Source: Squalus acanthias
Lineage: Eukaryota
DNA: 64,000 bases
Direction of reading: 5' to 3'
Assembly: GCA_030390025.1 (NCBI GenBank)
Contig: CM059451.1
Location: 1,612,001 to 1,676,000 of the forward strand
The translations under genes were made by a program, and so were the position numbers. The notes beneath the pieces were generated by a model, which did no database searches, was not told where the DNA came from, and saw only the letters and a program-made list of their open reading frames with translations. Shown in pieces: positions 1 to 64,000 of this stretch (position 1 is its first letter; each line of letters begins with the position of its first letter).

Positions 1-1019
1 GTGAAGGTGAAGAGGAGAAATTACAGCTGAACCCAATCTGGTCTAATATCCACAACCATACCTTCCACTAGGGGTCATTGGATAGCAATCAAAAGCAGGA
101 ACCCTGGATGACTATTCCACAGCCACCCGCACCCCTCTTTAGCTCATGAGTGCCGAGGCCAATTGTAATGCCCTTACTGCCAACCTGGCTGAGATTAACT
201 AACTCAGCAGAGATTGAGAATCAAACATGGCACCTTCTGGTCTATAGGACAGCGTTGCATGTTCTCCTTAACAATTGAGCCATTAGTGAGCTGTTACATT
301 AGGGCTGACTCATTTCAGTGGGAGTTGATTGCAGTACATGCGTTTTGCCAGCACAGCGGACGTGGTTTGACTTTGCGAGGTTAGCTCCCTGTACTAATGC
401 ACACTGCCTGTGGAAAGGGGAGCTGCACTGCTGGTGAATTTAGTTTTGATGTCACAAGGAAAAGGACTGCTCCGTTTTGGAAGGTGCCGTTGAGGTGTTG
501 ATCCAGGCCATATAGTCAGAGGATTGCCCTCTTCAGAGCAGAGGGACGCCTTCCTATCAGGAACAATGTATGAAATGTGCAATAGCTTTCTGCGCTCAAA
601 ATGGTGCCAAGGCGCAAAATGCGATGCTCTGCGCATCAGGCAAGGAACAGCCCTAATCCTGCAGGGAATTTGGGACCAAGGTATGGACTATGGATGCGAG
701 GGCCAAGTGGAACGAGGCCCTCCCCTGATCTGTCTACGGTATCAAAATGATATCTGGCAGTAATGGTTTTTATAACCCATCCTGTTGGATGTTTTCTCCA
801 AGTGAGTATACTGTGTGTGAAATCCATATTGGTCAAGTTGATTAACTGAAGCAGCTCCCATTGTTGTTTTCAAGAGGCAAAGGAACCAATGGGGAGTACA
901 AGTGAGCCTTGGAAGTCATTCTGCCTGAAGCGAAATGTCCATTTTTATCCTCCCTTTCATGCTGCCATGTTAGTGATGACACATGTAGGGTTAAGTTCTA
1001 AAGTTTCTTTTCTTTGTAG

Positions 1020-1140
1020 GTTCCTCTTTCAGCTCCAAGTGCTCCTGCAATGAGTAACATGCCCTCAGGTCTGCCAAAGGAGCTGAGCGATCTCAGGCTG
1101 GGAACAACATCTCCTTCAGTCACAGGCACATTCACACCAG
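1020..1140 (+). CDS. GRASP55/GORASP2-like gene, internal exon at the start of the Ser/Pro-rich C-terminal region
   Basis: Acceptor tttctttgtag, donor gtactg; 121 nt, phase 0 to 1; VPLSAPSAPAMSNMPSGLPKELSDLRLGTTSPSVTGTFTP(G), similar to recalled GORASP2 VQLSSVNPPSLSPPGTTGIEQSLTGLSISSTPPAVSSVLST(G); joins in frame to the next three exons. Confidence 0.75.
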
Positions 1141-1682
1141 GTACTGGTAGAATTACTTTAATGGTGCATTTACGTCACAACTACTTCAGGAAGTGATTTC
1201 TGCAGTGCCAGCTCTAGGCCCCTGTGCTGCAGAAACCATCCCCTTTTTAAATTACAGGCAGATTTATACAGTACTGGACCATGGGTACAACCACCAACAA
1301 TGATGGTAGGAACATCCTACTCCACCGACACGTGCCCTTTAACCGCTCATGCACTCCCTCCACCACCGGCGGACCTTCACTGCAGTATGTACTAGCTACA
1401 GGATGCACTGGAGCAACTTGCTGAGGCTTCTTCAACAGCACCTCTCAAACCCATGACCTCTACCACCTAGAAGGACAAGGGCAAGGGCAGCAGGAGCATG
1501 GGAACACCACCACCTCCAAGTCACACAGCATCCTGACTTGGGCATATATCTCCATTCTTTCATCATCGCTGGGTAAAAATCCTGGCACTCTTTACTTAAC
1601 AGCACTGCGGGAGCACCTTCACACGGACTGCAGCAGTTCAAGAAGGCTCACTACCACCATCTCAAGGCAACTAGGGATGGGC

Positions 1683-2213
1683 ATAGGAACAGGAGGAGGC
1701 CATTCAGCCCCTCTAGCTTGTTCTGCCATTCGATTAGATTATGCCTGATCTGTATCTTAACTCTATTTACACCCCCCCCCCCGGGTTCCGTAACCCTTAA
1801 TACCCATGCCTAACAAAAATCTATCAAATCTCAGTTTTGAAATTTTCAAGTGACCCCCAGCCTCAGTAGCTTTTTGGGGGAGAGTGTTCCAGATTTCCAC
1901 TACCCTTTGTGTGAAGAAGTGCTTCCTGACATCACCCCTGAACGGCCTGGCTCTAATTTTAAAGTTATGCCCCCTTGTTCTGGACTCCCCCCACCAGAAG
2001 AAATAGTTTCTCTCTCTCTACCCCATCAAATCATTTAATCATCTTTAAGCACCTCAATTAGATCACCTCTTAATCTTCTATACTCAAGGGAAAACAAGCC
2101 TAGTCTAAGCAGCCTGTCCTCCTAATTTAACCCTTTTAGCCCCGGTATTGTTCAGTGAACCTGTGCTGCACCCGCTCCAAGGCCAATATATCCTTCCTGA
2201 GGTGCGGTGCCCA
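1683..2213 (-). mobile_element. CR1 3' fragment
   Basis: CR1 3' stem-loop and C-terminal ORF2 remnants. Confidence 0.85.
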
Positions 2214-5200
2214 GACTCGATTTTATGGCTGCTATTCAAAATGTGTCTCTCAACAAGGTGGATCGTATAACTCATCCCCACACAGCTTCTTTCAAACTCA
2301 GGATGCAACCTACTCCTCTGCCCCCCACAGCATTGGCATCCAATTGGATTGCAACAGATCTGCTAAATCAGTAAATGAATTGGAACTCTCCAAAGACAGC
2401 ACTGGTCAACATTGGCCTGGAAAATCTGGACACATTAGTTGGGAATTGCCCGATTGGCCCAGGTGCTGGTTGTGCCAGCGGTTTTAGAGAGCGGCGCTTG
2501 GACGAACTGGAAGCTTTGCAGTGCTTGATGTGGAGAAGAGCCGAGGAACCCGGAGCAGCAAGAGCTGGAGCAGGCACCTCCAGCAGCAGAACAGACAAGA
2601 GCCCTGGGACCGTGAGCCAGCAGCCACGAGTGCACAGCCAGCCGTTAGTTTGTAGCCGCTGGTTCACAGCCAGCAAGCAGCAGCCGCCAGATCGCAGCCA
2701 GTCTGCCGCAGAACAGGGGAGGGGGGGGGGGGGGGGGCCGGGCCAGTGCGTGCCTCGCGTTACAGGGGCAGCGACACCCGCTTTGGCAGCTGGGGTGGGC
2801 AGGGAGGGGAAGGGGAACTCCCAGACTGGGAGCAGAAGAGACAGTCGTGCTAGTATATTTTGCTTTTAAAGTTTGAGAGTTAATACAGAAGTATTGCAGG
2901 AACAGTAGAAATTGTACAATACTGCCGTGTTAACTCTGTGACCTACTGTACCAGCACTGCTGTCTTCCCCCGCTCCCTATTCTGATGATGAATGCTGGTT
3001 GGGACTTCCCTGACTATCCCGGGTGGTGGTTGCGCATATGTGCTGGATCTATATGTGAGCGACTGCATGTGCGCATACATAGCTGTGACTTTGCCAGAGG
3101 CTGCTGCCTCCTCCACTGGCTGGGGAAGGTCCTGTACTGGGCGCACTTCAGCACTCCACTTGCTGTGGTTTTAAACACAACATGGTTGCCTCTGACAGCA
3201 AGTATTTTTTTTTCTCTCTCAATTTTTGTGCCCATCAAGGTGAGGGATGCTAGTGCTGCAGCATGGAACACTCGTAGGCACTTTTACCTTCCTGTTCGCG
3301 TCCCACAGAAGTAGCTCTCGAAACAGAGACCCATGACCTCTGCTGCCCTTCCAGTTACATTACAGTACTTTTAAGAATGTCTTCATTCTTTTCACTTACA
3401 AGATATGATGGGGTATTAGTTAATATGTGGTGTAGTTATCGTAACCTTCCAGCAGGAAGTTAATGACAAAGCTTCAGGTGACTAATGCTGTTCTAATGCT
3501 TAATTCAGAAAGGTAATATTTCACTTTTACTGAAAATCTTAATCTCAGACACTAACAAAATATCAGTTATATTTCAATGTTAGCGCTGTGATCATTCTTC
3601 AATGCAATCTCATGCAGCTAAGCATTGCATTTGTCAAGGACAGCTGGCGACTATTTCCGAAGTGTATTGATGACACTTGATGAATATTTTTATCATTACC
3701 ATGTCTCCTTTTAAATTAAAACACTGCTTCAGGTTGAGTTTTCCCCGGTTATCTCTCAGACTTTCAATTTTATGTTCTGGGTTGAGAACCGTTTTTAAAA
3801 TGTAATTAATTGCTGCTGGGTCTAAATCCTGGAACTCCCTCCCTAACAGCGCTGTGGGAGTACCTTCACCACACGGACTGCAGCGGTTCAAGAAGGCGGC
3901 TCACCACCACCTTCTCGAGGGCAATTAGGGATGGGCAATAAATGCTGGCCTTGCCAGTGACTCCCACATCCTGTGAATTAATAAATGTTTTAAAAAGCAT
4001 TAAAAAACATTTTTTTTAAATTAAAATGGTCATTCAGCAGCCTGGTAAGTAATTTTCCTGATCTTGGAGAATTTGTCTTGCATGTATTAAAAGATTAAAT
4101 TGTCTTGTTGCAGTTGTTCTCTTTCCCACTTTGCTGCTCCTCCATTCGTCATTCAACCCTATTCCTTTGCTGATGATTCGACTCCACATTGATCAGCTTC
4201 CTCCAGATCGCCCGCCTTTGGTGCTCCAGAATTTCAGTCCTCTTGCATTGCAATGGCTGACTTACTTTAAAAAAAAAAATCTCTTCCTTCAGTAGAGCAG
4301 TCAAAATCTTGTTTCTTTTAATTCCTCGAAAGTCCGCTTCTTAATTCCTCAGTCTGTTTCTTCATGTGTCCAATCAACAGCTCCCACCTCTTACCTTCGA
4401 CTCCATTCAGCGTTCTTTGATTCTGTCTGATCAGATCACAAATGTCATTCCCACATCTGCTCAGTTGTCAAAAGCTGTCTCCAAGAAGCTTGGTTTTCAC
4501 TTTCACACTGCGCACTTCTTTTCAACTTCAACAGCTCTTAATGTTTATAATATAAATCTTGCATCTGCATGCACTCCCTGTCTACTCTTTGCATTAGACT
4601 TTATTAAGAATTTATAATGGAAACTGCCTACATTAACCTTGTCAGGCTGTAATTGCATCCTTCCCTCAACAGTGGAGTCACTGCAGTGCTGCTACTGGCA
4701 GGATTCTGTAATTACAGTGTGACGAGCTTACATAAGCAGTTTCCATGATAAATATGGACATAGCAATTTATCATGGAAATATAAAATGGAAGACAGAATG
4801 TATGACTTAAAAAGGGGACTAGATTACATCTGTGCACCTTGGTCGAATTATCCTCCACATTCCAACCCTGCTTCACCTGGAGGCTACACTTGCTGTTGAC
4901 TTCCCATGTGTAACGCCATGGGGGGATTGACTAGGATTCGGTGTAAAGTCCAAATCCATCCAAGATTTGAACACTCCTTCCACTCTCTGTTGCAGCCATT
5001 TTTGTCCCCTCTCTATTACAGATACTGTCCTGCTTAGCGTTCCTCTGAACTTTCCTCTCTTCTAAGCTCCCAATATATTGTGTTGCATTTTCTTCCTCCT
5101 CTCTATATCTACACTGTTGAGATCATGAGTAGTTTTCCAACAGAATGGAACATTTCAGTGCACCCAGTTTTCTGATATCTGCTGCTGCTTAGTGAGAAAA

Positions 5201-5858
5201 TTGCTCCTCATGACTCATTGCGTAGTACCTTACTCTAATTCCGTCTTTCCCAGGATCTCCAAGCTGTCCAAGTGCTTACCTCTGTCTTTCCTTCCTCCTC
5301 CAATCTATAGGTTTCCTGACTTGCCACATCATCCTCTAGCATTCTTTTCGACCTTGGTGCTATCCTGCATTATGAGCCTTAGTCCTTGACCTAGTACCTT
5401 CTCAATTAAAAAAAAAACCATGCAGGCACATAGAACCAGCTCTGTGCATTTAGTGAGCCATACAGAAGGCACCTAATGTTACTGCAGCTCGCAAGATTTG
5501 TGAAAATGTGGGTCAGCAGTGCTGCCACTCTGCAGCAGTTTAGTCCTTTTTATATTTGAGTGGCACTTATGATGTGAGAATTGCACTTCTGTTTATCGCA
5601 CTCTTAAATGCCAAATGTCTGCATCTATCCCGTGCTGTACCTGCTCAATGTTGAGTAAAACTCCTTTACTTGAGGCAGTTTGGCACTATGGCCATGTGTT
5701 CATTGAGACTGCCCAAATTCATTTCATGGAGGAGTCTTGCAGGCAATAGAGATTTTCATTGCAGCAGTCTGGGCTGAATTTGAGCACTTGCCCCAGAGGC
5801 CTAAGCTAGCGTGGAACCCACTGCACCACCTAGTCCCTGGGCAACAAAGGCCTTTATC

Positions 5859-6386
5859 CGCAAATCCATTGGCAGGATAGGCGCACCAACGTCTGTGTTC
5901 TTGCTCAGGCCAACATCCCCAGCATCGAAGCTTTGACCACGCTCGATCAGCTCCGATGGACGGGTCACATTGTCCGCATGCCCGATACGAGACTCCCAAA
6001 ACAAGTGCTCTACTCGGCGCTCCGGCACAGCAAGAGAGCCCCAGGTGGACAGAGGAAACGCTTCAAGGACACCCTCAAAGCCTCCTTGAAAAAGTGTAAC
6101 ATCCCCACCGACACCTGGGAATCCCTGGCCCAAGACCGCACAAAGTGGAGGAGAAGCATCCGGGAAGGCGCCAAACACCTCGAGTCTCTTCGCCGGGAGC
6201 AAGCGGAAGCCAAGCGCAAGGAGCGCACGTCAACCCAAGCACCCCACCCACCTGCTCCTTCAACCACCGTCTGCCCCACCTGTGACAGACTGTAGGTCCC
6301 ACATTGGACTCATCAGTCACCTGAGAACTCATTTTTAGTGTGGAAGCAAGTCATCCTCGGTTCCGAGGGACTGCCTAAGAAGAAGA
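5859..6386 (+). mobile_element. 5'-truncated RTE-clade LINE with 46-bp TSD
   Basis: QLRWTGHIVRMPDTRLPKQVLY...GGQRKRFKDTLK, C-terminal zinc-finger remnant, (AAG)n tail; direct repeat 5813-5858 / 6387-6432. Confidence 0.93.
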
Positions 6387-8280
6387 GGAACCCACTGCAC
6401 CACCTAGTCCCTGGACAACAAAGGCCTTTATCTTCCTATTGGTCGCACAGGCCAGTAATACCTTCTAGTTGTTTCTCTACCTATGGCACTGGTAGTGCTA
6501 CTTTGCCTCTGGTAGCTCCAGGATTGCCATCAAAGTAAATTCAAAACTACACATTTGTTCATCTCCCAATTTTACTTGGTGAATGGCCCTGTGACTCATT
6601 ACTCAAGTTGCTTCAGTTCTAGTACTGGCAGGAGTTGGGTCTTGTCGGGTTTGTGGACACCAGGTTCTCAGCTGCTACTGACTGCTTCAGCCACTGCTGC
6701 AGTTTTGTGACTGGAATGGGCAATATTTGGCAATCGAAACTTTTAACAAAAAGGAACGGTGGGCTTCAATTAAATCACTTTAAAAAAAAAAAGTATTCTG
6801 GCAAATGGAAATTGAATCATAGTTTGCTTTGGCTTCCATGTCTCATTAAAATAAGGGTCTTGGGGCATCCCAGTGACTATAGAAAAAGGCCAGGCTGTGT
6901 CCCATCAGTTGCTTCATTTTGATATTGCTGCTGTTACAAGGGCAATCTGCAAGTCTTCAAGATGCAAGAACACTCTCAAAGATGCCTTCCTCCTGAAATT
7001 ACAATTGTGGTTGTTCTTTCTTGGGTGATGCGGGATATTGACGACTGTTTCCACTAGTGTCCCTTTCAAAAATGGTTTCAAAGAATCATAACTTAATATC
7101 CATTTTGTATACTTTATGTAGATTTATATGGACTGGGGTCATTTTTAATTGCCCAGCTCTTATCTCTATGCTAACACTCTCGATTATACAGTTGCCTTTC
7201 TTATCGGACTGCTTATCTGACATCAAGTCCGATTGGCTTCCACCAGAATTCAGTACACTTGCTCAACACTGAGCTGAGTCTCAAATCCCATATCCTATCC
7301 ATTATTAAGACCACATATCTCCACCTCTGTACAATTGCCTGTCATCGCCCGTACCTCTTCCCTCGCTGCCACCGAAACCCGTATCTATGCTTTCATTGCC
7401 TCACGACTTAAACTTTTCCAAGGCCTTGATCTCCACACATTTCAACTCCTCCAAGCCTGCATTGTCCCACAGTAAATCTTGCTCGCCCATCTCCTCTGCT
7501 CTTGGTGAACTCCATTGGCTCCCTGCCTTGCAATGGGTTAATTCAAAATCCTTTGTCCCCATTTACAAATTCCTCCATGGCCTCACCCTACTCTATCTCT
7601 GCAGCCTTCTCCAGTGCCGTGTCCCAGTTTGTGCGCCATGGTCCTCTTGCTCTAGCCTCCTGTGCAGTCCTTCTGGTGCTCTTCACTCAGTAGCTCGGCT
7701 TTCAGCTGTCTGTCTTCTGCCTGGAATTCGCTTCCCAAGCCTCTTTGCCTTGCTATCTACCTCTCAGCCTTTGACTGCCTCCTGTCTCTTCGACCACACC
7801 TCTAGCCAGCTCTCCTAAATCTTGTACTGCTGCTTGGGAAGTTTTATGATGTTACAAGGTGCCATACAAATGCAAGTTGTTGATACAGCTCACAGGACTG
7901 GCTCAGAGGATTTACTGGTGTGACTGAGAAAGCTGAATTACCCTGCACCAACTCTTATTTACTGATGTTCTTGTGTTTTGCCTAATTTTTTCCATCCTGT
8001 GTCTGTCACCATTATTTGCTGTTCAAAACAAAAATCAGTCGGTATAATGGCAGAGAGCAAGGGTAGTTTGACTTCTCACTTTCTTTGCTAGGAAATAGTA
8101 TGGAGCACAGGTGGAAAGTTTTAAAAAAAACTTCAGTGTCAAATCCAAAGGGGAGGAATGAAATAATGAAAAATGGTTTTATTTGTACTGTGCAGAGATG
8201 AATCTATGAAATACTGTAATATTATATGTCTGCTTTTTCAAGGTGCTTTTCAGTAAATTCTAATGCTTTCTTGTTTTCAG

Positions 8281-8370
8281 GTTCTGTGGGTGTTCCATTG
8301 TTCCCTTCCCCTTTGAACGAACCCTTCACTGTGTCATTAGCCAATGCGGCCATCACCAGTACTGTGCCAG
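8281..8370 (+). CDS. GRASP55/GORASP2-like gene, internal exon
   Basis: Acceptor ttcttgttttcag, donor gtatgc; 90 nt, phase 1-1; GSVGVPLFPSPLNEPFTVSLANAAITSTVP(G) vs recalled GORASP2 GVPTVPLLPPQVNQSLTSVPPMNPATTLP(G). Confidence 0.78.
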
Positions 8371-9394
8371 GTATGCCCAGGACAATGGTTCATGTAGGCT
8401 TTGAATAGATTTTGTAGTGCAGCTACTCCCTCCATGTGAATAATACATTGGTGTTTATTAGTTATACAGTATATTCTGTACATGCTCCAGTAAACTGCGT
8501 TTTTTTAATATAAAAATAAAATAACTTGGTTTGACACCTTTTGCTGGTGGTTGATCGCCCAGTCAGTTGTCAGCCACTTGCCTTAAACCTTCGTCCTTCC
8601 CACACGGGGGGGCTCTTTCTGTAGATCCCCCAAATGTTACTGCATCAAAGGAAGTCCCCTGCCCCTCAAGTTAACATCACATCTGTCTGTCTTGCTTTTC
8701 TTGCCCTTTCTTGAAGGGGCTCACTCCTGCTGATGAGATACAGGGGGTAGAAATGCACCCTGGGAGGTAGCGCAAACCAGGCGCTATCGAATTGGCAGCC
8801 CGTTTTACATGCCGCTCTCTTTTTTTCCTTTTCCATGGATTTTTTTTTTAAGCCCCCATAAAAAAGTATTACATAGCAATCACAATACAGCAACAGGCTA
8901 TTTGGCTCAACCAATCCGTGTTGCTGTTTATCTTCTACATGAGCAGTGATCCTAATCCCGTGTGTCCACCCTGTTCCCATATCACTTTATTTCCCTTTCT
9001 TCTTTCAACCTCCTATCTAACCTATTCTTAAATGTTGACACAGTCTCTGCCTCAATCACTAACTCTGGTGTATAATATATTTTTTATATATTATAATTTA
9101 TATTCCTCCGGTGCCCCCTCTCTCTGCCCCTCTTTCCTCTTGTCCTGTTACTTTGGCTTACACATGGACCATGATAATTTGCTGCTCTCCTCCCCTTCTG
9201 TAATCTTTTCCAGTCTTTCCAGAATGTCCCTGGCCGTAGCCTCTGGGAGGCAACAAAGTATCTGGGACTCTGAACTGCAGAAGATAGTGTCCAGCCCTCT
9301 ATTGAGTCTCCTATTACTAGTGCATTCCTAACCGAATCGCAAATCTCTTTCCCGCTTCCCCCCCCCCCCCCTCCCCAACCCACCTTGAGCCATC

Positions 9395-9572
9395 TCCTGT
9401 TTTTTGTACAATAGCAAAATACTGCGGATGCTGGAAATCTGAAATAACAACAGAAAATGCTGGAAACACTCAGCAGGCCAGGCAGCATCCGTGGAGAGAG
9501 AAACAGAGTTAACGTTTCAGGTCTGGGACCCTTCTTCAGAACTAGTCAGAACAGAAGGGTCTCCGACCTGAA
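9395..9572 (-). mobile_element. Penelope-like terminus with an intact hammerhead motif (9507-9543)
   Basis: Minus strand aguu-CUGAAGA-agggucccagaccu-GAAA-cg-UU-aacu; same terminus as the GIY-YIG-bearing copies at 49150 and 62450. Confidence 0.8.
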
Positions 9573-10613
9573 CCCACGGGAAACCAATACCTCAAACTTG
9601 TTATAAAAGATAGTTTTATCTGGGTATTCCTGCTCCAGCCTGACCCTCATCACTTTCCTTGACCTGTGGATGGTCACCACTCCTTCCTGGACCACTGCCA
9701 CCTCCCTATCCCTGTGGGATGACTACCCACTGAAACTCTTGCTTTTGAAACCTCTCTTCCCTCCCTGATGTGTTGGATTGCCTCCGAATCTATATCAAGT
9801 TCTGAGGTCTTAAGTCAAGTAATCACACTTGGACAATCGAGTTAACATCTGCCACTCAAAATCCCGCGTCCTGCAGGAGCCGCACACCACTGTCCCAGCC
9901 TGTGCTGCGATTCCTACTATAAATGTATAAAAAGTATGTTTGTTGTGTATTTCTACTTAAATTTCAATCAACTGCTCTGCTCCTCCTTCTCCCTTGAGCC
10001 GAATTCCCATTATGTGGTTTCTCAGGCAGTGGTGGACCTCTGATGATCGGACCAATATTGCAAGATTGCGCTCCAACACGGAGCCGCGCAGGACGTGAGA
10101 ACGGGTTGGAGAGTTGGGTGCGGAGCTCTATGCACCCAATTCTCTGCACCCTGGATCTTGCAATGACAACGTTTGCAGTTTTTGGAAGCCGAGCTGCCAT
10201 CCAGCACGAGCCTTAGTTCGCCTTCAACTACCATGCAAATATGCCTGTAGTACTTGGGTGTGTGTGCAATTTTTATTTAAAAAAAAAATCATTTCTTCTG
10301 TGCTACTTTTTACTCCCATGGAAGTAGCCGGGTTGCGGATAGGTTCTCCGTAAACTTCTTGAATGGTGACTGGGCGGCAGCCGTGTTGTTGTGGTGCTGC
10401 CATGGTTTTTTCTTTGGTCTCCCTCCTGTTGGTAAAACCGCTCCACATGATTATGCGGGAGGTTTCACCAGTAGGAGGGTGAAGCTGCCTTCCAGTGTGG
10501 CCATGTGGCGTGACTGGACTGCAAATCTGTTGGAATCGTCACTGTTGAGTCCAGGTTGTGCAAATGTCGCACATTTAAGCCTTTCCCTCTGCCAACTGTT
10601 TTTTCTTCTTTAG

Positions 10614-10739
10614 GTCTGATAACGGCACCACCTGTGTTTACCAACCTACCGAATTTTCCAAACTTAAATGTGGCTTTTCCCAACCTTGCTGTGGGGACAC
10701 TACCAGGATTAGGAGGGAATCCCATTGCCACGTCCACAG
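10614..10739 (+). CDS. GRASP55/GORASP2-like gene, penultimate coding exon
   Basis: Acceptor ttttcttctttag, donor gtaaat; 126 nt, phase 1-1; GLITAPPVFTNLPNFPNLNVAFPNLAVGTLPGLGGNPIATST(G) vs recalled GORASP2 GLMPLPAGLPNLPNLNLNLP. Confidence 0.8.
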
Positions 10740-11329
10740 GTAAATATGTATTTGTGTATTGCTGTGTGTTTTGTGATTTTTGGAGGGGTGGGGGGAATAT
10801 TTTATTTTAGAGCCATTGGTGTCTCGAGTCCAGCCCAGTCAGAGCGGATTACTTCATCCCTTTCCTGCGGTGACCACCCATCAAAATTTTGAACCGACCA
10901 TTCTGGTTTTGGGGGGGTGGCTGCCCAGTAATTGTGATATTTAAAAAGTGTACTGGCAAAAAAAAATAAAAAATCTGGTTTTCTGACACTATTGTTCTAT
11001 AAGGATGTAGTGTTGTTGCAAATTGGTCTGCTTGCAGCATGTGCAAACGTGAAACGAGTGTGTACGAGTCGACCATTTTGCTCATGCTTAATTGGCCTAC
11101 CCATCATTCCATATTAAGAGTGATCAAACCACTTGCACATTCCCTTTTAATTGGACTGGTCACCTGTTGTTGACTGCATTTTGTGATGTAGAATTTTTGC
11201 TGGTCATTGGGGCTGACAGAGGTAAAAGTTGGATTAGGGAGAGAGAGTTTTATTTTATAAAGTTGCCTTTTACTTTTTTTAAATTGGGGTTCTTCAATGT
11301 ATTTCTAAGTTTGGTAGGGAGAAGATAGA

Positions 11330-11720
11330 AGGCTGACCTAATAGGTCTTTAAGATTATGAAAGGGCTCGATAGGGTAGACATAGAGAAGATGTTTCCACT
11401 TGTGGGGGAGACCAGAACTAGGGGCCATCAATATAAGATAGTCACTAATAAATCCAATGGGAATTCAGGAGAAACTTCTTTACCCAGAGAGTGGTGAGAA
11501 TGTGGAACTCGCTACTACAGGGAGTGGTTGAGGCGAATAGCACAGATGCATTTAAGGGGGAAGCTGGATAAACACATGAGGGAGAAAGGAATAGAAGGAT
11601 ATGTTGATGGGGTGAGATGAAGAGGGGTGGGAGGAGGCTCGTGTGGAGCATAAACACCGGCATAGACCAGTTAGGCCGAATGGCCTGTTTCTGTGCTGTA
11701 GACTTTGTCATTCTCTATGT
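11330..11720 (+). mobile_element. CR1 3' fragment
   Basis: DLI.VFKIMKGLDRVD...RRNFFTQRVVRMWNSL remnant and CR1 tail. Confidence 0.85.
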
Positions 11721-12169
11721 AAACTTAGTGAGCGATTCCAAGTGTGGACCAGCTTTGTTTCTAGTCTTGGATGCTGTTCAGCAGACATTCAAATCTAAAA
11801 TCTTTAGTACTGGCAGAATGTACTCCCATGGTGGTTGGCGTCTCTGCCCTGGATTGATGTGATGACTGCCCAAAACCTGAATGAGTGAATAAAACGTAGC
11901 TGCTTCATTTGTGGCTGATACAGCAGTGCGAGGTCAACCATGGAGGCTTACTTAATATTGGGAGATAGGAGAGGAGTGCTAATACTGTCATTGATGGAGT
12001 TCAGGTGAGATCCACAAGTTACTTGCATTTTGCTCTTCTGGTTTATGTTGTTAGCTGAGTATACTGATTTTTATAACTTCTGTTCCCTCAGCTGGCTAGC
12101 ACTTGCTCATTGTATTAATAACACTGTTGAAGTTGGAATAGTTTCTTGTACTTTCATTTAAGGAAAATC

Positions 12170-12465
12170 TTAAATGGACTCACCCAAGTCCAGATTGATG
12201 GCATGAAAGTCTCCTCTGACTATAAGGGTCCTACATGAAATGGAGTTTGATTAGTCTAAATCCAGTTACTAATGAGCAAGATCCCATAGTACAAAACAAA
12301 AGCTAATTTGGCACAAAATTGGGAACTTTTTCAGAGGGGCCACAAGGTGACTGCTGTGGGGAAATGTCACACTGGTACAGTATGGGGAGCTTATTCTGAG
12401 GCTATGTTTGAGCATAGTGCAGCGGGAGCTTTACTCTGCATCTAACAGTGCTATACTTGAGCTGT
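12170..12465 (+). mobile_element. LF-SINE-like ancient SINE
   Basis: ggtcctacatgaaatggagtttg...tccagttactaatg...ttggcacaaaattgg resembles the recalled LF-SINE core; second copy at about 54410-54710(-). Confidence 0.6.
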
Positions 12466-14711
12466 TCAACCCCTGGCCTGTGGGCCAAATGTGGTCCGCT
12501 TCTCAATTTCAACTGGCCTAGGAAACGGCCCATGATTTAAAACCAAATCTCTCCAAATAACCTGCTGAAAGAGCTAATCTGGCGGCGGGGATTGAAACCC
12601 ACAGATAACTCTGCCAGCTCTCTCGGCGGAAGTGCAGCAGGCTTTCATTCATCTTCCATTCCCAGCAGCGCTGCCTTTCCCTCCTCCAATTGGGACCTGC
12701 ATTCCTTTTGTATTGCTGAGGCAGGTACAAATGGAGGGGGAGAGCAGGGAAGGGGGAATCAAAAGCCTGCTGCATTCTTGCCGAGAGGTGATGGTGTTGC
12801 CTGTCGCTTTCACTCCCCACCAGCTGATCAGCTGTTTTGGCCATTCTGGAAATGTCCCAGCTCTAAGATTATGATGAACACAAACATTCACACAAATGTT
12901 CCTGAGAACGCGCTCACAAAATTGATGTACACTTGATTGCCTCCCAGTTTGCGATGCAAGAAATAGTTTAAACCTACCAGCAATTAATGCCTTTTATTCT
13001 ACAAAAGGTCTTCTATTGTACTGAGCTAGTTGTGACTATTATATTCATCCTATTGAAAGAGTCCTGAATATCGAGTCAAAGCACTCTCCTAGCTGCAGCA
13101 CTGATTAAAAATGAATATTTTGTGCTCTCAGCAGGCATTACTTTATTCACTTTTTTCCTCGAGATGCAGTTGCACTTTGAGCACATCTTCTAAATCAGCT
13201 CTGAAAGACTACGTGCTGCTGGCTGTTAATGCACCTTTTTGAATAATGCTTGTCAGTTTGGATTTATGATGTGATATCTCTCTCCTAGAGGCAATAATCC
13301 TGCCGTCACAGCACAGAATTCACTTTGACCTTGAACTTGCGTTATGGTACGATGGGTACAAGAGCTTAATAATATATTGGCCTGAAATTCCCCTCCCTGC
13401 GATTTTAGCATGGCTGTTGTGATCGATTCAGGGCGTCTCCTGATTACCTTTACTCGTATTCACAGGAAATTGCGGGTTCTATAGGCATTCTCTTCTGAGC
13501 CGTAGCATGTCTTGGGTAACTGCACTCGTGTACCAGAAGTTGTATAGGATGCCCAATCCTGCTTTCTCGCGGCAAATGTCAGACCATATGGTTCAGGCTG
13601 AAACAGCAAATTCAATTTATTGCGAGAATGAAAGACCAAACCAAAATAAACAGTCATGCAGGCCTGGATTTGCACCTTTTTAGTTTAAACTGTTTCTGAA
13701 ATCAAAATGAGTGTTCAAATTCTGGAAGTCCTTTCAACAGAGTCTTTTTGATGATTCTTTATTCTGTCCTGCTCCCTTTCATAAGCTACTGTCATCGTCC
13801 TGTCCTTGCGAGCTACTGTCCCGTCCTCAATTTTCCTTTCCTCTCAACTCCTTGAATGTGTTGCTTCCCAAATCCGTGCCTGTCTCTCCTGCAGCTCTGT
13901 TTGAATCTCTCCTATCAGGTTTATCCCCCCACCACCGCACCAAGACTGCCCTAACCAAAGTCACAAACGACATTCTCAGTGACTCACCGCAGTGTATTGT
14001 CCATCCTTGCCCAAGGCTGCGGCGAGGTCCAGGTCGACCACCCTCTATCCTCCTCCAATGACTCTGCTCCATTGCTCAGCTCAGTGAGATTGTCTTCACT
14101 TGGTTCCAGCCTTGCCTATCCAATCACAGCCAGACCATCTTCAGTAATGGTCCCCCTTCCCTCCCTCGCTTTAGGTCTCCCCTCCTAACATCTCCTTCCT
14201 TGGCTGTGCCCGTTATTTGATTAACCCTCTGTGAAGTGCTTTGGGACATTTTTCTATGTTAAAGGTGCTATAATCAGTGCATGCAGTAGGAACTTCAGTC
14301 AGTGTTTTGTGCATTTGGCAGTACTTCCCCCAAACAAAGGCAAGAAGATTCTTTGCAGGATACAGCCAACAGAATGAAATTTTATATTTTCCCTAGCCAA
14401 AAAAATGTAAAAAGACTTGATCCAGAAGTATTAAGAGTGGAGCACAAACACCGGTATGGACTGGTTGGGCCGAATGGCCTGTTTCTCTGCTGTATATTCA
14501 ATGTAAATATTACAGCCTCCAGTCTGTGACAGAAGGGGTTAAATCCCCATGAAATGGTTAATTCCTATGCTAAAATAGCAGAAGAATTTCAGATGTGCTA
14601 GTTGTGGAGCAAACTACATCTTCCACTGCTCCATGTTGGATGACCATTCTCTGTATTTAGGCTTTAGCCTTAATTCTGTTCTGATTTTTAACTTGGACTC
14701 TTCCTTTCCAG

Positions 14712-14923
14712 GTTCACACTTGTCGACCACCAGTCCAGTGTCACATCTGGCCTTCTCCAACCTCCCTCCTGCTGATCCTGCCACGACTCCTGTGCTTCCG
14801 GCCTTCTCCTCAGTGCCACCGTTTTGCCCCAACCCCTCGACTACAACCGAAAGCATTACAGCACCTTTTCACTCTCAGTGGAGTAAAGTCTCGGACCCTG
14901 CGCCTGCCGTAGCCCAGGAATAG
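14712..14923 (+). CDS. GRASP55/GORASP2-like gene, terminal coding exon
   Basis: Acceptor tcttcctttccag, phase 1; GSHLSTTSPVSHLAFSNLPPADPATTPVLPAFSSVPPFCPNPSTTTESITAPFHSQWSKVSDPAPAVAQE then TAG at 14921-14923; followed by a repeat-poor, AT-rich UTR-like stretch. Confidence 0.72.
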
Positions 14924-17650
14924 TCTCCTGCCAGCAGCTGAGACAAAAAGCTGTCTTCCGCACTTGTTTTGATGAAACTGGCACAAGGGTATGATCTACT
15001 CAGACAGCACTAATAAACTACTGAGGGATGCTTACCCTAACACACGAATAATACTGCCAAGATTCTAACTGAGTAGAAACAGACCTACTTTACTAAAAAA
15101 AAGGCTTCCCAATTTAGCAATATGTATGTAGATGTCAGTCTGACTCTTTAGCAGCATGACAATCATTTAAAAAAAATTAATTCCAGATAAACTAGCAGAA
15201 TTCTAAGCTGAACGTAGGATTCCAGTATATCGAATTCCTTCCCATTCATCCCATTGTGGAAACACACACACATCTGCACAAGTCGACTCCTCCCATTCAT
15301 GTTTTCACTACCTAGCGCACACCCAACATTTTCACTAGCACAGCTCGATCATTTTTAGCATGTTACGGTTTCTTATATTAAAAAAAAAAGTATTTTGTAT
15401 AAGTGTTTTAACTTCATTATAGTGACCACTCCAGCATCGTTTGCTGGAGCATGGGACTGAGAGCTGATTAAAGTTTGAGGCGTAGCAGTTTCCGAAAGCA
15501 TTTTTCAAAATAAAACTGTGCATTAATTCCCACTGTTTTGTCAAGTTGAATAGTTTGTTTTAATCTACCTAGTATAGATTCAGTTGCAGCATGAATGACT
15601 AAAGATGCTGACATACAAGTTTTCCTTTTTTGTCTCGTCAGTCCATTGGAACTCCTGGTCCAAGCGTAGCCTTGAACTGTTGTCATTAACATATTTTAAC
15701 CAATAGGTTATTGTGTTTATCAGTATTCAGCAGTAATCAAAAATGCCAGTGTTGCAGAATGCCGTTAACCGTCTTACTTATCCTGGGAATATACTGTTGC
15801 AATACTGTATGTAGCTTGCTTACGATTTATTGTTGAGCCATTTGCTGGTGGCTTATGACCATTATCATGACTGTGATTTTTCCAGTACTGGACACTAAGC
15901 GCATTAAGTTGAAGATACCGGAGTAATTAAGATGCGTGGAGAGGGGAGACTGGGGTGAAATTCCTCCGGTCACCGAAAGGGATTTCCCATTTTTCTGCTC
16001 ATGTTGACTTTTCAGTGAAATGTCACCCCAAAAGTTGATCACTAATCCAGTCTCTTGGTTAGGTAAGACCTTGTATGGTTTATTAATGGTATTCCAATAT
16101 TTTTTACTTTTTTTAAAGAAACTTCTACTTAACTACTGTGCTATTTATACAAGCTTGTTAATTTGTGGCCAAATATTGTGATATTATCAAGGTATCTTTA
16201 ATTAAGCTCCAAATGCATTCCCGATAATGATTGATAAATTAGATTGCCAGAAAGTTAGTATCACAACAGAAAAGCAAGCCAACAGTTTGCTTTCACATTC
16301 TCTGGGCTTCCACATGTTTATAGACCAGTATTCTGTGATATCGGGGCCTTGTATCTGCAGAGGATCTGGTCTGATACTACATGAGCATTCTGCCAGCTTC
16401 CTCCTTGCTTTGTCTTTCACTGTGATGATGGTGAAGGCTAATCACGGGGTTCGGGTTGACGTGGTTCAAAGGTCAATTCCAATCTAATGGCAAACTCTGA
16501 GTCACAATGCTTTTTTTAAAAAAAATCCAAGATCTGATGCATTCCTTTTTGTGATCTTCCTGCCTTTGGGCTGAGCCCTGCTGATTTAGAAATCTTTGTT
16601 TCACACACTAATTGTGAATGAAGGAAGCCATTCGGCCCATCGTAACTCGTCCATCCAGAAAGACCCTATAGTCGATCCTTCATTTGTGAAAGTGGGAAGA
16701 AAATACTTGTTTGAATTATTGGCTGCTTCTAGTTGAGAGAAAATTGGCAGAGTTTTTTTTCCAAAATGCTTAAAAAAAAAAAAAAATTCCTCCCCTCCTT
16801 CCCCCCCAGTCCTCTGCACATATATAATGAGTTCATTGTGCAGCCTCAACACTAACTATAGCATGTGAATTAAAAAACTTGCAATATGCCTGTTATAGCT
16901 GCGTTAAAGGTTTACTGTACCTTGTAAAGTAATAACACTATAGAGGATAGTAGAGGCTACTTCCTTGCGTCCCAATTCGTTTACCATAGTGTATGCAAGT
17001 GGATTATATGCATTTTTTTAATATGGGGGTTGGTCTGGCTGGGCCTTTTTGCATATAATGGACTCTATTGTCTGAGAGTACTGAGAGGGACCAGGTGTCT
17101 TGTAGAACTGGAATGATTCTCTTCACTTGAGTGGCAGAAAGGGTGCGTTGTAGCTGAACCTTTTCTTCATCCTTAAATTTGACAAAGATACTGGACCAAT
17201 TTTTATTTAAAAGCTGTACGAGCTATACAGTATTAAAGCCCTTTGTGTCATTACTTGTGTAAAATGAGATGATAGCTGATCCTAAGCATCCTGGTGTCAT
17301 TGTTGAGCAGGAGCTGTGTCTGTTTCTGTATCTGCCCGACGGTGTGCCATTGTGACTGGCATCGACCTGGGTTATTATGGACGTCGCACTCCAGCCCAAT
17401 TTGGCTCCAAGTTACTGACTGCAATAACTAGTAATGTACAGTATAGGTTTTAAAAGGCTAGTGTATTTTTGTCGGCACTCAGACTGTAGTTCAATAGCAC
17501 AGAAATTCAATGACCTTTTATACATCTTAATGTCCTGTAATTTTTTAAAAAAAACCAAGTTTAATGTTTACTGTGAAATTTCACTTTGCTGTAAATGTAC
17601 AGTCATTTGCTTTGGACCCATCAATAAAGATGGCAGTTGATGTCTCATGG
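14924..17650 (+). other. Probable 3' UTR of the GRASP-like gene with alternative polyadenylation signals
   Basis: About 2.7 kb largely free of recognisable repeats; AATAAA at 15012-15017, 15509-15514 and 17623-17628, the last followed by a GU-rich tract (tgttgcgtttgttttctg). Confidence 0.55.
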
Positions 17651-18175
17651 TGTTGCGTTTGTTTTCTGTAATGAAGGCTTTCTTCAGGCATCCTGCATAT
17701 TGTACACTACGGATGAGCCAACTCGAAGCTTATTAAGGAGGGGTTGTACACCTAAAAATGACATGTTTCACTTCAGTTCCCTCAGCTAGTGAAGGGTTAT
17801 AATCTGAGCTTCCAACTTGAGAGCGCGCCTTGGGCAGCAAGCCCTCCCTAAGTTTTTGATCCCAACTTGTGATCGTAACTCTACTGAATGCAAATTGAAT
17901 TTACAACCATCATTAATCTAAAACTATTGTCATTGCAAAATGGTTATTACCCGAACCCTGGTCTGGATTAAGCGAGTTGGTGATCTCCAGCAAAGTTCAC
18001 TAGTTCTAAGAGACTCCGATCAAAAACTCCAGAAAGTTGGTCTCTGTCTGGGACCTGAGGATTTTGTGCAGATGTGGAATGTTCCTAACTCTCTGTCTAT
18101 ATCTTCGCTCTCTTACTATTTTGATCAAACCAATCAATTATCTGTAACTAAATAAAACTTTAAAGGAAACTTAAC

Positions 18176-18482
18176 AAATCAAATTAAAATTTGGTAGTCC
18201 GGGGTGACGATGCACTCCAGCCCCCGCGGCGCCCACCGGTCGCGGAAAAACTCAAGCGTGCCGGCGGACACCGCGTGCTCCATCTCCAGGGCCACCCGGG
18301 CGCGAACATGGCCGCGGAAGAGAGGCAGGCAATCGGGCCGAACGACCCCCTCGACCGCCCGCTGCCTGGACCAATTAATGGCTTTCTTAGCCAGGCCCAG
18401 GAGCAGTCCCACGAGGAGGTCCTCCAACCTGCCCGCTCCCCTCCGCACCGGGTGACCGTAGATCAGGAGCGTGGGGCTGAAG
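18176..18482 (-). mobile_element. Tx1/L1-clade LINE 3' fragment
   Basis: DLLVGLLLGLAKKAINWSRQRAVEGVVRPDCLPLFRGHVRARVALEMEHAVSAGTLEFFRDRWAP, recalled Tx1 ORF2 C-terminus; GC-rich. Confidence 0.8.
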
Positions 18483-19179
18483 ATCTTCGCTCTCTTGTGT
18501 GTAAGTTTTCAGAGAATGGTATATGGTCAATTATGGAACTCTCCTGAAGATTGATTGTTTCTTCTTGCTGGCATCTGGGTAACTGGAGGGGTCAACTATG
18601 TAGGGCATCACCAGATAGATACAGATGAAGGCCATTCTTCCCATCCTAGCTCATTATTCCTGGAAAAGACCAACAGTTTCACCCCCCCGCCCCGCTATTG
18701 GAACCAGCATCGCAACCGTCCTACTGACCCTAATATAAAAGTTACTTCAAAGAATTCCCATGGTTTTGTCCTCCACTGCCCTTTGCAGAAGTCCATTCCA
18801 AGTGTTAGTTACTCTGGGTGAAGACCTTCAGGAAATCAGTCCTAAATTTGCCTTTTACCAGTTTGAATCTGTGTCCCTTTGTCTTGCTGGTATGGATTAA
18901 TTAGTAGTAGGATTTACCTTTTTTTAAATGTTCCCTATCCATAGCTCTGAAGTTGCCCCTCAATTGCCTCCTTTTGAAGAGCCCAATCTTTCCTCCAACT
19001 ATTCTGACACCAGGAGTCAACCTCTCGGCCTCTTCTCTGTACCACTTCTACAGCTTGAGTGATTCCTTTGTTTTAGTGACCAGAACTGGACACAGTGGTC
19101 AAGGTGCTGTCTGACCACATCAATGTAAAGTTTAAGCATGATGTTCCCCACCTGCTTTATTATTCTAGTTCTTACTCCT

Positions 19180-19715
19180 GATGCAGTGACGGGATGTCCA
19201 CATTCCTGGAGCGCTAAAGGACGCAGGCGGGGCGGTGGTGGTGCAGCGTTGTACAATGTCCCGTGCCGCGCTGCTGCGATCCGAGACTCCTTCCCTCCCT
19301 GAAAGGAAGGGCCATCGCTGCAGGCTCTGCATTGGGACCAGTTAGCTGGTTCCTGATAGCCGCGATCCGGCCCGATCAGCCCCATGCACTGCAGCAGCGT
19401 GCCGCGCTGATCGATCGCGGCCCAGGAGCAATCGAAAAAAATCACCAAGCGTTAAGATTTTTCTCCTACCCGCGCCAACATCCCCTTTTATTTGCGCTCC
19501 CGGCTTCCCGAACAATACCTCCTGCAGCTGTCTGTGTCATCGGGGGGCGGGACCAAAGTTCGGGTCCGGGGCGATGCACACGGCAATGAACGCTACGATC
19601 TCCGCGTGCAGGAGATCGTGGTGCAAAGGTTACCACTGCCGCAAACCTCTCACCGAAGTTCGTGGGAGTTGTTCATCTCGCCGTGCCCCGCAGGCGATAA
19701 CGGGAGGTGCTAAGG
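19180..19715 (-). mobile_element. Probable diverged Tx1-like LINE fragment
   Basis: Sharp-edged CpG-rich insert inside a decayed CR1; weak resemblance to Tx1 ORF2 (AARHGTLYN). Confidence 0.35.
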
Positions 19716-19875
19716 TACCGAATTTCTCTCCCTTATTATCCAAGCAGTATGTGACCTCCTTATTCTTCCTATCAAAATGTACCGCCTCACAGTATTCTAA
19801 AGAAAGTACACTTCTTGTTATAATACTTAATGCACAAATATGTCACCAATAGTTAAATATTGTATGTAAACCAAA

Positions 19876-19894
19876 TGTCCATTAGGTGGCAGTA
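19876..19894 (+). promoter_or_regulatory. Candidate CTCF site between the convergent genes
   Basis: tgtccattaggtggcagta closely matches CCASYAGRKGGCRS and lies in apparently unique sequence; motif match only. Confidence 0.4.
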
Positions 19895-20319
19895 TAGGAA
19901 AAGGTTATCACCATTGAGTGAAGTAGTTTCTAAGAAAGCAGCATCCAGTATGATTTAATAAGGAATGGAGTGAAGCTGGTATCTTCATTCTCATAGGCCA
20001 CATGAATGGCAGCCTGTGCAGAAATATAGCTTTTTCTGGGAGAGAATAGTTCACAGACTGATATTGCAGGTGGGAGGGGAAAATTTAGGGGTATGGGGAT
20101 GAAAAATTTGAGGGCAGGAATTCAAAGGTTGGGAAAGCAAAATTAGACTGGCCCGTGAAATGTTTGCGAGGTTTTCCTTTGAAGTGAAAATGAGAAATAG
20201 TCCTTCCATGTGAATTTTTAGAAATATTTTTTCAGATGCGTACTCTTAAGCATGTATAACCTGAAAATGATTCGTGGCCAAAAGCTGACCTGGTTATTAT
20301 GACATTCCTCGGTCTGCTA

Positions 20320-20550
20320 ATAAGAACATAATAAATAGGAGCAGGAGTAGGCCAATCGGCCCCTCGAGCCTGCTCCGCCATTCAATAAGATCATGGCTGA
20401 TCTGATCCTAACCTCAAATCTGAAGAACACAAGAAGTAGGAGCAGGACCCGGCCACTCAGACCCTGGGCCCGCTCCGCCACCCACAGGGCCCTGACCGAT
20501 CCGAACTCAGCCTCATGTCCAATTTCCTACCCGCTCACCGTAACCCCTAA
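20320..20550 (-). mobile_element. 5'-truncated copy of the same CR1 subfamily (3' UTR)
   Basis: Near-identical to 42799-43015, including the duplicated 3' stem-loop unit. Confidence 0.92.
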
Positions 20551-21999
20551 TTATAATGTAGCATCAATGCTAAGCCATTTAAAACTCAAAGGTTAAGGCC
20601 CACGTTAAAATGGCAGACAGGCACAGCATACGAACACGTTAAGTATTCGTCCAGTAATATAACTAACAGTCATTTCTAGGTTTCTATCTTTTTACATAGA
20701 ATGTACAGCACAGAAACCGGCCATTCGGCCCAACTGGTCTATGTCGGTGTTTACGCTCCACACCAGCCTCCTCCCACCCCTCCTCATCTCACTCACACTT
20801 GGATCACTGTGTGATATGTTTTCACATAGTCTGTAAATACCAGAATTTCTTTGCATGAACAGGAAAAGAAAGCAGTTAACCTTGCTGTACAGCGATTTCT
20901 TTTTGGTCCTTTAAATTTGTACTGCCTTCTCGCCACCCGAGTCCCCTTGCTCCCTACTGAGATTTTTCGGAGATCTGTTCCCAGGCCGTTTGCCAATTGC
21001 TATCCCTATACACTTGCTACAAGGTGTGTAAGAGTTTTCTGTGGTTACTCGCCATTGGATTTTCCACTCCCCTCCCCTATGTGGAAGTGCCCGGCTCTGT
21101 ATGTCATGGTGAGACTAGCACTATGGTAGGAGGCCGGGGGTAGTTAAGGAGCAGGCTTGTGTCCTATTGGCACTCCAGTGTGCATCTGATCTGCATTTTC
21201 AATTAGATGGCTCTTGATGTCATGTAGTAGTTCCAGTGTGCTCTGTGCTTTGCTGTAAACTCCAGCTCCCCCCTCTCATCATTCAAGCTCCTACTTATTG
21301 ACACTGGGCAAACTGATCTGATTTCCCAGATCAAATATGCTGTGATATTTACATTTTCTCATTTTTACAGATATTTTAGATATCAATAACTAAAATGTGT
21401 AACTAAATTTAATGGTGCTTTGAAGAGCGGACTATCCTTTCAGTTAAATATTAAAGTAGAGGATGCAGTTTTAGTCAGCAGGAGGTGGGTAGGGTTCAGA
21501 GGCTTTCTCCTCCCCCCCCCCCCTCCCCCCGGCTCTAATCTTCTCCCAGGTTCTTCCCCAGGAATTGATTCCTGCTCATGATTAAGTAGGTACCCGCCTT
21601 CCTTCTACTACCTCAGACAACTGGCCAACAAGGTGAGGGGAGTAGATTTTCCGATCATCCATATTCAGTGGTCACAAAATCTACTCGAGTGTTTCCTTTG
21701 AACAGTTACAGCTGGGATCCAAAGATGAGCTCTTGGGGAAGAAGGTGGCATCAGTGCTAGAACTATTGGGCTGCTTTAACAATCCAGTATAACACCATCC
21801 AGGCTGGTTTCTCCCCGGTGGCAAAACGTTGTGTGTAGAAACATCTGGGTGTAAAAGTAGCGTTGGGGATCGGCCGCCCGTTACCCACTTCAATTGGAAT
21901 GCAAATCGGGCATTTTCTACAATGGATGGTTGATCCATAATGCTGGTATTGCACCTGGCTGCCAAAGTTGAAAATCTACCCCCTTGTCTCCACCCATTG

Positions 22000-22389
22000 G
22001 TGTCGGGCTCAGTGGGTAGTACTCTGGTCTGAGTCAGAAGGTTGTGGGTTCAAGTCCCACTCCACAGACTTGAGCACATAAAGCTAGGCTGACACTCCAG
22101 TGCAGTACTGAGGGAGTGCTGCACTGTCGGAGGTACCGTCTTTCAGATGAGACGTTAAACCGAGGCCCCGTCTGCCCTCTTAGGTGAATGTAAAAGATCC
22201 CATGGCACAATTTTGAAGAACAGCAGGGGAATTATCCCTGATGTCTTGGCCAATATTCATCTCTCAACCAACGTCATGAAAGAAAAACGATTATCTGGTC
22301 ATTATCACATTTGTGGGACCTTGCTGTGCGTAAATTGGCTGCTGCGTTTCCTGCATTAGAACAGTGACTACACTTCAAAAGTATTTAAT
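22000..22389 (+). mobile_element. tRNA-derived Deu-domain SINE (SacSINE1-like); tail resumes at about 23115-23175
   Basis: A/B boxes ggctcagtgg and ggttcaagtccc, Deu core cttgctgtgcgtaaattggctg, L2-like tail after the RTE. Confidence 0.82.
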
Positions 22390-23100
22390 CATCTTCTTAG
22401 GCAGTCCCTCGGAACCGGGGATGACTTGCTTCCACACTAAAACTGAGTTCTCAGGTGACTGATGAGTCCAATGTGAGACCTACAGTCTCTGTCATAGGTG
22501 GGGCAGACGGTGGTTGAAGGGGCAGGTGGGTGGGGTGCTTGGGTTGACGTGCGCTCCTTCCGCTGTTTGCGCTTGGCTTCCGCTTGCTCCCGGCGAAGAG
22601 ACTCGAGGTGTTCGGCGCCTTCCCGGATGCTTCTCCTCCACTTCATGCGGTCTTGGGCCAGGGATTCCTAGGTGTCGGTGGGGATGTTGCGCTTTTTCAA
22701 GGAGGCTTTGAGGGTGTCCTTGAAGCGTTTCCTCTGCCCACCTGGGGCTCTCTTGCCGTGTCGCAGCTCCAAGTAGAGCGCTTGTTTTGGGAGTCTCATA
22801 TCGGGCATGCAGACGATATGGCCCGTCCATCGGAGCTCATCGAGCGTGGTCGAAGCTTCGATGCTGGGGATGTTGGCCTGAGCGAGAACACTGCTCTGTA
22901 GACCATGAGCTTGGTGCTGGGTTTGAGGTCTTGGTCTTCAAACACTCTCTTCCTCAGGCGACCGAAGGCTGCACTGGCACACTAAAGGCGGTGTTGGACT
23001 TCATCATCGACGCCTGCCCTTGTTGACAGTAGGCTCCCGAGGTATGGAAAGTGGTCCACATTGTCCAAGGCCTCGTCATGGATTTTGATAATCGGGGAGC
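22390..23100 (-). mobile_element. RTE-clade LINE fragment, internally deleted, inserted in a SINE
   Basis: Highly similar to the 5859-6386 copy; ORFs 22437..22646 and 22492..22830. Confidence 0.9.
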
Positions 23101-24339
23101 TGGGCTGGGATAATGGGCTGTAAAGTGCTTTGGGATATCCTGAGGTCGTGAAAGGTGCTGTATAAATTCAAGTATTTATTGTCTTTGGGGGATTTCTTTA
23201 TCTTACCACTTGATTAGGCAGCAGCCGCCTATGCTTCTGATGTCTCGTTATAATAACAAAAGAGGACACTACCTTTGGCGGTCTTTTAAAAGTTTTTCAA
23301 TTTTAATTTGATATATGATACAACAGCATTGTACTCCATCTCAACATTTCTTTAAAAGACAATATTTTATTAAAACATGCATATACAGGGGTATGATACA
23401 TAGAAAATGCTCAGCAGTGAATGGGCCACATTTTAGCAAAGAACTCTGTGGAAATGCAATTCCAAATGGACAGAAGATATATTGGTAATGGGAATCATAC
23501 AGTCCAATGACATAATCCCCTTTTTTTTCTCCCTTTTTAAGCCCCTCATACACCTGCCTTGTGCTAGGAGGGTGGAGGGGATGAGGAGTTGGGCTTCCTG
23601 ATGCCCCCCTGTTACTGATGTTGCGCCATCTTGCTTCTTCCTCCTGATGAGGTGCACGCCTCCCTCAATAGTTAAGATGCACCCACGTGCGTGAACCTGC
23701 CAAGGGCCAATTCTACTTACATATGGGCAGTGGTGGCAGATCTGAGTGCCAAGTAGAACTGGGACAGCAACCCCCAAACATGGATTGAGGAAAGGGGAAA
23801 CAAGCTGGGAATCACTAAACACACCACAATTGGACTCTACACTCTAGCTTGGGGTCAATATTCTCTTTCCAGATTTTAAAATTTAGAAACACTAATTCCT
23901 AGGTTAGTTTATCCCTGTTCTTTCTCCTCACCTCCTGAAGGTGATGACTGTTCCTTGGGTATGATGCCATGGGCACTGACTGCCCTCTGGATGCCCTGTT
24001 CAACTGGCATTATCCACGCACGAACCTCGTCAGTGAATGTCAGCAGCGAGATGGGGGCAGTAGCAGCACTGCCACAGCCCTATCCTGACCTCCACCAACA
24101 TCCACACATTTCCAGCAGGGGCCACTGAATAATAATCAGCAGTAGGAACCCAGACTAACTTTTCACTGGACCACGAAGGCCAATTACAGAGGCCCAACTG
24201 TCACCACAGCTGAACACGGGCAAGGGATGGGATTTGGGACCATCGTGTTCTGTATGTCTCAGTTCAGTGCAGTTACCAACAGATCCATTGAAGGAACTCT
24301 GCATTCACATCTTAGCTTTCTTTTGCAGAACTCCTAATC

Positions 24340-25492
24340 TGTTCAGTTCATGATACTGGGGCTTAGAGGGTTAAATTATGAGGACAGGTTGCATAAACTT
24401 GGCTTGTATTCCCTTGAATTTAGAAGATTGAGGGGTGATCTGATCGAGGTGTTTAAAATGTTAAAAGGATTTGATAGGATACATACAGAGAAACTATTTC
24501 CTCTGGTGGAGGGAATCCAGAATGAGTTGACATAACCTTAACTGAACCAGCCACATAAATACTGTGGCAACAAGAGCAGGTCAGAGGCTGGGTATTCTGC
24601 GGCGAGTGTCTCACCTCCTGACGCCCCAAAGCCTTTCCACCATCTACAAGGCACAAGGACTGTGATGGAATACTCTTCACTTGCCTGAATGAGTGCAGCT
24701 CCAACAACACTCAAGAAGCTCGACACCATCCAGCACAAAGCAGCCCATGTGGTTGGCACCCTATCCACCACCGGCGTACCGTGGCTGCAGTGTGCGCCAT
24801 CTACAAGATGCACTGCAGCAACTCGCCAAGACTTCTTCGGCAGCACCTCCCAAACCCGCGACCGCTTCCACCTAGAAGGACAAGGGCCGCAGGCACATGG
24901 GAAACCCACCACCTCCAAGTTCCCCTCCAAGTCACACACCATCATCGTCGCTGGGTCAAAATCCTGGAACTCCCTCCCTAACAGCACTGTGGGAGCACCT
25001 TCACCACACGGACTGCAGCGGTTCAAGAAGGCGGCTCACCACCAGCTTCTCAAGGGCAACTAGGGATGGGCAATAAATGCTGGCCTTGCCAGCGACGCCC
25101 ACATCCCATAAATGAATTCTTTTAACAATTAGAGTTCGGCCATTCAGGAGCAAAACAGGAAGTACTTCTTCACACAAAGGGTAGTGGAAATCTCGAAAAC
25201 TCTCCCCCAAAAGGCTGTGGATGCTGGGGGTCAATTGGAGCTTTCAAGACTGAGATTGGTAGGTTTTTGTTGGGTAAGGGTATCGAGGGATATGGAGCTA
25301 AGGCGGGTAAAGAACATAAGAAGTAGGAGCAGGAGTCGGCTATACGGCCCCTCGAGCCTGCTCCGCTGAACTCCTACATCAACTCCACTTTCCCACCCTA
25401 GCCCCAAATGGACATGAGGTACAGATCAGCCATGATCAAATTGAATGGTGGAGCAGGGCCGAGGGGCTGAATGGCCTCCTCCTGTTCCTATG
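24340..25492 (+). mobile_element. CR1 3' fragment interrupted by a second-family LINE and an inverted CR1 tail
   Basis: GLNYEDRLHKLGLYSLEFRRLRGDLIE; resumes at about 25125; inverted tail at 25310-25405. Confidence 0.85.
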
Positions 25493-26116
25493 CAAAGTAG
25501 TGCTATTTCCATAAAGCAATGAAGGACCACATTTCAATTGTGTCCCGTGCCTTTATTTTCGAAACCGTATCAAATCTGAATATTTTGCCCATCTCCAGAC
25601 TTTTTTTTTAAAATCGCTATTTGAGTCGGTGCTTAACTGTCAAGCTGTCATGTTGACTGCATGAGTGTGAAAGACCAGGCAGTGCGACATTCCCAACTCC
25701 GGAGAAACATTGGAACCATAATCCACCACCTGAAACTCTACACAAGTGCATGACTTCAGGAGATGTTTTTAGGGGGGGGCGGGGGAGGGAGGGGTGTTGT
25801 GCTGATTAAAAGAGCTCGATTCTGGAATGTGGGACAATTAGCAAAATGCCAGGAAGATCCTCCACTGTTACTGGTGCAGCGTCCTAGCAATGCGCTGATA
25901 AAGATATGCTCGTCAGTTAAGAGTGGCAAAAAACGTACCGGCTCAAACTTTATCCTGAAAAGATTGTTGTCACTTTTTTTTGTGCCAACTCGTGCAATTC
26001 CTGTCACTAAGTGCTAGTCCTTTATGATGTTTTCTTCACGAATAAAAGAAAATGACACAACTCCCCAAATGGTTCAGCAGCTTTTGCCAACAACATTTCC
26101 AATTAAGGAACACCAC

Positions 26117-26775
26117 GGGCTGGATTTTGCCAGCCCTGGGGAGGCGGGCCTGTTAACAGGCAGATAAGAGGATTATCCCCATTTTGCCCACACAAGTGCG
26201 GGCTTCCCGAAGGCTCCGAAACCCGCCAGGGTCACCGAGGCGAGCAGTGGGTCTGCGGGGTACAAAAGTGCGCTGTGAAGGTAAGTGATGGGTGCAAGTG
26301 TGGAGAGGTGAGTATGTGAGGTGAGTGGAAAGTGTTAGAAAAAGTTTACTTACCTTTGTTTCTTCCTGCAGGCTTCAATCGGTGGGTATGCGGAGAGTCT
26401 CGGACCTCCGCGGTAGAGATGACAGATGGCTGCTGCATTCTCCGATGCAACAACCATCTCATTGCTGCTAAAGAAAGAGGTTTGATGAGGTCTTGAATTC
26501 AAGAACTCATCAAACTACAGAGAATGTCAGTGTTTGACAGCTTCACAGAGCTGTCAAACGATGACAATTCATCTGTCAAAATTTTTTGACAGATGAAACG
26601 TCATACGTTGACGTTCTCTGTAACCGGCTTTCCCTTAATTGGCCTGCTAAGCCTGCTGGGTGCGCTCAATCAAGGGAAAATAGCGTGGGTTGGCCAGAAG
26701 TTGATGGAGGCGGGACTGAAACCCGACAAGTGGGAGTCCCGCCTCCAAAAGCTCCCCATTGACAAAATCCAGCCC
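26117..26775. mobile_element. PIF/Harbinger-type non-autonomous DNA transposon
   Basis: TIR gggctggattttg / caaaatccagccc; flanks cac and cat. Confidence 0.75.
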
Positions 26776-29700
26776 CATGGCTTTATTAAAGAAAAAATAG
26801 CATTCGGGGGTTCCTCCAGTGACTATGGCTGTATAAGTGAGCATGTATAGACGTTGGGTGAGAGTGCAGTTGGGTTACTCTCCTTGGTTGAATAGCCCAC
26901 ACACTCATTGTCCCGGCTCACATACAAAGAATGAACACTTGGGTCAGATAGCAGAGGCCTTTCAGCACCCGTGGAACTGCACGCACCCCAGCACAAAGCA
27001 GCATTTTCAGAAGAGGTCGTGAGGTCTACATTCACCGGTGATAGAAACTGTAGGTTTCAGTCTCCTGTCACCGACACCTATTGACTGACCAGCAACACCC
27101 TTTATATATTTTTAATGAATCTGGCAGGCTGTCCAATCTGCACATCTCATGGATGTTTTCTAGGCACAGAAACTCTGGAACTCTTCCAAAAAGGGCAAGA
27201 AATCTTGAAGCTTGCTCTCAAATGGCAACAAATTAAATTACACATTCCACACATAACATGTACTGCATAAGGTACAAGGGAGTAAGCACCCTGATCTCAG
27301 GTGCTCAGATATGAACCGTGAACTGGTCACATCTGAACCCTTTGACTAGGTTTCCAACCGTGTAACTCACTTATTATTCAACATATAAAACACCCATCGG
27401 ACTTCACCTTGAAGAGGAGAAGGGCTGCATCTCAGACCACCACTTAGAATGACTGCAGGAGCAAGCCTCAGAACGTAAGCCAGCATGCTCCCAAGGGTTA
27501 ACAGCAACATCAAATAATGGAGGCAACTGGACCAATTCAGATTTGGAGAGTACTTTAGAGCATATTCCTAACTGAGCATCTAAACATTAAATACAGGGTC
27601 ACCACAGCGTTCAAAGGTAGTTTCAAACCATTTGTTTCTTGCAATGACATCGTCTTCAGTCAAGACAAGGTGGTACGTTTTTGCCCACTTACCACCTTTA
27701 CCTGGATACCGTGATAGTGCTGATTCAATTTTGTTGCCTTGGCCAGGAACGAGAACCAATTAGTTGCAGCAACACGGCCTAGGTGCAGTGAATTCTGCAT
27801 GCCTGGTTGGTGCGGGGAAGAAGAAGTCATTCGAGTGAACCAGCTTGAGGTGCATGTTTGCAGACGCAATGTAGAATAGCACAGGGGCTTGAAAGTGGCA
27901 AAGAAGCTCGTTGGCCATTTTCCCGACTTCTAGTGCAAGGAGGTGGGCTAGAGGCAGACCATGAAGTGAGGAGGGTGCAGAACGGAGCACAAATGCAAAT
28001 TTCAAACACAAAGAAAAGATACAGCGAAATTAGAAACGTTTACAAATTCTAACCAGAGAAGATCCAAAAATTGAAAATGGTCTTCTTCATATACAAAGCT
28101 TAGACCACGAAGAGAGTCGATTGGTACTTGTGTAACATTGATAAAGACAATCAACCACTTCACACAGGCAAATACTGGATATGATTGCACATCTTCACTG
28201 GCAATTTGAATGTGTCCCACTTCAGGCAAGCAGCTCAGTTCTTTTTCCACTCTTGACGTGGTTTGGCAGCTTCCTCAAAATGTTGACCTCACGCTTGGAT
28301 CTTTTACCAACCGTACCTTTGGCAACATTTTGCTTTCGCCGCAGTTACTCCAAACCAACACAGCAGTCTCTATTTTAAAAAAGCCGGGCATGTTTTGACG
28401 TGTATTTTGAGTAAGGATTGACCTCGGAGTTGCCCGACTGCTTTCTCACTCTCCAGTGGAAGAGAGCGACAGGGCTTATTTTGAGTGCTCAGTCACCAAT
28501 CCCAAAAGTCAAAAGCGTTGGGCAATCTGTGAAAATATAAAACTGGGCACAAGTCTTACTGACATGGTGGTATCAGAAGAGCTTTGGGATGCTACTGCAG
28601 ATTGATGAAGCAAGGATATTCTGGAGCTTTTGTCCTGACCTCCAGATGTTTCAACAGTAGATACAGAACTTCAGTACTACCAACTGTTTAATGATGGTGC
28701 AACAGTGGTGATTCCAGCTTAATTTAAGTGGCAAGGCACAGGGATGTGTGGAAGATGAATGCGATGGAAGATAACAATAGCATTTTGAAGCAATAAAGTT
28801 GCTTTTTGGTGTCTTCGTGATTCGATTAAGTGAATCATAGACATTTCAGGGATAATGCTTAACATAGAGAATGCAGGTGATTCTGCCCTCTGAGTGAATT
28901 GAAATCTCTTCAGGGCCGGCAGAATGTGGCTGGATTGTATTTAGAAATCTCAAATGAATGACTTTACCTCTGTCGAGGAACCCTATCGATTGGCTCTTTG
29001 ATCAAACAGTTGGTCTTACTGGGGTTAGGTATCCCACCGTAAGGGGACATTTATAGTGATTTGGCAGGACTGAGGAGTCATGACCTACATGCAAGCCAAT
29101 ATGAAAACTTGTACCCAGAAGGTATGATTGATACGAAGCCCATGACAGCACAATGCCTTTGACCTTCCGTGATTCCGAGTCTATTATTACGCTTGACTCG
29201 TGTCCTAGTGCACATTTTTGGTGGCCAAAAACACACAATTGATACAATCTGCCAATGCTCGCCAAACCTTAACCGACTTGTTCTGAGAATTAGTTCATGG
29301 ACTAAGAACTAATAATGGGGACCTGAGCCACGGTGTGTATGCTCCTGAACCTAAGTTCCTTTAAGCAAAAAAAAACAACAAAGCAGCTTTTTTTTATAGG
29401 TTGCTCTCATCCAGCTTGTCTTGGCTCCTATGCTTGTCCGCTGACGTGTGACCGTGGCCACCACTCTTGGTCGAGTTTCCATCTCTGGCGTTCTGTTTGG
29501 AGTAATGAAGCAGGACAGAGTTAGACAGAACCTTAGAGCAACAGCATCAGCATTTCCTTCTAAATAACTGCTGGTATCCCCTTTTAACTCTCCAGCTCCA
29601 CTGCTGCCTCTCGGCAGCAACCTATCTCTCTCAGCTGGACAACTTGGCGGTGTGCACTGCAGAACTCTCTCCAGGCATCATCGGCCGCTGTTCCACGATC

Positions 29701-30183
29701 GGCTGACGAGATAATGCACTTCTTTTTCTTACCCTTCCCCACAAATTTTCAGAGCCAATTTCCTTCCCTTCCCTCTTCTGCCTGAAGATGTTGACTTCTT
29801 GCTGGGGTATGGTTCCACTGGCACTGGGCACCCTCCATTACCTCACCCAAGTGACCATTATTCATGTGCGAGCAAAGCCAAGTGAGGGCTGGCTGGCTAT
29901 TTTCCCCTTGGGGGCACAGCAGCGCGCAGCCCGATCCTCTCTCATCCAATATCCACACAGGAACCCGGGATGATTTTTCCCCTCCCTAAACTGGAGCTCT
30001 GAATCCAACAGTAGAACTGCTAATGACGCTTTGGCTTAGGTCAGCTAACTCGGCATAGACCAGGGATCGAACCAGGGACCTACTTAGTGACAGTGCTACA
30101 GTTGTAGAGAGCTCTGGTTAGACCCCCTAAAAAGGAGCCCTTCAGAGGCTAGTGTGAGCGCTGCATTAGAACCTCGAGCTTAC

Positions 30184-30428
30184 CTTCCCCTGACTTTGTG
30201 GCTGATTAGATTCCAGGATGGCACTGCCAGTCCTGCGGGGGGGCAGAAACAGTGCTGGCAGTGACGTGTTGTAGGCCTTCATGGAGGGAAACTGGTTCCT
30301 GTCCATGGACGCAGAAGAGTGGGGCCTCATGCCAGCTGAGATGGACAGTGCTGTCCTGGCGTCACGCGGTCTGCCCAAGCTGTTGGATTTGTTTTCCCTC
30401 CGCTGATACTCAATAGGAGATTGAAGAG
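30184..30428 (-). CDS. ARHGEF25: ARHGEF25 post-PH exon (ALQSPIEY extension, Galpha-q-binding in p63RhoGEF)
   Basis: 245 nt, phase 1 to 0; ALQSPIEYQRRENKSNSLGRPRDARTALSISAGMRPHSSASMDRNQFPSMKAYNTSLPALFLPP...QGK; matches recalled ARHGEF25 LQSPIEYQRRESQTNSLGRPR; donor gtaagc. Confidence 0.88.
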
Positions 30429-33400
30429 CTGCAGAAATGGAATGAAAGGCTTGAAGGTTGATCTACATTGGTAAATAAAACACCCATCATGTTCAACAAC
30501 AACCTCCATTTATACAGCGCCTTTAACATAGTAAAACGTCCCAAGGCGCTTCACAGGAGTGATTATCAGACAAAGTTTGACACCGAGCCACATAAGGAGA
30601 TATTAGGGCAGAAGACCAAAAGCTTGGTCAAAGAGGTAGGTTTTAAGGAGCTTCTTAATGGAGGAGAGAGAGGCGGCGAGGTTTAGGGAGGGAATTCCAG
30701 AGCTTAGGGCCTTGGCAGCTGAAGGCACGGCCGCCAATGGTGGAGCGATTAAAATCGGGGATGCGCACGAGGCCACAATTGGAGCAGCGCCGAGATAGCG
30801 GAGGGTAACTTGTCGGGCTGGAGAAGGGTACAGAGATAGCGAAGGGCGAGGAGAAAGAAAGAAAAAGAGAGGGAAAGAAAGAGAGAGAGAAAGAAAGAAA
30901 AGCTTGCATTTCTATAGCGCCTTTCACGACCACCGGATGACCCCAAAGCGCTTTACAGCCAATGAAGTACTTTTTGAAGTGTAGTCACTATTGTAATGTA
31001 GGAAACGCGTCAGCCAATATGCGCACAGCAAGCTCCCACATAGAGCAATGTGATAATGACCAGATAATCTGTTTGATTGATGTTGATTGAGGGAGGGAGG
31101 GAGGGAGGGAGGGTTTTATTGATGTTGATTGAGGGAGGAAGGAAGGAAGTTCAAAATGATTATGCAGTATCCTAAAATGAAGTTGTTTCTTAACATGAAT
31201 CAGCTGTCCCACTGCATGATGCAGATGGTTCTGACATGGAACATTCATCGAGATGGGGAAAATGAGTAAGTTGAGCAATATGATTCCAGTGTATTATGTG
31301 AGGGGAGGTGGTTACAAGAAGGAGCAAATTCAGGTAAATCTGCATCTACCCAACAAACTTTTCCCCAACAATTTCTCTGGCAATTTTCATCGCCTCCCCT
31401 CCTCTCCAAATGGTGTTGACTCTTTGCTGGGTGCGGTTCCATGGATGCTGGTTGTCCTGCAATACCCTGAGCATTCTTCATGCACGAACCTTGCCAGTGT
31501 CATCAGGCAATTCCCCCATGGGAAACATCATAGCCAAGGCCAATCCTATCCTCACCAGATGTCCAAACACGTGCGCCTCTAGCAGTGGTGGCTGGGTAGC
31601 AATCACAGCTGAGAACCGTGGCCATTTTCCCCCCTCCTGAACCAAAAGTGTTGAGGCCAATTGTGGCGCTCCTACTGTGGCCCTAGCAAAGATGAGCTAC
31701 CTCAGCGCAGATTCAGAATGGAGCTTGGGAACGTCCTGGTCTGGAGGAATGAACTACTGCATAAACTCGTTGAACCACTGGGGGAGCCTATCAAACAGTT
31801 TCATTTAACAATGGGGGAATATTGCTTTTCAAGGGAGCAAACCTTTGCTCAACTCTACCTAACCACTTTAATGAGGAAGCCTCGCCGTTCAAGGAGATAA
31901 GGTCATGGAAACTAGTCAAAAGGCAGGCTGCAGGCCTACCTGTATGGCAATAATGTAATAAGAGCTAGCAGGAATTTAGAAAGGGAAGATCCTGTCTCAT
32001 AAACCTCCTTGATTTCTTCAAAGGCATTACAGATAAAAGGGATGGTGGAACTCCCTATAACATGGTTTATTTTGACTTTCAGAAAGCTTTTGAAAAAGTT
32101 CCCTATGAAAGACTTCCAAGAGTGGGACTAATTGGAGAGCTCTTTCAGAGAGCAGGCACTGGCACGATGGGCCGAATGACCTCCTTCTGTGCTGTATGAT
32201 TCTGATTAAAGTAAAAGGTACAGGAATTTAGAGTAGAACATGGGACTGGATAAGAGGTTGGTTTAACAAAAAGAGAGAAGGAGAGGGTACTCGTAAGAAG
32301 TGTCCGTTTGCGGGGAGGTGACCTTGGACCCTTGTAGAGACAGGAGATGCAGCAAGAAGTTTGCAGAGGGATTTAGATTGGTTTCTGGAACGTTGCTGAC
32401 AGAATGGCACTCACTACACTTCAAAATTAATTCACTGTATGAAGTGCCTTGAGCTGTTTCAACACGATAAGGTGCTGCATGACTGCAAATATATGACTTC
32501 AGCACACATTCATGTCTTTTCCATATCTTAACATTTATCAGGAAACAGGCTTTCCATTGAATGTCTTCATGAAAAAGTGATTGCCGAGGGAGAGGAGTCA
32601 GGTGAAACGTGCGCCATTTTCATTGCGATGATGTAAGGCTCAACTAATGCCACTGTGTTTTGTTCTGATTTACAACAACAATGTGCATTTATATAGCACC
32701 TTTAACATAGTAGAATGTCCTGAGGTGCTTCACAGGAGCGATTATCATAGAATAGTACAGCACAGAAGGAGGCCATTCGGCCCATCGAGTCTGTGCCGGC
32801 TCTTTCGAAGAGCAATCCAGTCAGTCCCACTCCCCCGCTCTTTCCCCATATCCCTGCAATTTTTACTCCTTCAAGTATTTATCCAATTCCCTTTTAAAGG
32901 CTACTATTGAATCTGTTTCCACCACCCTATCAGGCAGCACATTCCAAATCCTAACCACTCGATGTGTAAAAAAGTTTTTCCTCATGTCGCCTCTGGTTCA
33001 TTCGCCAATCACCTTAAATCTGTGCCCTCTGGTTATCACCCCTTTAGCCATTGGAAACAATTTCTCTTTATTTACTCCATCTCAACCCTTGAGACACAAT
33101 TTGACACCGAGCCACATAAGGAGATATTAGGACAGGTGACCAAAAGCTTGTTCAAAGAGGTAGGTTTTAAGGAGCGTCTTAAAGGAGGAGAGAGAGGTAG
33201 AGAGGTTTAGGGAGGGATTTCTAGAGCTTAGGGCCTAGTCGGTGAAGGCATGGCCACCATGTCACTTCATGTGATCGTAAACAAATAATAAAAGGTTTTA
33301 ACCAAACATTGGTAATGTCTTATTTCACCCTACTACTCTCCCAAAGTCGCTGACTTCTCTCTGTTCTAATCTCTATCCTTATCTTGTTCCCATTCTCTAC

Positions 33401-34448
33401 CCGATCCCCTCATTCTCTATTGTTCTCTGATTCAGGTTTAAGTTTGACCGAATCCATGGCTATATCGATTGGCTGGGCGTCACTGTGAGGGGCGTCACCT
33501 GCTCCCAGCTGGTCTATCTCTTTACATTCTTCCTCCTTATCCTTATCGCGATCTCCCTCCCTCTTCGGCTCGCACCTTACAGCTGTGTCATATTGGATGC
33601 CGATCTTTGCCCTTCTCCTTCTCTTAGGGTACAGTTTCACAGGAGCCAGGCACTCACTGGTATCTCGAGCCTATCCACTGAGGGGGTAACACTTCCATGC
33701 TCAGCACTCCCGGTGTGTGAAGACAACAACAGACGTAAGTGTCGGCCTCTTGGAGACGACACACATCCTCTGCCCTCACCCAACTTCAGACCTGAGACTC
33801 TCGCTGCTTTTCCCTTTTTTCTGATGTAAGGACAATGAAGACAATTTGTAGTACTCCTATCATCACTCTACCGAGTCCCAATGTGCTTCACAGCCAATGA
33901 AGTACTTTTGAAGTGTAGTCACTGTTGTAATGTGGGAAACGCGGCAGCCAATTTGTGCACAGCAAGCTCCCACAAACAGCAATGTGAAAATGACCAGATC
34001 ATCTGCTTCAGTGATGTTGATTGAGGGATAAATATTGGCCAGGACACCGGGGAGAACTCCCCTGCTCTTCTTTGAATAGTGCCATGGGATCTTTTATGTC
34101 CACCTGAGAGGGCAGACAGGGCCTTGGCTTAATGTCTCATCTAAAAGATGGTCAGTAGGAGGACCGAGAACCGGCCATGGTGGAGTCCCCTTGTGATCTC
34201 TCCACGGTGGCAACAGAAATCGGGTAAGTGCCCACGTTTGGAGCTGTAGGTGAGAGCCCAGGTCAACAGCACAGACACTCAAAAAACGTTGCACTCCTTG
34301 GAACTGTTTCATTTCAACAAAGGATATTCGTGCTAAGATGCTTCTTTTTAATTATGAGAAGTCGCACAACACCAGGTTATAGTCCAACAGCTTTATTTGA
34401 AATCACAAGCTCTCGGAGCGCTGCTCCTTCGTCAGGTGAAGTGGTCGT

Positions 34449-34744
34449 CAGTCGGTGTGTGCGTGCTGACGTCGGTCCCCTCAGTCGGTGTGTGCGTGCT
34501 GACGTCGGTCCCCTCAGTCGGTGTGTGCGTGCTGACGTCGGTCCCCTCAGTCGGTGTGTGCGTGCTGACGTCGGTCCCCTCAGTCGGTGTGTGCGTGCTG
34601 ACGTCGGTCCCCTCAGTCGGTGTGTGCGTGCTGACGTCGGTCCCCTCAGTCGGTGTGTGCGTGCTGACGTCGGTCCCCTCAGTCGGTGTGTGCGTGCTGA
34701 CGTCGGTCCCCTCAGTCGGTGTGTACGTGCTGACGTTGGCCCCT
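34449..34744. repeat. 33-bp tandem repeat, 9 copies
   Basis: Unit cagtcggtgtgtgcgtgctgacgtcggtcccct; 8 identical copies plus one variant; no spacers. Confidence 0.97.
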
Positions 34745-34749
34745 CAGAC

Positions 34750-34789
34750 TTCACCTGAGGAAGGGGCAGCAGCTCCGAAAGCTTGTGAT
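34750..34789 (+). ncRNA. Minimal type I hammerhead ribozyme motif (Penelope-associated)
   Basis: ucac-CUGAGGA-a-ggggc(agca)gcucc-GAAA-gc-UU-guga; stem I ucac/guga, palindromic AAGCUU in place of stem III. Confidence 0.65.
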
Positions 34790-34912
34790 TTCAAATAAAG
34801 CTGTTGGACTATAACCTGGTGTTGTGCGACTTCTCACATTTGTCCACCCCAGTCCAACACCGGCATCTCCACATCTTTTTAATTAAGCAGCAACTGTTTG
34901 TATTTCACGCAC

Positions 34913-35093
34913 CGTTCAAAAAGTTACGCTGCGTTTCCAGGATCTGGCTAACATTCGAAACCCAGGCCTGCCGGATTTCAGGATTGGTGGCTTGTAGGAC
35001 GTATCGCACCACATTCCCGTCTGTCCCACGTGAGGTCAAGGCAAATTTACAAGGGTCGTTGTCCACAGACTCTTCAAGGCCTAGGCAGCTAAC
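34913..35093 (-). CDS. ARHGEF25: ARHGEF25 PH-domain exon
   Basis: 181 nt, VSCLGLEESVDNDPCKFALTSRGTDGNVVRYVLQATNPEIRQAWVSNVSQILETQRNFLN(A); VSCLGLE and RYVLQA favour ARHGEF25 over TRIO/KALRN as recalled. Confidence 0.9.
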
Positions 35094-36489
35094 CTGAATT
35101 TAAAAAAGAGAGAGAAATATTCAATAAAGATCATTGCACAATTAGCACTTCTTTTAGTACACTGCTCTTGACCCTCCAAGACCTGGGGCTCTCTAATTAA
35201 TCCCACTCTCCATCTTTTTCCCTCTCGCCCTGCATTGTCTCCCCTGTAAGTATTTATCCAATTCCCTTTTGAAAGTTACTGTTGAATCTGCTGCCACCAG
35301 CCTTTCAGGCAGCGCGTTCCAGATCACAACAACTTGCTGCGTAAACAAATTCTCCTCATCTCCCCTCTGGTTCTTTTGCCAATCACCTTCAATCTGTGTC
35401 CTCTGGTTACTGACCCTCCTGCCACTGGAAACAGTTTCTCTTTATTTACTCTATCTAAACCCTTCATGATTTTGAACACCTCGATCAAATCTCCTCTTAA
35501 CCTTCTCTGCTCTAAGGAGAACAACCCCAGCTTAGCTAGTCTTTTTTTAAAATTTGTTCATGGGATGTGGGCGTCGCTGGCAAGGCCAGCATTTATTGCC
35601 CATCCCTAGTTGCCCTTGAGAAGGTGGTGGTGAGCCGTCTCTCCACGTAACTGAAGTCCCTCATCCCTGGTAAATCTCCTCTGCACCCTCTCCAAGGCCT
35701 TGACATCTTTCCTAAAGTGTGGTGCCCAGAATTGGACACCATACTCCAGCTGGGGCCAAACTAGTGTTTTATAAAGGTTGAGCATAACTTCCTGGCTTTT
35801 GTCCTCTCTGCCTCTATTAATAAAGCCAAGGATCCCATTTGCTTTTTAACAGCCTTCTCAACTTGTCCTGCCACCTTCAAAGATTTGTGTACATACACCC
35901 CCAGGTCTCTCTGTCCCTGCACCCCCTTTAAAATTGTACCATTTCGTTTATATTGCTTCTGCTCATTCTTCCTCCCAAATCAGGAGAAACCTTTTCAGAC
36001 AGAGGGTTGTGAGGCTGTGGAATTCACTACCAGAGTTAGTGATTGAAGCAGAGGCCGTGTCAACATTTAAGAATAGGTTTGAGAGGAGGTTGAAGGAAAG
36101 GAAGATAAAGGGATATGGGAACAGGGCGGGCACATGGGATTCAGAGTCATTCTCACTTGGAGGAGAAACACCAACACGGATTGGTTGGGCCGCTGATTTA
36201 TCTCTGGCGGCCGAACCGGTATAATTTGGATTAATCTACTCAGTTGATCTAACAAGGGCCCCAATCCCCAAGGGCCCCTTTGAATCATGATAGAATATCC
36301 TGAGCTGTTCCCATAATTGTGCTGTCTCCTGCCCTCCCCTGCAAGTTGAGGTACAATCTGCTTTTGGCACAGCTTGTCGAGGGTAGGTTTCCCAGTTTGC
36401 ACTACCAGAGTTGAATCTCGCCAGCTCGCCGTGCTTTATGGGTAATGGTGGGTGGCACGCCCTCGATTACCCTATACGCACGGTCACTG

Positions 36490-37278
36490 GACAGGTAACA
36501 TTCGCGCCACAGAAGTGCCAGGCAATGACTATCTCCAACAAGCGAGAGTCTAACCACTTCCCCTTGACATTCAACGGCATTACCATCGCCGAATCCCCCA
36601 CCATCAACATCCTGGGGGTCACCATTGACCAGAAACTTAACTGGACCAGCCACATAAATACTGTGGCAACAAGAGCAGGTCAGAGGCTAGGTATTCTGCG
36701 TCGAGTGTCTCACCTCCTGCCTCCCCAAAGCCTTTCCACCATCTACAAGGCACAAGTAAGGAGTGTGATGGAATACTCTCCACTTGCCTGGATGAGTGCA
36801 GCTGCAACAACACTCAAGAAGCTCGACACCATCCAGGACAAAGCAGCCCGTTTGATTGGCACCCCATCCACCACCTTAAACATCCACTCCCTCCACCACC
36901 GGCGTACCGTAGCTGTAGTGTGTACCATCTACAAGATGCACTGCAGCAACTTGCCAAGACTTCTTCGGCAGCACCTCCCAAACCCGCGACCTCTTCCACC
37001 TAGAAGGACAAGGGCAGCAGGCGCATGGGAACACCACCACCTCCAGGTTCCGCTCCAAGTCACACACCATCCTGACTTAGAAGTATATCCTTCATTGTCA
37101 CTGGGTCAAAATCCTGGAACTCCCTCCCTAACAGCACTGTGGGAGCACCTTCACCACATGGACTGCAGCGGTTCAAGAAGGCGGCTCACCACCACCTTTT
37201 CAAGGGCAACTAGGGATGGGCAATAAATGCTGGCCTTGCCAGCGACGCCCACATCCCATAAGCGAATAAAAAAAAAGA
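36490..37278 (+). mobile_element. 3' fragment of the same LINE family
   Basis: QVTFAPQKCQAM...YKAQVRSVMEYSPLAW; further fragments at about 1270-1683, 3810-3985, 24540-25120, 35545-35640(-), 40995-41223. Confidence 0.9.
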
Positions 37279-38576
37279 TACCCCACTGCTAGCGCAATGT
37301 TGCAAAATCAGCCGTTGCATTTAGACTAGCTGGATGGCAATTGGCCTTCTCAGCGTGGGTATACTATGAAATTGGGTTTGAAATATCTAAACTGCCCTTA
37401 TCGGGAAGTATCAGCTAGGGAGCTGTAAGCTTGTGTACACTACGTGAAGTAATCAGATTCCAGTTTAGAATAATGGAGCATTCAGGATTGCCAAGTGTAA
37501 TTTTAACTCGTTTGGAGCAAGTTCAATTGAGCTTCCTTGCAGCTGGTTCCATTGTTTTCAAATCCCTCCATTGCCTCGGCTCTCCCTATCTCTGTAATCT
37601 CCTCCAGCCCCACAACTCTCCGAGATCTCTGCGCTCCTCCAATTCCGGCCTCTCGAGCATCCCCAATTTTAATCGCTCCACCATTGGTGGCCGTGCCTTC
37701 AGCTGCCTGGGCCCCCGAGCTCTGGAACTCCCTCCCTAAACTTCTCCGCCTCTCATTCCTCCTTTAAGATGCTCCGTAAAACCTACCTCTTCTACCCTAA
37801 TATCTCCTTATGTGGCTCAGTGTCAAATTTTATTTGATAACGCTCCTGTGAAGCGCCTTGGGACGTTTTACTATGTTAAAGGTGCTATATATGAATACAA
37901 GTTGTTGTTGTAAAGATAAGTGAATTAAGGTTTCCACAACAATGGAACAAGATTTCAGATCCAGTTATCACTGGCATTTGAATCAGGACACCATAGTCGC
38001 AGCGTGGAATTTTCTTTTACCATCATTGAGAAACCCATTGCAAGTCCCATAGTGCAGGACACCACCAGGAGTTGGAGAGAAGATGAGGTAAATTAAGAAA
38101 GTATTACAGAAAACTCTTTCGTATCCGGCACCGACGGGACCAGGATGGTGCCGGTTGATTAAAAATTCCGGATAACGGAGAGGTATATCTACCGAGGCTA
38201 TTTTTAACAAGCAAAAATAAAAAAATCAAGAAATGTGCAGTATAATTGGGTGCTCCCCTACAGAATGTTGTGTTAAATGGATGGCGGGAGAGATTTCCGA
38301 CAGCGCCAAGAAGCCGAGTAGTGGCAGTTTGGAGAACTACCCCCACTGACTAACTCGGACTCGGCAACATTTCCGGTTATTGAGCTGTTGTTTTCGGAGT
38401 ATGAAATTTGTCGGTTATTAGAGAATTCCGGATATTTAGGTGCCGTTTAAACAAGAGTTTCCTGTAGTTAGGAGACGCCAAACTTGGGGTTTAAAGCCTG
38501 TAGTGTGTAGGAGGAGGGGAAGATTGAGGGAGGTGAGGAGTTCCACAGGTTTGAGGTCCTGGGAAAGGATGAGTTG

Positions 38577-38890
38577 GCAACACGGTGGCATAGTGGTTAG
38601 CACTGTTGCCTCACAGCGCCAGGGACCCGGGTTCGAATCCGGCCTCGGGTGACTGTCTGTGTGGAGTTTGCACATTCTCCCCGTGTCTGCGTGGGTTTCC
38701 TCCGGGTGCTCCGGTTTCCTCCCACAGTCCAAAGATGTGCAGGTTAGGTTGATTTGGCTATGATAAATTGACCCTTAGTGTTAGGGGGATTAAATACGTG
38801 GGGTTGCGGGGATAGGGTGGGATATGTGTCGGTGCAGGCTCGATGGGCCGAAATGGCCTCTATCTGCACTGTGGGGATTCTGTGATTCTG
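38577..38890 (+). mobile_element. HE1-type V-SINE
   Basis: tRNA head (tggcatagtggttagc...ggttcgaatcc), V-domain gtggagtttgcacattctccccgtgtctgcgtgggtttcctccggg, CR1-like tail. Confidence 0.88.
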
Positions 38891-40056
38891 TTAGAGCAGG
38901 AGACGGTGCGATGAGTCTCGACTTCAACACAGTGAGGATACAGGGAAGGAGGACGCGTGTCGGATGGTGTATTGGGTGTATGGGGAACAAGAGAGAAAGT
39001 TTTGAGGAGCATAATGACCATAGAATCATTGACATAGAGAGAGACAAGAGAGATTGTGAGGGAGAGAATGAGGTTGAACAAATAATAAACGGAGGAGAAA
39101 TAAGCATTACCACATGTACCATGTTTCAATGCAAAATAATTTCAATCAGTGGTTTCAACTAATTTTTCTTCGCTACGCAAATGCTAATTAAAATGATTTT
39201 CGCTCACACATTGTGTAACCTAGCAACGAAAGATTCAGCAATCAGTGATGCGCAGTTAAATGGGAACTGTAAAGTATTTATTATCCATTTTATTATATAT
39301 TGTGGCACCATTATGAATACAAATTAATTTCTTCCTGCTACCGACTCCTGTTGCATGAAGCAACAGGCCAGGAAGGCAGCTCGGTGACTTGTTGCTCGGC
39401 CTCTCTCTATGCCACTCTGAAGCTAGTCACTAGGAGGTGTGTAAGAGCAGTGTAACTCTCTGCCCTTCTCCCTCTTGGCTTATTGCCAAGACCAGGGAGC
39501 GTCACACTCCGGAGAAGCTACCTGTACAGTGACACCCTACAGCCCACTCTCAAGCTGTCATTTTGGACATCCTCAGTTAAATCAGAGGCTTTTGGGAAAG
39601 TGAAAACGGAGACAACAGATAAAATGCAGTTACCCTGAGGGCATTTTTAAGTAAATCAATCACCAATCAACATCACTAAAGCAGATGATCTGGTCATTAC
39701 CTCATTGCTGTTTATGGGAGCTTGCTGTGTGCAAATTGGCTGCCCCGTTTCCTACATAACCGTGACTACACTTCAAAGCTACATCATTGGATGTAAAGTG
39801 CTTTGGGATGTCCCGAGGTCGTGCAAGGCGCTATAGAAATGCGAGTCTTTCTTTCTTTCTTTAAATCATTTTCAAAGACTTCACAGGATTGATCGGAGGG
39901 AGCCGTTTCAGTATGGAGAGCGTAGTAACTGCCAGCTCCCCCAAGCTCCGCAGAACTATTTAGTCGTGTGTGTGAAGGGGTCTTGAGACTGCTCGCACTG
40001 CACAGCCCAGCTGATATTAACTTGTGAGATGCTGGCAATGTCTTACTATATGGGCA

Positions 40057-40330
40057 TGATGCGGAGATGCCAGTGTTGGACTGGGGTGGAAAAATGTGAG
40101 AAGTCGCACAACACCAGGTTATAGTCCAATAGCTTTATTTGAAATCACAAGCTTTCGGAGCGCTGCTCCTTCGTCAAGTGAAGTGAAGAGATGCATATAG
40201 GCACAGCATATATAGTCAGAGAACACTGCCAGATGATTATAGTTAATCTTTCCAACTGCCCTTTATCACACCTCGGCAGAGAGATAATCACGGCAATCAA
40301 AGGTGTGGATGGTGTCCAAACAGTTCAGTC
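40057..40330 (-). mobile_element. Penelope-like 3' terminus, second family
   Basis: Same pLTR and extension as the 34355 element; hammerhead core reads UUGACGA. Confidence 0.75.
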
Positions 40331-41754
40331 AGGAAAACATTTGTGGGAGGGAAGAGGTGACATTGTCCAACTTTCGACCTGATGATAAGAAGGCTCTGAC
40401 AAGTCAATCTAGCCTGGGGTCGCCAACTCTGACTGGACGTATTCCTGGAGGTTATATCACATGACCTCCCCCCCTCCATCCACCCTGCCCGGTCAAACAG
40501 CCTTTTTTCCCTCATCTCCAATACGGACATACAGGAAAAGACCAGCTGGTCCATCAAGCCTGCCCCACCTCATGATGGCCAGGGCAGCAAGACCAAAGAC
40601 TTCCCCCTTCCCACCCGCCACACCTCTCCTGGGAGAGGTGAAAAAACCCAGGGCCAATAAGGGAAAAAATACTCTGGAAAATTGATTCTCCTGAGGCAAT
40701 CAAGACCAGTCCAAATATTTTTATAACTAATAATTGAAAGTGTTCAAAAGAAAAAAAACACCATTTTTTAACGCCCCTATGATCTTTCCCAGGTTTGCTC
40801 GCAATTCCTGGAGACACCAGGGCAATCCCGGCGGGTTGGCAACCCGAATCTAGCCCCAAACTGTCTCTCCTGTCTGGCTGGAGCAGAATAAAAGAACTTG
40901 CATTCAAATAGCATTTTATCAAGTCCTCAGGAGATTGCAAAGCATTTCGTACCCAATTAATTGCTTTTGAGGTGTAGTCATTGGTGTTATGTCGCCAAGT
41001 CACACACCATCCTGACTTGGAAGTATATCGCCAATTCTTCATCGTCGCTGGGTCAAAATCCTGGAACTCCCTCCCTAACAGCACTGTGGAAGTACCTTCA
41101 CCACACGGACTGCAGCGGTTCAAGAAGGCAGCTCACCACCACCTTCTCAAGGGCAATTAGGGATGGGCAATAAATGCTGGCCTTGCCAGCGACACCCACA
41201 TCCCACAAACGAATAAAAAAAAATGCTGCAGCCAATTTGCACACAGCAAGGTCCCACAAACAGAAATGGGAAAAATGACTAGTTAATCTGTTTTGACGGT
41301 GAGGATTAAGGAATGAATGTAGGCCAGGACCCCCTGCTGTTCTTCTACTAGCACCGTGGGATCTTTTACACCCACCTAATCAGGCAGACAGGGCCTCGGT
41401 TTAACGTCTCATCCAAAAGAGGGCACCGCTGACAGTGCTGCGCTCCCTCAATACTGCTCTGAAGTGTCAGCCTGGATTGCACGATTAAGTCCTCGAGTGA
41501 GACTCGAGCTCGCCATCTCCTGACTCATGAGCAAGCAAGAGCGCTACCACTGAACCAAGTTGACACGCCTGCCTGAGAGATGAGAAAATGGAGGCCGGGC
41601 TTTTCTGCTTCTGTGTTTAGCGGCCTTCAATTTTATGACCATTCGTGAACTCACAGAAAACCACGAGCTGGCGTGTGCAGAGGTGGAAGAAGACGGCCAG
41701 AATTGTAGGTCGAACACAAAAACAAAAGGGAAAGCTGATCCACACAGTCATTAC

Positions 41755-41946
41755 CTTAATACTGTTCTTGAAGAGATAACCTGGCAGTGAAAATCCCTTC
41801 TTCTTATCCAGTGGCTCACTGAAGATCACTATCTGTTCAAAGAGGAAAACTCGCCGTTCTTTGCTGCGGGACAGAAAGCTAGCATCTTGTTCGATCACGT
41901 GAAAGGTGTCCTGTTGAAGGAGCTTTCCCTGAGCTGTGATTTTGCC
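41755..41946 (-). CDS. ARHGEF25: ARHGEF25 PH-domain exon
   Basis: 192 nt, GKITAQGKLLQQDTFHVIEQDASFLSRSKERRVFLFEQIVIFSEPLDKKKGFSLPGYLFKNSIK; canonical sites; overlaps ORF 41617..41898. Confidence 0.92.
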
Positions 41947-42989
41947 CTGGAGGAGGAAGGAATGGAGTACATGTCAGGTTGTGGTGAGACGTGGCAATTC
42001 AACATTAAGAGGAATGAGAGGAGGAGCGGGAGGAGGAATGAAAAACACAACAAACCTGAGCCTAACTTCTTGGGTCATTTTGACTTTGGGCGACGGTGTA
42101 AAACGGTCGACATCGGATCATCTGCCCGTTATACATCTCTCCCCATTTTCAGCTCTGTTTATTTCAGTCGGGGAACGATGTATCCAGTCGGGGCAGCTGA
42201 TCCAATATTGTCCGTTATACACTATCGCCCATAGTCAAAACGACCTCCCTTGACTTTAAAGGGACTATGTCAGGAGGAACTTTCGGGTTGCAAACCAGAA
42301 ATCCCTGTTTCCCGAGTTTCAGAGAATCAGCATTGGTGAGAAGATGTGAAATGCCAACACAGCTTTTTATTATAATTTTATTATTTCATTTCCTCTCCCT
42401 CTTTAGGTTCCTTGGCATATGTCAGGGGACCTTCTCCCAATGCCACTTTGGATAACTAGCTGTTTACTTCCCTTCTTCTTGGGGAGAACCACTTGCAAGA
42501 GTTGAAACTCATGGACACTAAACCGCGTTCAATTATCCTGTGGAACTGGGTGTTGGTCCTACAATGCACGACAACACTCCAATAGTGTCCCCTTTCAACA
42601 CTGAACTTCTAGGTCCAGTACTTCCCCAAATCTAAGAGATGATAGACCAGACAGTGCAGGAAGGAGTCTTTACAAGGCTTGTTAACAAGCTTTTGCTAGC
42701 AATGTATCTACAGACAAGTCCTAGGGGGAAAAATTCGGTATCGCCCATTTTGGGATGCTAATATCGGCCGGGCGCAACGTTTAGCGCCCGGCGCTAATAA
42801 GAACATAAGAAATAGGAGCAGGAGTAGGCCAATCGGCCCCTCGAGCCTGCTCCGCCATTCAATAAGATCATGGCTGATCTGATCCTAACCTCAAATCTAA
42901 AGAACACAAGAAGTAGGAGCAGGACCCGACCACTCAGCCCCTGGGCCCGCTCCGCCACCCACAGGGCCCTGACCGATCCGAACTCAGCC

Positions 42990-45870
42990 TCATGTCCGCT
43001 CACCGTAACCCCTAATTCCCTTTACCTCTAGGAAACTATCTATTTCTGTTTTAAATTTATTTAATGATGTAGCTTCCACAGCTTCCTGGGGCAGCAAATT
43101 CCACAGACCTACTACCCTCTGAGTGAAGAAGTTTCTCCTCATCTCAGTTTTGAAAGAGTAGCCCCTTATTCTAAGATTATGCCCCCTAGTTCTAGTTTCA
43201 CCCATCCTTGGGAACATCCTTACCGCATCCACCCGATCAAGCCCCTTCACAATCTTATATGTTTCAATAAGATCGCCTCTCATTCTTCTGAACTCCAATG
43301 AGTAGAGTCCCAATCTACTCAACCTCTCCTCATATGTCCACCCCCTCATCCCCGGGATTAACCGAGTGAACCTTCTTTGTACTGCCTCGAGAGCAAGTAT
43401 GTCTTTTCTTAAGTATGGACACCAAAACTGTACGCAGTATTCCAGGTGCGGTCTCACCAATACCTTATATAACTGCAGCAATACCTCCCTGTTTTTATAA
43501 TCTATCCCCCTAGCAATAAAAGCCAACATTCCGTTGGCCTTCTTGATCACCTGCTGCACCTGCATACTAACTTTTTGATTTTCTTGCACTAGGACCCCCA
43601 GATCCCTTTGTACTGCAGTACTTTCCAGTTTCTCGCCATTAAGATAATAACTTGCTCTCTGATTTTTCCTGCCAAAGTGCATAACCTCACATTTTCCAAT
43701 ATTGTATTGCATCTGCCAAATCTCCGCCCACTCACCCAGCCTGTCTATATCCCCTTGTAGGTTTTTTATGTCCTCCTCACTTTCTACTTTCCCTCCCATC
43801 TTTGTATCATCTGCAAACTTTGATATGTTACACTCGGTCCCCTCCTCCAAATCGTTAATATAGATTGTAAAGAGTTGGGGACCCAGCACCGACCCCTGCT
43901 GAACACCACTGGCTACTGGTTGCCAGTCCGAGAATGAACCATTTATCCCAACTCTCTGCTTCCTGTTAGATAACCAATCCTCCACCCATGCCAGAATATT
44001 ACCCCCAATCCAGTGATTTTTTATCTTGAGCAATAATCTTTCATGTGGCACCTTGTCGAATGCCTTCTGGAAGTCTAAATACACTACGTCCACTGGTTCC
44101 CCTTTATCCACCCTGTATGTTATGTCCTCAAAGAACTCAAGCAAATTTGTCAGACATGACTTCCCCTTCATAAAGCCATGCTGACTTTGTCCTATTAAAT
44201 TATGTTTATCTAAATGTTCCGTTACTGTCTCCTTAATAATAGACTCCACAATTTTACCCACCACAGATGTTAGGCTAACTGGTCTATAATTTCCAGCCTT
44301 CTGCCTACTACCCTTTTTAAATAAGGGTGTTACATTAGCAGTTTTCCAATCTGCCGGGACCTTTGCTGAGTCCAGGGAATTTTGGAAAATTATTACCAAA
44401 GCATCCACAATCCTTACTGCCACTTCCCTCAAGACCCTAGGATGTAAGCCATCAGGTCCAGGGGATTTATCCGCCTTGAGTCCCATTATTTTACTGAGTA
44501 CCAATTCCTTAGTGATTTTAATCGTATTTAGCTCCTCCCCCCCAGAGCCCCCTGTTTGTCCAGTGTTGGGATATTCTTAGTGTCCTCTACCGTAAAGACT
44601 GAAACAAAATATTTGTTCAGCATTTTTGCCATCTCCATGTTTCCCACCATTAATTTCCCGGTCTCATCCTCTAAGGGACCTACGTTTGCCTTAGCCACCC
44701 TTTTTCTTTTTATATAACCATAGAAACTCTTGCTATCTGTTTTTATATTTTTTGCTAATTTATTTTCATAATCTATCTTCCCTTTCTTAATCAATCCTTT
44801 AGTTACTTTTTGCTGTCTTTTGAAGACTTCCCTATCTTCTATCCTCCCACTAAGTTTGGCTACCTTATATGTCCTTGTTTTTAGTCGGATACTATCCTTA
44901 ATTTCTTTACTTAGCCACGGATGGCTGTCATTTCTTTTACACCCTTTTTTCCTCAGTGGAATATATTTCTTTTGAAAGTTGTAAAATAACTCCTTAAATG
45001 AACACCACTGCTGATGTACCGTCTTACCCTTTAATCTATTTTCCCAGTCCACTTTAATCAATTCCGCTCTCATACCATCATAGTCTCCTTTATTCAAGCT
45101 CAGTACGCTTGTTTGAGAACCAACCGTCTCACTCTCTAATTGGATATGGAATTCAACCATGTTATGGTCACTCATTCCAAGGGGATCCTTAACTAGGACA
45201 TTATTAATTAATCCTGACTCATTACACAGGACCAGGTCCAAGGTTGCTTGCCCCCTTGTAGGATCAGTTACATACTGCTCAAGAAATCCATCCCTAATAC
45301 ACTCAATAAACTCTTCCTCAAGGCTGCCCTGCCCAATTTGATTTGTCCAGTTAATATGATAGTTAAAATCCCCCATAATTATAGCTGTTCCCTTATTACA
45401 TGCCCCAACTATTTCCTGATTAATACTTCTTCCAGCAGAGTTGCAACTATTAGGAGGCCTATATACTACTCCCACTAGTGTTTTTTCCCCTTATTATTCC
45501 TTATCTCCACCCAAACTGTTTCATTATCCTGATCCTTTGACCCAATATCATTTCTCTGTATTACAGTGATTCCTTCCTTTATTAACATAGCCACCCCACC
45601 TCCCCTTCTTTCCTGCCTGTCCTTCCTGATTGTTAAATACCCTGGCATATTTAGTTCCCAGTCGTTGTCACCCTGCAGCCATGTTTCTGTGATGGCCACA
45701 AGATCATACCCATACGTAATTATTTGTGCCGTTAACTCGTCCATTTTGTTACGAATGCTACGTGCATTCAGATAAAGAACTTTCAAATATGTTTTGTGAC
45801 ACTTAGTTCCTGCTTTTTCCTTTTTTAACACTTTACCTTTTACTCCATACCTTCTGTCCCTTCCTGACAC
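42990..45870 (-). pseudogene. CR1 ORF2 (AP endonuclease plus reverse transcriptase), split by two frameshifts
   Basis: ORFs 45475-45870 (YLNARS, ITETWL), 44528-45475 (MGDFN, SDHN) and 42990-44504 (KSPGPDG, YLDFQKAFD, QGSVLGP, FADD); breaks lie at homopolymer runs near 45480 and 44535. Confidence 0.92.
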
Positions 45871-45914
45871 GCTTTCCTCTGTCTCCCTGCTCAGGTGCCC
45901 AACCCCCTGCCACT

Positions 45915-46865
45915 TCAGTTTAAACCCTCCCCAACAGCACTAGCAAACACTCCCCCTAGGACAGCGGTCCCGGCCCTGCCCAGGTGCAGACCGTCCGGTT
46001 TGTACTGGTCCCACCTCCCCCAGAACCGGTTCCAATGTCCCAGGAATTTGAATCCCTCCCCCTTGAACCATTCCTCTAGCCACGTATTCATTTGAAATAT
46101 CCTCCTATTTCTACTCTGACTAGCATGTGGCACTGGTAGCAATCCTGAGATTACTACCTTTGAGCTCCTATTTTTTAATTTACCTCCTAACTCCCTATAT
46201 TCTGCTTTTAGGACCTCATCCCCTTTTTTACCTATATCGTTGGTGCCTATGTGCACCACGACAGCTGGCTGTTCGCCCTCCCCCTCCAAAATGTTCTGTA
46301 GCCGCTCCGAGACGTCCTTGACCCTTGCACCAGGGAGGCAACACACCATCCTGGAGTCTCGGTTGCGGCCGCAGAAACGCCTATCTATTCCCCTTACAAT
46401 TGAGTCCCCTATCACTATAGCTCTTCCACTCTTTTTCCTCCCAGCCTGTGCAGCAGAGCCACCCATGGTGCCAGGAAGTTGGCTGCTGCTGCCTTCCCCT
46501 GATAAGTCATCCCCCCCAACAGTATTCAAAGTGGTATATCTGTTTGAGAGGGGGATGTCCACAGGGGACCCCTGCACTACCTGCCTGCACCTCTTACTCT
46601 GCCTGGTGGTCACCCATTTACTTCCTGCCTGTACACCCTTTGCCTGCGGTGTGACCAACTCGCTAAACGTGCTATTCACGAGGTTCTCAGCATCGCGAAT
46701 GCTCCAATACGCATCCAATCGCAGCTCCAGCGCCGTAATGCAGTCTGCCAGTAGCTGTAGCTGGATACACTTCCTGCACACATGGTTGTCAAGGACACCG
46801 GAAGGGTCCCTGATTTCCCACATAGCACAGGAGGAGCATACCACGGGGCCGAGCACTCCTGCCAT
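45915..46865 (-). CDS. CR1 ORF1 protein (Cys-rich zinc-finger/coiled coil plus SGNH esterase-like domain)
   Basis: Open 316-aa ORF with CSSC...CRKC, IVIGDSIVR, CLPGARV, HIGTND and DGLHL motifs typical of CR1 ORF1 esterases. Confidence 0.9.
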   Translation of the reverse strand: MAGVLGPVVCSSCAMWEIRDPSGVLDNHVCRKCIQLQLLADCITALELRLDAYWSIRDAENLVNSTFSELVTPQAKGVQAGSKWVTTRQSKRCRQVVQGSPVDIPLSNRYTTLNTVGGDDLSGEGSSSQLPGTMGGSAAQAGRKKSGRAIVIGDSIVRGIDRRFCGRNRDSRMVCCLPGARVKDVSERLQNILEGEGEQPAVVVHIGTNDIGKKGDEVLKAEYRELGGKLKNRSSKVVISGLLPVPHASQSRNRRIFQMNTWLEEWFKGEGFKFLGHWNRFWGRWDQYKPDGLHLGRAGTAVLGGVFASAVGEGLN

Positions 46866-47844
46866 GACTTACCCTTTAATTAATTCAAATTAAATTAAAA
46901 CAAATCAATCCCACCAATTGCGCTACAGTTAAATGATATACTTAAGGGCCCTGGTTTACCAACAGTCCCCGCTACACCACAGAGAGCTTAGAAACTATAA
47001 ACCACAGAGTTTAAGTTTAAAAAGAGAGAAATACTCACCAACCAATCACTTACCTGCTTTCTGGTGACGTCACACTTCGATTACTTTTTACTTCTCTAAT
47101 TATCGCCTCCGACTGCAAAATTCGCCTCTATCGCCCCTGGAGGTGATTGGAGCGCTAAATCAGGCGCTACACCCCTCTCTTAAGGCACAAACGTCAGGGA
47201 GTGAGGCGCTACCTCAGAACGCTACCGAAGCTCAGACGATGTCCGTTACCATGGAAGCCAGACACACTGGCGCCGTCCAGTTCTTAAAGGGGAGGGGCCA
47301 TCTTGCTGGCCAGCCACACCCTGCTCATTGCAGCCTTGAATCTCGGCCTGGAGAGACCTCGAAAGCAATTGTGTTGGAAGCACTAATGGATAGGCCCAGG
47401 GAAAGAGCTCGGCACTTAGGAACCTCAAAAGTGGTGCTGAGTGCCAAAACTCCTTAGGACAGCGTTAAAACCAAAAATCTTGCCGGCAGGAAGTGCCCGC
47501 CTTTAAATAGTGCTCCCCCAGCCCCTTCCCGACTTGAAAACATTACCCTCTACCTGTTGTTCCTAGCGGAAGGCGCTAAGGCAGGGGGCGCGACTCAATA
47601 TCCGGTCCGGGACGTTGCACGCTTGACTGACGTCACGATCTGCGGGCGCAGGAGACCGTGGCGGTAGTGTTTAGCGCCGCCGAAAAACGACTGGTCAATT
47701 TCGCGAGCGCCGCTAAAATCGGCGCGCTCGGGCGCTAAGTTCCTAGCGCCACCCCAGAGGCGCTAACGGGAGGCGCTAACCAACCAAATTTTTCCCCCCT
47801 ACAGTCTCCGTCTAATGAGGAAAGGAAATGAAACCAAGACTTAC

Positions 47845-47922
47845 CTCAAAGCCCTGTAAACGTCCCACATTCATCATATCATTGCACCGTCTGGGTACGA
47901 AGCACATCACCTCAACAGCTTT
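47845..47922 (-). CDS. ARHGEF25: ARHGEF25 DH/PH linker exon
   Basis: 78 nt, KAVEVMCFVPRRCNDMMNVGRLQGFE; donor gtaagt. Confidence 0.92.
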
Positions 47923-48271
47923 CTACAAAGTGAAAACATCACAGGATCTAAATATATACAAAAGCTTAGGTTTGTCTTTTCTACATTGACATTTCTGCCA
48001 TGTCATTTTACGGGGATGAGTTTGTTGTGTTATACGGTGATGTTTTCTGCTGCATTGTATTTTACTGCACTGCAGTCTCGAGGGGCTGTATGGCCTACTC
48101 CTGCACCTATTTCTTGTGCTCTCCTATTTCCTGTTTCTTGTGTCTAACTGTGCTGTGTCATGTTGTATTGTACAAAAGTGGCAATGGATTAAGACGTAAC
48201 TGACATCACAAAATCACAGTTGGGTCTGTAAACCTTCAACATGAATCTAGGATGTTATTAGCGCCTATTTG

Positions 48272-48660
48272 TCAGCCTTGGCTCAGTGGAAGCACTGAGA
48301 TGTCAGAAGGTTGTGGGTTCAAGTCCCACTCCTAAGACTTGAGCCCATAATCTAGGCTGACACTCCAATGCAGTACTGAGGGAGTGCGGCACTGTCAGAG
48401 GTGCCATCTTTTGGACGAGACATTAAACTGCTCTCTCAGGTGGATGTAAAAAACCCCATGGCACTATTTCTAAGAAGAGCTGGGGAGTTCTCCCCATTAT
48501 CCTAGACAAAAGCAGATTATCTGGTCAATATCTCATTACTCTTTGTGGGACCTTGCTGTGCGCAAATTGGCTGCTGGTTTTCCCTACATTTCAATGGTAC
48601 GTCATTGGTGAGGTAGCGCTTTGGGAGATCCTGAGGTCGTGAAAGGCGTGATATAAATTC
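48272..48660 (+). mobile_element. tRNA-derived Deu-domain SINE
   Basis: Full head, Deu core and tail; related copies or fragments at about 30850-31100(-), 33880-34150(-), 39660-39860(+), 41225-41560(-), 58920-59120(-), 62900-63155(+). Confidence 0.82.
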
Positions 48661-48682
48661 TGTCTTTACCTTTTTACCTCAA

Positions 48683-49248
48683 TGTACTGTATTCGCTGCT
48701 CACGATGCGGTCTCCTCTACATTGGGGAGACCAAATGCAGATTGGGTGACCGCTTTGCGGAACACCTCCGTTCAGTCCGTAAGGGTGACCCCGAGCTCCC
48801 GGTCGCCTGTCACTTTAATTCTCCGCTCCACTCCCGCTCTGACCTTTCTGTCCTCGGCCTCTTACACTGTTCCAATGAAGCTCAATGTAAGCTCGAAGAA
48901 CAGCACCTCATCTTTCGATTAGGCACTTTACAGCCTTCTGGACTCAACATTGAGTTCAACAATTTCAGACTATAACCCCTGCCCCCATTCTTCAGGCTGT
49001 ATTATTCTGCCATCCCCATTTGCAACATTTAATCTCTCCTGCCTCCTACCCGAGCACAGACTATTCCTGCAGTTCCTTCCTCCCCTCCCCTCCTCCTCTC
49101 CCTGCCTCTGCGCCTGCTTAAAATCTGTCACATCTCTAACCTTTTCCAGTTCTAACGAAGGATCACAGACCTGAAACGTTAACTCTGTTTCTCTCTCCAC
49201 GGATGCTGCCTGGCCTGCTGAGTGTTTCCAGCATTTTCTGTTGTTATT
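48683..49248 (+). mobile_element. 5'-truncated Penelope-like element (GIY-YIG endonuclease C-terminus plus pLTR)
   Basis: YCIRCSRCGLLYIGETKCRLGDRFAEH...HF...E...LGTLQPSGLNIEF; hammerhead core mutated to CUAACGA. Confidence 0.92.
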
Positions 49249-50217
49249 TGAGAAAGTTCAAGTAGTTGAACTGTGCAATATGTTGGAGTGGGAGGTACTC
49301 CACAGCAATGTCCCCTGTAAATTTTTTTTGGGTGCGTAGGCCCTTTAACTGGCTGCGCGTCCCATTCAATTTTTTGTGCAAGCGCGGTTATTACCATTGT
49401 AAAGCCGGTGAGCGGCCTGCGCGGGACCTCCAGACCGCTGCGTGGCCGCGCGGCTTAATGGGAACATTGCTCCACAGTAGACAGGACGTGACTGTAGGGA
49501 CGCTATAATTTTACACAATTAAAGGGGAAGGAGCGTCTGAGGGAGCAGGTGTTGTTTAAAGCCCCCTCCTCCAACATGTAGGTAAAACAAATACAAATTA
49601 TTAAAATATTTCTTGTTATTTTTAAATCTGCATCAGGAGATGATTTCAGCAAGATGTCAAGGTGGATACAGACAAGGGAGGTGAAATCATTAGATTCATT
49701 CGTGATCCAGTTAGGTGAAGCTAACTTGAAACGCCATAGCATACAAGGCTACGGACCAAGTGCTGGAAAATGGGATTAGAATAGACAGGGCTTGATGGCC
49801 GGCGCGGACACGATGGGCTGAAGGGCCTCTTTCTGTGCTGTATAACTCTATGACTCTATGAAGCACTCTGGAACTCCCTCTCGGAGCCCCTTCACCTGGT
49901 TACCTCTCTCCCCACTCTCCTCAAAGCCTACCTCCTTTGGTTAGGTGCCTTCGGTCACCTCGGCTAACCTTTCTCCCTGTTCCAGCTCGGTATCCAGCAG
50001 CCCGCTGTAAAGTACCTCCGGACGGTTCATTGTGTGAAAGGTGCTGCACAAGTACAACTTGATGTTGGGAGCGCTGCCATTCATATGTAGAGGAAATGAT
50101 TGGAATTACCCAATAAATTTCAGTGGCCCTGAAGTTCTGTGGGGCTTCCACTGGTCTCCTGCTCTAGCTCTGGTGGACCTCCCAGTGATAACAGCCTGGG
50201 GGCAACTTACCAGAGTT

Positions 50218-50750
50218 ACAACAACAACAGCTTGCATTTATATAGCGCCTTTAACGTAGTAAAACATCCCAAGACGCTTCACATAATTTGACACTGACCC
50301 GCATAAGGAGATATTAGGGCAGGCGACCAAAAGCTTGGTCAAAGGTTTTAAAGAGCGTCTTAAAGGAGGAGACGGAGGTAGAGAGGCGGAGAGGTTTAGA
50401 GAGGCAATTCCAGAGCTTAGGGCCTCGGCAGCTGAAGGCACGGCCGCCAATGGTGGAGCGATTATAATCAGGGATGCTCAAGAGGCCAGAATTAGAGGAG
50501 CGCAGAGATCTCGGGGGGGGGGGGGTTGTGGGGCTGGAGGAGGTTACAGAGATAGGGAGGGGACGAGGCCATGGAGGGATTTGAAAACAAGGATGAGAAT
50601 TTTGAAATCGAGGCGTTGCTGGACTGGGAGCCAATGTAGGTCAGCGAGCACAGGGGCGATGGGCGAACGGGACTTGGTGCGAGTTAGGACACGGGCAGCC
50701 GAGTTTTGGATGAGCTGAAGTTTAAGGAGGGTGGAAGGTGGGAGGCCGGA
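50218..50750 (-). mobile_element. L2 LINE 3' fragment
   Basis: RSLRSSNSGLLSIPDYNRSTIGGRAFS...LWN and (GTT)n tail; other L2 pieces at about 7150-7885, 13870-14285, 30490-30850, 32670-33260, 37540-37912. Confidence 0.88.
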
Positions 50751-50815
50751 GATCGGTCGAATATCAAGGCCAGTAAATGTCCACTTTAAATTTGTCCGTC
50801 TAGTAAATACTGTAC

Positions 50816-50866
50816 CTCTAATTGAGTGGTGTCCAGCTCACCCTTCTTAGAATACTTCAGGAAATC
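50816..50866 (-). CDS. ARHGEF25: ARHGEF25 DH-domain exon
   Basis: 51 nt, DFLKYSKKGELDTTQLE; acceptor ttccccgcag, donor gtacag. Confidence 0.88.
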
Positions 50867-51793
50867 CTGCGGGGAAGAAAAACAGAACAGATAACGTAAG
50901 AGTTGCAAATCTGTGTCAGCAATATAAATACTATCAAACAACAGAATGATTACTTTCACACGCCAAGCAACTTCTATTTAATACACAGAGTACTGGGGCA
51001 GCACAGCCAGAAATTCCTCATTTTAACCCATGGGCAATGTGAGGTTGAAGACGGAGGAAATTCTGGTGTGAGCAGCAGCCAACCGTTTGCCCCTGGTTTA
51101 GCACATTCTCCAAAATTCCTCCCCAGCGTCGAGAGTAATAACGGAAATTCCAATGCTTGTTGAAAGGCCAATTAAAGGGACCTCGCACAAGGCGGCAGGG
51201 CTGCAGTATTATTCTCGCTCATGATTCCAGGTAAGTACATGAGGAATAGAAGGTTATACTGATAGGATGAGATGAAGAGGAGAGGGAGGAGGCTCGTGTG
51301 GAGCATAAACACCAGCATGGACCTGTTGGGCCAAATGGCCTGTTTCTGTCCTGTAAATACTGTGTAATATGACTGCATAAGATTTTAAAAAGGCACAGCA
51401 AAACTACATTCATTATTACACCACATGTTCCGTTCAAATACAGTAATACTTCATCACTTTATTACTAAAATAAAGAACATTTTTAAGATATCATGAATAT
51501 GCACTCCAGGTTAGAAGACATCGCCAATCTCAGAGGCACAAATGAATGACGTTTCCTCCTCATTACAGTGTAAAAACATCCACAACTAACGTACAGTGCC
51601 CCTCAAGACACGTGATGTCATTTGCCCCTCACAGCTTACAACATCACTAGCCTGCTGCTGGAGTCGGGTTGTCAACTCTGATTGGACGCATTCCTGGAGG
51701 TAGCATCACATGACCTCCCGCCGCCAACCACCCTGCCTGGTCAAACAGCCTCCCACACCACCCCCCATCTCCAATATTACATAAGAACATAAT

Positions 51794-52551
51794 GGCCCGT
51801 ATTTTCCGATCCCTACGGGTGTGTACGACACCATAGGGACCTCGCAAATGCTGGCTTCAGGTATGCACTGCTCACACGCTGAAAACCGGCACTTCTGATC
51901 CGTCAAGAATCCTCTCGACAGATCGGACGCCTGCCCTGGAGAAGGGCCTCTGCGGGTGGAGAGTTCCGCTTTCTGCAGAACCGCCACCTGTTGAAAACCC
52001 TTAGAAATCTCACGCCTGGTAAAAGCAGTAAGCGTAAGGCCTGCTTTTACCAGCATAAGAGTTTAAAAAAGTTTAAAAAAACATTCTTTTCACTCATTTA
52101 TAATTTAAAAATACTTTTAAAAAAGGTAAGTTTATTTTTAGCCCCGTAAAAAACTTGAATTATTTTTTCAAAAAATTAAATTTGTTTAAAATATTTAATT
52201 TAATGTAATTTGAACTAATTTTAAAACGTGGTTTAAAAAAAAATGTATTTAATGTTTTGATGTGTTTTTGGAGTGATCTCCATTCATACTTTTGACGGGT
52301 CTAAGCTGAGAGACCTGTCAAAAGTATGACGGGAGATTCTCTTCTCCCATTGGCTCCCCATGGCCCACGTGATCCCAGGGACGCTTGCGAACCGCATGTG
52401 CCCCTGGGATACCTGGGCCCTGCGCATTCGACTGTGGAGAGGCCCAGGAGCGGAAATGTCCGCACCTCGGGAGCCCTCAGGTAAGGGTGTAGATTTTTTC
52501 CAGATCGGAGGCCTCCGCGCGCAGGGAGCCTCCAATCGGAAAATACGGGCC
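51794..52551. mobile_element. PIF/Harbinger-type MITE
   Basis: Perfect 17-bp TIR ggcccgtattttccgat / atcggaaaatacgggcc and 3-bp TSD AAT. Confidence 0.88.
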
Positions 52552-53112
52552 AATAAATAGGAGCAGGAGTCGGCCATTTGGCCCTTCGAGCCTGCTCCGC
52601 CATTCAATAAGATCATGGCTGATCTTCGACCTCATCTCCACTTTCCCGCCCGATCCCCATATCCCTTGATTCCCTTAATATTCAAAAATCTATCGATCTC
52701 TGTCTTGAATATACTCAACGACTGAGCCTCCACAGCCCTGTGGGGTAGAGAATTCCAAAGATTCACCACCCTCTGAGTGAAGAAATTTCTCCTCATCTCA
52801 GTCCCTTATTCTGAGACTGTGACCCCTGGTTCTAGACTCCCCGGCCAGGGGAAACATCCTCCCTGCATCTACCCTGTCAAGCCCTGTAAGAATTTTGTAT
52901 GTTTCAATGAGATCACCTCTCATTCTTCGAAACTCTAGAGAATATAGGCCTAGTCTACTCAATCTGTCCTCATAGGACAATCCCCCCATCCCAGGAATTA
53001 GTCTGGTGAACCTTCGTTGCACTCCCTCTATGTCAAGTATATCCTTCCTTAGGTAAGGGGACCAAAACTGTACACAATACTCCAGGTGTGGTCTCACCAG
53101 GGCCCTATATTG
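52552..53112 (-). mobile_element. CR1 3' fragment whose tail is split by a MITE
   Basis: ORF 52798..53097 RPHLEYCVQFWSPYLRKD. Confidence 0.9.
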
Positions 53113-54113
53113 TTACAGCTAATAAACACAAACGTGTTCAAAGAAAATAAAGAAAGCACACACTTTTTGTACCGCCCCTACGATTTATCTCCCAGGTTGT
53201 TCGCAACCCTTAATTCCTGGAGACTCCAGGACAATCCTGGAGCCGGGGGAATATGTATATTGGATGCTGGCAATAAGACTAATCAAGCTCATAGCAAGGA
53301 GGTCTGCTGGGAAACAATGGTTTTAACACGGGCCGCAAGGTTTTATTTGCAAAAAGCAGAAGGGTTTGCCTTTAAGGAGCCGAAGGAGTTGCAGGGCCTT
53401 CTAGGCAGTTCTGAAGAGCCAATCAGTATAAAAGCCGCAAGAGCCGCGCCAGCGCTGCACGCCACTGTTGCAGTTTTCAGCTCGTTAAAGTGCCTCATTA
53501 ACAGTTTAACCAACGGCCCAGCAGCATTACTGCAGCCACAGTCCCATTGCCTGTTCAGTTGTGCGTCCGCTTTAGCGCATTCAAACTCCCGAGTCCCAAA
53601 GAGTAAAATTGCGCATTGCAGAGTGCGAGTTCGAACTCACAAAGATCATAAGCAGCCCACTGTTTACCCAGATTTAGCGATCTGGGCAGAGCACGCGGTG
53701 TCTCCCTGCTTGAGGAGATAAGGAAAACTGTGGTGGGGTAAGGGTGGTCTTTGCAGCTTCCAGTAGCTGGCAAAGGGGGCATTGGCAGAGGTCTGGGAGC
53801 AGAGAGGAAGAGTTCAGGCAGAAGTAAGGTTAAACGACAATGGAATAAATGAAAAGACACACAGCTACAAACCACATTCCAATTCCATTCCTACCACTGA
53901 TTCATTCTCAGCACCTCATCTTTGCTGTTGGGGTTGATGGAGTCACTAGTTGACTAATTTGGACAGGTTGATAGGATTCAAAGGGATTTGGACAAAATAA
54001 ATAGATAGTCTAAGGAATGGCAGATGGATTTTAATGCAAACCAGAACAAGCATCCCCTCGAAAACCGATGTTTATTTGTCAGTAGGCCCAGGCATGAACA
54101 GACTGGTCCCCAC

Positions 54114-54206
54114 CTTCAGAAGAAGCTGGTACTTCATGATTCTCTGAACGGGTTTGATAAGTAAGTCATTCAGCTGAAGCCTGTGGCCTAGTTGTTGCTT
54201 CAGCTC
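54114..54206 (-). CDS. ARHGEF25: ARHGEF25 DH-domain exon
   Basis: 93 nt, [31 protein letters not shown], includes the conserved DH KPVQRIxKYxLLL motif; canonical splice sites. Confidence 0.92.
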
Positions 54207-54810
54207 CTGAAAAACAAGGACAAAACGTTACTACGGCAGGCTGGTCAGCCTTAGGTCTCGCTGAATATTGCTTTCCCCAGAATTACTCACGCATGGTCAC
54301 CATATTCACCGCATCCTATGAAATTGTTTGCTATGTTTTTCAAGTGAATTTTGCACTCAGAGATAGGTGAGGCCTGTCAGTACTGGGAGTGACACCTAGT
54401 CACCCAGCATTAAGGTCAGCTGTAGGGTAAAGCTCCCTCTACTCTAGCTTAATTATTGTGCCTTAGCTTTAATCTAAAAACAATGTTCATTTTCCCATTT
54501 CCCACACCAGTCTTCCTTACGGCCTGTGTGAGGCGATCAGTTCTGTACCAATTACTACCGCGTTAGATGCTGTCGACTACACCCACTCGGAACTTATTTC
54601 GCCTAGAATCCTTACAATTAGCAGAGAGATAGGAGTCTGAGCTGGATTCAAAGCCACACCTCCAAAGATGAAAGGGCAACGAGCAAACCATTTTGCCACC
54701 TCATCTCTCCCTATTTATGAAGAGATTTTCAAGGGGCGAGGCATGTTAGTGTAGAACTTAGGCCAAGGGCTGTGTGTGCAAAAACCAAACCAAAATGAAA
54801 GGGCACTCAC

Positions 54811-54900
54811 TTCAAAGTAGGTGTCGATGTACTCGGAGACGATATGCTCTGACTTAGGTTTATTCTGGCAATAAACCACGTACATGTGTAACCGTCTTTC
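54811..54900 (-). CDS. ARHGEF25: Rho guanine nucleotide exchange factor 25 (p63RhoGEF), DH-domain exon
   Basis: AG/GT bounded, 90 nt, [30 protein letters not shown], typical Trio-GEF2/Kalirin/ARHGEF25 DH sequence. Confidence 0.9.
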
Positions 54901-56519
54901 CTGGAAAATAATAGATGTTCATTCTACTAAAGCATTAACTACAGACAAGAACACAGCACACAGGCCCCACACTTCCTCTTAGCACACACTTCGTTTCCTG
55001 GCCCTGTAAACGCACAGAGCCCAGTTTTTGCTCCTTTCCTACTCGTTGAGCTCGCAGTCGTGACCATGCGCGCACGCCGATTGCAATGCGGCTGTGACTG
55101 GCTGTGCGAGCTGCTCGGCAAAGCCTATATCAAGGCGCGGCGGCATTACAGATTGCAGTTGCTGCGTGAATAACGCTGTGGAGTGCCCCCCCCCCCCCCA
55201 CCCCACCACCCCCAGTTAAAATGGACCATCGGAGGTGGCAATGAGTTTGAGGACGATGCTCTTCGATCAAGAGCATTTCTCCAAGCGAATGTTCATCCGA
55301 AGAACCTGTAGACAGAATGCCAGCCGGCAGGTGAGATGAATGCAGTCCAAAGGGGCTGTCGCACTGGGACAAGGGGTGCAAAAGACGTTTTGAGTTGAAG
55401 AAAATGCAAAGGCAAGGAGGCAAAGGAATGATGGGGTTTGCTGGACTTATGAATGATTAGGAAAAGTAACCAGTGAGGATAACGATCGTTGGTCCAGATA
55501 TGGAATATATGTATCATTGACATCAAACAGTGCAAGCACAGCACCAAGCTACACGTCACTTATATTATACAGTCCACATATTGGAAGCCAAAGGTGCGAT
55601 GCTTAATGCATCTGTATGCCATTCTTTTGTAGGCTGTTTTCACAGATATATCAAGCAATTTGTTTTAAATGGGTCCATTAAAACCGTGCACAAAGGAATT
55701 GCATACTGATGGATGAGGCATTCGCCCCCTAATACGTGCGCAGGGTAACTGCAAGACCAAAGTGTTCTTGATGATTACGTTGCATAGGAACATAGGGACA
55801 GGAGGAGGCCATTCAGCCCCTCGAGCCTGTTCTGCCATTCAATGAGATCATGGCTGATCTGTATCTGAACTCCATATGTCGCAACTACTGTAATTCAACA
55901 TGTAGAGTCGCATTAATTGAAGGAAAATTTGGCCTCCAATGGTTCTGAGCCAAAGAGACCAGCTGGTGGACCTTCCCACGGTGACGGTCCTTATTAATGG
56001 CATTGAGGCCATGGAGAGGGAAGCTGGGGGTCCTGGTCCCAGCTGCTAGTTTGTGTCGCTACGGCAACATGCAGTTTCCTTGGCTGCAAAAACTCGTCAT
56101 CACCCGAGCACAGACACAGTTGCCGTACCTCCGCGGAGTCCGTAGTTACAGTGCCGTACCATGACAATCGAGTCACACTGTGATCATTTTCCTTCTCACA
56201 GTAAGGCCTGGGCCCAGTGTGGAATCACGACTCCCAAAGGGGCAGCATGTCGTCAGCAGTACCACATGCCACTACCCACTAAGGGAGGGACCACAGGGTG
56301 AGGCATATCTCATGGGTGAGGAAAGGGCAGTGCTGATGGCCAAGAAATGCCTGCCATATGCTGGATAGAAGTTCAGCACATCGAAGTTCCATGAGGAGTT
56401 GCTTCGGCATTCGGACCTCTTGGGGCCACCTTTCAAAAGGAGGAGGCTTCTGAACGAGCAGGAAGCTGTGCCCAGCTCGCTTATCTCCATGGCGATTCAG
56501 GGTGGAGGGATTTGACTTT

Positions 56520-57083
56520 AGAAACATAGAAGATAGGAGCAGGAGTAGGCCATTCGGCCCCTCAAGCCTGCTCCGCCATGCGATGAGATCATGGCTGATC
56601 ATCTAAACTCAGTACCCTGTACCTGCCTTCTCCCCATATCCCTTGATACCTTTAGCTTTAAGAAATATATCTAACTCAACCTTGAATATATTTAATGACT
56701 TGGCCTCAACTACCTTCTGTGGTAGAGAATTCCACAGGTTCACCACTCTCTGGGTGAAGAAATTCTTCCTCATTTCTGTCCTAAATGGTTTACCCGTTAT
56801 CCGTAGATTATGACCCCTGGTTCTGGACTCTCCGACCATCGGGAACATTCTTCCTGCATCTAGTTTGTCCAGACCTGTCAGAATTTTATATGTTTCGATG
56901 AGATCCCCTCTCATTCTTCTATACTCCAGTGAGTATAAGCCCAATCGACCCAATCTCTCCTCATATGTCATTCCTGCCATCCCAGGTATCAGCCTTGTGA
57001 ATCTTCGCTGAACTCCTTCCATGGAAAGAACATCCTTCCTCAGATAAGGCGACCAAAACTGCACACAGTACTCAAGGTGTGGA
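56520..57083 (-). mobile_element. CR1 3' fragment
   Basis: ORF 56609..57094, CR1 ORF2 C-terminus; similar fragments at 18590-19150, 32750-33085, 35180-35980, 58055-58468. Confidence 0.9.
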
Positions 57084-59124
57084 CTTTGATTCAACTGGAA
57101 TGGGAGCGGGGCCCTCGAGTGACCTCTGTCATTGAGACCACCGTGCCTTCGGTGTCTGCTGTACTGGGAAGTGCCTTAAGTTAGACGGGAAGCAGCAATG
57201 GGAGAAAGTCTCACAAACCTTTCCTCTGATGCTCGTGTGGTGACGCAGTCAACTAGTCCCCCCAAGCAATAATAATCGGCTTGAGGGAGATGACATTGAG
57301 TTAGGACTTCAGAGAACCTATAGAAGGTCAAGTTCTCCACACAGAGACCCAGCTATTCCCTTGGGGTGAAATTATTCTAACTGAGGTTCCCTTCTTACTA
57401 TCATTTTTTTTTTAAACTTCATTTTGGTTTGACTGAACTAGTTCCCCGTGTACAAAGTAATTTTTAATGATGACATTTACATATAACGATTCAGTTTATA
57501 GTCAATAAAATTTTCTCTCAACTCCAAATTGTGATTACAAAAAACTAATGAAAAGAAATGTGACAGAAGCCCATCCGGCCAATCAATGCTGCTCCTATTA
57601 ATTAGATGGTGACTACCCGCCCCGACCCTTCCCAGTCACTAGTAATGCTAACTCCTGGGGGAAGGGAACAAATCAGGAATAAACCTGTGGCCAAATTCCA
57701 CCCTGACTCTCCAGGAGACCAGGTTACCCATGATGCATCGCGAGATGTACTTAAATTAAACCCCCCCACAAATATGTCCAATTTCCTTAGGAACAGAGGA
57801 CAATACAGGACCAGGAACGACCATCTCCATCCATGAGGCTGGTCCCAAAGATTAGACCGCTTATCCCACCTTGCATCTGATACTCTTCAATGGCCCTGCC
57901 TGCCAAAAAAAACTCCACCACCTCTTAAAATTTACAACATCTTCCTCTTTCACTGCCGCCCTGGGAAAGGTATTCCACATAGTTACCGGCATGAGTGTGA
58001 AGATGTTCCGCCCCAACATTTTCTCATCTGAGTTTGACTCTATGTCCTCTTGTCTTGAGAACATAAGAAATAGGAGCAGGAATAGGCCACTTGGCCCCTC
58101 GAGCCTGCTCCGCCATTCAATAAGATCATGGCTGATCTTGGCCTCAAAGCCACTTCCCCGCCCGCTCCCCATAACCCTTCACTCCCTTATCTTGCAAAAA
58201 TCTGTCTATCTCCACCTTAAATGTATTTAATGACCCAGCCTCCACGGCTCTCTGGGGCAGAGAATTCCACAGATTTACGACCCTCTGAGAGAAGAAATTC
58301 CTCCTCATCTCAGTTCTAAAAGGGCGACCCTTTATTCTGAAACTATGCCCCCGAGTTCTAGATTCCCCCACGAGGGGAAACATCCTCTCTGCATCTACCT
58401 TGTCGAGCCTCCTCAGAATCTTATATGTTTCAATAAGATCACCTCTCATTCTTCTAAACTCCAATGAGGTATACTAAATGTACTGAGCGCGTCATGCCAA
58501 CTAATATAGTCTCAAAGAACTCTAGCAGATTCACCAAGCAAGATCTATCACCTATAAATTCACGTTGACTTCTTCTTATTCTATGTTACAGCCTTGAAAT
58601 AACTCATAGCACCACACCACATCCACTATCTCTTCTATTAATAGGTCAGGGGGCTAGTTTCATTCAACTCTTACTTGTTGACCGCGCGCGGGCGCGAGAG
58701 CAGCTGTCAATGCCCAGCATGCTCACTGTTCTGATGTACGATGGTTTCACATGATCCTATCAGAATGACTGCAAGACTGTCAATCAACTGACAACCAGGA
58801 AATAATAGTCAGTATACAACCAAATATACTCATTTTGTAATACAGTTCATATATAATGAGTCAGTTGATAATGCAATTTAATAAAATTATTTGGATACAA
58901 GTCAGTATATAAAAAGAAAAAAAAAGTCTTGCATTTCTATAGCGCCTTTCATGGCCTCAGAACGTCCCAAAGTGCTTTCCAGCCAATGAAGTACTTTTGA
59001 AGTGGAGTCACTGTTGTAATGTAGGGAAACATGGCGGCCAAATTGCACACAGCAAGCTCCCACAAACAGCAATGTGATAATGACCAGATAATCTGTTTTC
59101 TTTTAAGTGCTGGTTGAGGGACAA

Positions 59125-61130
59125 TTTTTTTTAAAGTTTTTTTTAAAAATTCGTTTATGGGATGTGGGTGTCACTGGCAAGGCCAGCATTTATTGCCCAT
59201 CCCTAATTGTTCTTGAGAAGGTGGTGGTGAGCCGCCTTCTTGAACAGCTGCAGTCCATGTGGTGAAGGTACTCCCACAGTGCTGTTAGGGAGGGAGTGCC
59301 AGGATTTTGACCCAGCGACGATGAAGGATCGGCGATATATTTCTAAGTCAGGATGGTGTGTGACTTGGAGGGGAACTTGGAGGTGGTGGTGTTCCTATGC
59401 GCCTGCTGCCCTTGTCCTTCTAGGTGGTAGAGGTCACGGGTTTGGGAGGTGCTACCGAAGAAGCCTTGGCGAGTTGCTGCAGTGCATCTTGTAGATGGTA
59501 CACACTGCAGCCACGGTACGCCGGTGGTGGAGGGAGTGAATGTTTAAGGTGGTAGATGGGGTGCCAATCAAGTGGGCTGCTTGGTCCTGGATGGTGTCGA
59601 GCTTCTTGAGTGTTGTTGGAGCTGCACTCATCCAGGCAAGTGGAGAGTATTCCATCACACTCCTTACTTGTGCCTTGTAGATGGTGGAAAGGCTTTGGGG
59701 AGTCAGGAGGTGAGACACTCGCCGCAAAATACTTAGCCTCTGACCTGCTCTTGTTGCCACAGTATTTATGTGGCTGGTCCAGTTAAGTTTCTGGTCAATG
59801 GTGACCCCCCCCAGGATGTTGATTGTGGGGGATTCGGCGATGGTAATGCCATTGAATGTCAAGGGGCGGTGGTTCGACTCTTGCTTGTTAGAGATGGTCA
59901 TTGCCTGGCACTTCTGTGGCGCAAATGTTACCTGCCACTTATCAGCCCAAGCCTGAATGTCGTCCAGGTCTTGTTGCATGCGGGCATGGACTGCTTCATT
60001 CTTCATTATCTGAGGAGTTATGAATGGCACTGAACACTGTGATGACTGTGCAGTCATCAGCGAACATCCCCATTTCTGACCTTCTGTTGGAGGGAAGGTC
60101 ATTGATGAAGCAGCTGAAGATGGTTGGGCCTAGGACACTGTCCTGAGGAACTCCTGCAGCGATGTCCTGGGGCTGTGATGATTGACCTTCAATCACCACA
60201 ACCATCTTCCTTTGTGCTAGGTATGACTCCAGCCAGTGGAGAGTTTTCCCCCCGATTCCCATTGACTTCAGTTTTACTCGGGCTCCTTGATGCCACAGTC
60301 AGTCAAATGCTGCCTTGATGTCAAGGGCAGTCACTCTCACCTCACCTCTGGAATTCAGCTCCTTTGTCCATGTTTGGGCCAAGGCTGTAATGAGGTCGGG
60401 AGCAGAGTGGTCTTGGCGGAACCCAAACTGGGCATCAGTGAGTAGGTTATTGGTCAGTAAGTGCCGCTTGATAGCACTGTCGACGGCACCTTCCATCACT
60501 TTGCTGACGATTGAGAGTAACCTGATCGGGCGGTAATTGGCCGGATTGGATTTGTCCTGCTTTTTGTGGACAGGACATACCTGGGCAGTTTTCCACATTG
60601 TCGGATAGATGCCAGTGTTGTAGCTGTACTGGAACAGCTTGGCTAGAGGCGCGGCTAGTTCTGGAGCACAAGTCTTCAGCACGATAGCCGAGATGTTGTC
60701 AGGGCCCATAGCCTTTGCTGTATCCAGCGCGCTGAGCCATTTCTTGATATCACGTGGAGTGAATCGAATTGGCTGAAGACTGGCTTCTGTGATGGTGGGG
60801 ACCTCAGGAGGAGGCCGAGATGGATCATCCACTCGGCACTTCTGGCTGAAGATGGCTGTAAACATTTCAGCCTTGTCTTTTGCACTCACGTGCTGGGCTC
60901 CACCATCATTGAGGATGGGGATATTCATGGAGCCTCCTCCTCCCGTCAGTTGTTTAATGGTCCACCACCATTCACGACTGGATGTGGCAGGACTGCAGAG
61001 CTTTGATCTGATCCGTTGATTGTGGGATCGCTGAGCCCTTTCTATAACCTGCTGCTTCCATTGTTCAGCATGCATGTAGTCCTGTGCTGCAGCTTCCCTA
61101 GGTTGGCACCTCATTTTTCGGTACGCCTAG
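59125..61130 (-). mobile_element. 5'-truncated CR1-group LINE (second family), RT region, frameshifted
   Basis: KAMGPDNI, NPANYRPI, QFGFR, ALDIKAAFD, VPQDSVLGP, FADD; 3' end gggatgggcaataaatgctggccttgccag followed by an A-rich tail. Confidence 0.92.
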
Positions 61131-61314
61131 GCCAACTGGCTACTGGACAAATGAAATGGTCGCGCGTGTGTTATGGTCTGGTCAACTGCTGGACAAATAT
61201 CAAACCCAACAGGTCCTCAAAGTGCTTTTTCTTTATGCCAGCAGAATAAATAAACACAGGTTATTTATATAAAATAAGAAATTAAATATTAAGAACAATT
61301 TGCGCTCTCTTGAA

Positions 61315-61665
61315 GCGCTGACTCATGTTGGGGGATGGTTCTTGAGAGGCAGCCATTTTCTGGTACCGCACCGTTCTTCACGAGCCTAGACAGACAATCT
61401 GCAGCCCGTATGGCCAACATAACCAACCAATCTTCCTCTTGCCTGACATCCATATAAGGCACTCCTTTTTATCAGGAGTCAATGGATAGCGATCAGCGTC
61501 AGGAGCCTTGGCTGATTTACCTTCTCCTCCTTAGAACCGAGGCCAATAGTGTCCCTGCGGCCGCCCTCCTCCCAGTTCAGAGATGCTGTAACGCCGCCAA
61601 TTCCACCCTGAGATCAGTTAACTCAGCACAGACCAAGGATCAAACGTGTGACCTTACTGGCCTGT
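61315..61665 (-). mobile_element. LmeSINE1c-like ancient tRNA SINE
   Basis: Minus strand ggtctgtgctgagttaactgatctcag...attggcctc...cagccaaggctcctg..ctgatcgctatcca; related copies at about 30-290, 23915-24290, 26830-27015(+), 29757-30085, 31400-31780. Confidence 0.6.
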
Positions 61666-61914
61666 AAGGCAAGGGGAACGAAGGGCTATGAAAATAGAGC
61701 TAGCACATGGGACTAGGACCACAATGCTCATGGGGAGGATATGCAACAACATGGACTGGATGAGCCGAAAGGCCTGTGTTGGAATTTCTATGTAATTCAA
61801 TATGTATGACATATTAGTTGCTTGTCAATGACACCTTGATCAGGCTATAGTCCGAGGCATTGAGATGGGGCATCCCCTCTCATGAGTTCTCTGACCTAAC
61901 AAGTGACCTTTTAC

Positions 61915-62550
61915 CTCCCCTCTTCCCACTGTCCAGGGCCCCAGACACTCCTTCCAGGTGAAACAGCGATTCACTTGTACTTCTTGCAATTAATATACTG
62001 TATTCGCTGCTCACGATGCGGTCTCCTCTACATTGGGGAGACCAAACGCAGATTGGGTGACCGCTTTGCGGAACACCTCCGTTCAGTCCGTAAGGGTGAC
62101 CCCGAGCTTCCGGTCGCTTGTCACTTTAATTCTCCGCTCCACTCCCACTCTGACCTCTCCGTCCTCGGCATCTTACACTGTTCCAATGAAGCTCAAGGAA
62201 CAGCACCTCATCTTTCGATTAGGCACTTTACAGCCTTCTGGACTCAACATTGAGTTCAACAATTTCAGACTATAACCTCTGCCCCCATTCTTCAGGTGGC
62301 AGCTGTTGATTATTCTGCCATCCCCATTTGCAACATTTAATCTCTCCTGAGTTCAATCCTAGCACAGACTGTTCCTTTAGTTCCTTCCTCCCCTCCTCCC
62401 TCTCCCTGCCCCTACACTTGCTTAAAACCTGTTACATCTCTAACTTTTTCCAGTTCTGACGAAGGGTCACAGACCTGAAACGTTAACGCTGTTTCTCTCT
62501 CCACGGATGCTGCCTGACCTGCTGAGTGCTTCCAGCATTTTCTGTTGTTA
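61915..62550 (+). mobile_element. 5'-truncated Penelope-like element (GIY-YIG plus pLTR with hammerhead at 62452-62487)
   Basis: LIYCIRCSRCGLLYIGETKRRLGDRFAEH; near-identical to the 48683 copy; CUGACGA...GAAACGUU core intact. Confidence 0.92.
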
Positions 62551-63193
62551 TAAGAAATGAGATGCTGGTGTGACTACATCCAGTACAACTGAGTTCAGAG
62601 TTTGTTGCTGGTTGGCTGGTAGTTTGCCTTTCCGTTTCCTTTCCCGCTTCCCTTTTCTCCCGCAGAGCTCCAACCCAGTGTCTCCCATCCTCCTCGGAGA
62701 GAGGCCGTATTTCACCTGACCCTGTCTGTGGGGAGCTCCCCCTCATTCAACTCACACCAGTGAAATTATATCAGCGGTGTCCAGTATGCTCACCGCCAGC
62801 CACACATGGTCGACTGGGAATCCAGCTCTGGCTAATTGCATTTGTGATTCGCGACTAAAGAAACGCCCAACCCTTCGTTGTGTTGGCAGAGGTGCCAACA
62901 GACTGAGGTTCCAGGTGGATGTTAAAGATCGCACGGCACCATTGGAAGTCGAGCAGGGAGTCCTCGCAAATGGTGTCCTGGCCAACAGTCCACCCTCAAT
63001 CAACACCACCAAAATCTCATTGCTGCGTGTCGTTGGTGCAGAATGACTGCTGGGATTTGCCTGCACAAACTGCATAGCGCTTCCAGAAAAATTCATTGGA
63101 GGTGAAGGGCTTTGAGACATTGCGCCGATAGGATAAGGTGCTTTGTAAACGCAAAATGTACCATCGGAAAGAAGGACGGTGTGTGTGGGGGCG

Positions 63194-63322
63194 GGGGTGA
63201 AATCCATCCTGGGCAGCCGCGCAAAGACGGGCGGTGGCGAATCGGCAGCCCGTCTTACACTCCGCTCGATTTTCTTCCCCATCGCCCGTTTTTCCGCTGC
63301 CGCCCGAGACGGATTTCGCCCC
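63194..63322. mobile_element. Short hairpin MITE
   Basis: ggggtgaaatcc...ggatttcgcccc; related decayed copies at about 8742-8858, 15952-16030, 21638-21983. Confidence 0.65.
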
Positions 63323-63413
63323 CCCCCCCCCCCGCCCCCCGATGTGCTTCAAACTGACTCTGTTAGGCTCCTGTTTGCAACTGTGCTCCTTTCACTGACA
63401 ACCCGTCTCAGTT

Positions 63414-63804
63414 CGGGGTCGCCAACTCTGGCTGGACGTATGCCTGGAGGATTCATCACATGACCTCCTGCCTCCAACCACGCACTCCCACCATTGGTCG
63501 CCCGACACGTCCATCCTCGCGGTGCCCCGCCTCCGCACGGCCAAGTGAGAAGCGAGCAGACTCTTCATTACCCGATCGGATGATTCTTCACTGTCAGTCA
63601 AACAGCCTTTTACCCCCCCCCCCCCACCCAGCCCCAATAGTTTGATAATTAATAAGAGAAAGTGTCCAAAGAAAATGATAACAAAACTTTTTTTTCCGAA
63701 TGCCCTGATGATATTTCTCCCGGGTTTTGCTCCCGGCAGTGTCCTGGAGATTAATCTTCAATTCCTGGAGATTCCTGGTTAATCCTGGAGGGTTGACGAC
63801 CCTA
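63414..63804. mobile_element. Non-autonomous hAT-like DNA element (TAGGGTTGCCA-type ends)
   Basis: ggggtcgccaactc...gagggttgacgacccta; homologous copies at about 40413-40848 and 51664-53240; TSD not discernible. Confidence 0.6.
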
Positions 63805-64000
63805 TCTGTGGTCCTGGGAGCCTCGGGGGGGGGGCGGGGAGAAAAAACCAGAGCTCAGCTGTTTCTCCAGAGGGTGAACGAGGGAATTTGCACCATTATT
63901 GGGAGAATCTAGCGATTGAAAGACCCCTGGCCCTGGATACAGCGCTGCAGGCGCTAGCTCGCAAAGGTCAGTGCGGCAGTTTGTGCGGCGCAGAGCGATT

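Follow-up and report, generated by a model that had tools for sequence, protein, structure and literature searches.

The window, a 64,000-nt stretch of Squalus acanthias DNA, carries four exons encoding the tail of a third GRASP, here given the working name G3, which covers the window exons together with their chondrichthyan orthologs. Very probably this gene was kept by chondrichthyans, most likely as the 2R copy on the HoxC-type chromosome (the elasmobranch X), and disappeared early from bony vertebrates. The parts of G3 in the window are as follows.

1020-1140, plus strand: first tail exon in the window, 121 nt (40 codons + 1 nt), AG/GT, phase 0/1.
8281-8370, plus strand: cassette exon, 90 nt, in-frame, AG/GT, phase 1/1.
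10614-10739, plus strand: exon with a Pro-Asn-Leu repeat, 126 nt, AG/GT, phase 1/1.
14712-14923, plus strand: final coding exon, 212 nt, AG acceptor, phase 1/stop (TAG).
14924-17632, plus strand: 3' UTR, about 2.7 kb, with an AATAAA at 17623 close to its end.

The sequence-only reading described four phase-compatible exons, and these form a real spliced gene segment, as borne out by the splice sites, by a single stop-free frame of 182 residues in the spliced product (with stops in both other frames), and by contigs from public runs that bridge every junction at GT..AG. The first junction (1020-1140/8281) is bridged in 4/4 runs, the second in 2/4 and the third in 3/4; the RNA nature of these runs is a guess, and among the runs listed with matching sequence none is recorded as RNA. 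One contig (X4, 3993 nt) spans all four exons, extends to 17632 by the AATAAA, and on the upstream side continues some 741 nt beyond exon 1020-1140, where 678 nt would be needed for the GRASP domain. Contigs end on the 3' side at 17632 (X4), 17645 (X3) and 17702 (X1), and no loose end at exon 1020-1140 appears among the contig ends listed.

Each exon has a counterpart or a signature in the GRASP family. Codon 1107-1109 of the first exon specifies a Thr that aligns with Thr264 of GRASP55. The cassette exon is missing from ortholog isoforms P0001, P0003 and P0004, and a matching gap occurs in GORASP2 isoforms P0018 and P0100. The repeat in exon 10614-10739 is common to GORASP2, the match to Heptranchias GORASP2 being 53% over 43 aa (tblastn, E 5e-05). 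The final exon encodes a C-terminus that is peculiar to this paralog and includes a conserved Trp motif, as judged from C-termini compared across the fetched GRASPs, and as sole query it recovered seven chondrichthyan GORASP2-like proteins among 118 candidates. The window peptide is identical at 172/182 positions to the sawshark ortholog (P0290) and at 167/182 to that of basking shark (P0002), against 52-59/182 for two shark GORASP2 sequences, 35-53/182 for nine bony-vertebrate GORASP2 rows and 21-28/182 for three GORASP1 sequences. On these figures the match is far above chance.

The GRASP domain is seen in the orthologs, since the domain exons of the S. acanthias gene lie upstream of the window. 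Orthologs with a full domain come from 17 named species (sharks, rays and one chimaera), mostly bear the NCBI label 'GORASP2-like', and are 75-95% identical over the window peptide. They carry PF04495, match GRASP55 structures at E 5e-110, and are modelled with two PDZ domains followed by a predicted disordered tail, so that the expected tandem-PDZ domain is present; a search of the ESM Atlas with P0002 returned GRASP clusters only. Separate GORASP2 genes occur in six sharks. Tables accompanying the skate genome (PMC10115646) list Gorasp1, Gorasp2-1 (Leri_7C) and Gorasp2-2 (Leri_40C), the last of which is the skate G3 ortholog, P0292. The chimaera likewise has three proteins, GRASP65, GRASP55 and the G3 ortholog, and both skate and chimaera thus keep GORASP1 and GORASP2 loci apart from G3. 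Neither of the two outcomes named in the sequence-only reading as refuting it, orthologs lacking the PDZ domains or a gene that is the sole GORASP2 or GORASP1, was therefore observed. Among the top 120 of 2491 matches to a GORASP1 profile there was no protein from a named chondrichthyan, and no row branched like one; profiles in which GORASP1 was mixed with GORASP2 were dropped following a local trial.

The proposed HoxC linkage holds for the skate ortholog. In the tables of PMC10115646 skate G3 lies on chromosome 40 and Gorasp2-1 on chromosome 7, and the end of Leri_40C (8,084,570) equals the record length of P0292. Skate chromosome 40 is the inferred X, and the X of sharks is homologous to human chromosome 12 and bears HoxC (the skate itself has no HoxC genes). 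TRIO is on the HoxA chromosome and KALRN on the HoxD chromosome. In skate, where the evidence is direct, G3 sits on a paralog of the chromosomes that carry GORASP1 and GORASP2. The lengths of the records are compatible with the X in white shark and bamboo shark; in horn shark the record is 37.8 Mb, outside the X size range given by Lee et al. No GRASP or ARHGEF25 entry came up in the shark sex-chromosome supplements that were searched. A point against the genome-duplication reading is a fragment of Table 3 of PMC10115646, whose 2-alpha/2-beta columns place LER7 next to LER27 and not next to LER40. The HoxC and HoxD chromosomes are 2R sisters, a pairing that agrees with the domain tree described below, in which G3 joins GORASP2 (87/81).

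Convergent with G3 in the window is the 3' part of an ARHGEF25-like gene:

54900 to 29394, minus strand: eight exons, 355 residues, Trio-C-type DH-PH.
54811-54900, 54114-54206, 50816-50866 and 47845-47922, minus strand: exons with splice sites and open frame.
41755-41946, 34913-35093, 30184-30428 and 29394-29531 (the last inferred), minus strand: exons with splice sites and open frame.

The convergent Trio-C-type DH-PH gene is real, while the name ARHGEF25 given to it earlier is less certain: in matches to PDB entries ARHGEF25 is the top-scoring protein for three exons and TRIO for another three, and one of the former has no TRIO counterpart in the PDB. It is called ARHGEF25-like here because of an early stop, about 125 residues past the PH domain (in the inferred last exon), and the missing kinase half. 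The 81 minus-strand frames of at least 40 aa between 17650 and 29400 gave no Pfam match at all, and hence no SH3, Ig or kinase domain, a threshold that shorter exons could escape, and the ESM Atlas returned nothing for the tail exon. Adjacency of G3 and Arhgef25 in skate was considered from the gene numbers LE08535 and LE08538 and was dropped, as Hoxd numbers are scattered over hundreds and do not follow positional order; a shared chromosome is all that was retained.

G3 is a paralog separate from GORASP2. Within five sharks the domains of the two share 75.5-77.5% of their residues, which is as deep a split as that between shark GORASP2 and gar GORASP1 (77.0%), while shark and pig GORASP2 are 91% identical, and sawshark and skate G3 98%. 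In both trees G3 forms one clade (100/100) with the chimaera basal, and falls outside the GORASP2 clade. The domain-only tree places it with GORASP2 (87/81). With the proximal tail added, in an alignment made after the domain-only results were known, shark and bony-vertebrate GORASP2 form a clade without G3 (98/94), and no firm branching order emerges among G3, GORASP1 and GORASP2: the best tree joins GORASP1 to GORASP2 and leaves G3 outside, weakly supported (76/62), a union of G3 and GORASP2 not being rejected (p=0.38). Chondrichthyan GORASP1, cyclostomes and named chordate outgroups are absent from the trees, and the G3 stem is long and can be drawn to the root. A duplication before the shark/bony-fish split is favoured by the longer alignment (p-AU 0.029 against G3 + shark GORASP2) and not by the domain alone, which does not reject that union (p=0.20); an origin by genome duplication is likely. 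Retention in chondrichthyans with loss in bony fishes is the pattern of 19 cases of ohnologs given in PMC10115646, wnt6b and cspg5 among those named there. As far as that paper's supplement could be searched, 'gorasp' occurs in it five times, in expression or chromatin-loop rows and not in a list of retained ohnologs.

It is unlikely that G3 is ancient but more widely kept, surviving in some bony fishes as the percomorph 'GORASP2-like' gene or as an unsampled gene of gar, bichir, coelacanth or lungfish. On the domain alone a clade of G3 with the percomorph genes is not rejected (p=0.37). With the tail this clade becomes borderline (p=0.050) and the percomorph genes nest within teleost GORASP2 (99/97), and they were set aside as a teleost G3 on these grounds. 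Protein searches revealed no bony-vertebrate ortholog among the best 120 of 2918 and the best 150 of 2462 matches; in the former set the 13 G3 matches score 582-859 bits and the next match 407. Of 20 G3-specific residues, chosen with the help of some of the sequences later scored, G3 sequences have 15-20 and the 403 other GRASPs fetched at most 5. The suggestion of a gene kept in cartilaginous fish and lost in mammals thus stands for sharks, rays and chimaera as regards retention, and an early loss in bony vertebrates is inferred from these best-match protein listings.

Quite unlikely, too, is a GORASP2 duplicate that arose in the chondrichthyan stem, was relocated, evolved fast for a brief period and was never present in bony vertebrates. 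Such a history would suit the occurrence of G3 in chondrichthyans only (among the best matches listed), the correspondence of its tail and cassette exons to GORASP2, the GORASP2 motif that the chimaera copy retains immediately upstream of the window exons, and the domain-only p=0.20. Against it are its rejection once the proximal tail is added to the domain (p=0.029), the 91% identity of shark to pig GORASP2 compared with 76-77% to its own G3, and the need for a move to precisely the paralogous chromosome.

There is little likelihood that G3 is instead the 2R sister of GORASP1 or the relic of an older local duplication. Consistent with this are the weakly supported best tree of the longer alignment (76/62), the p=0.29 for G3 + GORASP1 on the domain, and the tree of Barlow et al. 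2018 (PMC5840792), where the chimaera copy is left outside both labelled clades. The G3 tail, by contrast, aligns exon by exon with GORASP2 and not with GORASP1, and at 12 domain sites where the two differ G3 has the GORASP2 residue against one site with that of GORASP1; these sites weigh little for sisterhood because 11 of the 12 are ancestral states. That G3 is merely the shark's sole GORASP2 or GORASP1, diverged and mislabelled, is scarcely credible: the NCBI name of the chimaera copy, 'Golgi reassembly-stacking protein 2', and the lack of a chondrichthyan GORASP1 in the best 120 profile matches are in its favour, and the separate conserved GORASP2 of six sharks, the three GRASPs each of skate and chimaera, and a Tyr164 in G3 in place of the Met/Leu of GRASP65 all oppose it.

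With G3 thus preferred as a third, 2R-derived GRASP, its residues can be compared with those of the known pair. Gly2, His18, Leu20, Gly94-Cys103, Tyr164, Arg174, Ser189, Tyr196 and Tyr198 are present in 9/9 G3 rows. Gly2 is the myristoylation position, the modification being a prediction, and the chimaera model has an N-terminal extension ahead of it. G3 shares with GRASP55 (GORASP2; PDB 3rle, 4kfw, 5h3j; shark P0014, P0034) this Gly2, the tandem PDZ fold, Tyr164, Ser189, Tyr198, a homologous set of tail exons of which the same one can be skipped, and the listed Golgin-45 contacts except position 37, which is Phe in every G3, GORASP2 and GORASP1 row and Ile in that list. The pocket is of GRASP55 type (Tyr164, Leu20, Val98 and Ile100 in 9/9 rows), which speaks to mode of action and not to orthology, because these are also the pre-duplication states. 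GRASP65 (GORASP1; PDB 4rey, 4kfv) has the GRASP domain in common, over which G3 is 68% identical to gar GORASP1; Ile142 and Leu143 of G3 match two residues listed as GM130 contacts. The GORASP1-specific His20, Ala98, Val100, Met/Leu164 (Leu164 in chimaera GRASP65) and others are absent from 9/9 G3 rows, as is the GORASP1 tail motif from G3, and the G3 tail is non-acidic (8 Asp+Glu versus 33 in gar).

Relative to GORASP2, which in skate is on a different chromosome, G3 has 33 fixed changes, 23 of them in PDZ1 and 5 in residues 140-144, and the invariant Lys60 is replaced by Leu, Val or Ile. Differences between the two number 35 (of 106) in PDZ1 against 14 (of 98); such an excess is not special to G3, as GORASP1 and GORASP2 also differ at 28/106 versus 19/98. 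The tail is some 44 residues shorter than in same-species GORASP2, in line with the shorter Ser/Pro-rich tail proposed from the window (P0290: 204 residues, 50 Ser+Thr, 35 Pro), and in an ortholog model pLDDT is mostly below 50 from residue 206, suggesting disorder. The main elasmobranch isoform is without Thr225-Pro and the acidic-Gly-Phe motif that follows it, and the C-terminus is a distinct one containing Trp. A different phospho-regulation is predicted from these tails.

From its sequence, G3 is probably a Golgi tether of the GRASP55 type whose partner-binding surfaces have changed. By analogy with GRASP55 and from the orthologs, it would be anchored through myristate on Gly2, would dock on a golgin C-terminus by way of PDZ1 and the PDZ1-PDZ2 cleft, and would tether Golgi membranes in trans through the Tyr198 projection of PDZ2, while kinases acting on the disordered tail might switch tethering off. 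The core pocket would have remained of the GRASP55 (Golgin-45) type as the surrounding surfaces changed early and then froze; because of that early change, G3 probably differs from GRASP55 in the partners it prefers or in where it sits in the Golgi. A more far-reaching joint reading, possible and on the whole doubtful, would have a jawed-vertebrate ancestor with three GRASPs, the third serving a new partner or compartment, near-unchanged in sharks and rays and X-linked with a sex-biased dose, and the two-GRASP state secondary. The novelty would then come from the remodelled PDZ1 surface, the cleft and the C-terminal motif, and expression might differ between males and females through X linkage and incomplete dosage compensation.

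Papers on the Golgi credit vertebrates with two GRASPs, to which they link the Golgi ribbon. Were the three-GRASP ancestor true, the model of a ribbon with two GRASPs and two golgins would describe a state that bony vertebrates reached by secondary simplification. Retention of an ohnolog by cartilaginous fishes and its loss from bony ones is a well-known pattern; the function of G3 is predicted from sequence. As a naturally occurring variant, the gene could help to identify the PDZ1 and cleft residues that select between GM130 and Golgin-45, and the tail sites that control unconventional secretion and the disassembly of the Golgi in mitosis.

G3 is already present in databases and in one supplementary tree; the literature searches made, 'GORASP3' among them, turned up no account of a third GRASP. 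The available text of PMC5840792 and PMC10115646 does not treat it as a third paralog, give its range or link it to a HoxC-type chromosome, and the main text of the former contains neither 'milii' nor 'shark'. The 'Callorhinchus milii GRASP XP_007908127.1' in Figs S4 and S5B of Barlow et al. 2018 (PMC5840792) is the G3 ortholog P0013. The annotation is corrected here, since the chimaera G3, named 'GORASP2' by NCBI, could be taken for the real GORASP2 ortholog when trees are built or ancestral sequences reconstructed.

The gene that runs into the window on the plus strand, here named G3, ends in four exons, which lie where a sequence-only reading had proposed them:

1020-1140, plus strand: G3 tail exon, canonical splice sites, open frame
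8281-8370, plus strand: G3 tail exon, canonical splice sites, open frame
10614-10739, plus strand: G3 tail exon, canonical splice sites, open frame
14712-14923, plus strand: last coding exon of G3, same open frame, ending in TAG

Together they splice to a single open frame of 182 residues with a terminal TAG. Contigs from four public runs (three studies; presumed to be RNA) were compared with window positions 900-17800, and these bridge the junctions at GT..AG in all four runs (junction 1), two of four (junction 2) and three of four (junction 3). A single contig of 3993 nt spans all four exons and a 2.7-kb 3' UTR, which stops near the AATAAA at 17623, and carries about 741 nt of upstream sequence absent from the window. 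The 408-residue G3 isoform has 226 codons (678 nt) ahead of the window exons, in agreement with this upstream part. With the runs presumed to be RNA, the plain reading of the bridged junctions is a spliced transcript of the window gene.

The assignment to the GRASP family made in that reading was upheld. With the last exon as query, 7 proteins were found among 118 candidates, all of them chondrichthyan 'Golgi reassembly-stacking protein 2-like' and all carrying the tandem PDZ domain PF04495; in further look-ups, at least 33 proteins of this kind came from 17 named species, comprising sharks, rays, skates and the chimaera Callorhinchus milii. The window peptide is identical to the sawshark protein (P0290) at 172 of 182 positions, which makes a squalomorph shark its probable source. 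Structure matches of the basking shark protein (P0002) reach E 5e-110 for GRASP55 and 5e-93 for GRASP65, and the structure model of P0290 predicts a pair of PDZ domains followed by a disordered tail, with GRASP55 and GRASP65 as its first structural matches.

G3 and a true GORASP2 are both present in each of Heptranchias, Cetorhinus, Heterodontus, Scyliorhinus and Pristiophorus, where the same-species pairs (n=5) share 75.5-77.5% identity over 204 domain columns, and both occur in Carcharodon. The Heptranchias GORASP2 domain shares 91% identity with pig GORASP2 and 77% with gar GORASP1. By the figure labels in the supplement of Barlow et al. 2018 (PMC5840792), Callorhinchus milii has a GRASP65 (XP_007906430.1), a GRASP55 (XP_007888153.1) and a third protein marked only 'GRASP', without assignment (XP_007908127.1), which is the chimaera G3 protein P0013. 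The little skate tables (PMC10115646) list Gorasp1, Gorasp2-1 on Leri_7C and Gorasp2-2 on Leri_40C, and the size given for Leri_40C is exactly that of the record bearing skate G3. Three GRASPs therefore coexist in a holocephalan and an elasmobranch, as the proposal of a third paralog had required, and G3 is not the only true GORASP2 or GORASP1 ortholog in either. It is almost certainly a paralog distinct from both and, the runs again being presumed RNA, a real, spliced and conserved third GRASP of cartilaginous fishes.

In the domain tree (51 rows, 204 columns), G3 is monophyletic (100/100) with the chimaera basal, has a stem of 0.18 changes per site, and is sister to GORASP2 (87/81); none of three alternative placements is rejected on this alignment (p-AU 0.20, 0.37 and 0.29). 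A second alignment of 37 rows and 326 columns, chosen after the domain result was known, joined the domain to the proximal tail; in it GORASP1 was truncated early and the outgroups contributed the domain alone. Here shark and bony GORASP2 unite at 98/94 with G3 outside, and the percomorph 'GORASP2-like' genes are nested within teleost GORASP2 (99/97). Grouping G3 with shark GORASP2 is rejected (p-AU 0.029), grouping it with the percomorph genes is borderline (0.050), and grouping it with all GORASP2 is permitted (0.38). The trees, which have a long G3 stem and mostly invertebrate-like outgroups and leave out cyclostome and shark GORASP1 sequences, favour, without proving, an origin of G3 before the shark/bony-fish split. 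A search with the database protein P0001 gave 13 G3 proteins at 582-859 bits and a next match of 407 (best 120 of 2918 matches), and none of 403 other GRASPs fetched had more than 5 of 20 G3-specific residues; G3 is therefore likely absent from bony vertebrates, the gar, bichir, coelacanth and lungfish genomes being outside these searches.

On the minus strand, the neighbouring gene encodes a DH-PH protein of the Trio-C type; its frame stops 14.5 kb past the GRASP stop. Its earlier naming as ARHGEF25 stands in part: by best score the exons are divided between ARHGEF25 (three) and TRIO (three), but the stop falls shortly after the PH domain, and the window sequence downstream shows no SH3, Ig or kinase frame, in agreement with the domain plan of ARHGEF25. 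Skate Krt8-3, Nr4a2-2, Gli3-2, Rheb-2 and Prim1, or their paralogs, we take to be human 12q13 genes. These fall in one gene-number block with Arhgef25 and Gorasp2-2 (PMC10115646); as skate gene numbers are non-positional, the block suggests a shared chromosome for the latter two, not adjacency. As general background, GORASP1 is linked to HoxA and GORASP2 to HoxD. TRIO lies with HoxA and KALRN with HoxD, and HoxC/D are a pair from the early vertebrate (2R) genome duplications (PMC12198301, PMC10972751), a pairing that fits G3 as sister of GORASP2; a fragment of Table 3 of the skate paper pairs LER7 with LER27 instead (PMC10115646). G3 is quite likely the genome-duplication copy from the HoxC-type chromosome.

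The shark X is described as homologous to human chromosome 12 and as carrying HoxC (Yamaguchi et al., PMC10620051); skate has lost the HoxC genes themselves. Skate chr40 is inferred to be the X by Lee et al. (10.1101/2025.02.26.637739), whose set of 29 genes conserved on the X could be relevant to G3. In bamboo shark and white shark, the lengths of the records with G3 (16,392,401 and 28,814,942) coincide with the ends of an X range quoted as 16.4-28.8 Mb, while those of horn shark (37.8 Mb) and skates (8.1 and 8.7 Mb) fall outside it. Because dosage compensation is incomplete (PMC12318234), G3 expression, if the gene is X-linked, would be expected to be female-biased.

All nine G3 rows retain the residues associated with anchoring to the membrane, binding of Golgin-45 and tethering in trans: Gly2, His18/Cys103 (the zinc pair), positions 94-103 (the binding loop), Tyr164, Arg174, Ser189 and Tyr196/Tyr198. 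Since these are kept, our best guess is that G3 would be a myristoylated Golgi tether of the GRASP55 kind. At 33 domain positions, 23 of them in PDZ1, G3 is fixed unlike GORASP2, including 52-54 and 61 (at a predicted helix, 54-61), Tyr29/Trp30 and the cleft 140-144, where Ile142 and Leu143 agree with the GRASP65 contacts to GM130. The otherwise invariant Lys60 is replaced by a hydrophobic residue, and the domain is 98% identical between sawshark and skate. A domain that changed early and then stayed nearly constant points to an altered set of partners, with about even odds.

The G3 tail (204 residues) is shorter than that of shark GORASP2 (247-248), as had been anticipated. At the Thr222 column, Ser-Pro persists in most G3 rows; the Thr225 site and its downstream motif are missing from the main elasmobranch isoform but retained in the chimaera. 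Where GRASP55 has the mTORC1 site Thr264, 5 of 6 G3 rows carry a Thr that is not followed by Pro, as against none of 4 shark GORASP2 rows. The C-terminal end of GRASP55, with Ser441, is replaced in G3 by a Trp-containing motif kept from chimaera to rays. Judged from these altered columns and the replaced end, regulation different from that of GRASP55 is plausible.

No description of a third GRASP was found in the literature searched, most subscription papers lying beyond that search; G3 is already present in databases but apparently unrecognised as such. It belongs to a known family and exemplifies a gene-retention pattern that is also known.

Several further observations were made. The four aligned shark GORASP2 proteins (P0014, P0024, P0034, P0065) have Ala or Val at the mammalian Thr264 column, so in sharks this mTORC1 regulation may be different or may reside on G3. 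Five percomorph proteins (P0021, P0100, P0138, P0164, P0316) represent a second, fast-evolving gorasp2 copy inside teleost GORASP2, with partly shortened tails, which probably derives from the teleost genome duplication. Two chimaera proteins of the third paralog (P0013, P0291; XP_007908127.1, XP_007908126.1) carry the NCBI name 'Golgi reassembly-stacking protein 2', and their models have a 21-residue extension ahead of the Gly2-type start. Lamniform orthologs (P0002, P0284 versus P0285, P0287) include an isoform with 9 additional residues immediately before the first window exon, where chimaera G3 retains a GORASP2-like motif; no acceptor is found 27 nt upstream of 1020 in the window sequence, so the addition would derive from the donor of the upstream exon. 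In SI Table 5 of PMC10115646, the log2 fold change between fin regions is +3.05 for skate Gorasp1 (base mean 10462) and, in the opposite direction, -1.41 for Gorasp2-2 (base mean 1232), which shows that the third paralog is expressed in the embryonic fin.

Downstream of the putative ARHGEF25 stop exon, the minus strand has an AG/GT-flanked stretch (26353-26465), possibly an alternative 3' exon, and an AATAAA at about 23366. Within an ARHGEF25 intron, minus-strand open frames of 528, 320 and 317 codons (42990-46868) are probably a LINE retrotransposon, and a tandem array of units of about 39 nt (34370-34810), seen by eye, lies in an apparent split SINE-type repeat, also intronic.

Follow-up and report, generated by a model that had tools for sequence, protein, structure and literature searches.

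Layout of the insertion

The window analysed here is the whole stretch of 64,000 nt from Squalus acanthias (GCA_030390025.1, CM059451.1:1,612,001-1,676,000, forward strand), which is without any N, and all positions given below are positions within it. Exons of ARHGEF25 are found on its minus strand near 54900, 54155, 47895, 41931, 35093-34928 and 30430; from these positions, both the insertion described here and a second copy of its terminus (copy 2) are intronic. The features of the insertion and of the neighbouring exon are as follows.

34343..34354, no strand: left TSD, 12 bp, 11/12 A/T
34355..34442, minus strand: left arm, 88 bp, PLE leader +1 to +88, ending at the presumed inner RT start site, no tail
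34403..34439, minus strand: minimal type I hammerhead of the left arm, GAAA box of the core changed, sense in the ARHGEF25 pre-mRNA
34443..34453, plus strand: degenerate partial repeat at the left junction, 11 nt, of which 7 nt directly repeat the end of the left arm (p 0.017)
34454..34717, plus strand: eight identical 33-bp units, 67% GC, 4 CpG each, phase set by the leader match
34718..34747, plus strand: last unit, variant and truncated to 30 nt, adjoining the right arm
34748..34836, plus strand: right arm, 89 bp, PLE leader +1 to +89
34751..34788, plus strand: right-arm minimal type I hammerhead with intact core, antisense to the host gene
34818..34854, plus strand: leader +71 to +107, running from the arm into the tail; the 33-mer aligns here
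34837..34873, plus strand: tail, 37 bp, at the right end only, 70% A+C, common to copy 2
34874..34885, no strand: right TSD, 12 bp, matching the left TSD 12/12
34928..35093, minus strand: ARHGEF25 PH-domain exon, best match PDB 2rgn_B (E 1.1e-18; Trio 1.8e-14)

The word forming the TSD is restricted to these two flanks on both strands of the window. The inverted arms (88 and 89 bp) share 95.5% identity, with four differing columns (three substitutions and one extra base); all four lie inside the hammerhead and the outer 58 bp of the arms are identical. Beyond the 37-bp tail, two native bases overlap the right TSD. The arms enclose a filler of 305 bp with eight identical 33-mers, a ninth variant and no ORF. 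A first-pass annotation had described the 12-bp duplication, the inverted arms of about 88 bp with hammerhead-like cores, the 37-bp one-sided extension and the array between the arms, and each of these was recovered, with both arms matched by a minimal-hammerhead descriptor. It had also placed the insertion about 40 bp from an ARHGEF25 splice donor; the donor G of the exon is at 34927, 42 nt from the end of the TSD, and ARHGEF25 is the best match of this exon.

An ARHGEF25 intron also houses a long LINE (42990-46868, minus strand), whose ORF1 and frameshifted ORF2 (endonuclease/RT) are spread over four long frames. From its appearance it may be CR1-like.

Minimal hammerheads and predicted RNA folding

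Hammerheads were searched with a descriptor of the minimal type I form, in a strict and a relaxed version, and 100 simulated windows served as the control. The descriptor identified five sites in the window: one in each arm, one in copy 2 (40181) and two, at 9543 and 62452, that belong to another family. The strict version gave three matches in the real window and none in the 100 simulated windows; the relaxed version gave five in the single real window and five in total over the 100 simulated ones. Against Rfam, nothing in the window reached gathering level, and within 34000-35200 no hammerhead appeared at E<=10; the minimal hammerhead form is outside the Rfam models. The descriptor matches agree with the earlier reading that the right core is intact and the GAAA box of the left core is changed. 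The three changes private to the right arm spare the hammerhead core and keep stem II paired.

Each arm has one private hammerhead change, at 34409 and 34765 respectively, that reads as A to G in the RNA sense. These could be traces of RNA editing acting on the templates, or have no such meaning. Within this family, the two hammerheads in sense orientation to the ARHGEF25 pre-mRNA (34403-34439 and 40145-40181, both on the minus strand) each have a changed core, and the antisense one (34751-34788, plus strand) is intact; the joint p for this pattern is about 0.02, a post hoc value with n=3. The core changes possibly reflect selection against intronic cleavage. The sites at 9506-9543 (minus strand) and 62452-62489 (plus strand) form a second minimal-hammerhead family; their cores are intact, their downstream sequences are alike, and they are probably the termini of another PLE family.

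The element is predicted to fold by arm pairing at -241 kcal/mol in the sense of the pre-mRNA (minus strand); on the plus strand the predicted value is -292 kcal/mol. In the predicted fold of the pre-mRNA, six of the seven core bases of the sense hammerhead are paired. The long RNA hairpin suggested earlier is thus predicted, with the hammerhead core buried in it. The insertion should not self-cleave or circularise; it encodes nothing, and a long intronic RNA hairpin is likely to be its sole effect.

The second copy and the shared inner end of the arms

Copy 2 lies on the minus strand and consists of two parts.

40057..40184, minus strand: leader and tail, with 94% identity to the right end and a change at position 3 of the hammerhead
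40185..40340, minus strand: upstream part with a provisional outer limit, a TATA-like box at 40214-40207, a 20-bp gap and an Inr-like word from 40186

Neither an inverted partner nor a TSD was found for copy 2, and nhmmer returned no further family member in the window with E below 0.9. The first reading of copy 2 as a terminus with a different interior holds in so far as this interior differs from the array, but the upstream part is probably the native promoter part of a pLTR rather than alternative cargo.

Similarity to copy 2 breaks off in the two arms at points no more than one base apart, 7 nt upstream of the hammerhead core. The copy 2 base at this shared end is an A within the Inr-like word, with the TATA-like box at exactly -30; such a box and word occur together at 9 of the 34104 A positions in the window. 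A TATA-Inr gap of 20 bp is also reported for the Adineta Pen2a pLTR (PMC3846280). At the outer ends, the tail stops 111–113 nt after stem II begins and the short arm at 74 nt, and the geometry is such that each arm reads as an antisense cDNA extended from the 3' end of one TSD strand. Given the shared inner end at the Inr-like base, the arms look like two full run-off cDNAs, made on opposite strands from two RT start sites. The left arm would have been primed on the top strand, a role suggested by analogy with the system described in PMC11167929, and the right arm presumably on the bottom strand. The putative transcript start derives from one reference copy and from motifs noticed post hoc, and the TATA-less internal promoter reported for the D. 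virilis Penelope (PMC2377424) counts against it.

Two other causes of the shared inner end were rejected. Hammerhead cleavage would occur 3' of the core, whereas the arms end 5' of it, and a PLE intron acceptor is contradicted by copy 2, which has no AG at this position. The differences between the arms cluster in the hammerhead (p 0.034); this clustering and the core-sparing changes of the right arm suggest that two template RNAs were used.

The proposed Penelope derivation is supported by the inverted termini, the tail, the minimal hammerheads, the TATA/Inr combination and the AT-rich TSD, although the termini could not be connected with any RT or GIY-YIG gene. No parent ORF encoding a PLE RT with GIY-YIG was found in the window. 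Protein searches with translations of the termini gave nothing relevant, their one match being an unrelated repeat protein. Inverted 5' copies with a 30–40-bp tail at one end are described as standard for PLEs (PMC8557442, PMC8969392).

The 33-bp array

TRF reports a period of 33 with 9.1 copies at 34448-34747, the sole long-period array among its six rows for the window. In the phase of the leader, the filler consists of an 11-nt degenerate partial repeat, eight identical units and a 30-nt variant; this ninth unit differs from the other eight by two substitutions and a 1-nt deletion. Weak echoes of the cDNA ends are seen at the junctions (direct over 7 nt, p 0.017; inverted over 6 nt, p 0.069). 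The array has the characteristics of a minisatellite/VNTR, with GC-rich units in the 10–60-bp range that are homogeneous inside and degenerate at both edges. Degenerate edges on both sides are typical of minisatellites expanded by slippage. Minisatellites derived from TEs are described as common in a review (PMC9659126).

The eight units show no changes, against 6.0 expected if the four arm differences are taken as a measure of age (P 0.003). Thus, unless homogenisation of the array took place later, the two arms must have been unlike at the outset. If the arms were copied from different templates, this age argument for a later expansion lapses and the degenerate edges alone remain. We prefer later expansion on account of the degenerate edges, the deviant first-copied unit and a leader without an A-B-A' repeat.

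The 33-mer was not found at any other place in the 64-kb window. The open frames of the array (137–176 aa) were rejected as coding, since they are a by-product of the 33-bp period, and a protein search with the array frame gave two weak unrelated matches among the top 8000 candidates. Derivation of the unit from the hammerhead core by degeneration was rejected, 62–104 of 200 shuffles being as good with hammerhead-only targets and 38–101 of 200 with the left arm. An exact local templated insertion was likewise rejected: the longest match in the window is 11 nt, and 91 of 200 shuffles gave one as long. Within the arms, the longest exact match is 6 nt (1681 of 2000 shuffles as long). Plasmid and phage searches gave no significant match that would point to vector or phage DNA as the source (best E 0.6-2). 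The exact 33-mer had no match in GTDB, and the search for a prokaryotic source returned one weak GC-rich locus (21/25 nt), which is not significant. These searches, like those with the termini, are of low power for non-coding vertebrate DNA.

On the plus strand, the unit (34454-34477) is self-complementary through G-U pairs, and the array RNA folds on itself on that strand. The G at 34747, preceding the putative +1 of the right arm, is absent from the native sequence of copy 2 and is also the last base of the repeat unit. It is compatible with cap copying by the RT, a behaviour known for L1.

Resemblance of the repeat unit to the leader

The whole 33-mer aligns with leader +71..+107 collinearly and in the same sense, with 27 of 37 columns identical, six mismatches and four gap columns. 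The fit was assessed by forcing the whole unit to align under five scorings, with shuffles of the unit, shuffles of the leader and 982 genomic windows as controls. Scores as high as the real one were reached by 1, 0, 0, 0 and 1 of 1000 unit shuffles, by 2, 1, 1, 1 and 0 of 1000 leader shuffles, and by 0, 0, 0, 1 and 0 of the 982 windows. In local mode, the corresponding numbers were 20, 0 and 0 of 1000 shuffles and 7, 1 and 1 of 492 windows, the strict local scoring being the weakest. The leader of copy 2 also fits the 33-mer, slightly worse. The match went unreported in both directions by nhmmer over the whole window at E<=50, so that its significance holds only with the leader as the chosen target. 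It is also post hoc, having been met while the idea of a hammerhead copy was being tested, and five targets were tried. On these alignment statistics, we lean towards regarding the match as real.

The unit is richer than the leader segment in GC (67% vs 54%) and in CpG (4 vs 1). No simple process accounts for six substitutions, four gaps and a rise from one CpG to four beside arms that are at least 95% identical.

The best other match of the 33-mer in the window is at 22951-22983 (minus strand; 28–30 nt, E 11), and the genomic window at 22913 equals the leader in local mode; we treat this match as chance. Near the RT start, the leader (34802-34861) can form either of two mutually exclusive stems of 7–9 bp, +55-63/+104-112 or +71-77/+108-114, although the fold of the leader as a whole is unremarkable (z 0.11). 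The first 7 nt of the matched segment can pair with the 7 nt just after it. At the boundary of the segment, the present leader has no direct repeat with a period of 37; for periods of 33–39, repeats reach no more than 2 nt.

Origin of the insertion

The reading that we favour, at roughly even chances, is a dead-on-arrival PLE insertion composed of two leader-only cDNAs, whose junction filler later became a minisatellite. The geometry suggests that a PLE protein acting in trans would have nicked both strands of an AT-rich site in the intron, 12 nt apart. Each 3' end would then have primed reverse transcription, one at the end of the tail and the other 37 nt further in, a step with two independent supports in the sequence. 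Both cDNAs would have reached the 5' end of the transcript, resulting in inverted arms that carry a tail on one side only and both stop at the initiator. Twin priming of L1 likewise results in inversion by priming on both strands. The joining of the cDNA ends is the most tentative step. It may have proceeded via a short filler copied from a leader-like sequence spanning the arm/tail junction, for which either a related RNA or error-prone repair could have been responsible; the cDNA ends would have served as template for a few bases at the junction, as with the snap-back sequence and additional templates described at R2 5' junctions (PMC11371274). Finally, a single 33-bp unit, situated in the loop that the inverted repeat forms, could have expanded afterwards by slippage or unequal exchange, which would leave inner units all alike and edges degenerate. 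The result would look no different if a full-length insertion had later been shortened by recombination between direct pLTRs.

The filler of such a double-primed insertion could instead be unrelated to the element, consisting of captured RNA or DNA or of untemplated repair sequence that later underwent ordinary minisatellite expansion, with its likeness to the leader due to chance. Unrelated sequence between solo pLTRs with TSDs has been reported (PMC3846280), and R2 insertions are reported to gain additional templates and snap-back sequence at their 5' junctions (PMC11371274). No exact match of the unit exceeds chance, and the genomic window at 22913 scores as high as the leader in local mode. 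We nevertheless consider this origin unlikely, as the unit fits the leader collinearly, in the sense orientation and across the RT-start junction, better than 981–982 of 982 windows, and the searches of the window, plasmids, phages and GTDB yielded no alternative source.

A non-autonomous family that spreads the minisatellite is rather unlikely. Here, a master locus arranged as leader, array, and leader plus tail would be transcribed and mobilised in trans, with twin priming on one RNA. The available reports indicate that pLTRs suffice to mobilise cargo in trans (PMC3846280) and that non-autonomous PLE derivatives exist (PMC8557442; bioRxiv 10.64898/2026.07.22.740005), and a source locus with a drifted repeat would account for the divergence of the unit from the leader. 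Against this, the arrangement occurs once in 64 kb, copy 2 is without the array, and no trace was found elsewhere at the protein level, where searches are weak for non-coding animal DNA. Since the first base of the right arm coincides exactly with the putative transcript start, an earlier run-off event would be needed even for such a family.

Telomerase-like reiterative copying, as proposed in the first-pass annotation, is also unlikely, even though one part of the proposal gained ground in that the unit resembles the RT-initiation region of the element. Having finished the leader, the PLE RT would have switched to a leader-like RNA at its initiation loop and copied the same stretch of 33 nt from it some nine times. 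The orientation fits continued cDNA synthesis on a sense RNA, the RT start site falls within the matched segment, whose first 7 nt can pair with the 7 nt that follow the segment, eight units are identical, and PLE RTs are reported to group with TERT and DRT10 (PMC12632851). However, the leader, whose fold is unremarkable (z 0.11), lacks the A-B-A' realignment repeat that DRT10 and telomerase are reported to require (none at period 37; PMC12632851). Reiteration on one template should also give a first unit like the others, whereas the first-copied unit has three changes and the last partial one is degenerate. The template would have to be an unseen RNA, other than that behind the arms, and the in vitro study of a PLE, in the passages covered, reports no concatemers (PMC11167929).

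It is highly improbable that the array, or its copy number or perfection, was made by assembly or polishing at the inverted repeat: inverted PLE structures are reported to trouble assemblies (PMC8557442) and polishing can erase differences between units, but the TSD is perfect, the junctions are coherent, the edge units are distinct, the window contains no N and there is no vector or phage match (best E 0.6-2).

The insertion bears on the formation of inverted ends by PLEs and on how their integration is completed. Should both arms prove to be full run-offs, leader-only pairs would be minimal natural records of two-strand priming, and the inner ends of arms should peak at the initiator genome-wide. 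If the repeat descends from the initiation loop, the birth of a minisatellite, and possibly repeat addition, would be tied to the telomerase-related class of RTs, a descent that is testable in the existing in vitro system. Repeat addition, if true, would amount to telomerase/DRT-like processive synthesis by a eukaryotic transposon on a template much longer than that of telomerase. It would provide a route for minisatellites that are born full-grown, and the array would be a genomic fossil of such synthesis by a Penelope RT. If the likeness of unit and leader is due to chance, the locus is an ordinary truncated PLE insertion containing a VNTR.

Comparison with known systems

The overall layout is not new, as judged from reports on PLEs, Schistosoma and Adineta. 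What is added to it are arms that end within one base of each other at a putative initiator and a 33-mer that resembles the arm/tail junction. Literature searches of titles and abstracts, with subscription papers and Repbase outside their scope, returned no minisatellite at a PLE cDNA-cDNA junction, no leader-derived array between inverted pLTRs and no arms ending at the initiator.

Penelope/Poseidon and Neptune insertions, as reported (PMC8557442, PMC3846280), share with the present one the head-to-head termini, the 30–40-bp tail, the TSD, the TATA and Inr motifs 20 bp apart and non-coding cargo. In Adineta, unrelated non-coding sequence is described between solo pLTRs with TSDs (PMC3846280); these are 8–10 bp, compared to 12 bp here. 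The present insertion differs in having no ORF, in that both arms end at the same inner base, and in its cargo, which is a perfect tandem array resembling the leader. Pairs of minimal hammerheads on opposite strands, 100–700 bp apart, are reported from Schistosoma, where single minimal motifs did not cleave (PMC4209133). Spacing and orientation are alike here, as are the 5-bp helix II, the 4-bp helix I and the palindromic helix III.

PAc, a purified Poseidon protein from Anolis, is reported to nick and extend both strands of AT-rich DNA, starting at two internal sites that bound the tail and lie in an A/C-rich loop, 111–118 nt after the start of stem II (PMC11167929). The insertion likewise shows two putative RT starts bounding the tail, an A/C-rich start region about 111 nt from stem II, apparent extension of both strands and an AT-rich target. 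The ORF of PAc starts at stem II, whereas all three sense frames stop within the arm here. For PAc, neither joining of two cDNA ends nor repeat synthesis is reported.

The first-pass suggestion of a retrozyme-like family did not survive. Non-LTR retrozymes (PMC7229834; bioRxiv 10.64898/2026.07.22.740005) are similar in being non-coding, PLE-related and tandemly repeated and in having a TSD. However, their reported units of 51–972 bp each carry a type I hammerhead in tandem, whereas the 33-bp unit has none and the two hammerheads of the insertion are inverted, on opposite strands. Retrozyme membership thus fails, with no hammerhead per tandem unit and no two hammerheads in the same sense on one RNA.

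Telomerase, DRT10 and DRT2 (PMC12632851, PMC12039810) resemble the present case in producing tandem copies of a segment like an RNA loop bound by the RT. Repeat synthesis by telomerase and DRT10 is reported to require the A-B-A' pattern (PMC12632851, PMC12039810), and DRT10 failed with a 20-nt spacer (PMC12632851). In contrast, the present leader has no A-B-A', the unit is not an exact copy of a known template and the edges of the array are degenerate. Minisatellites derived from TEs, as reviewed in PMC9659126, also offer a parallel: in both cases a minisatellite is born inside a retroelement, here apparently at the junction of two PLE cDNAs.
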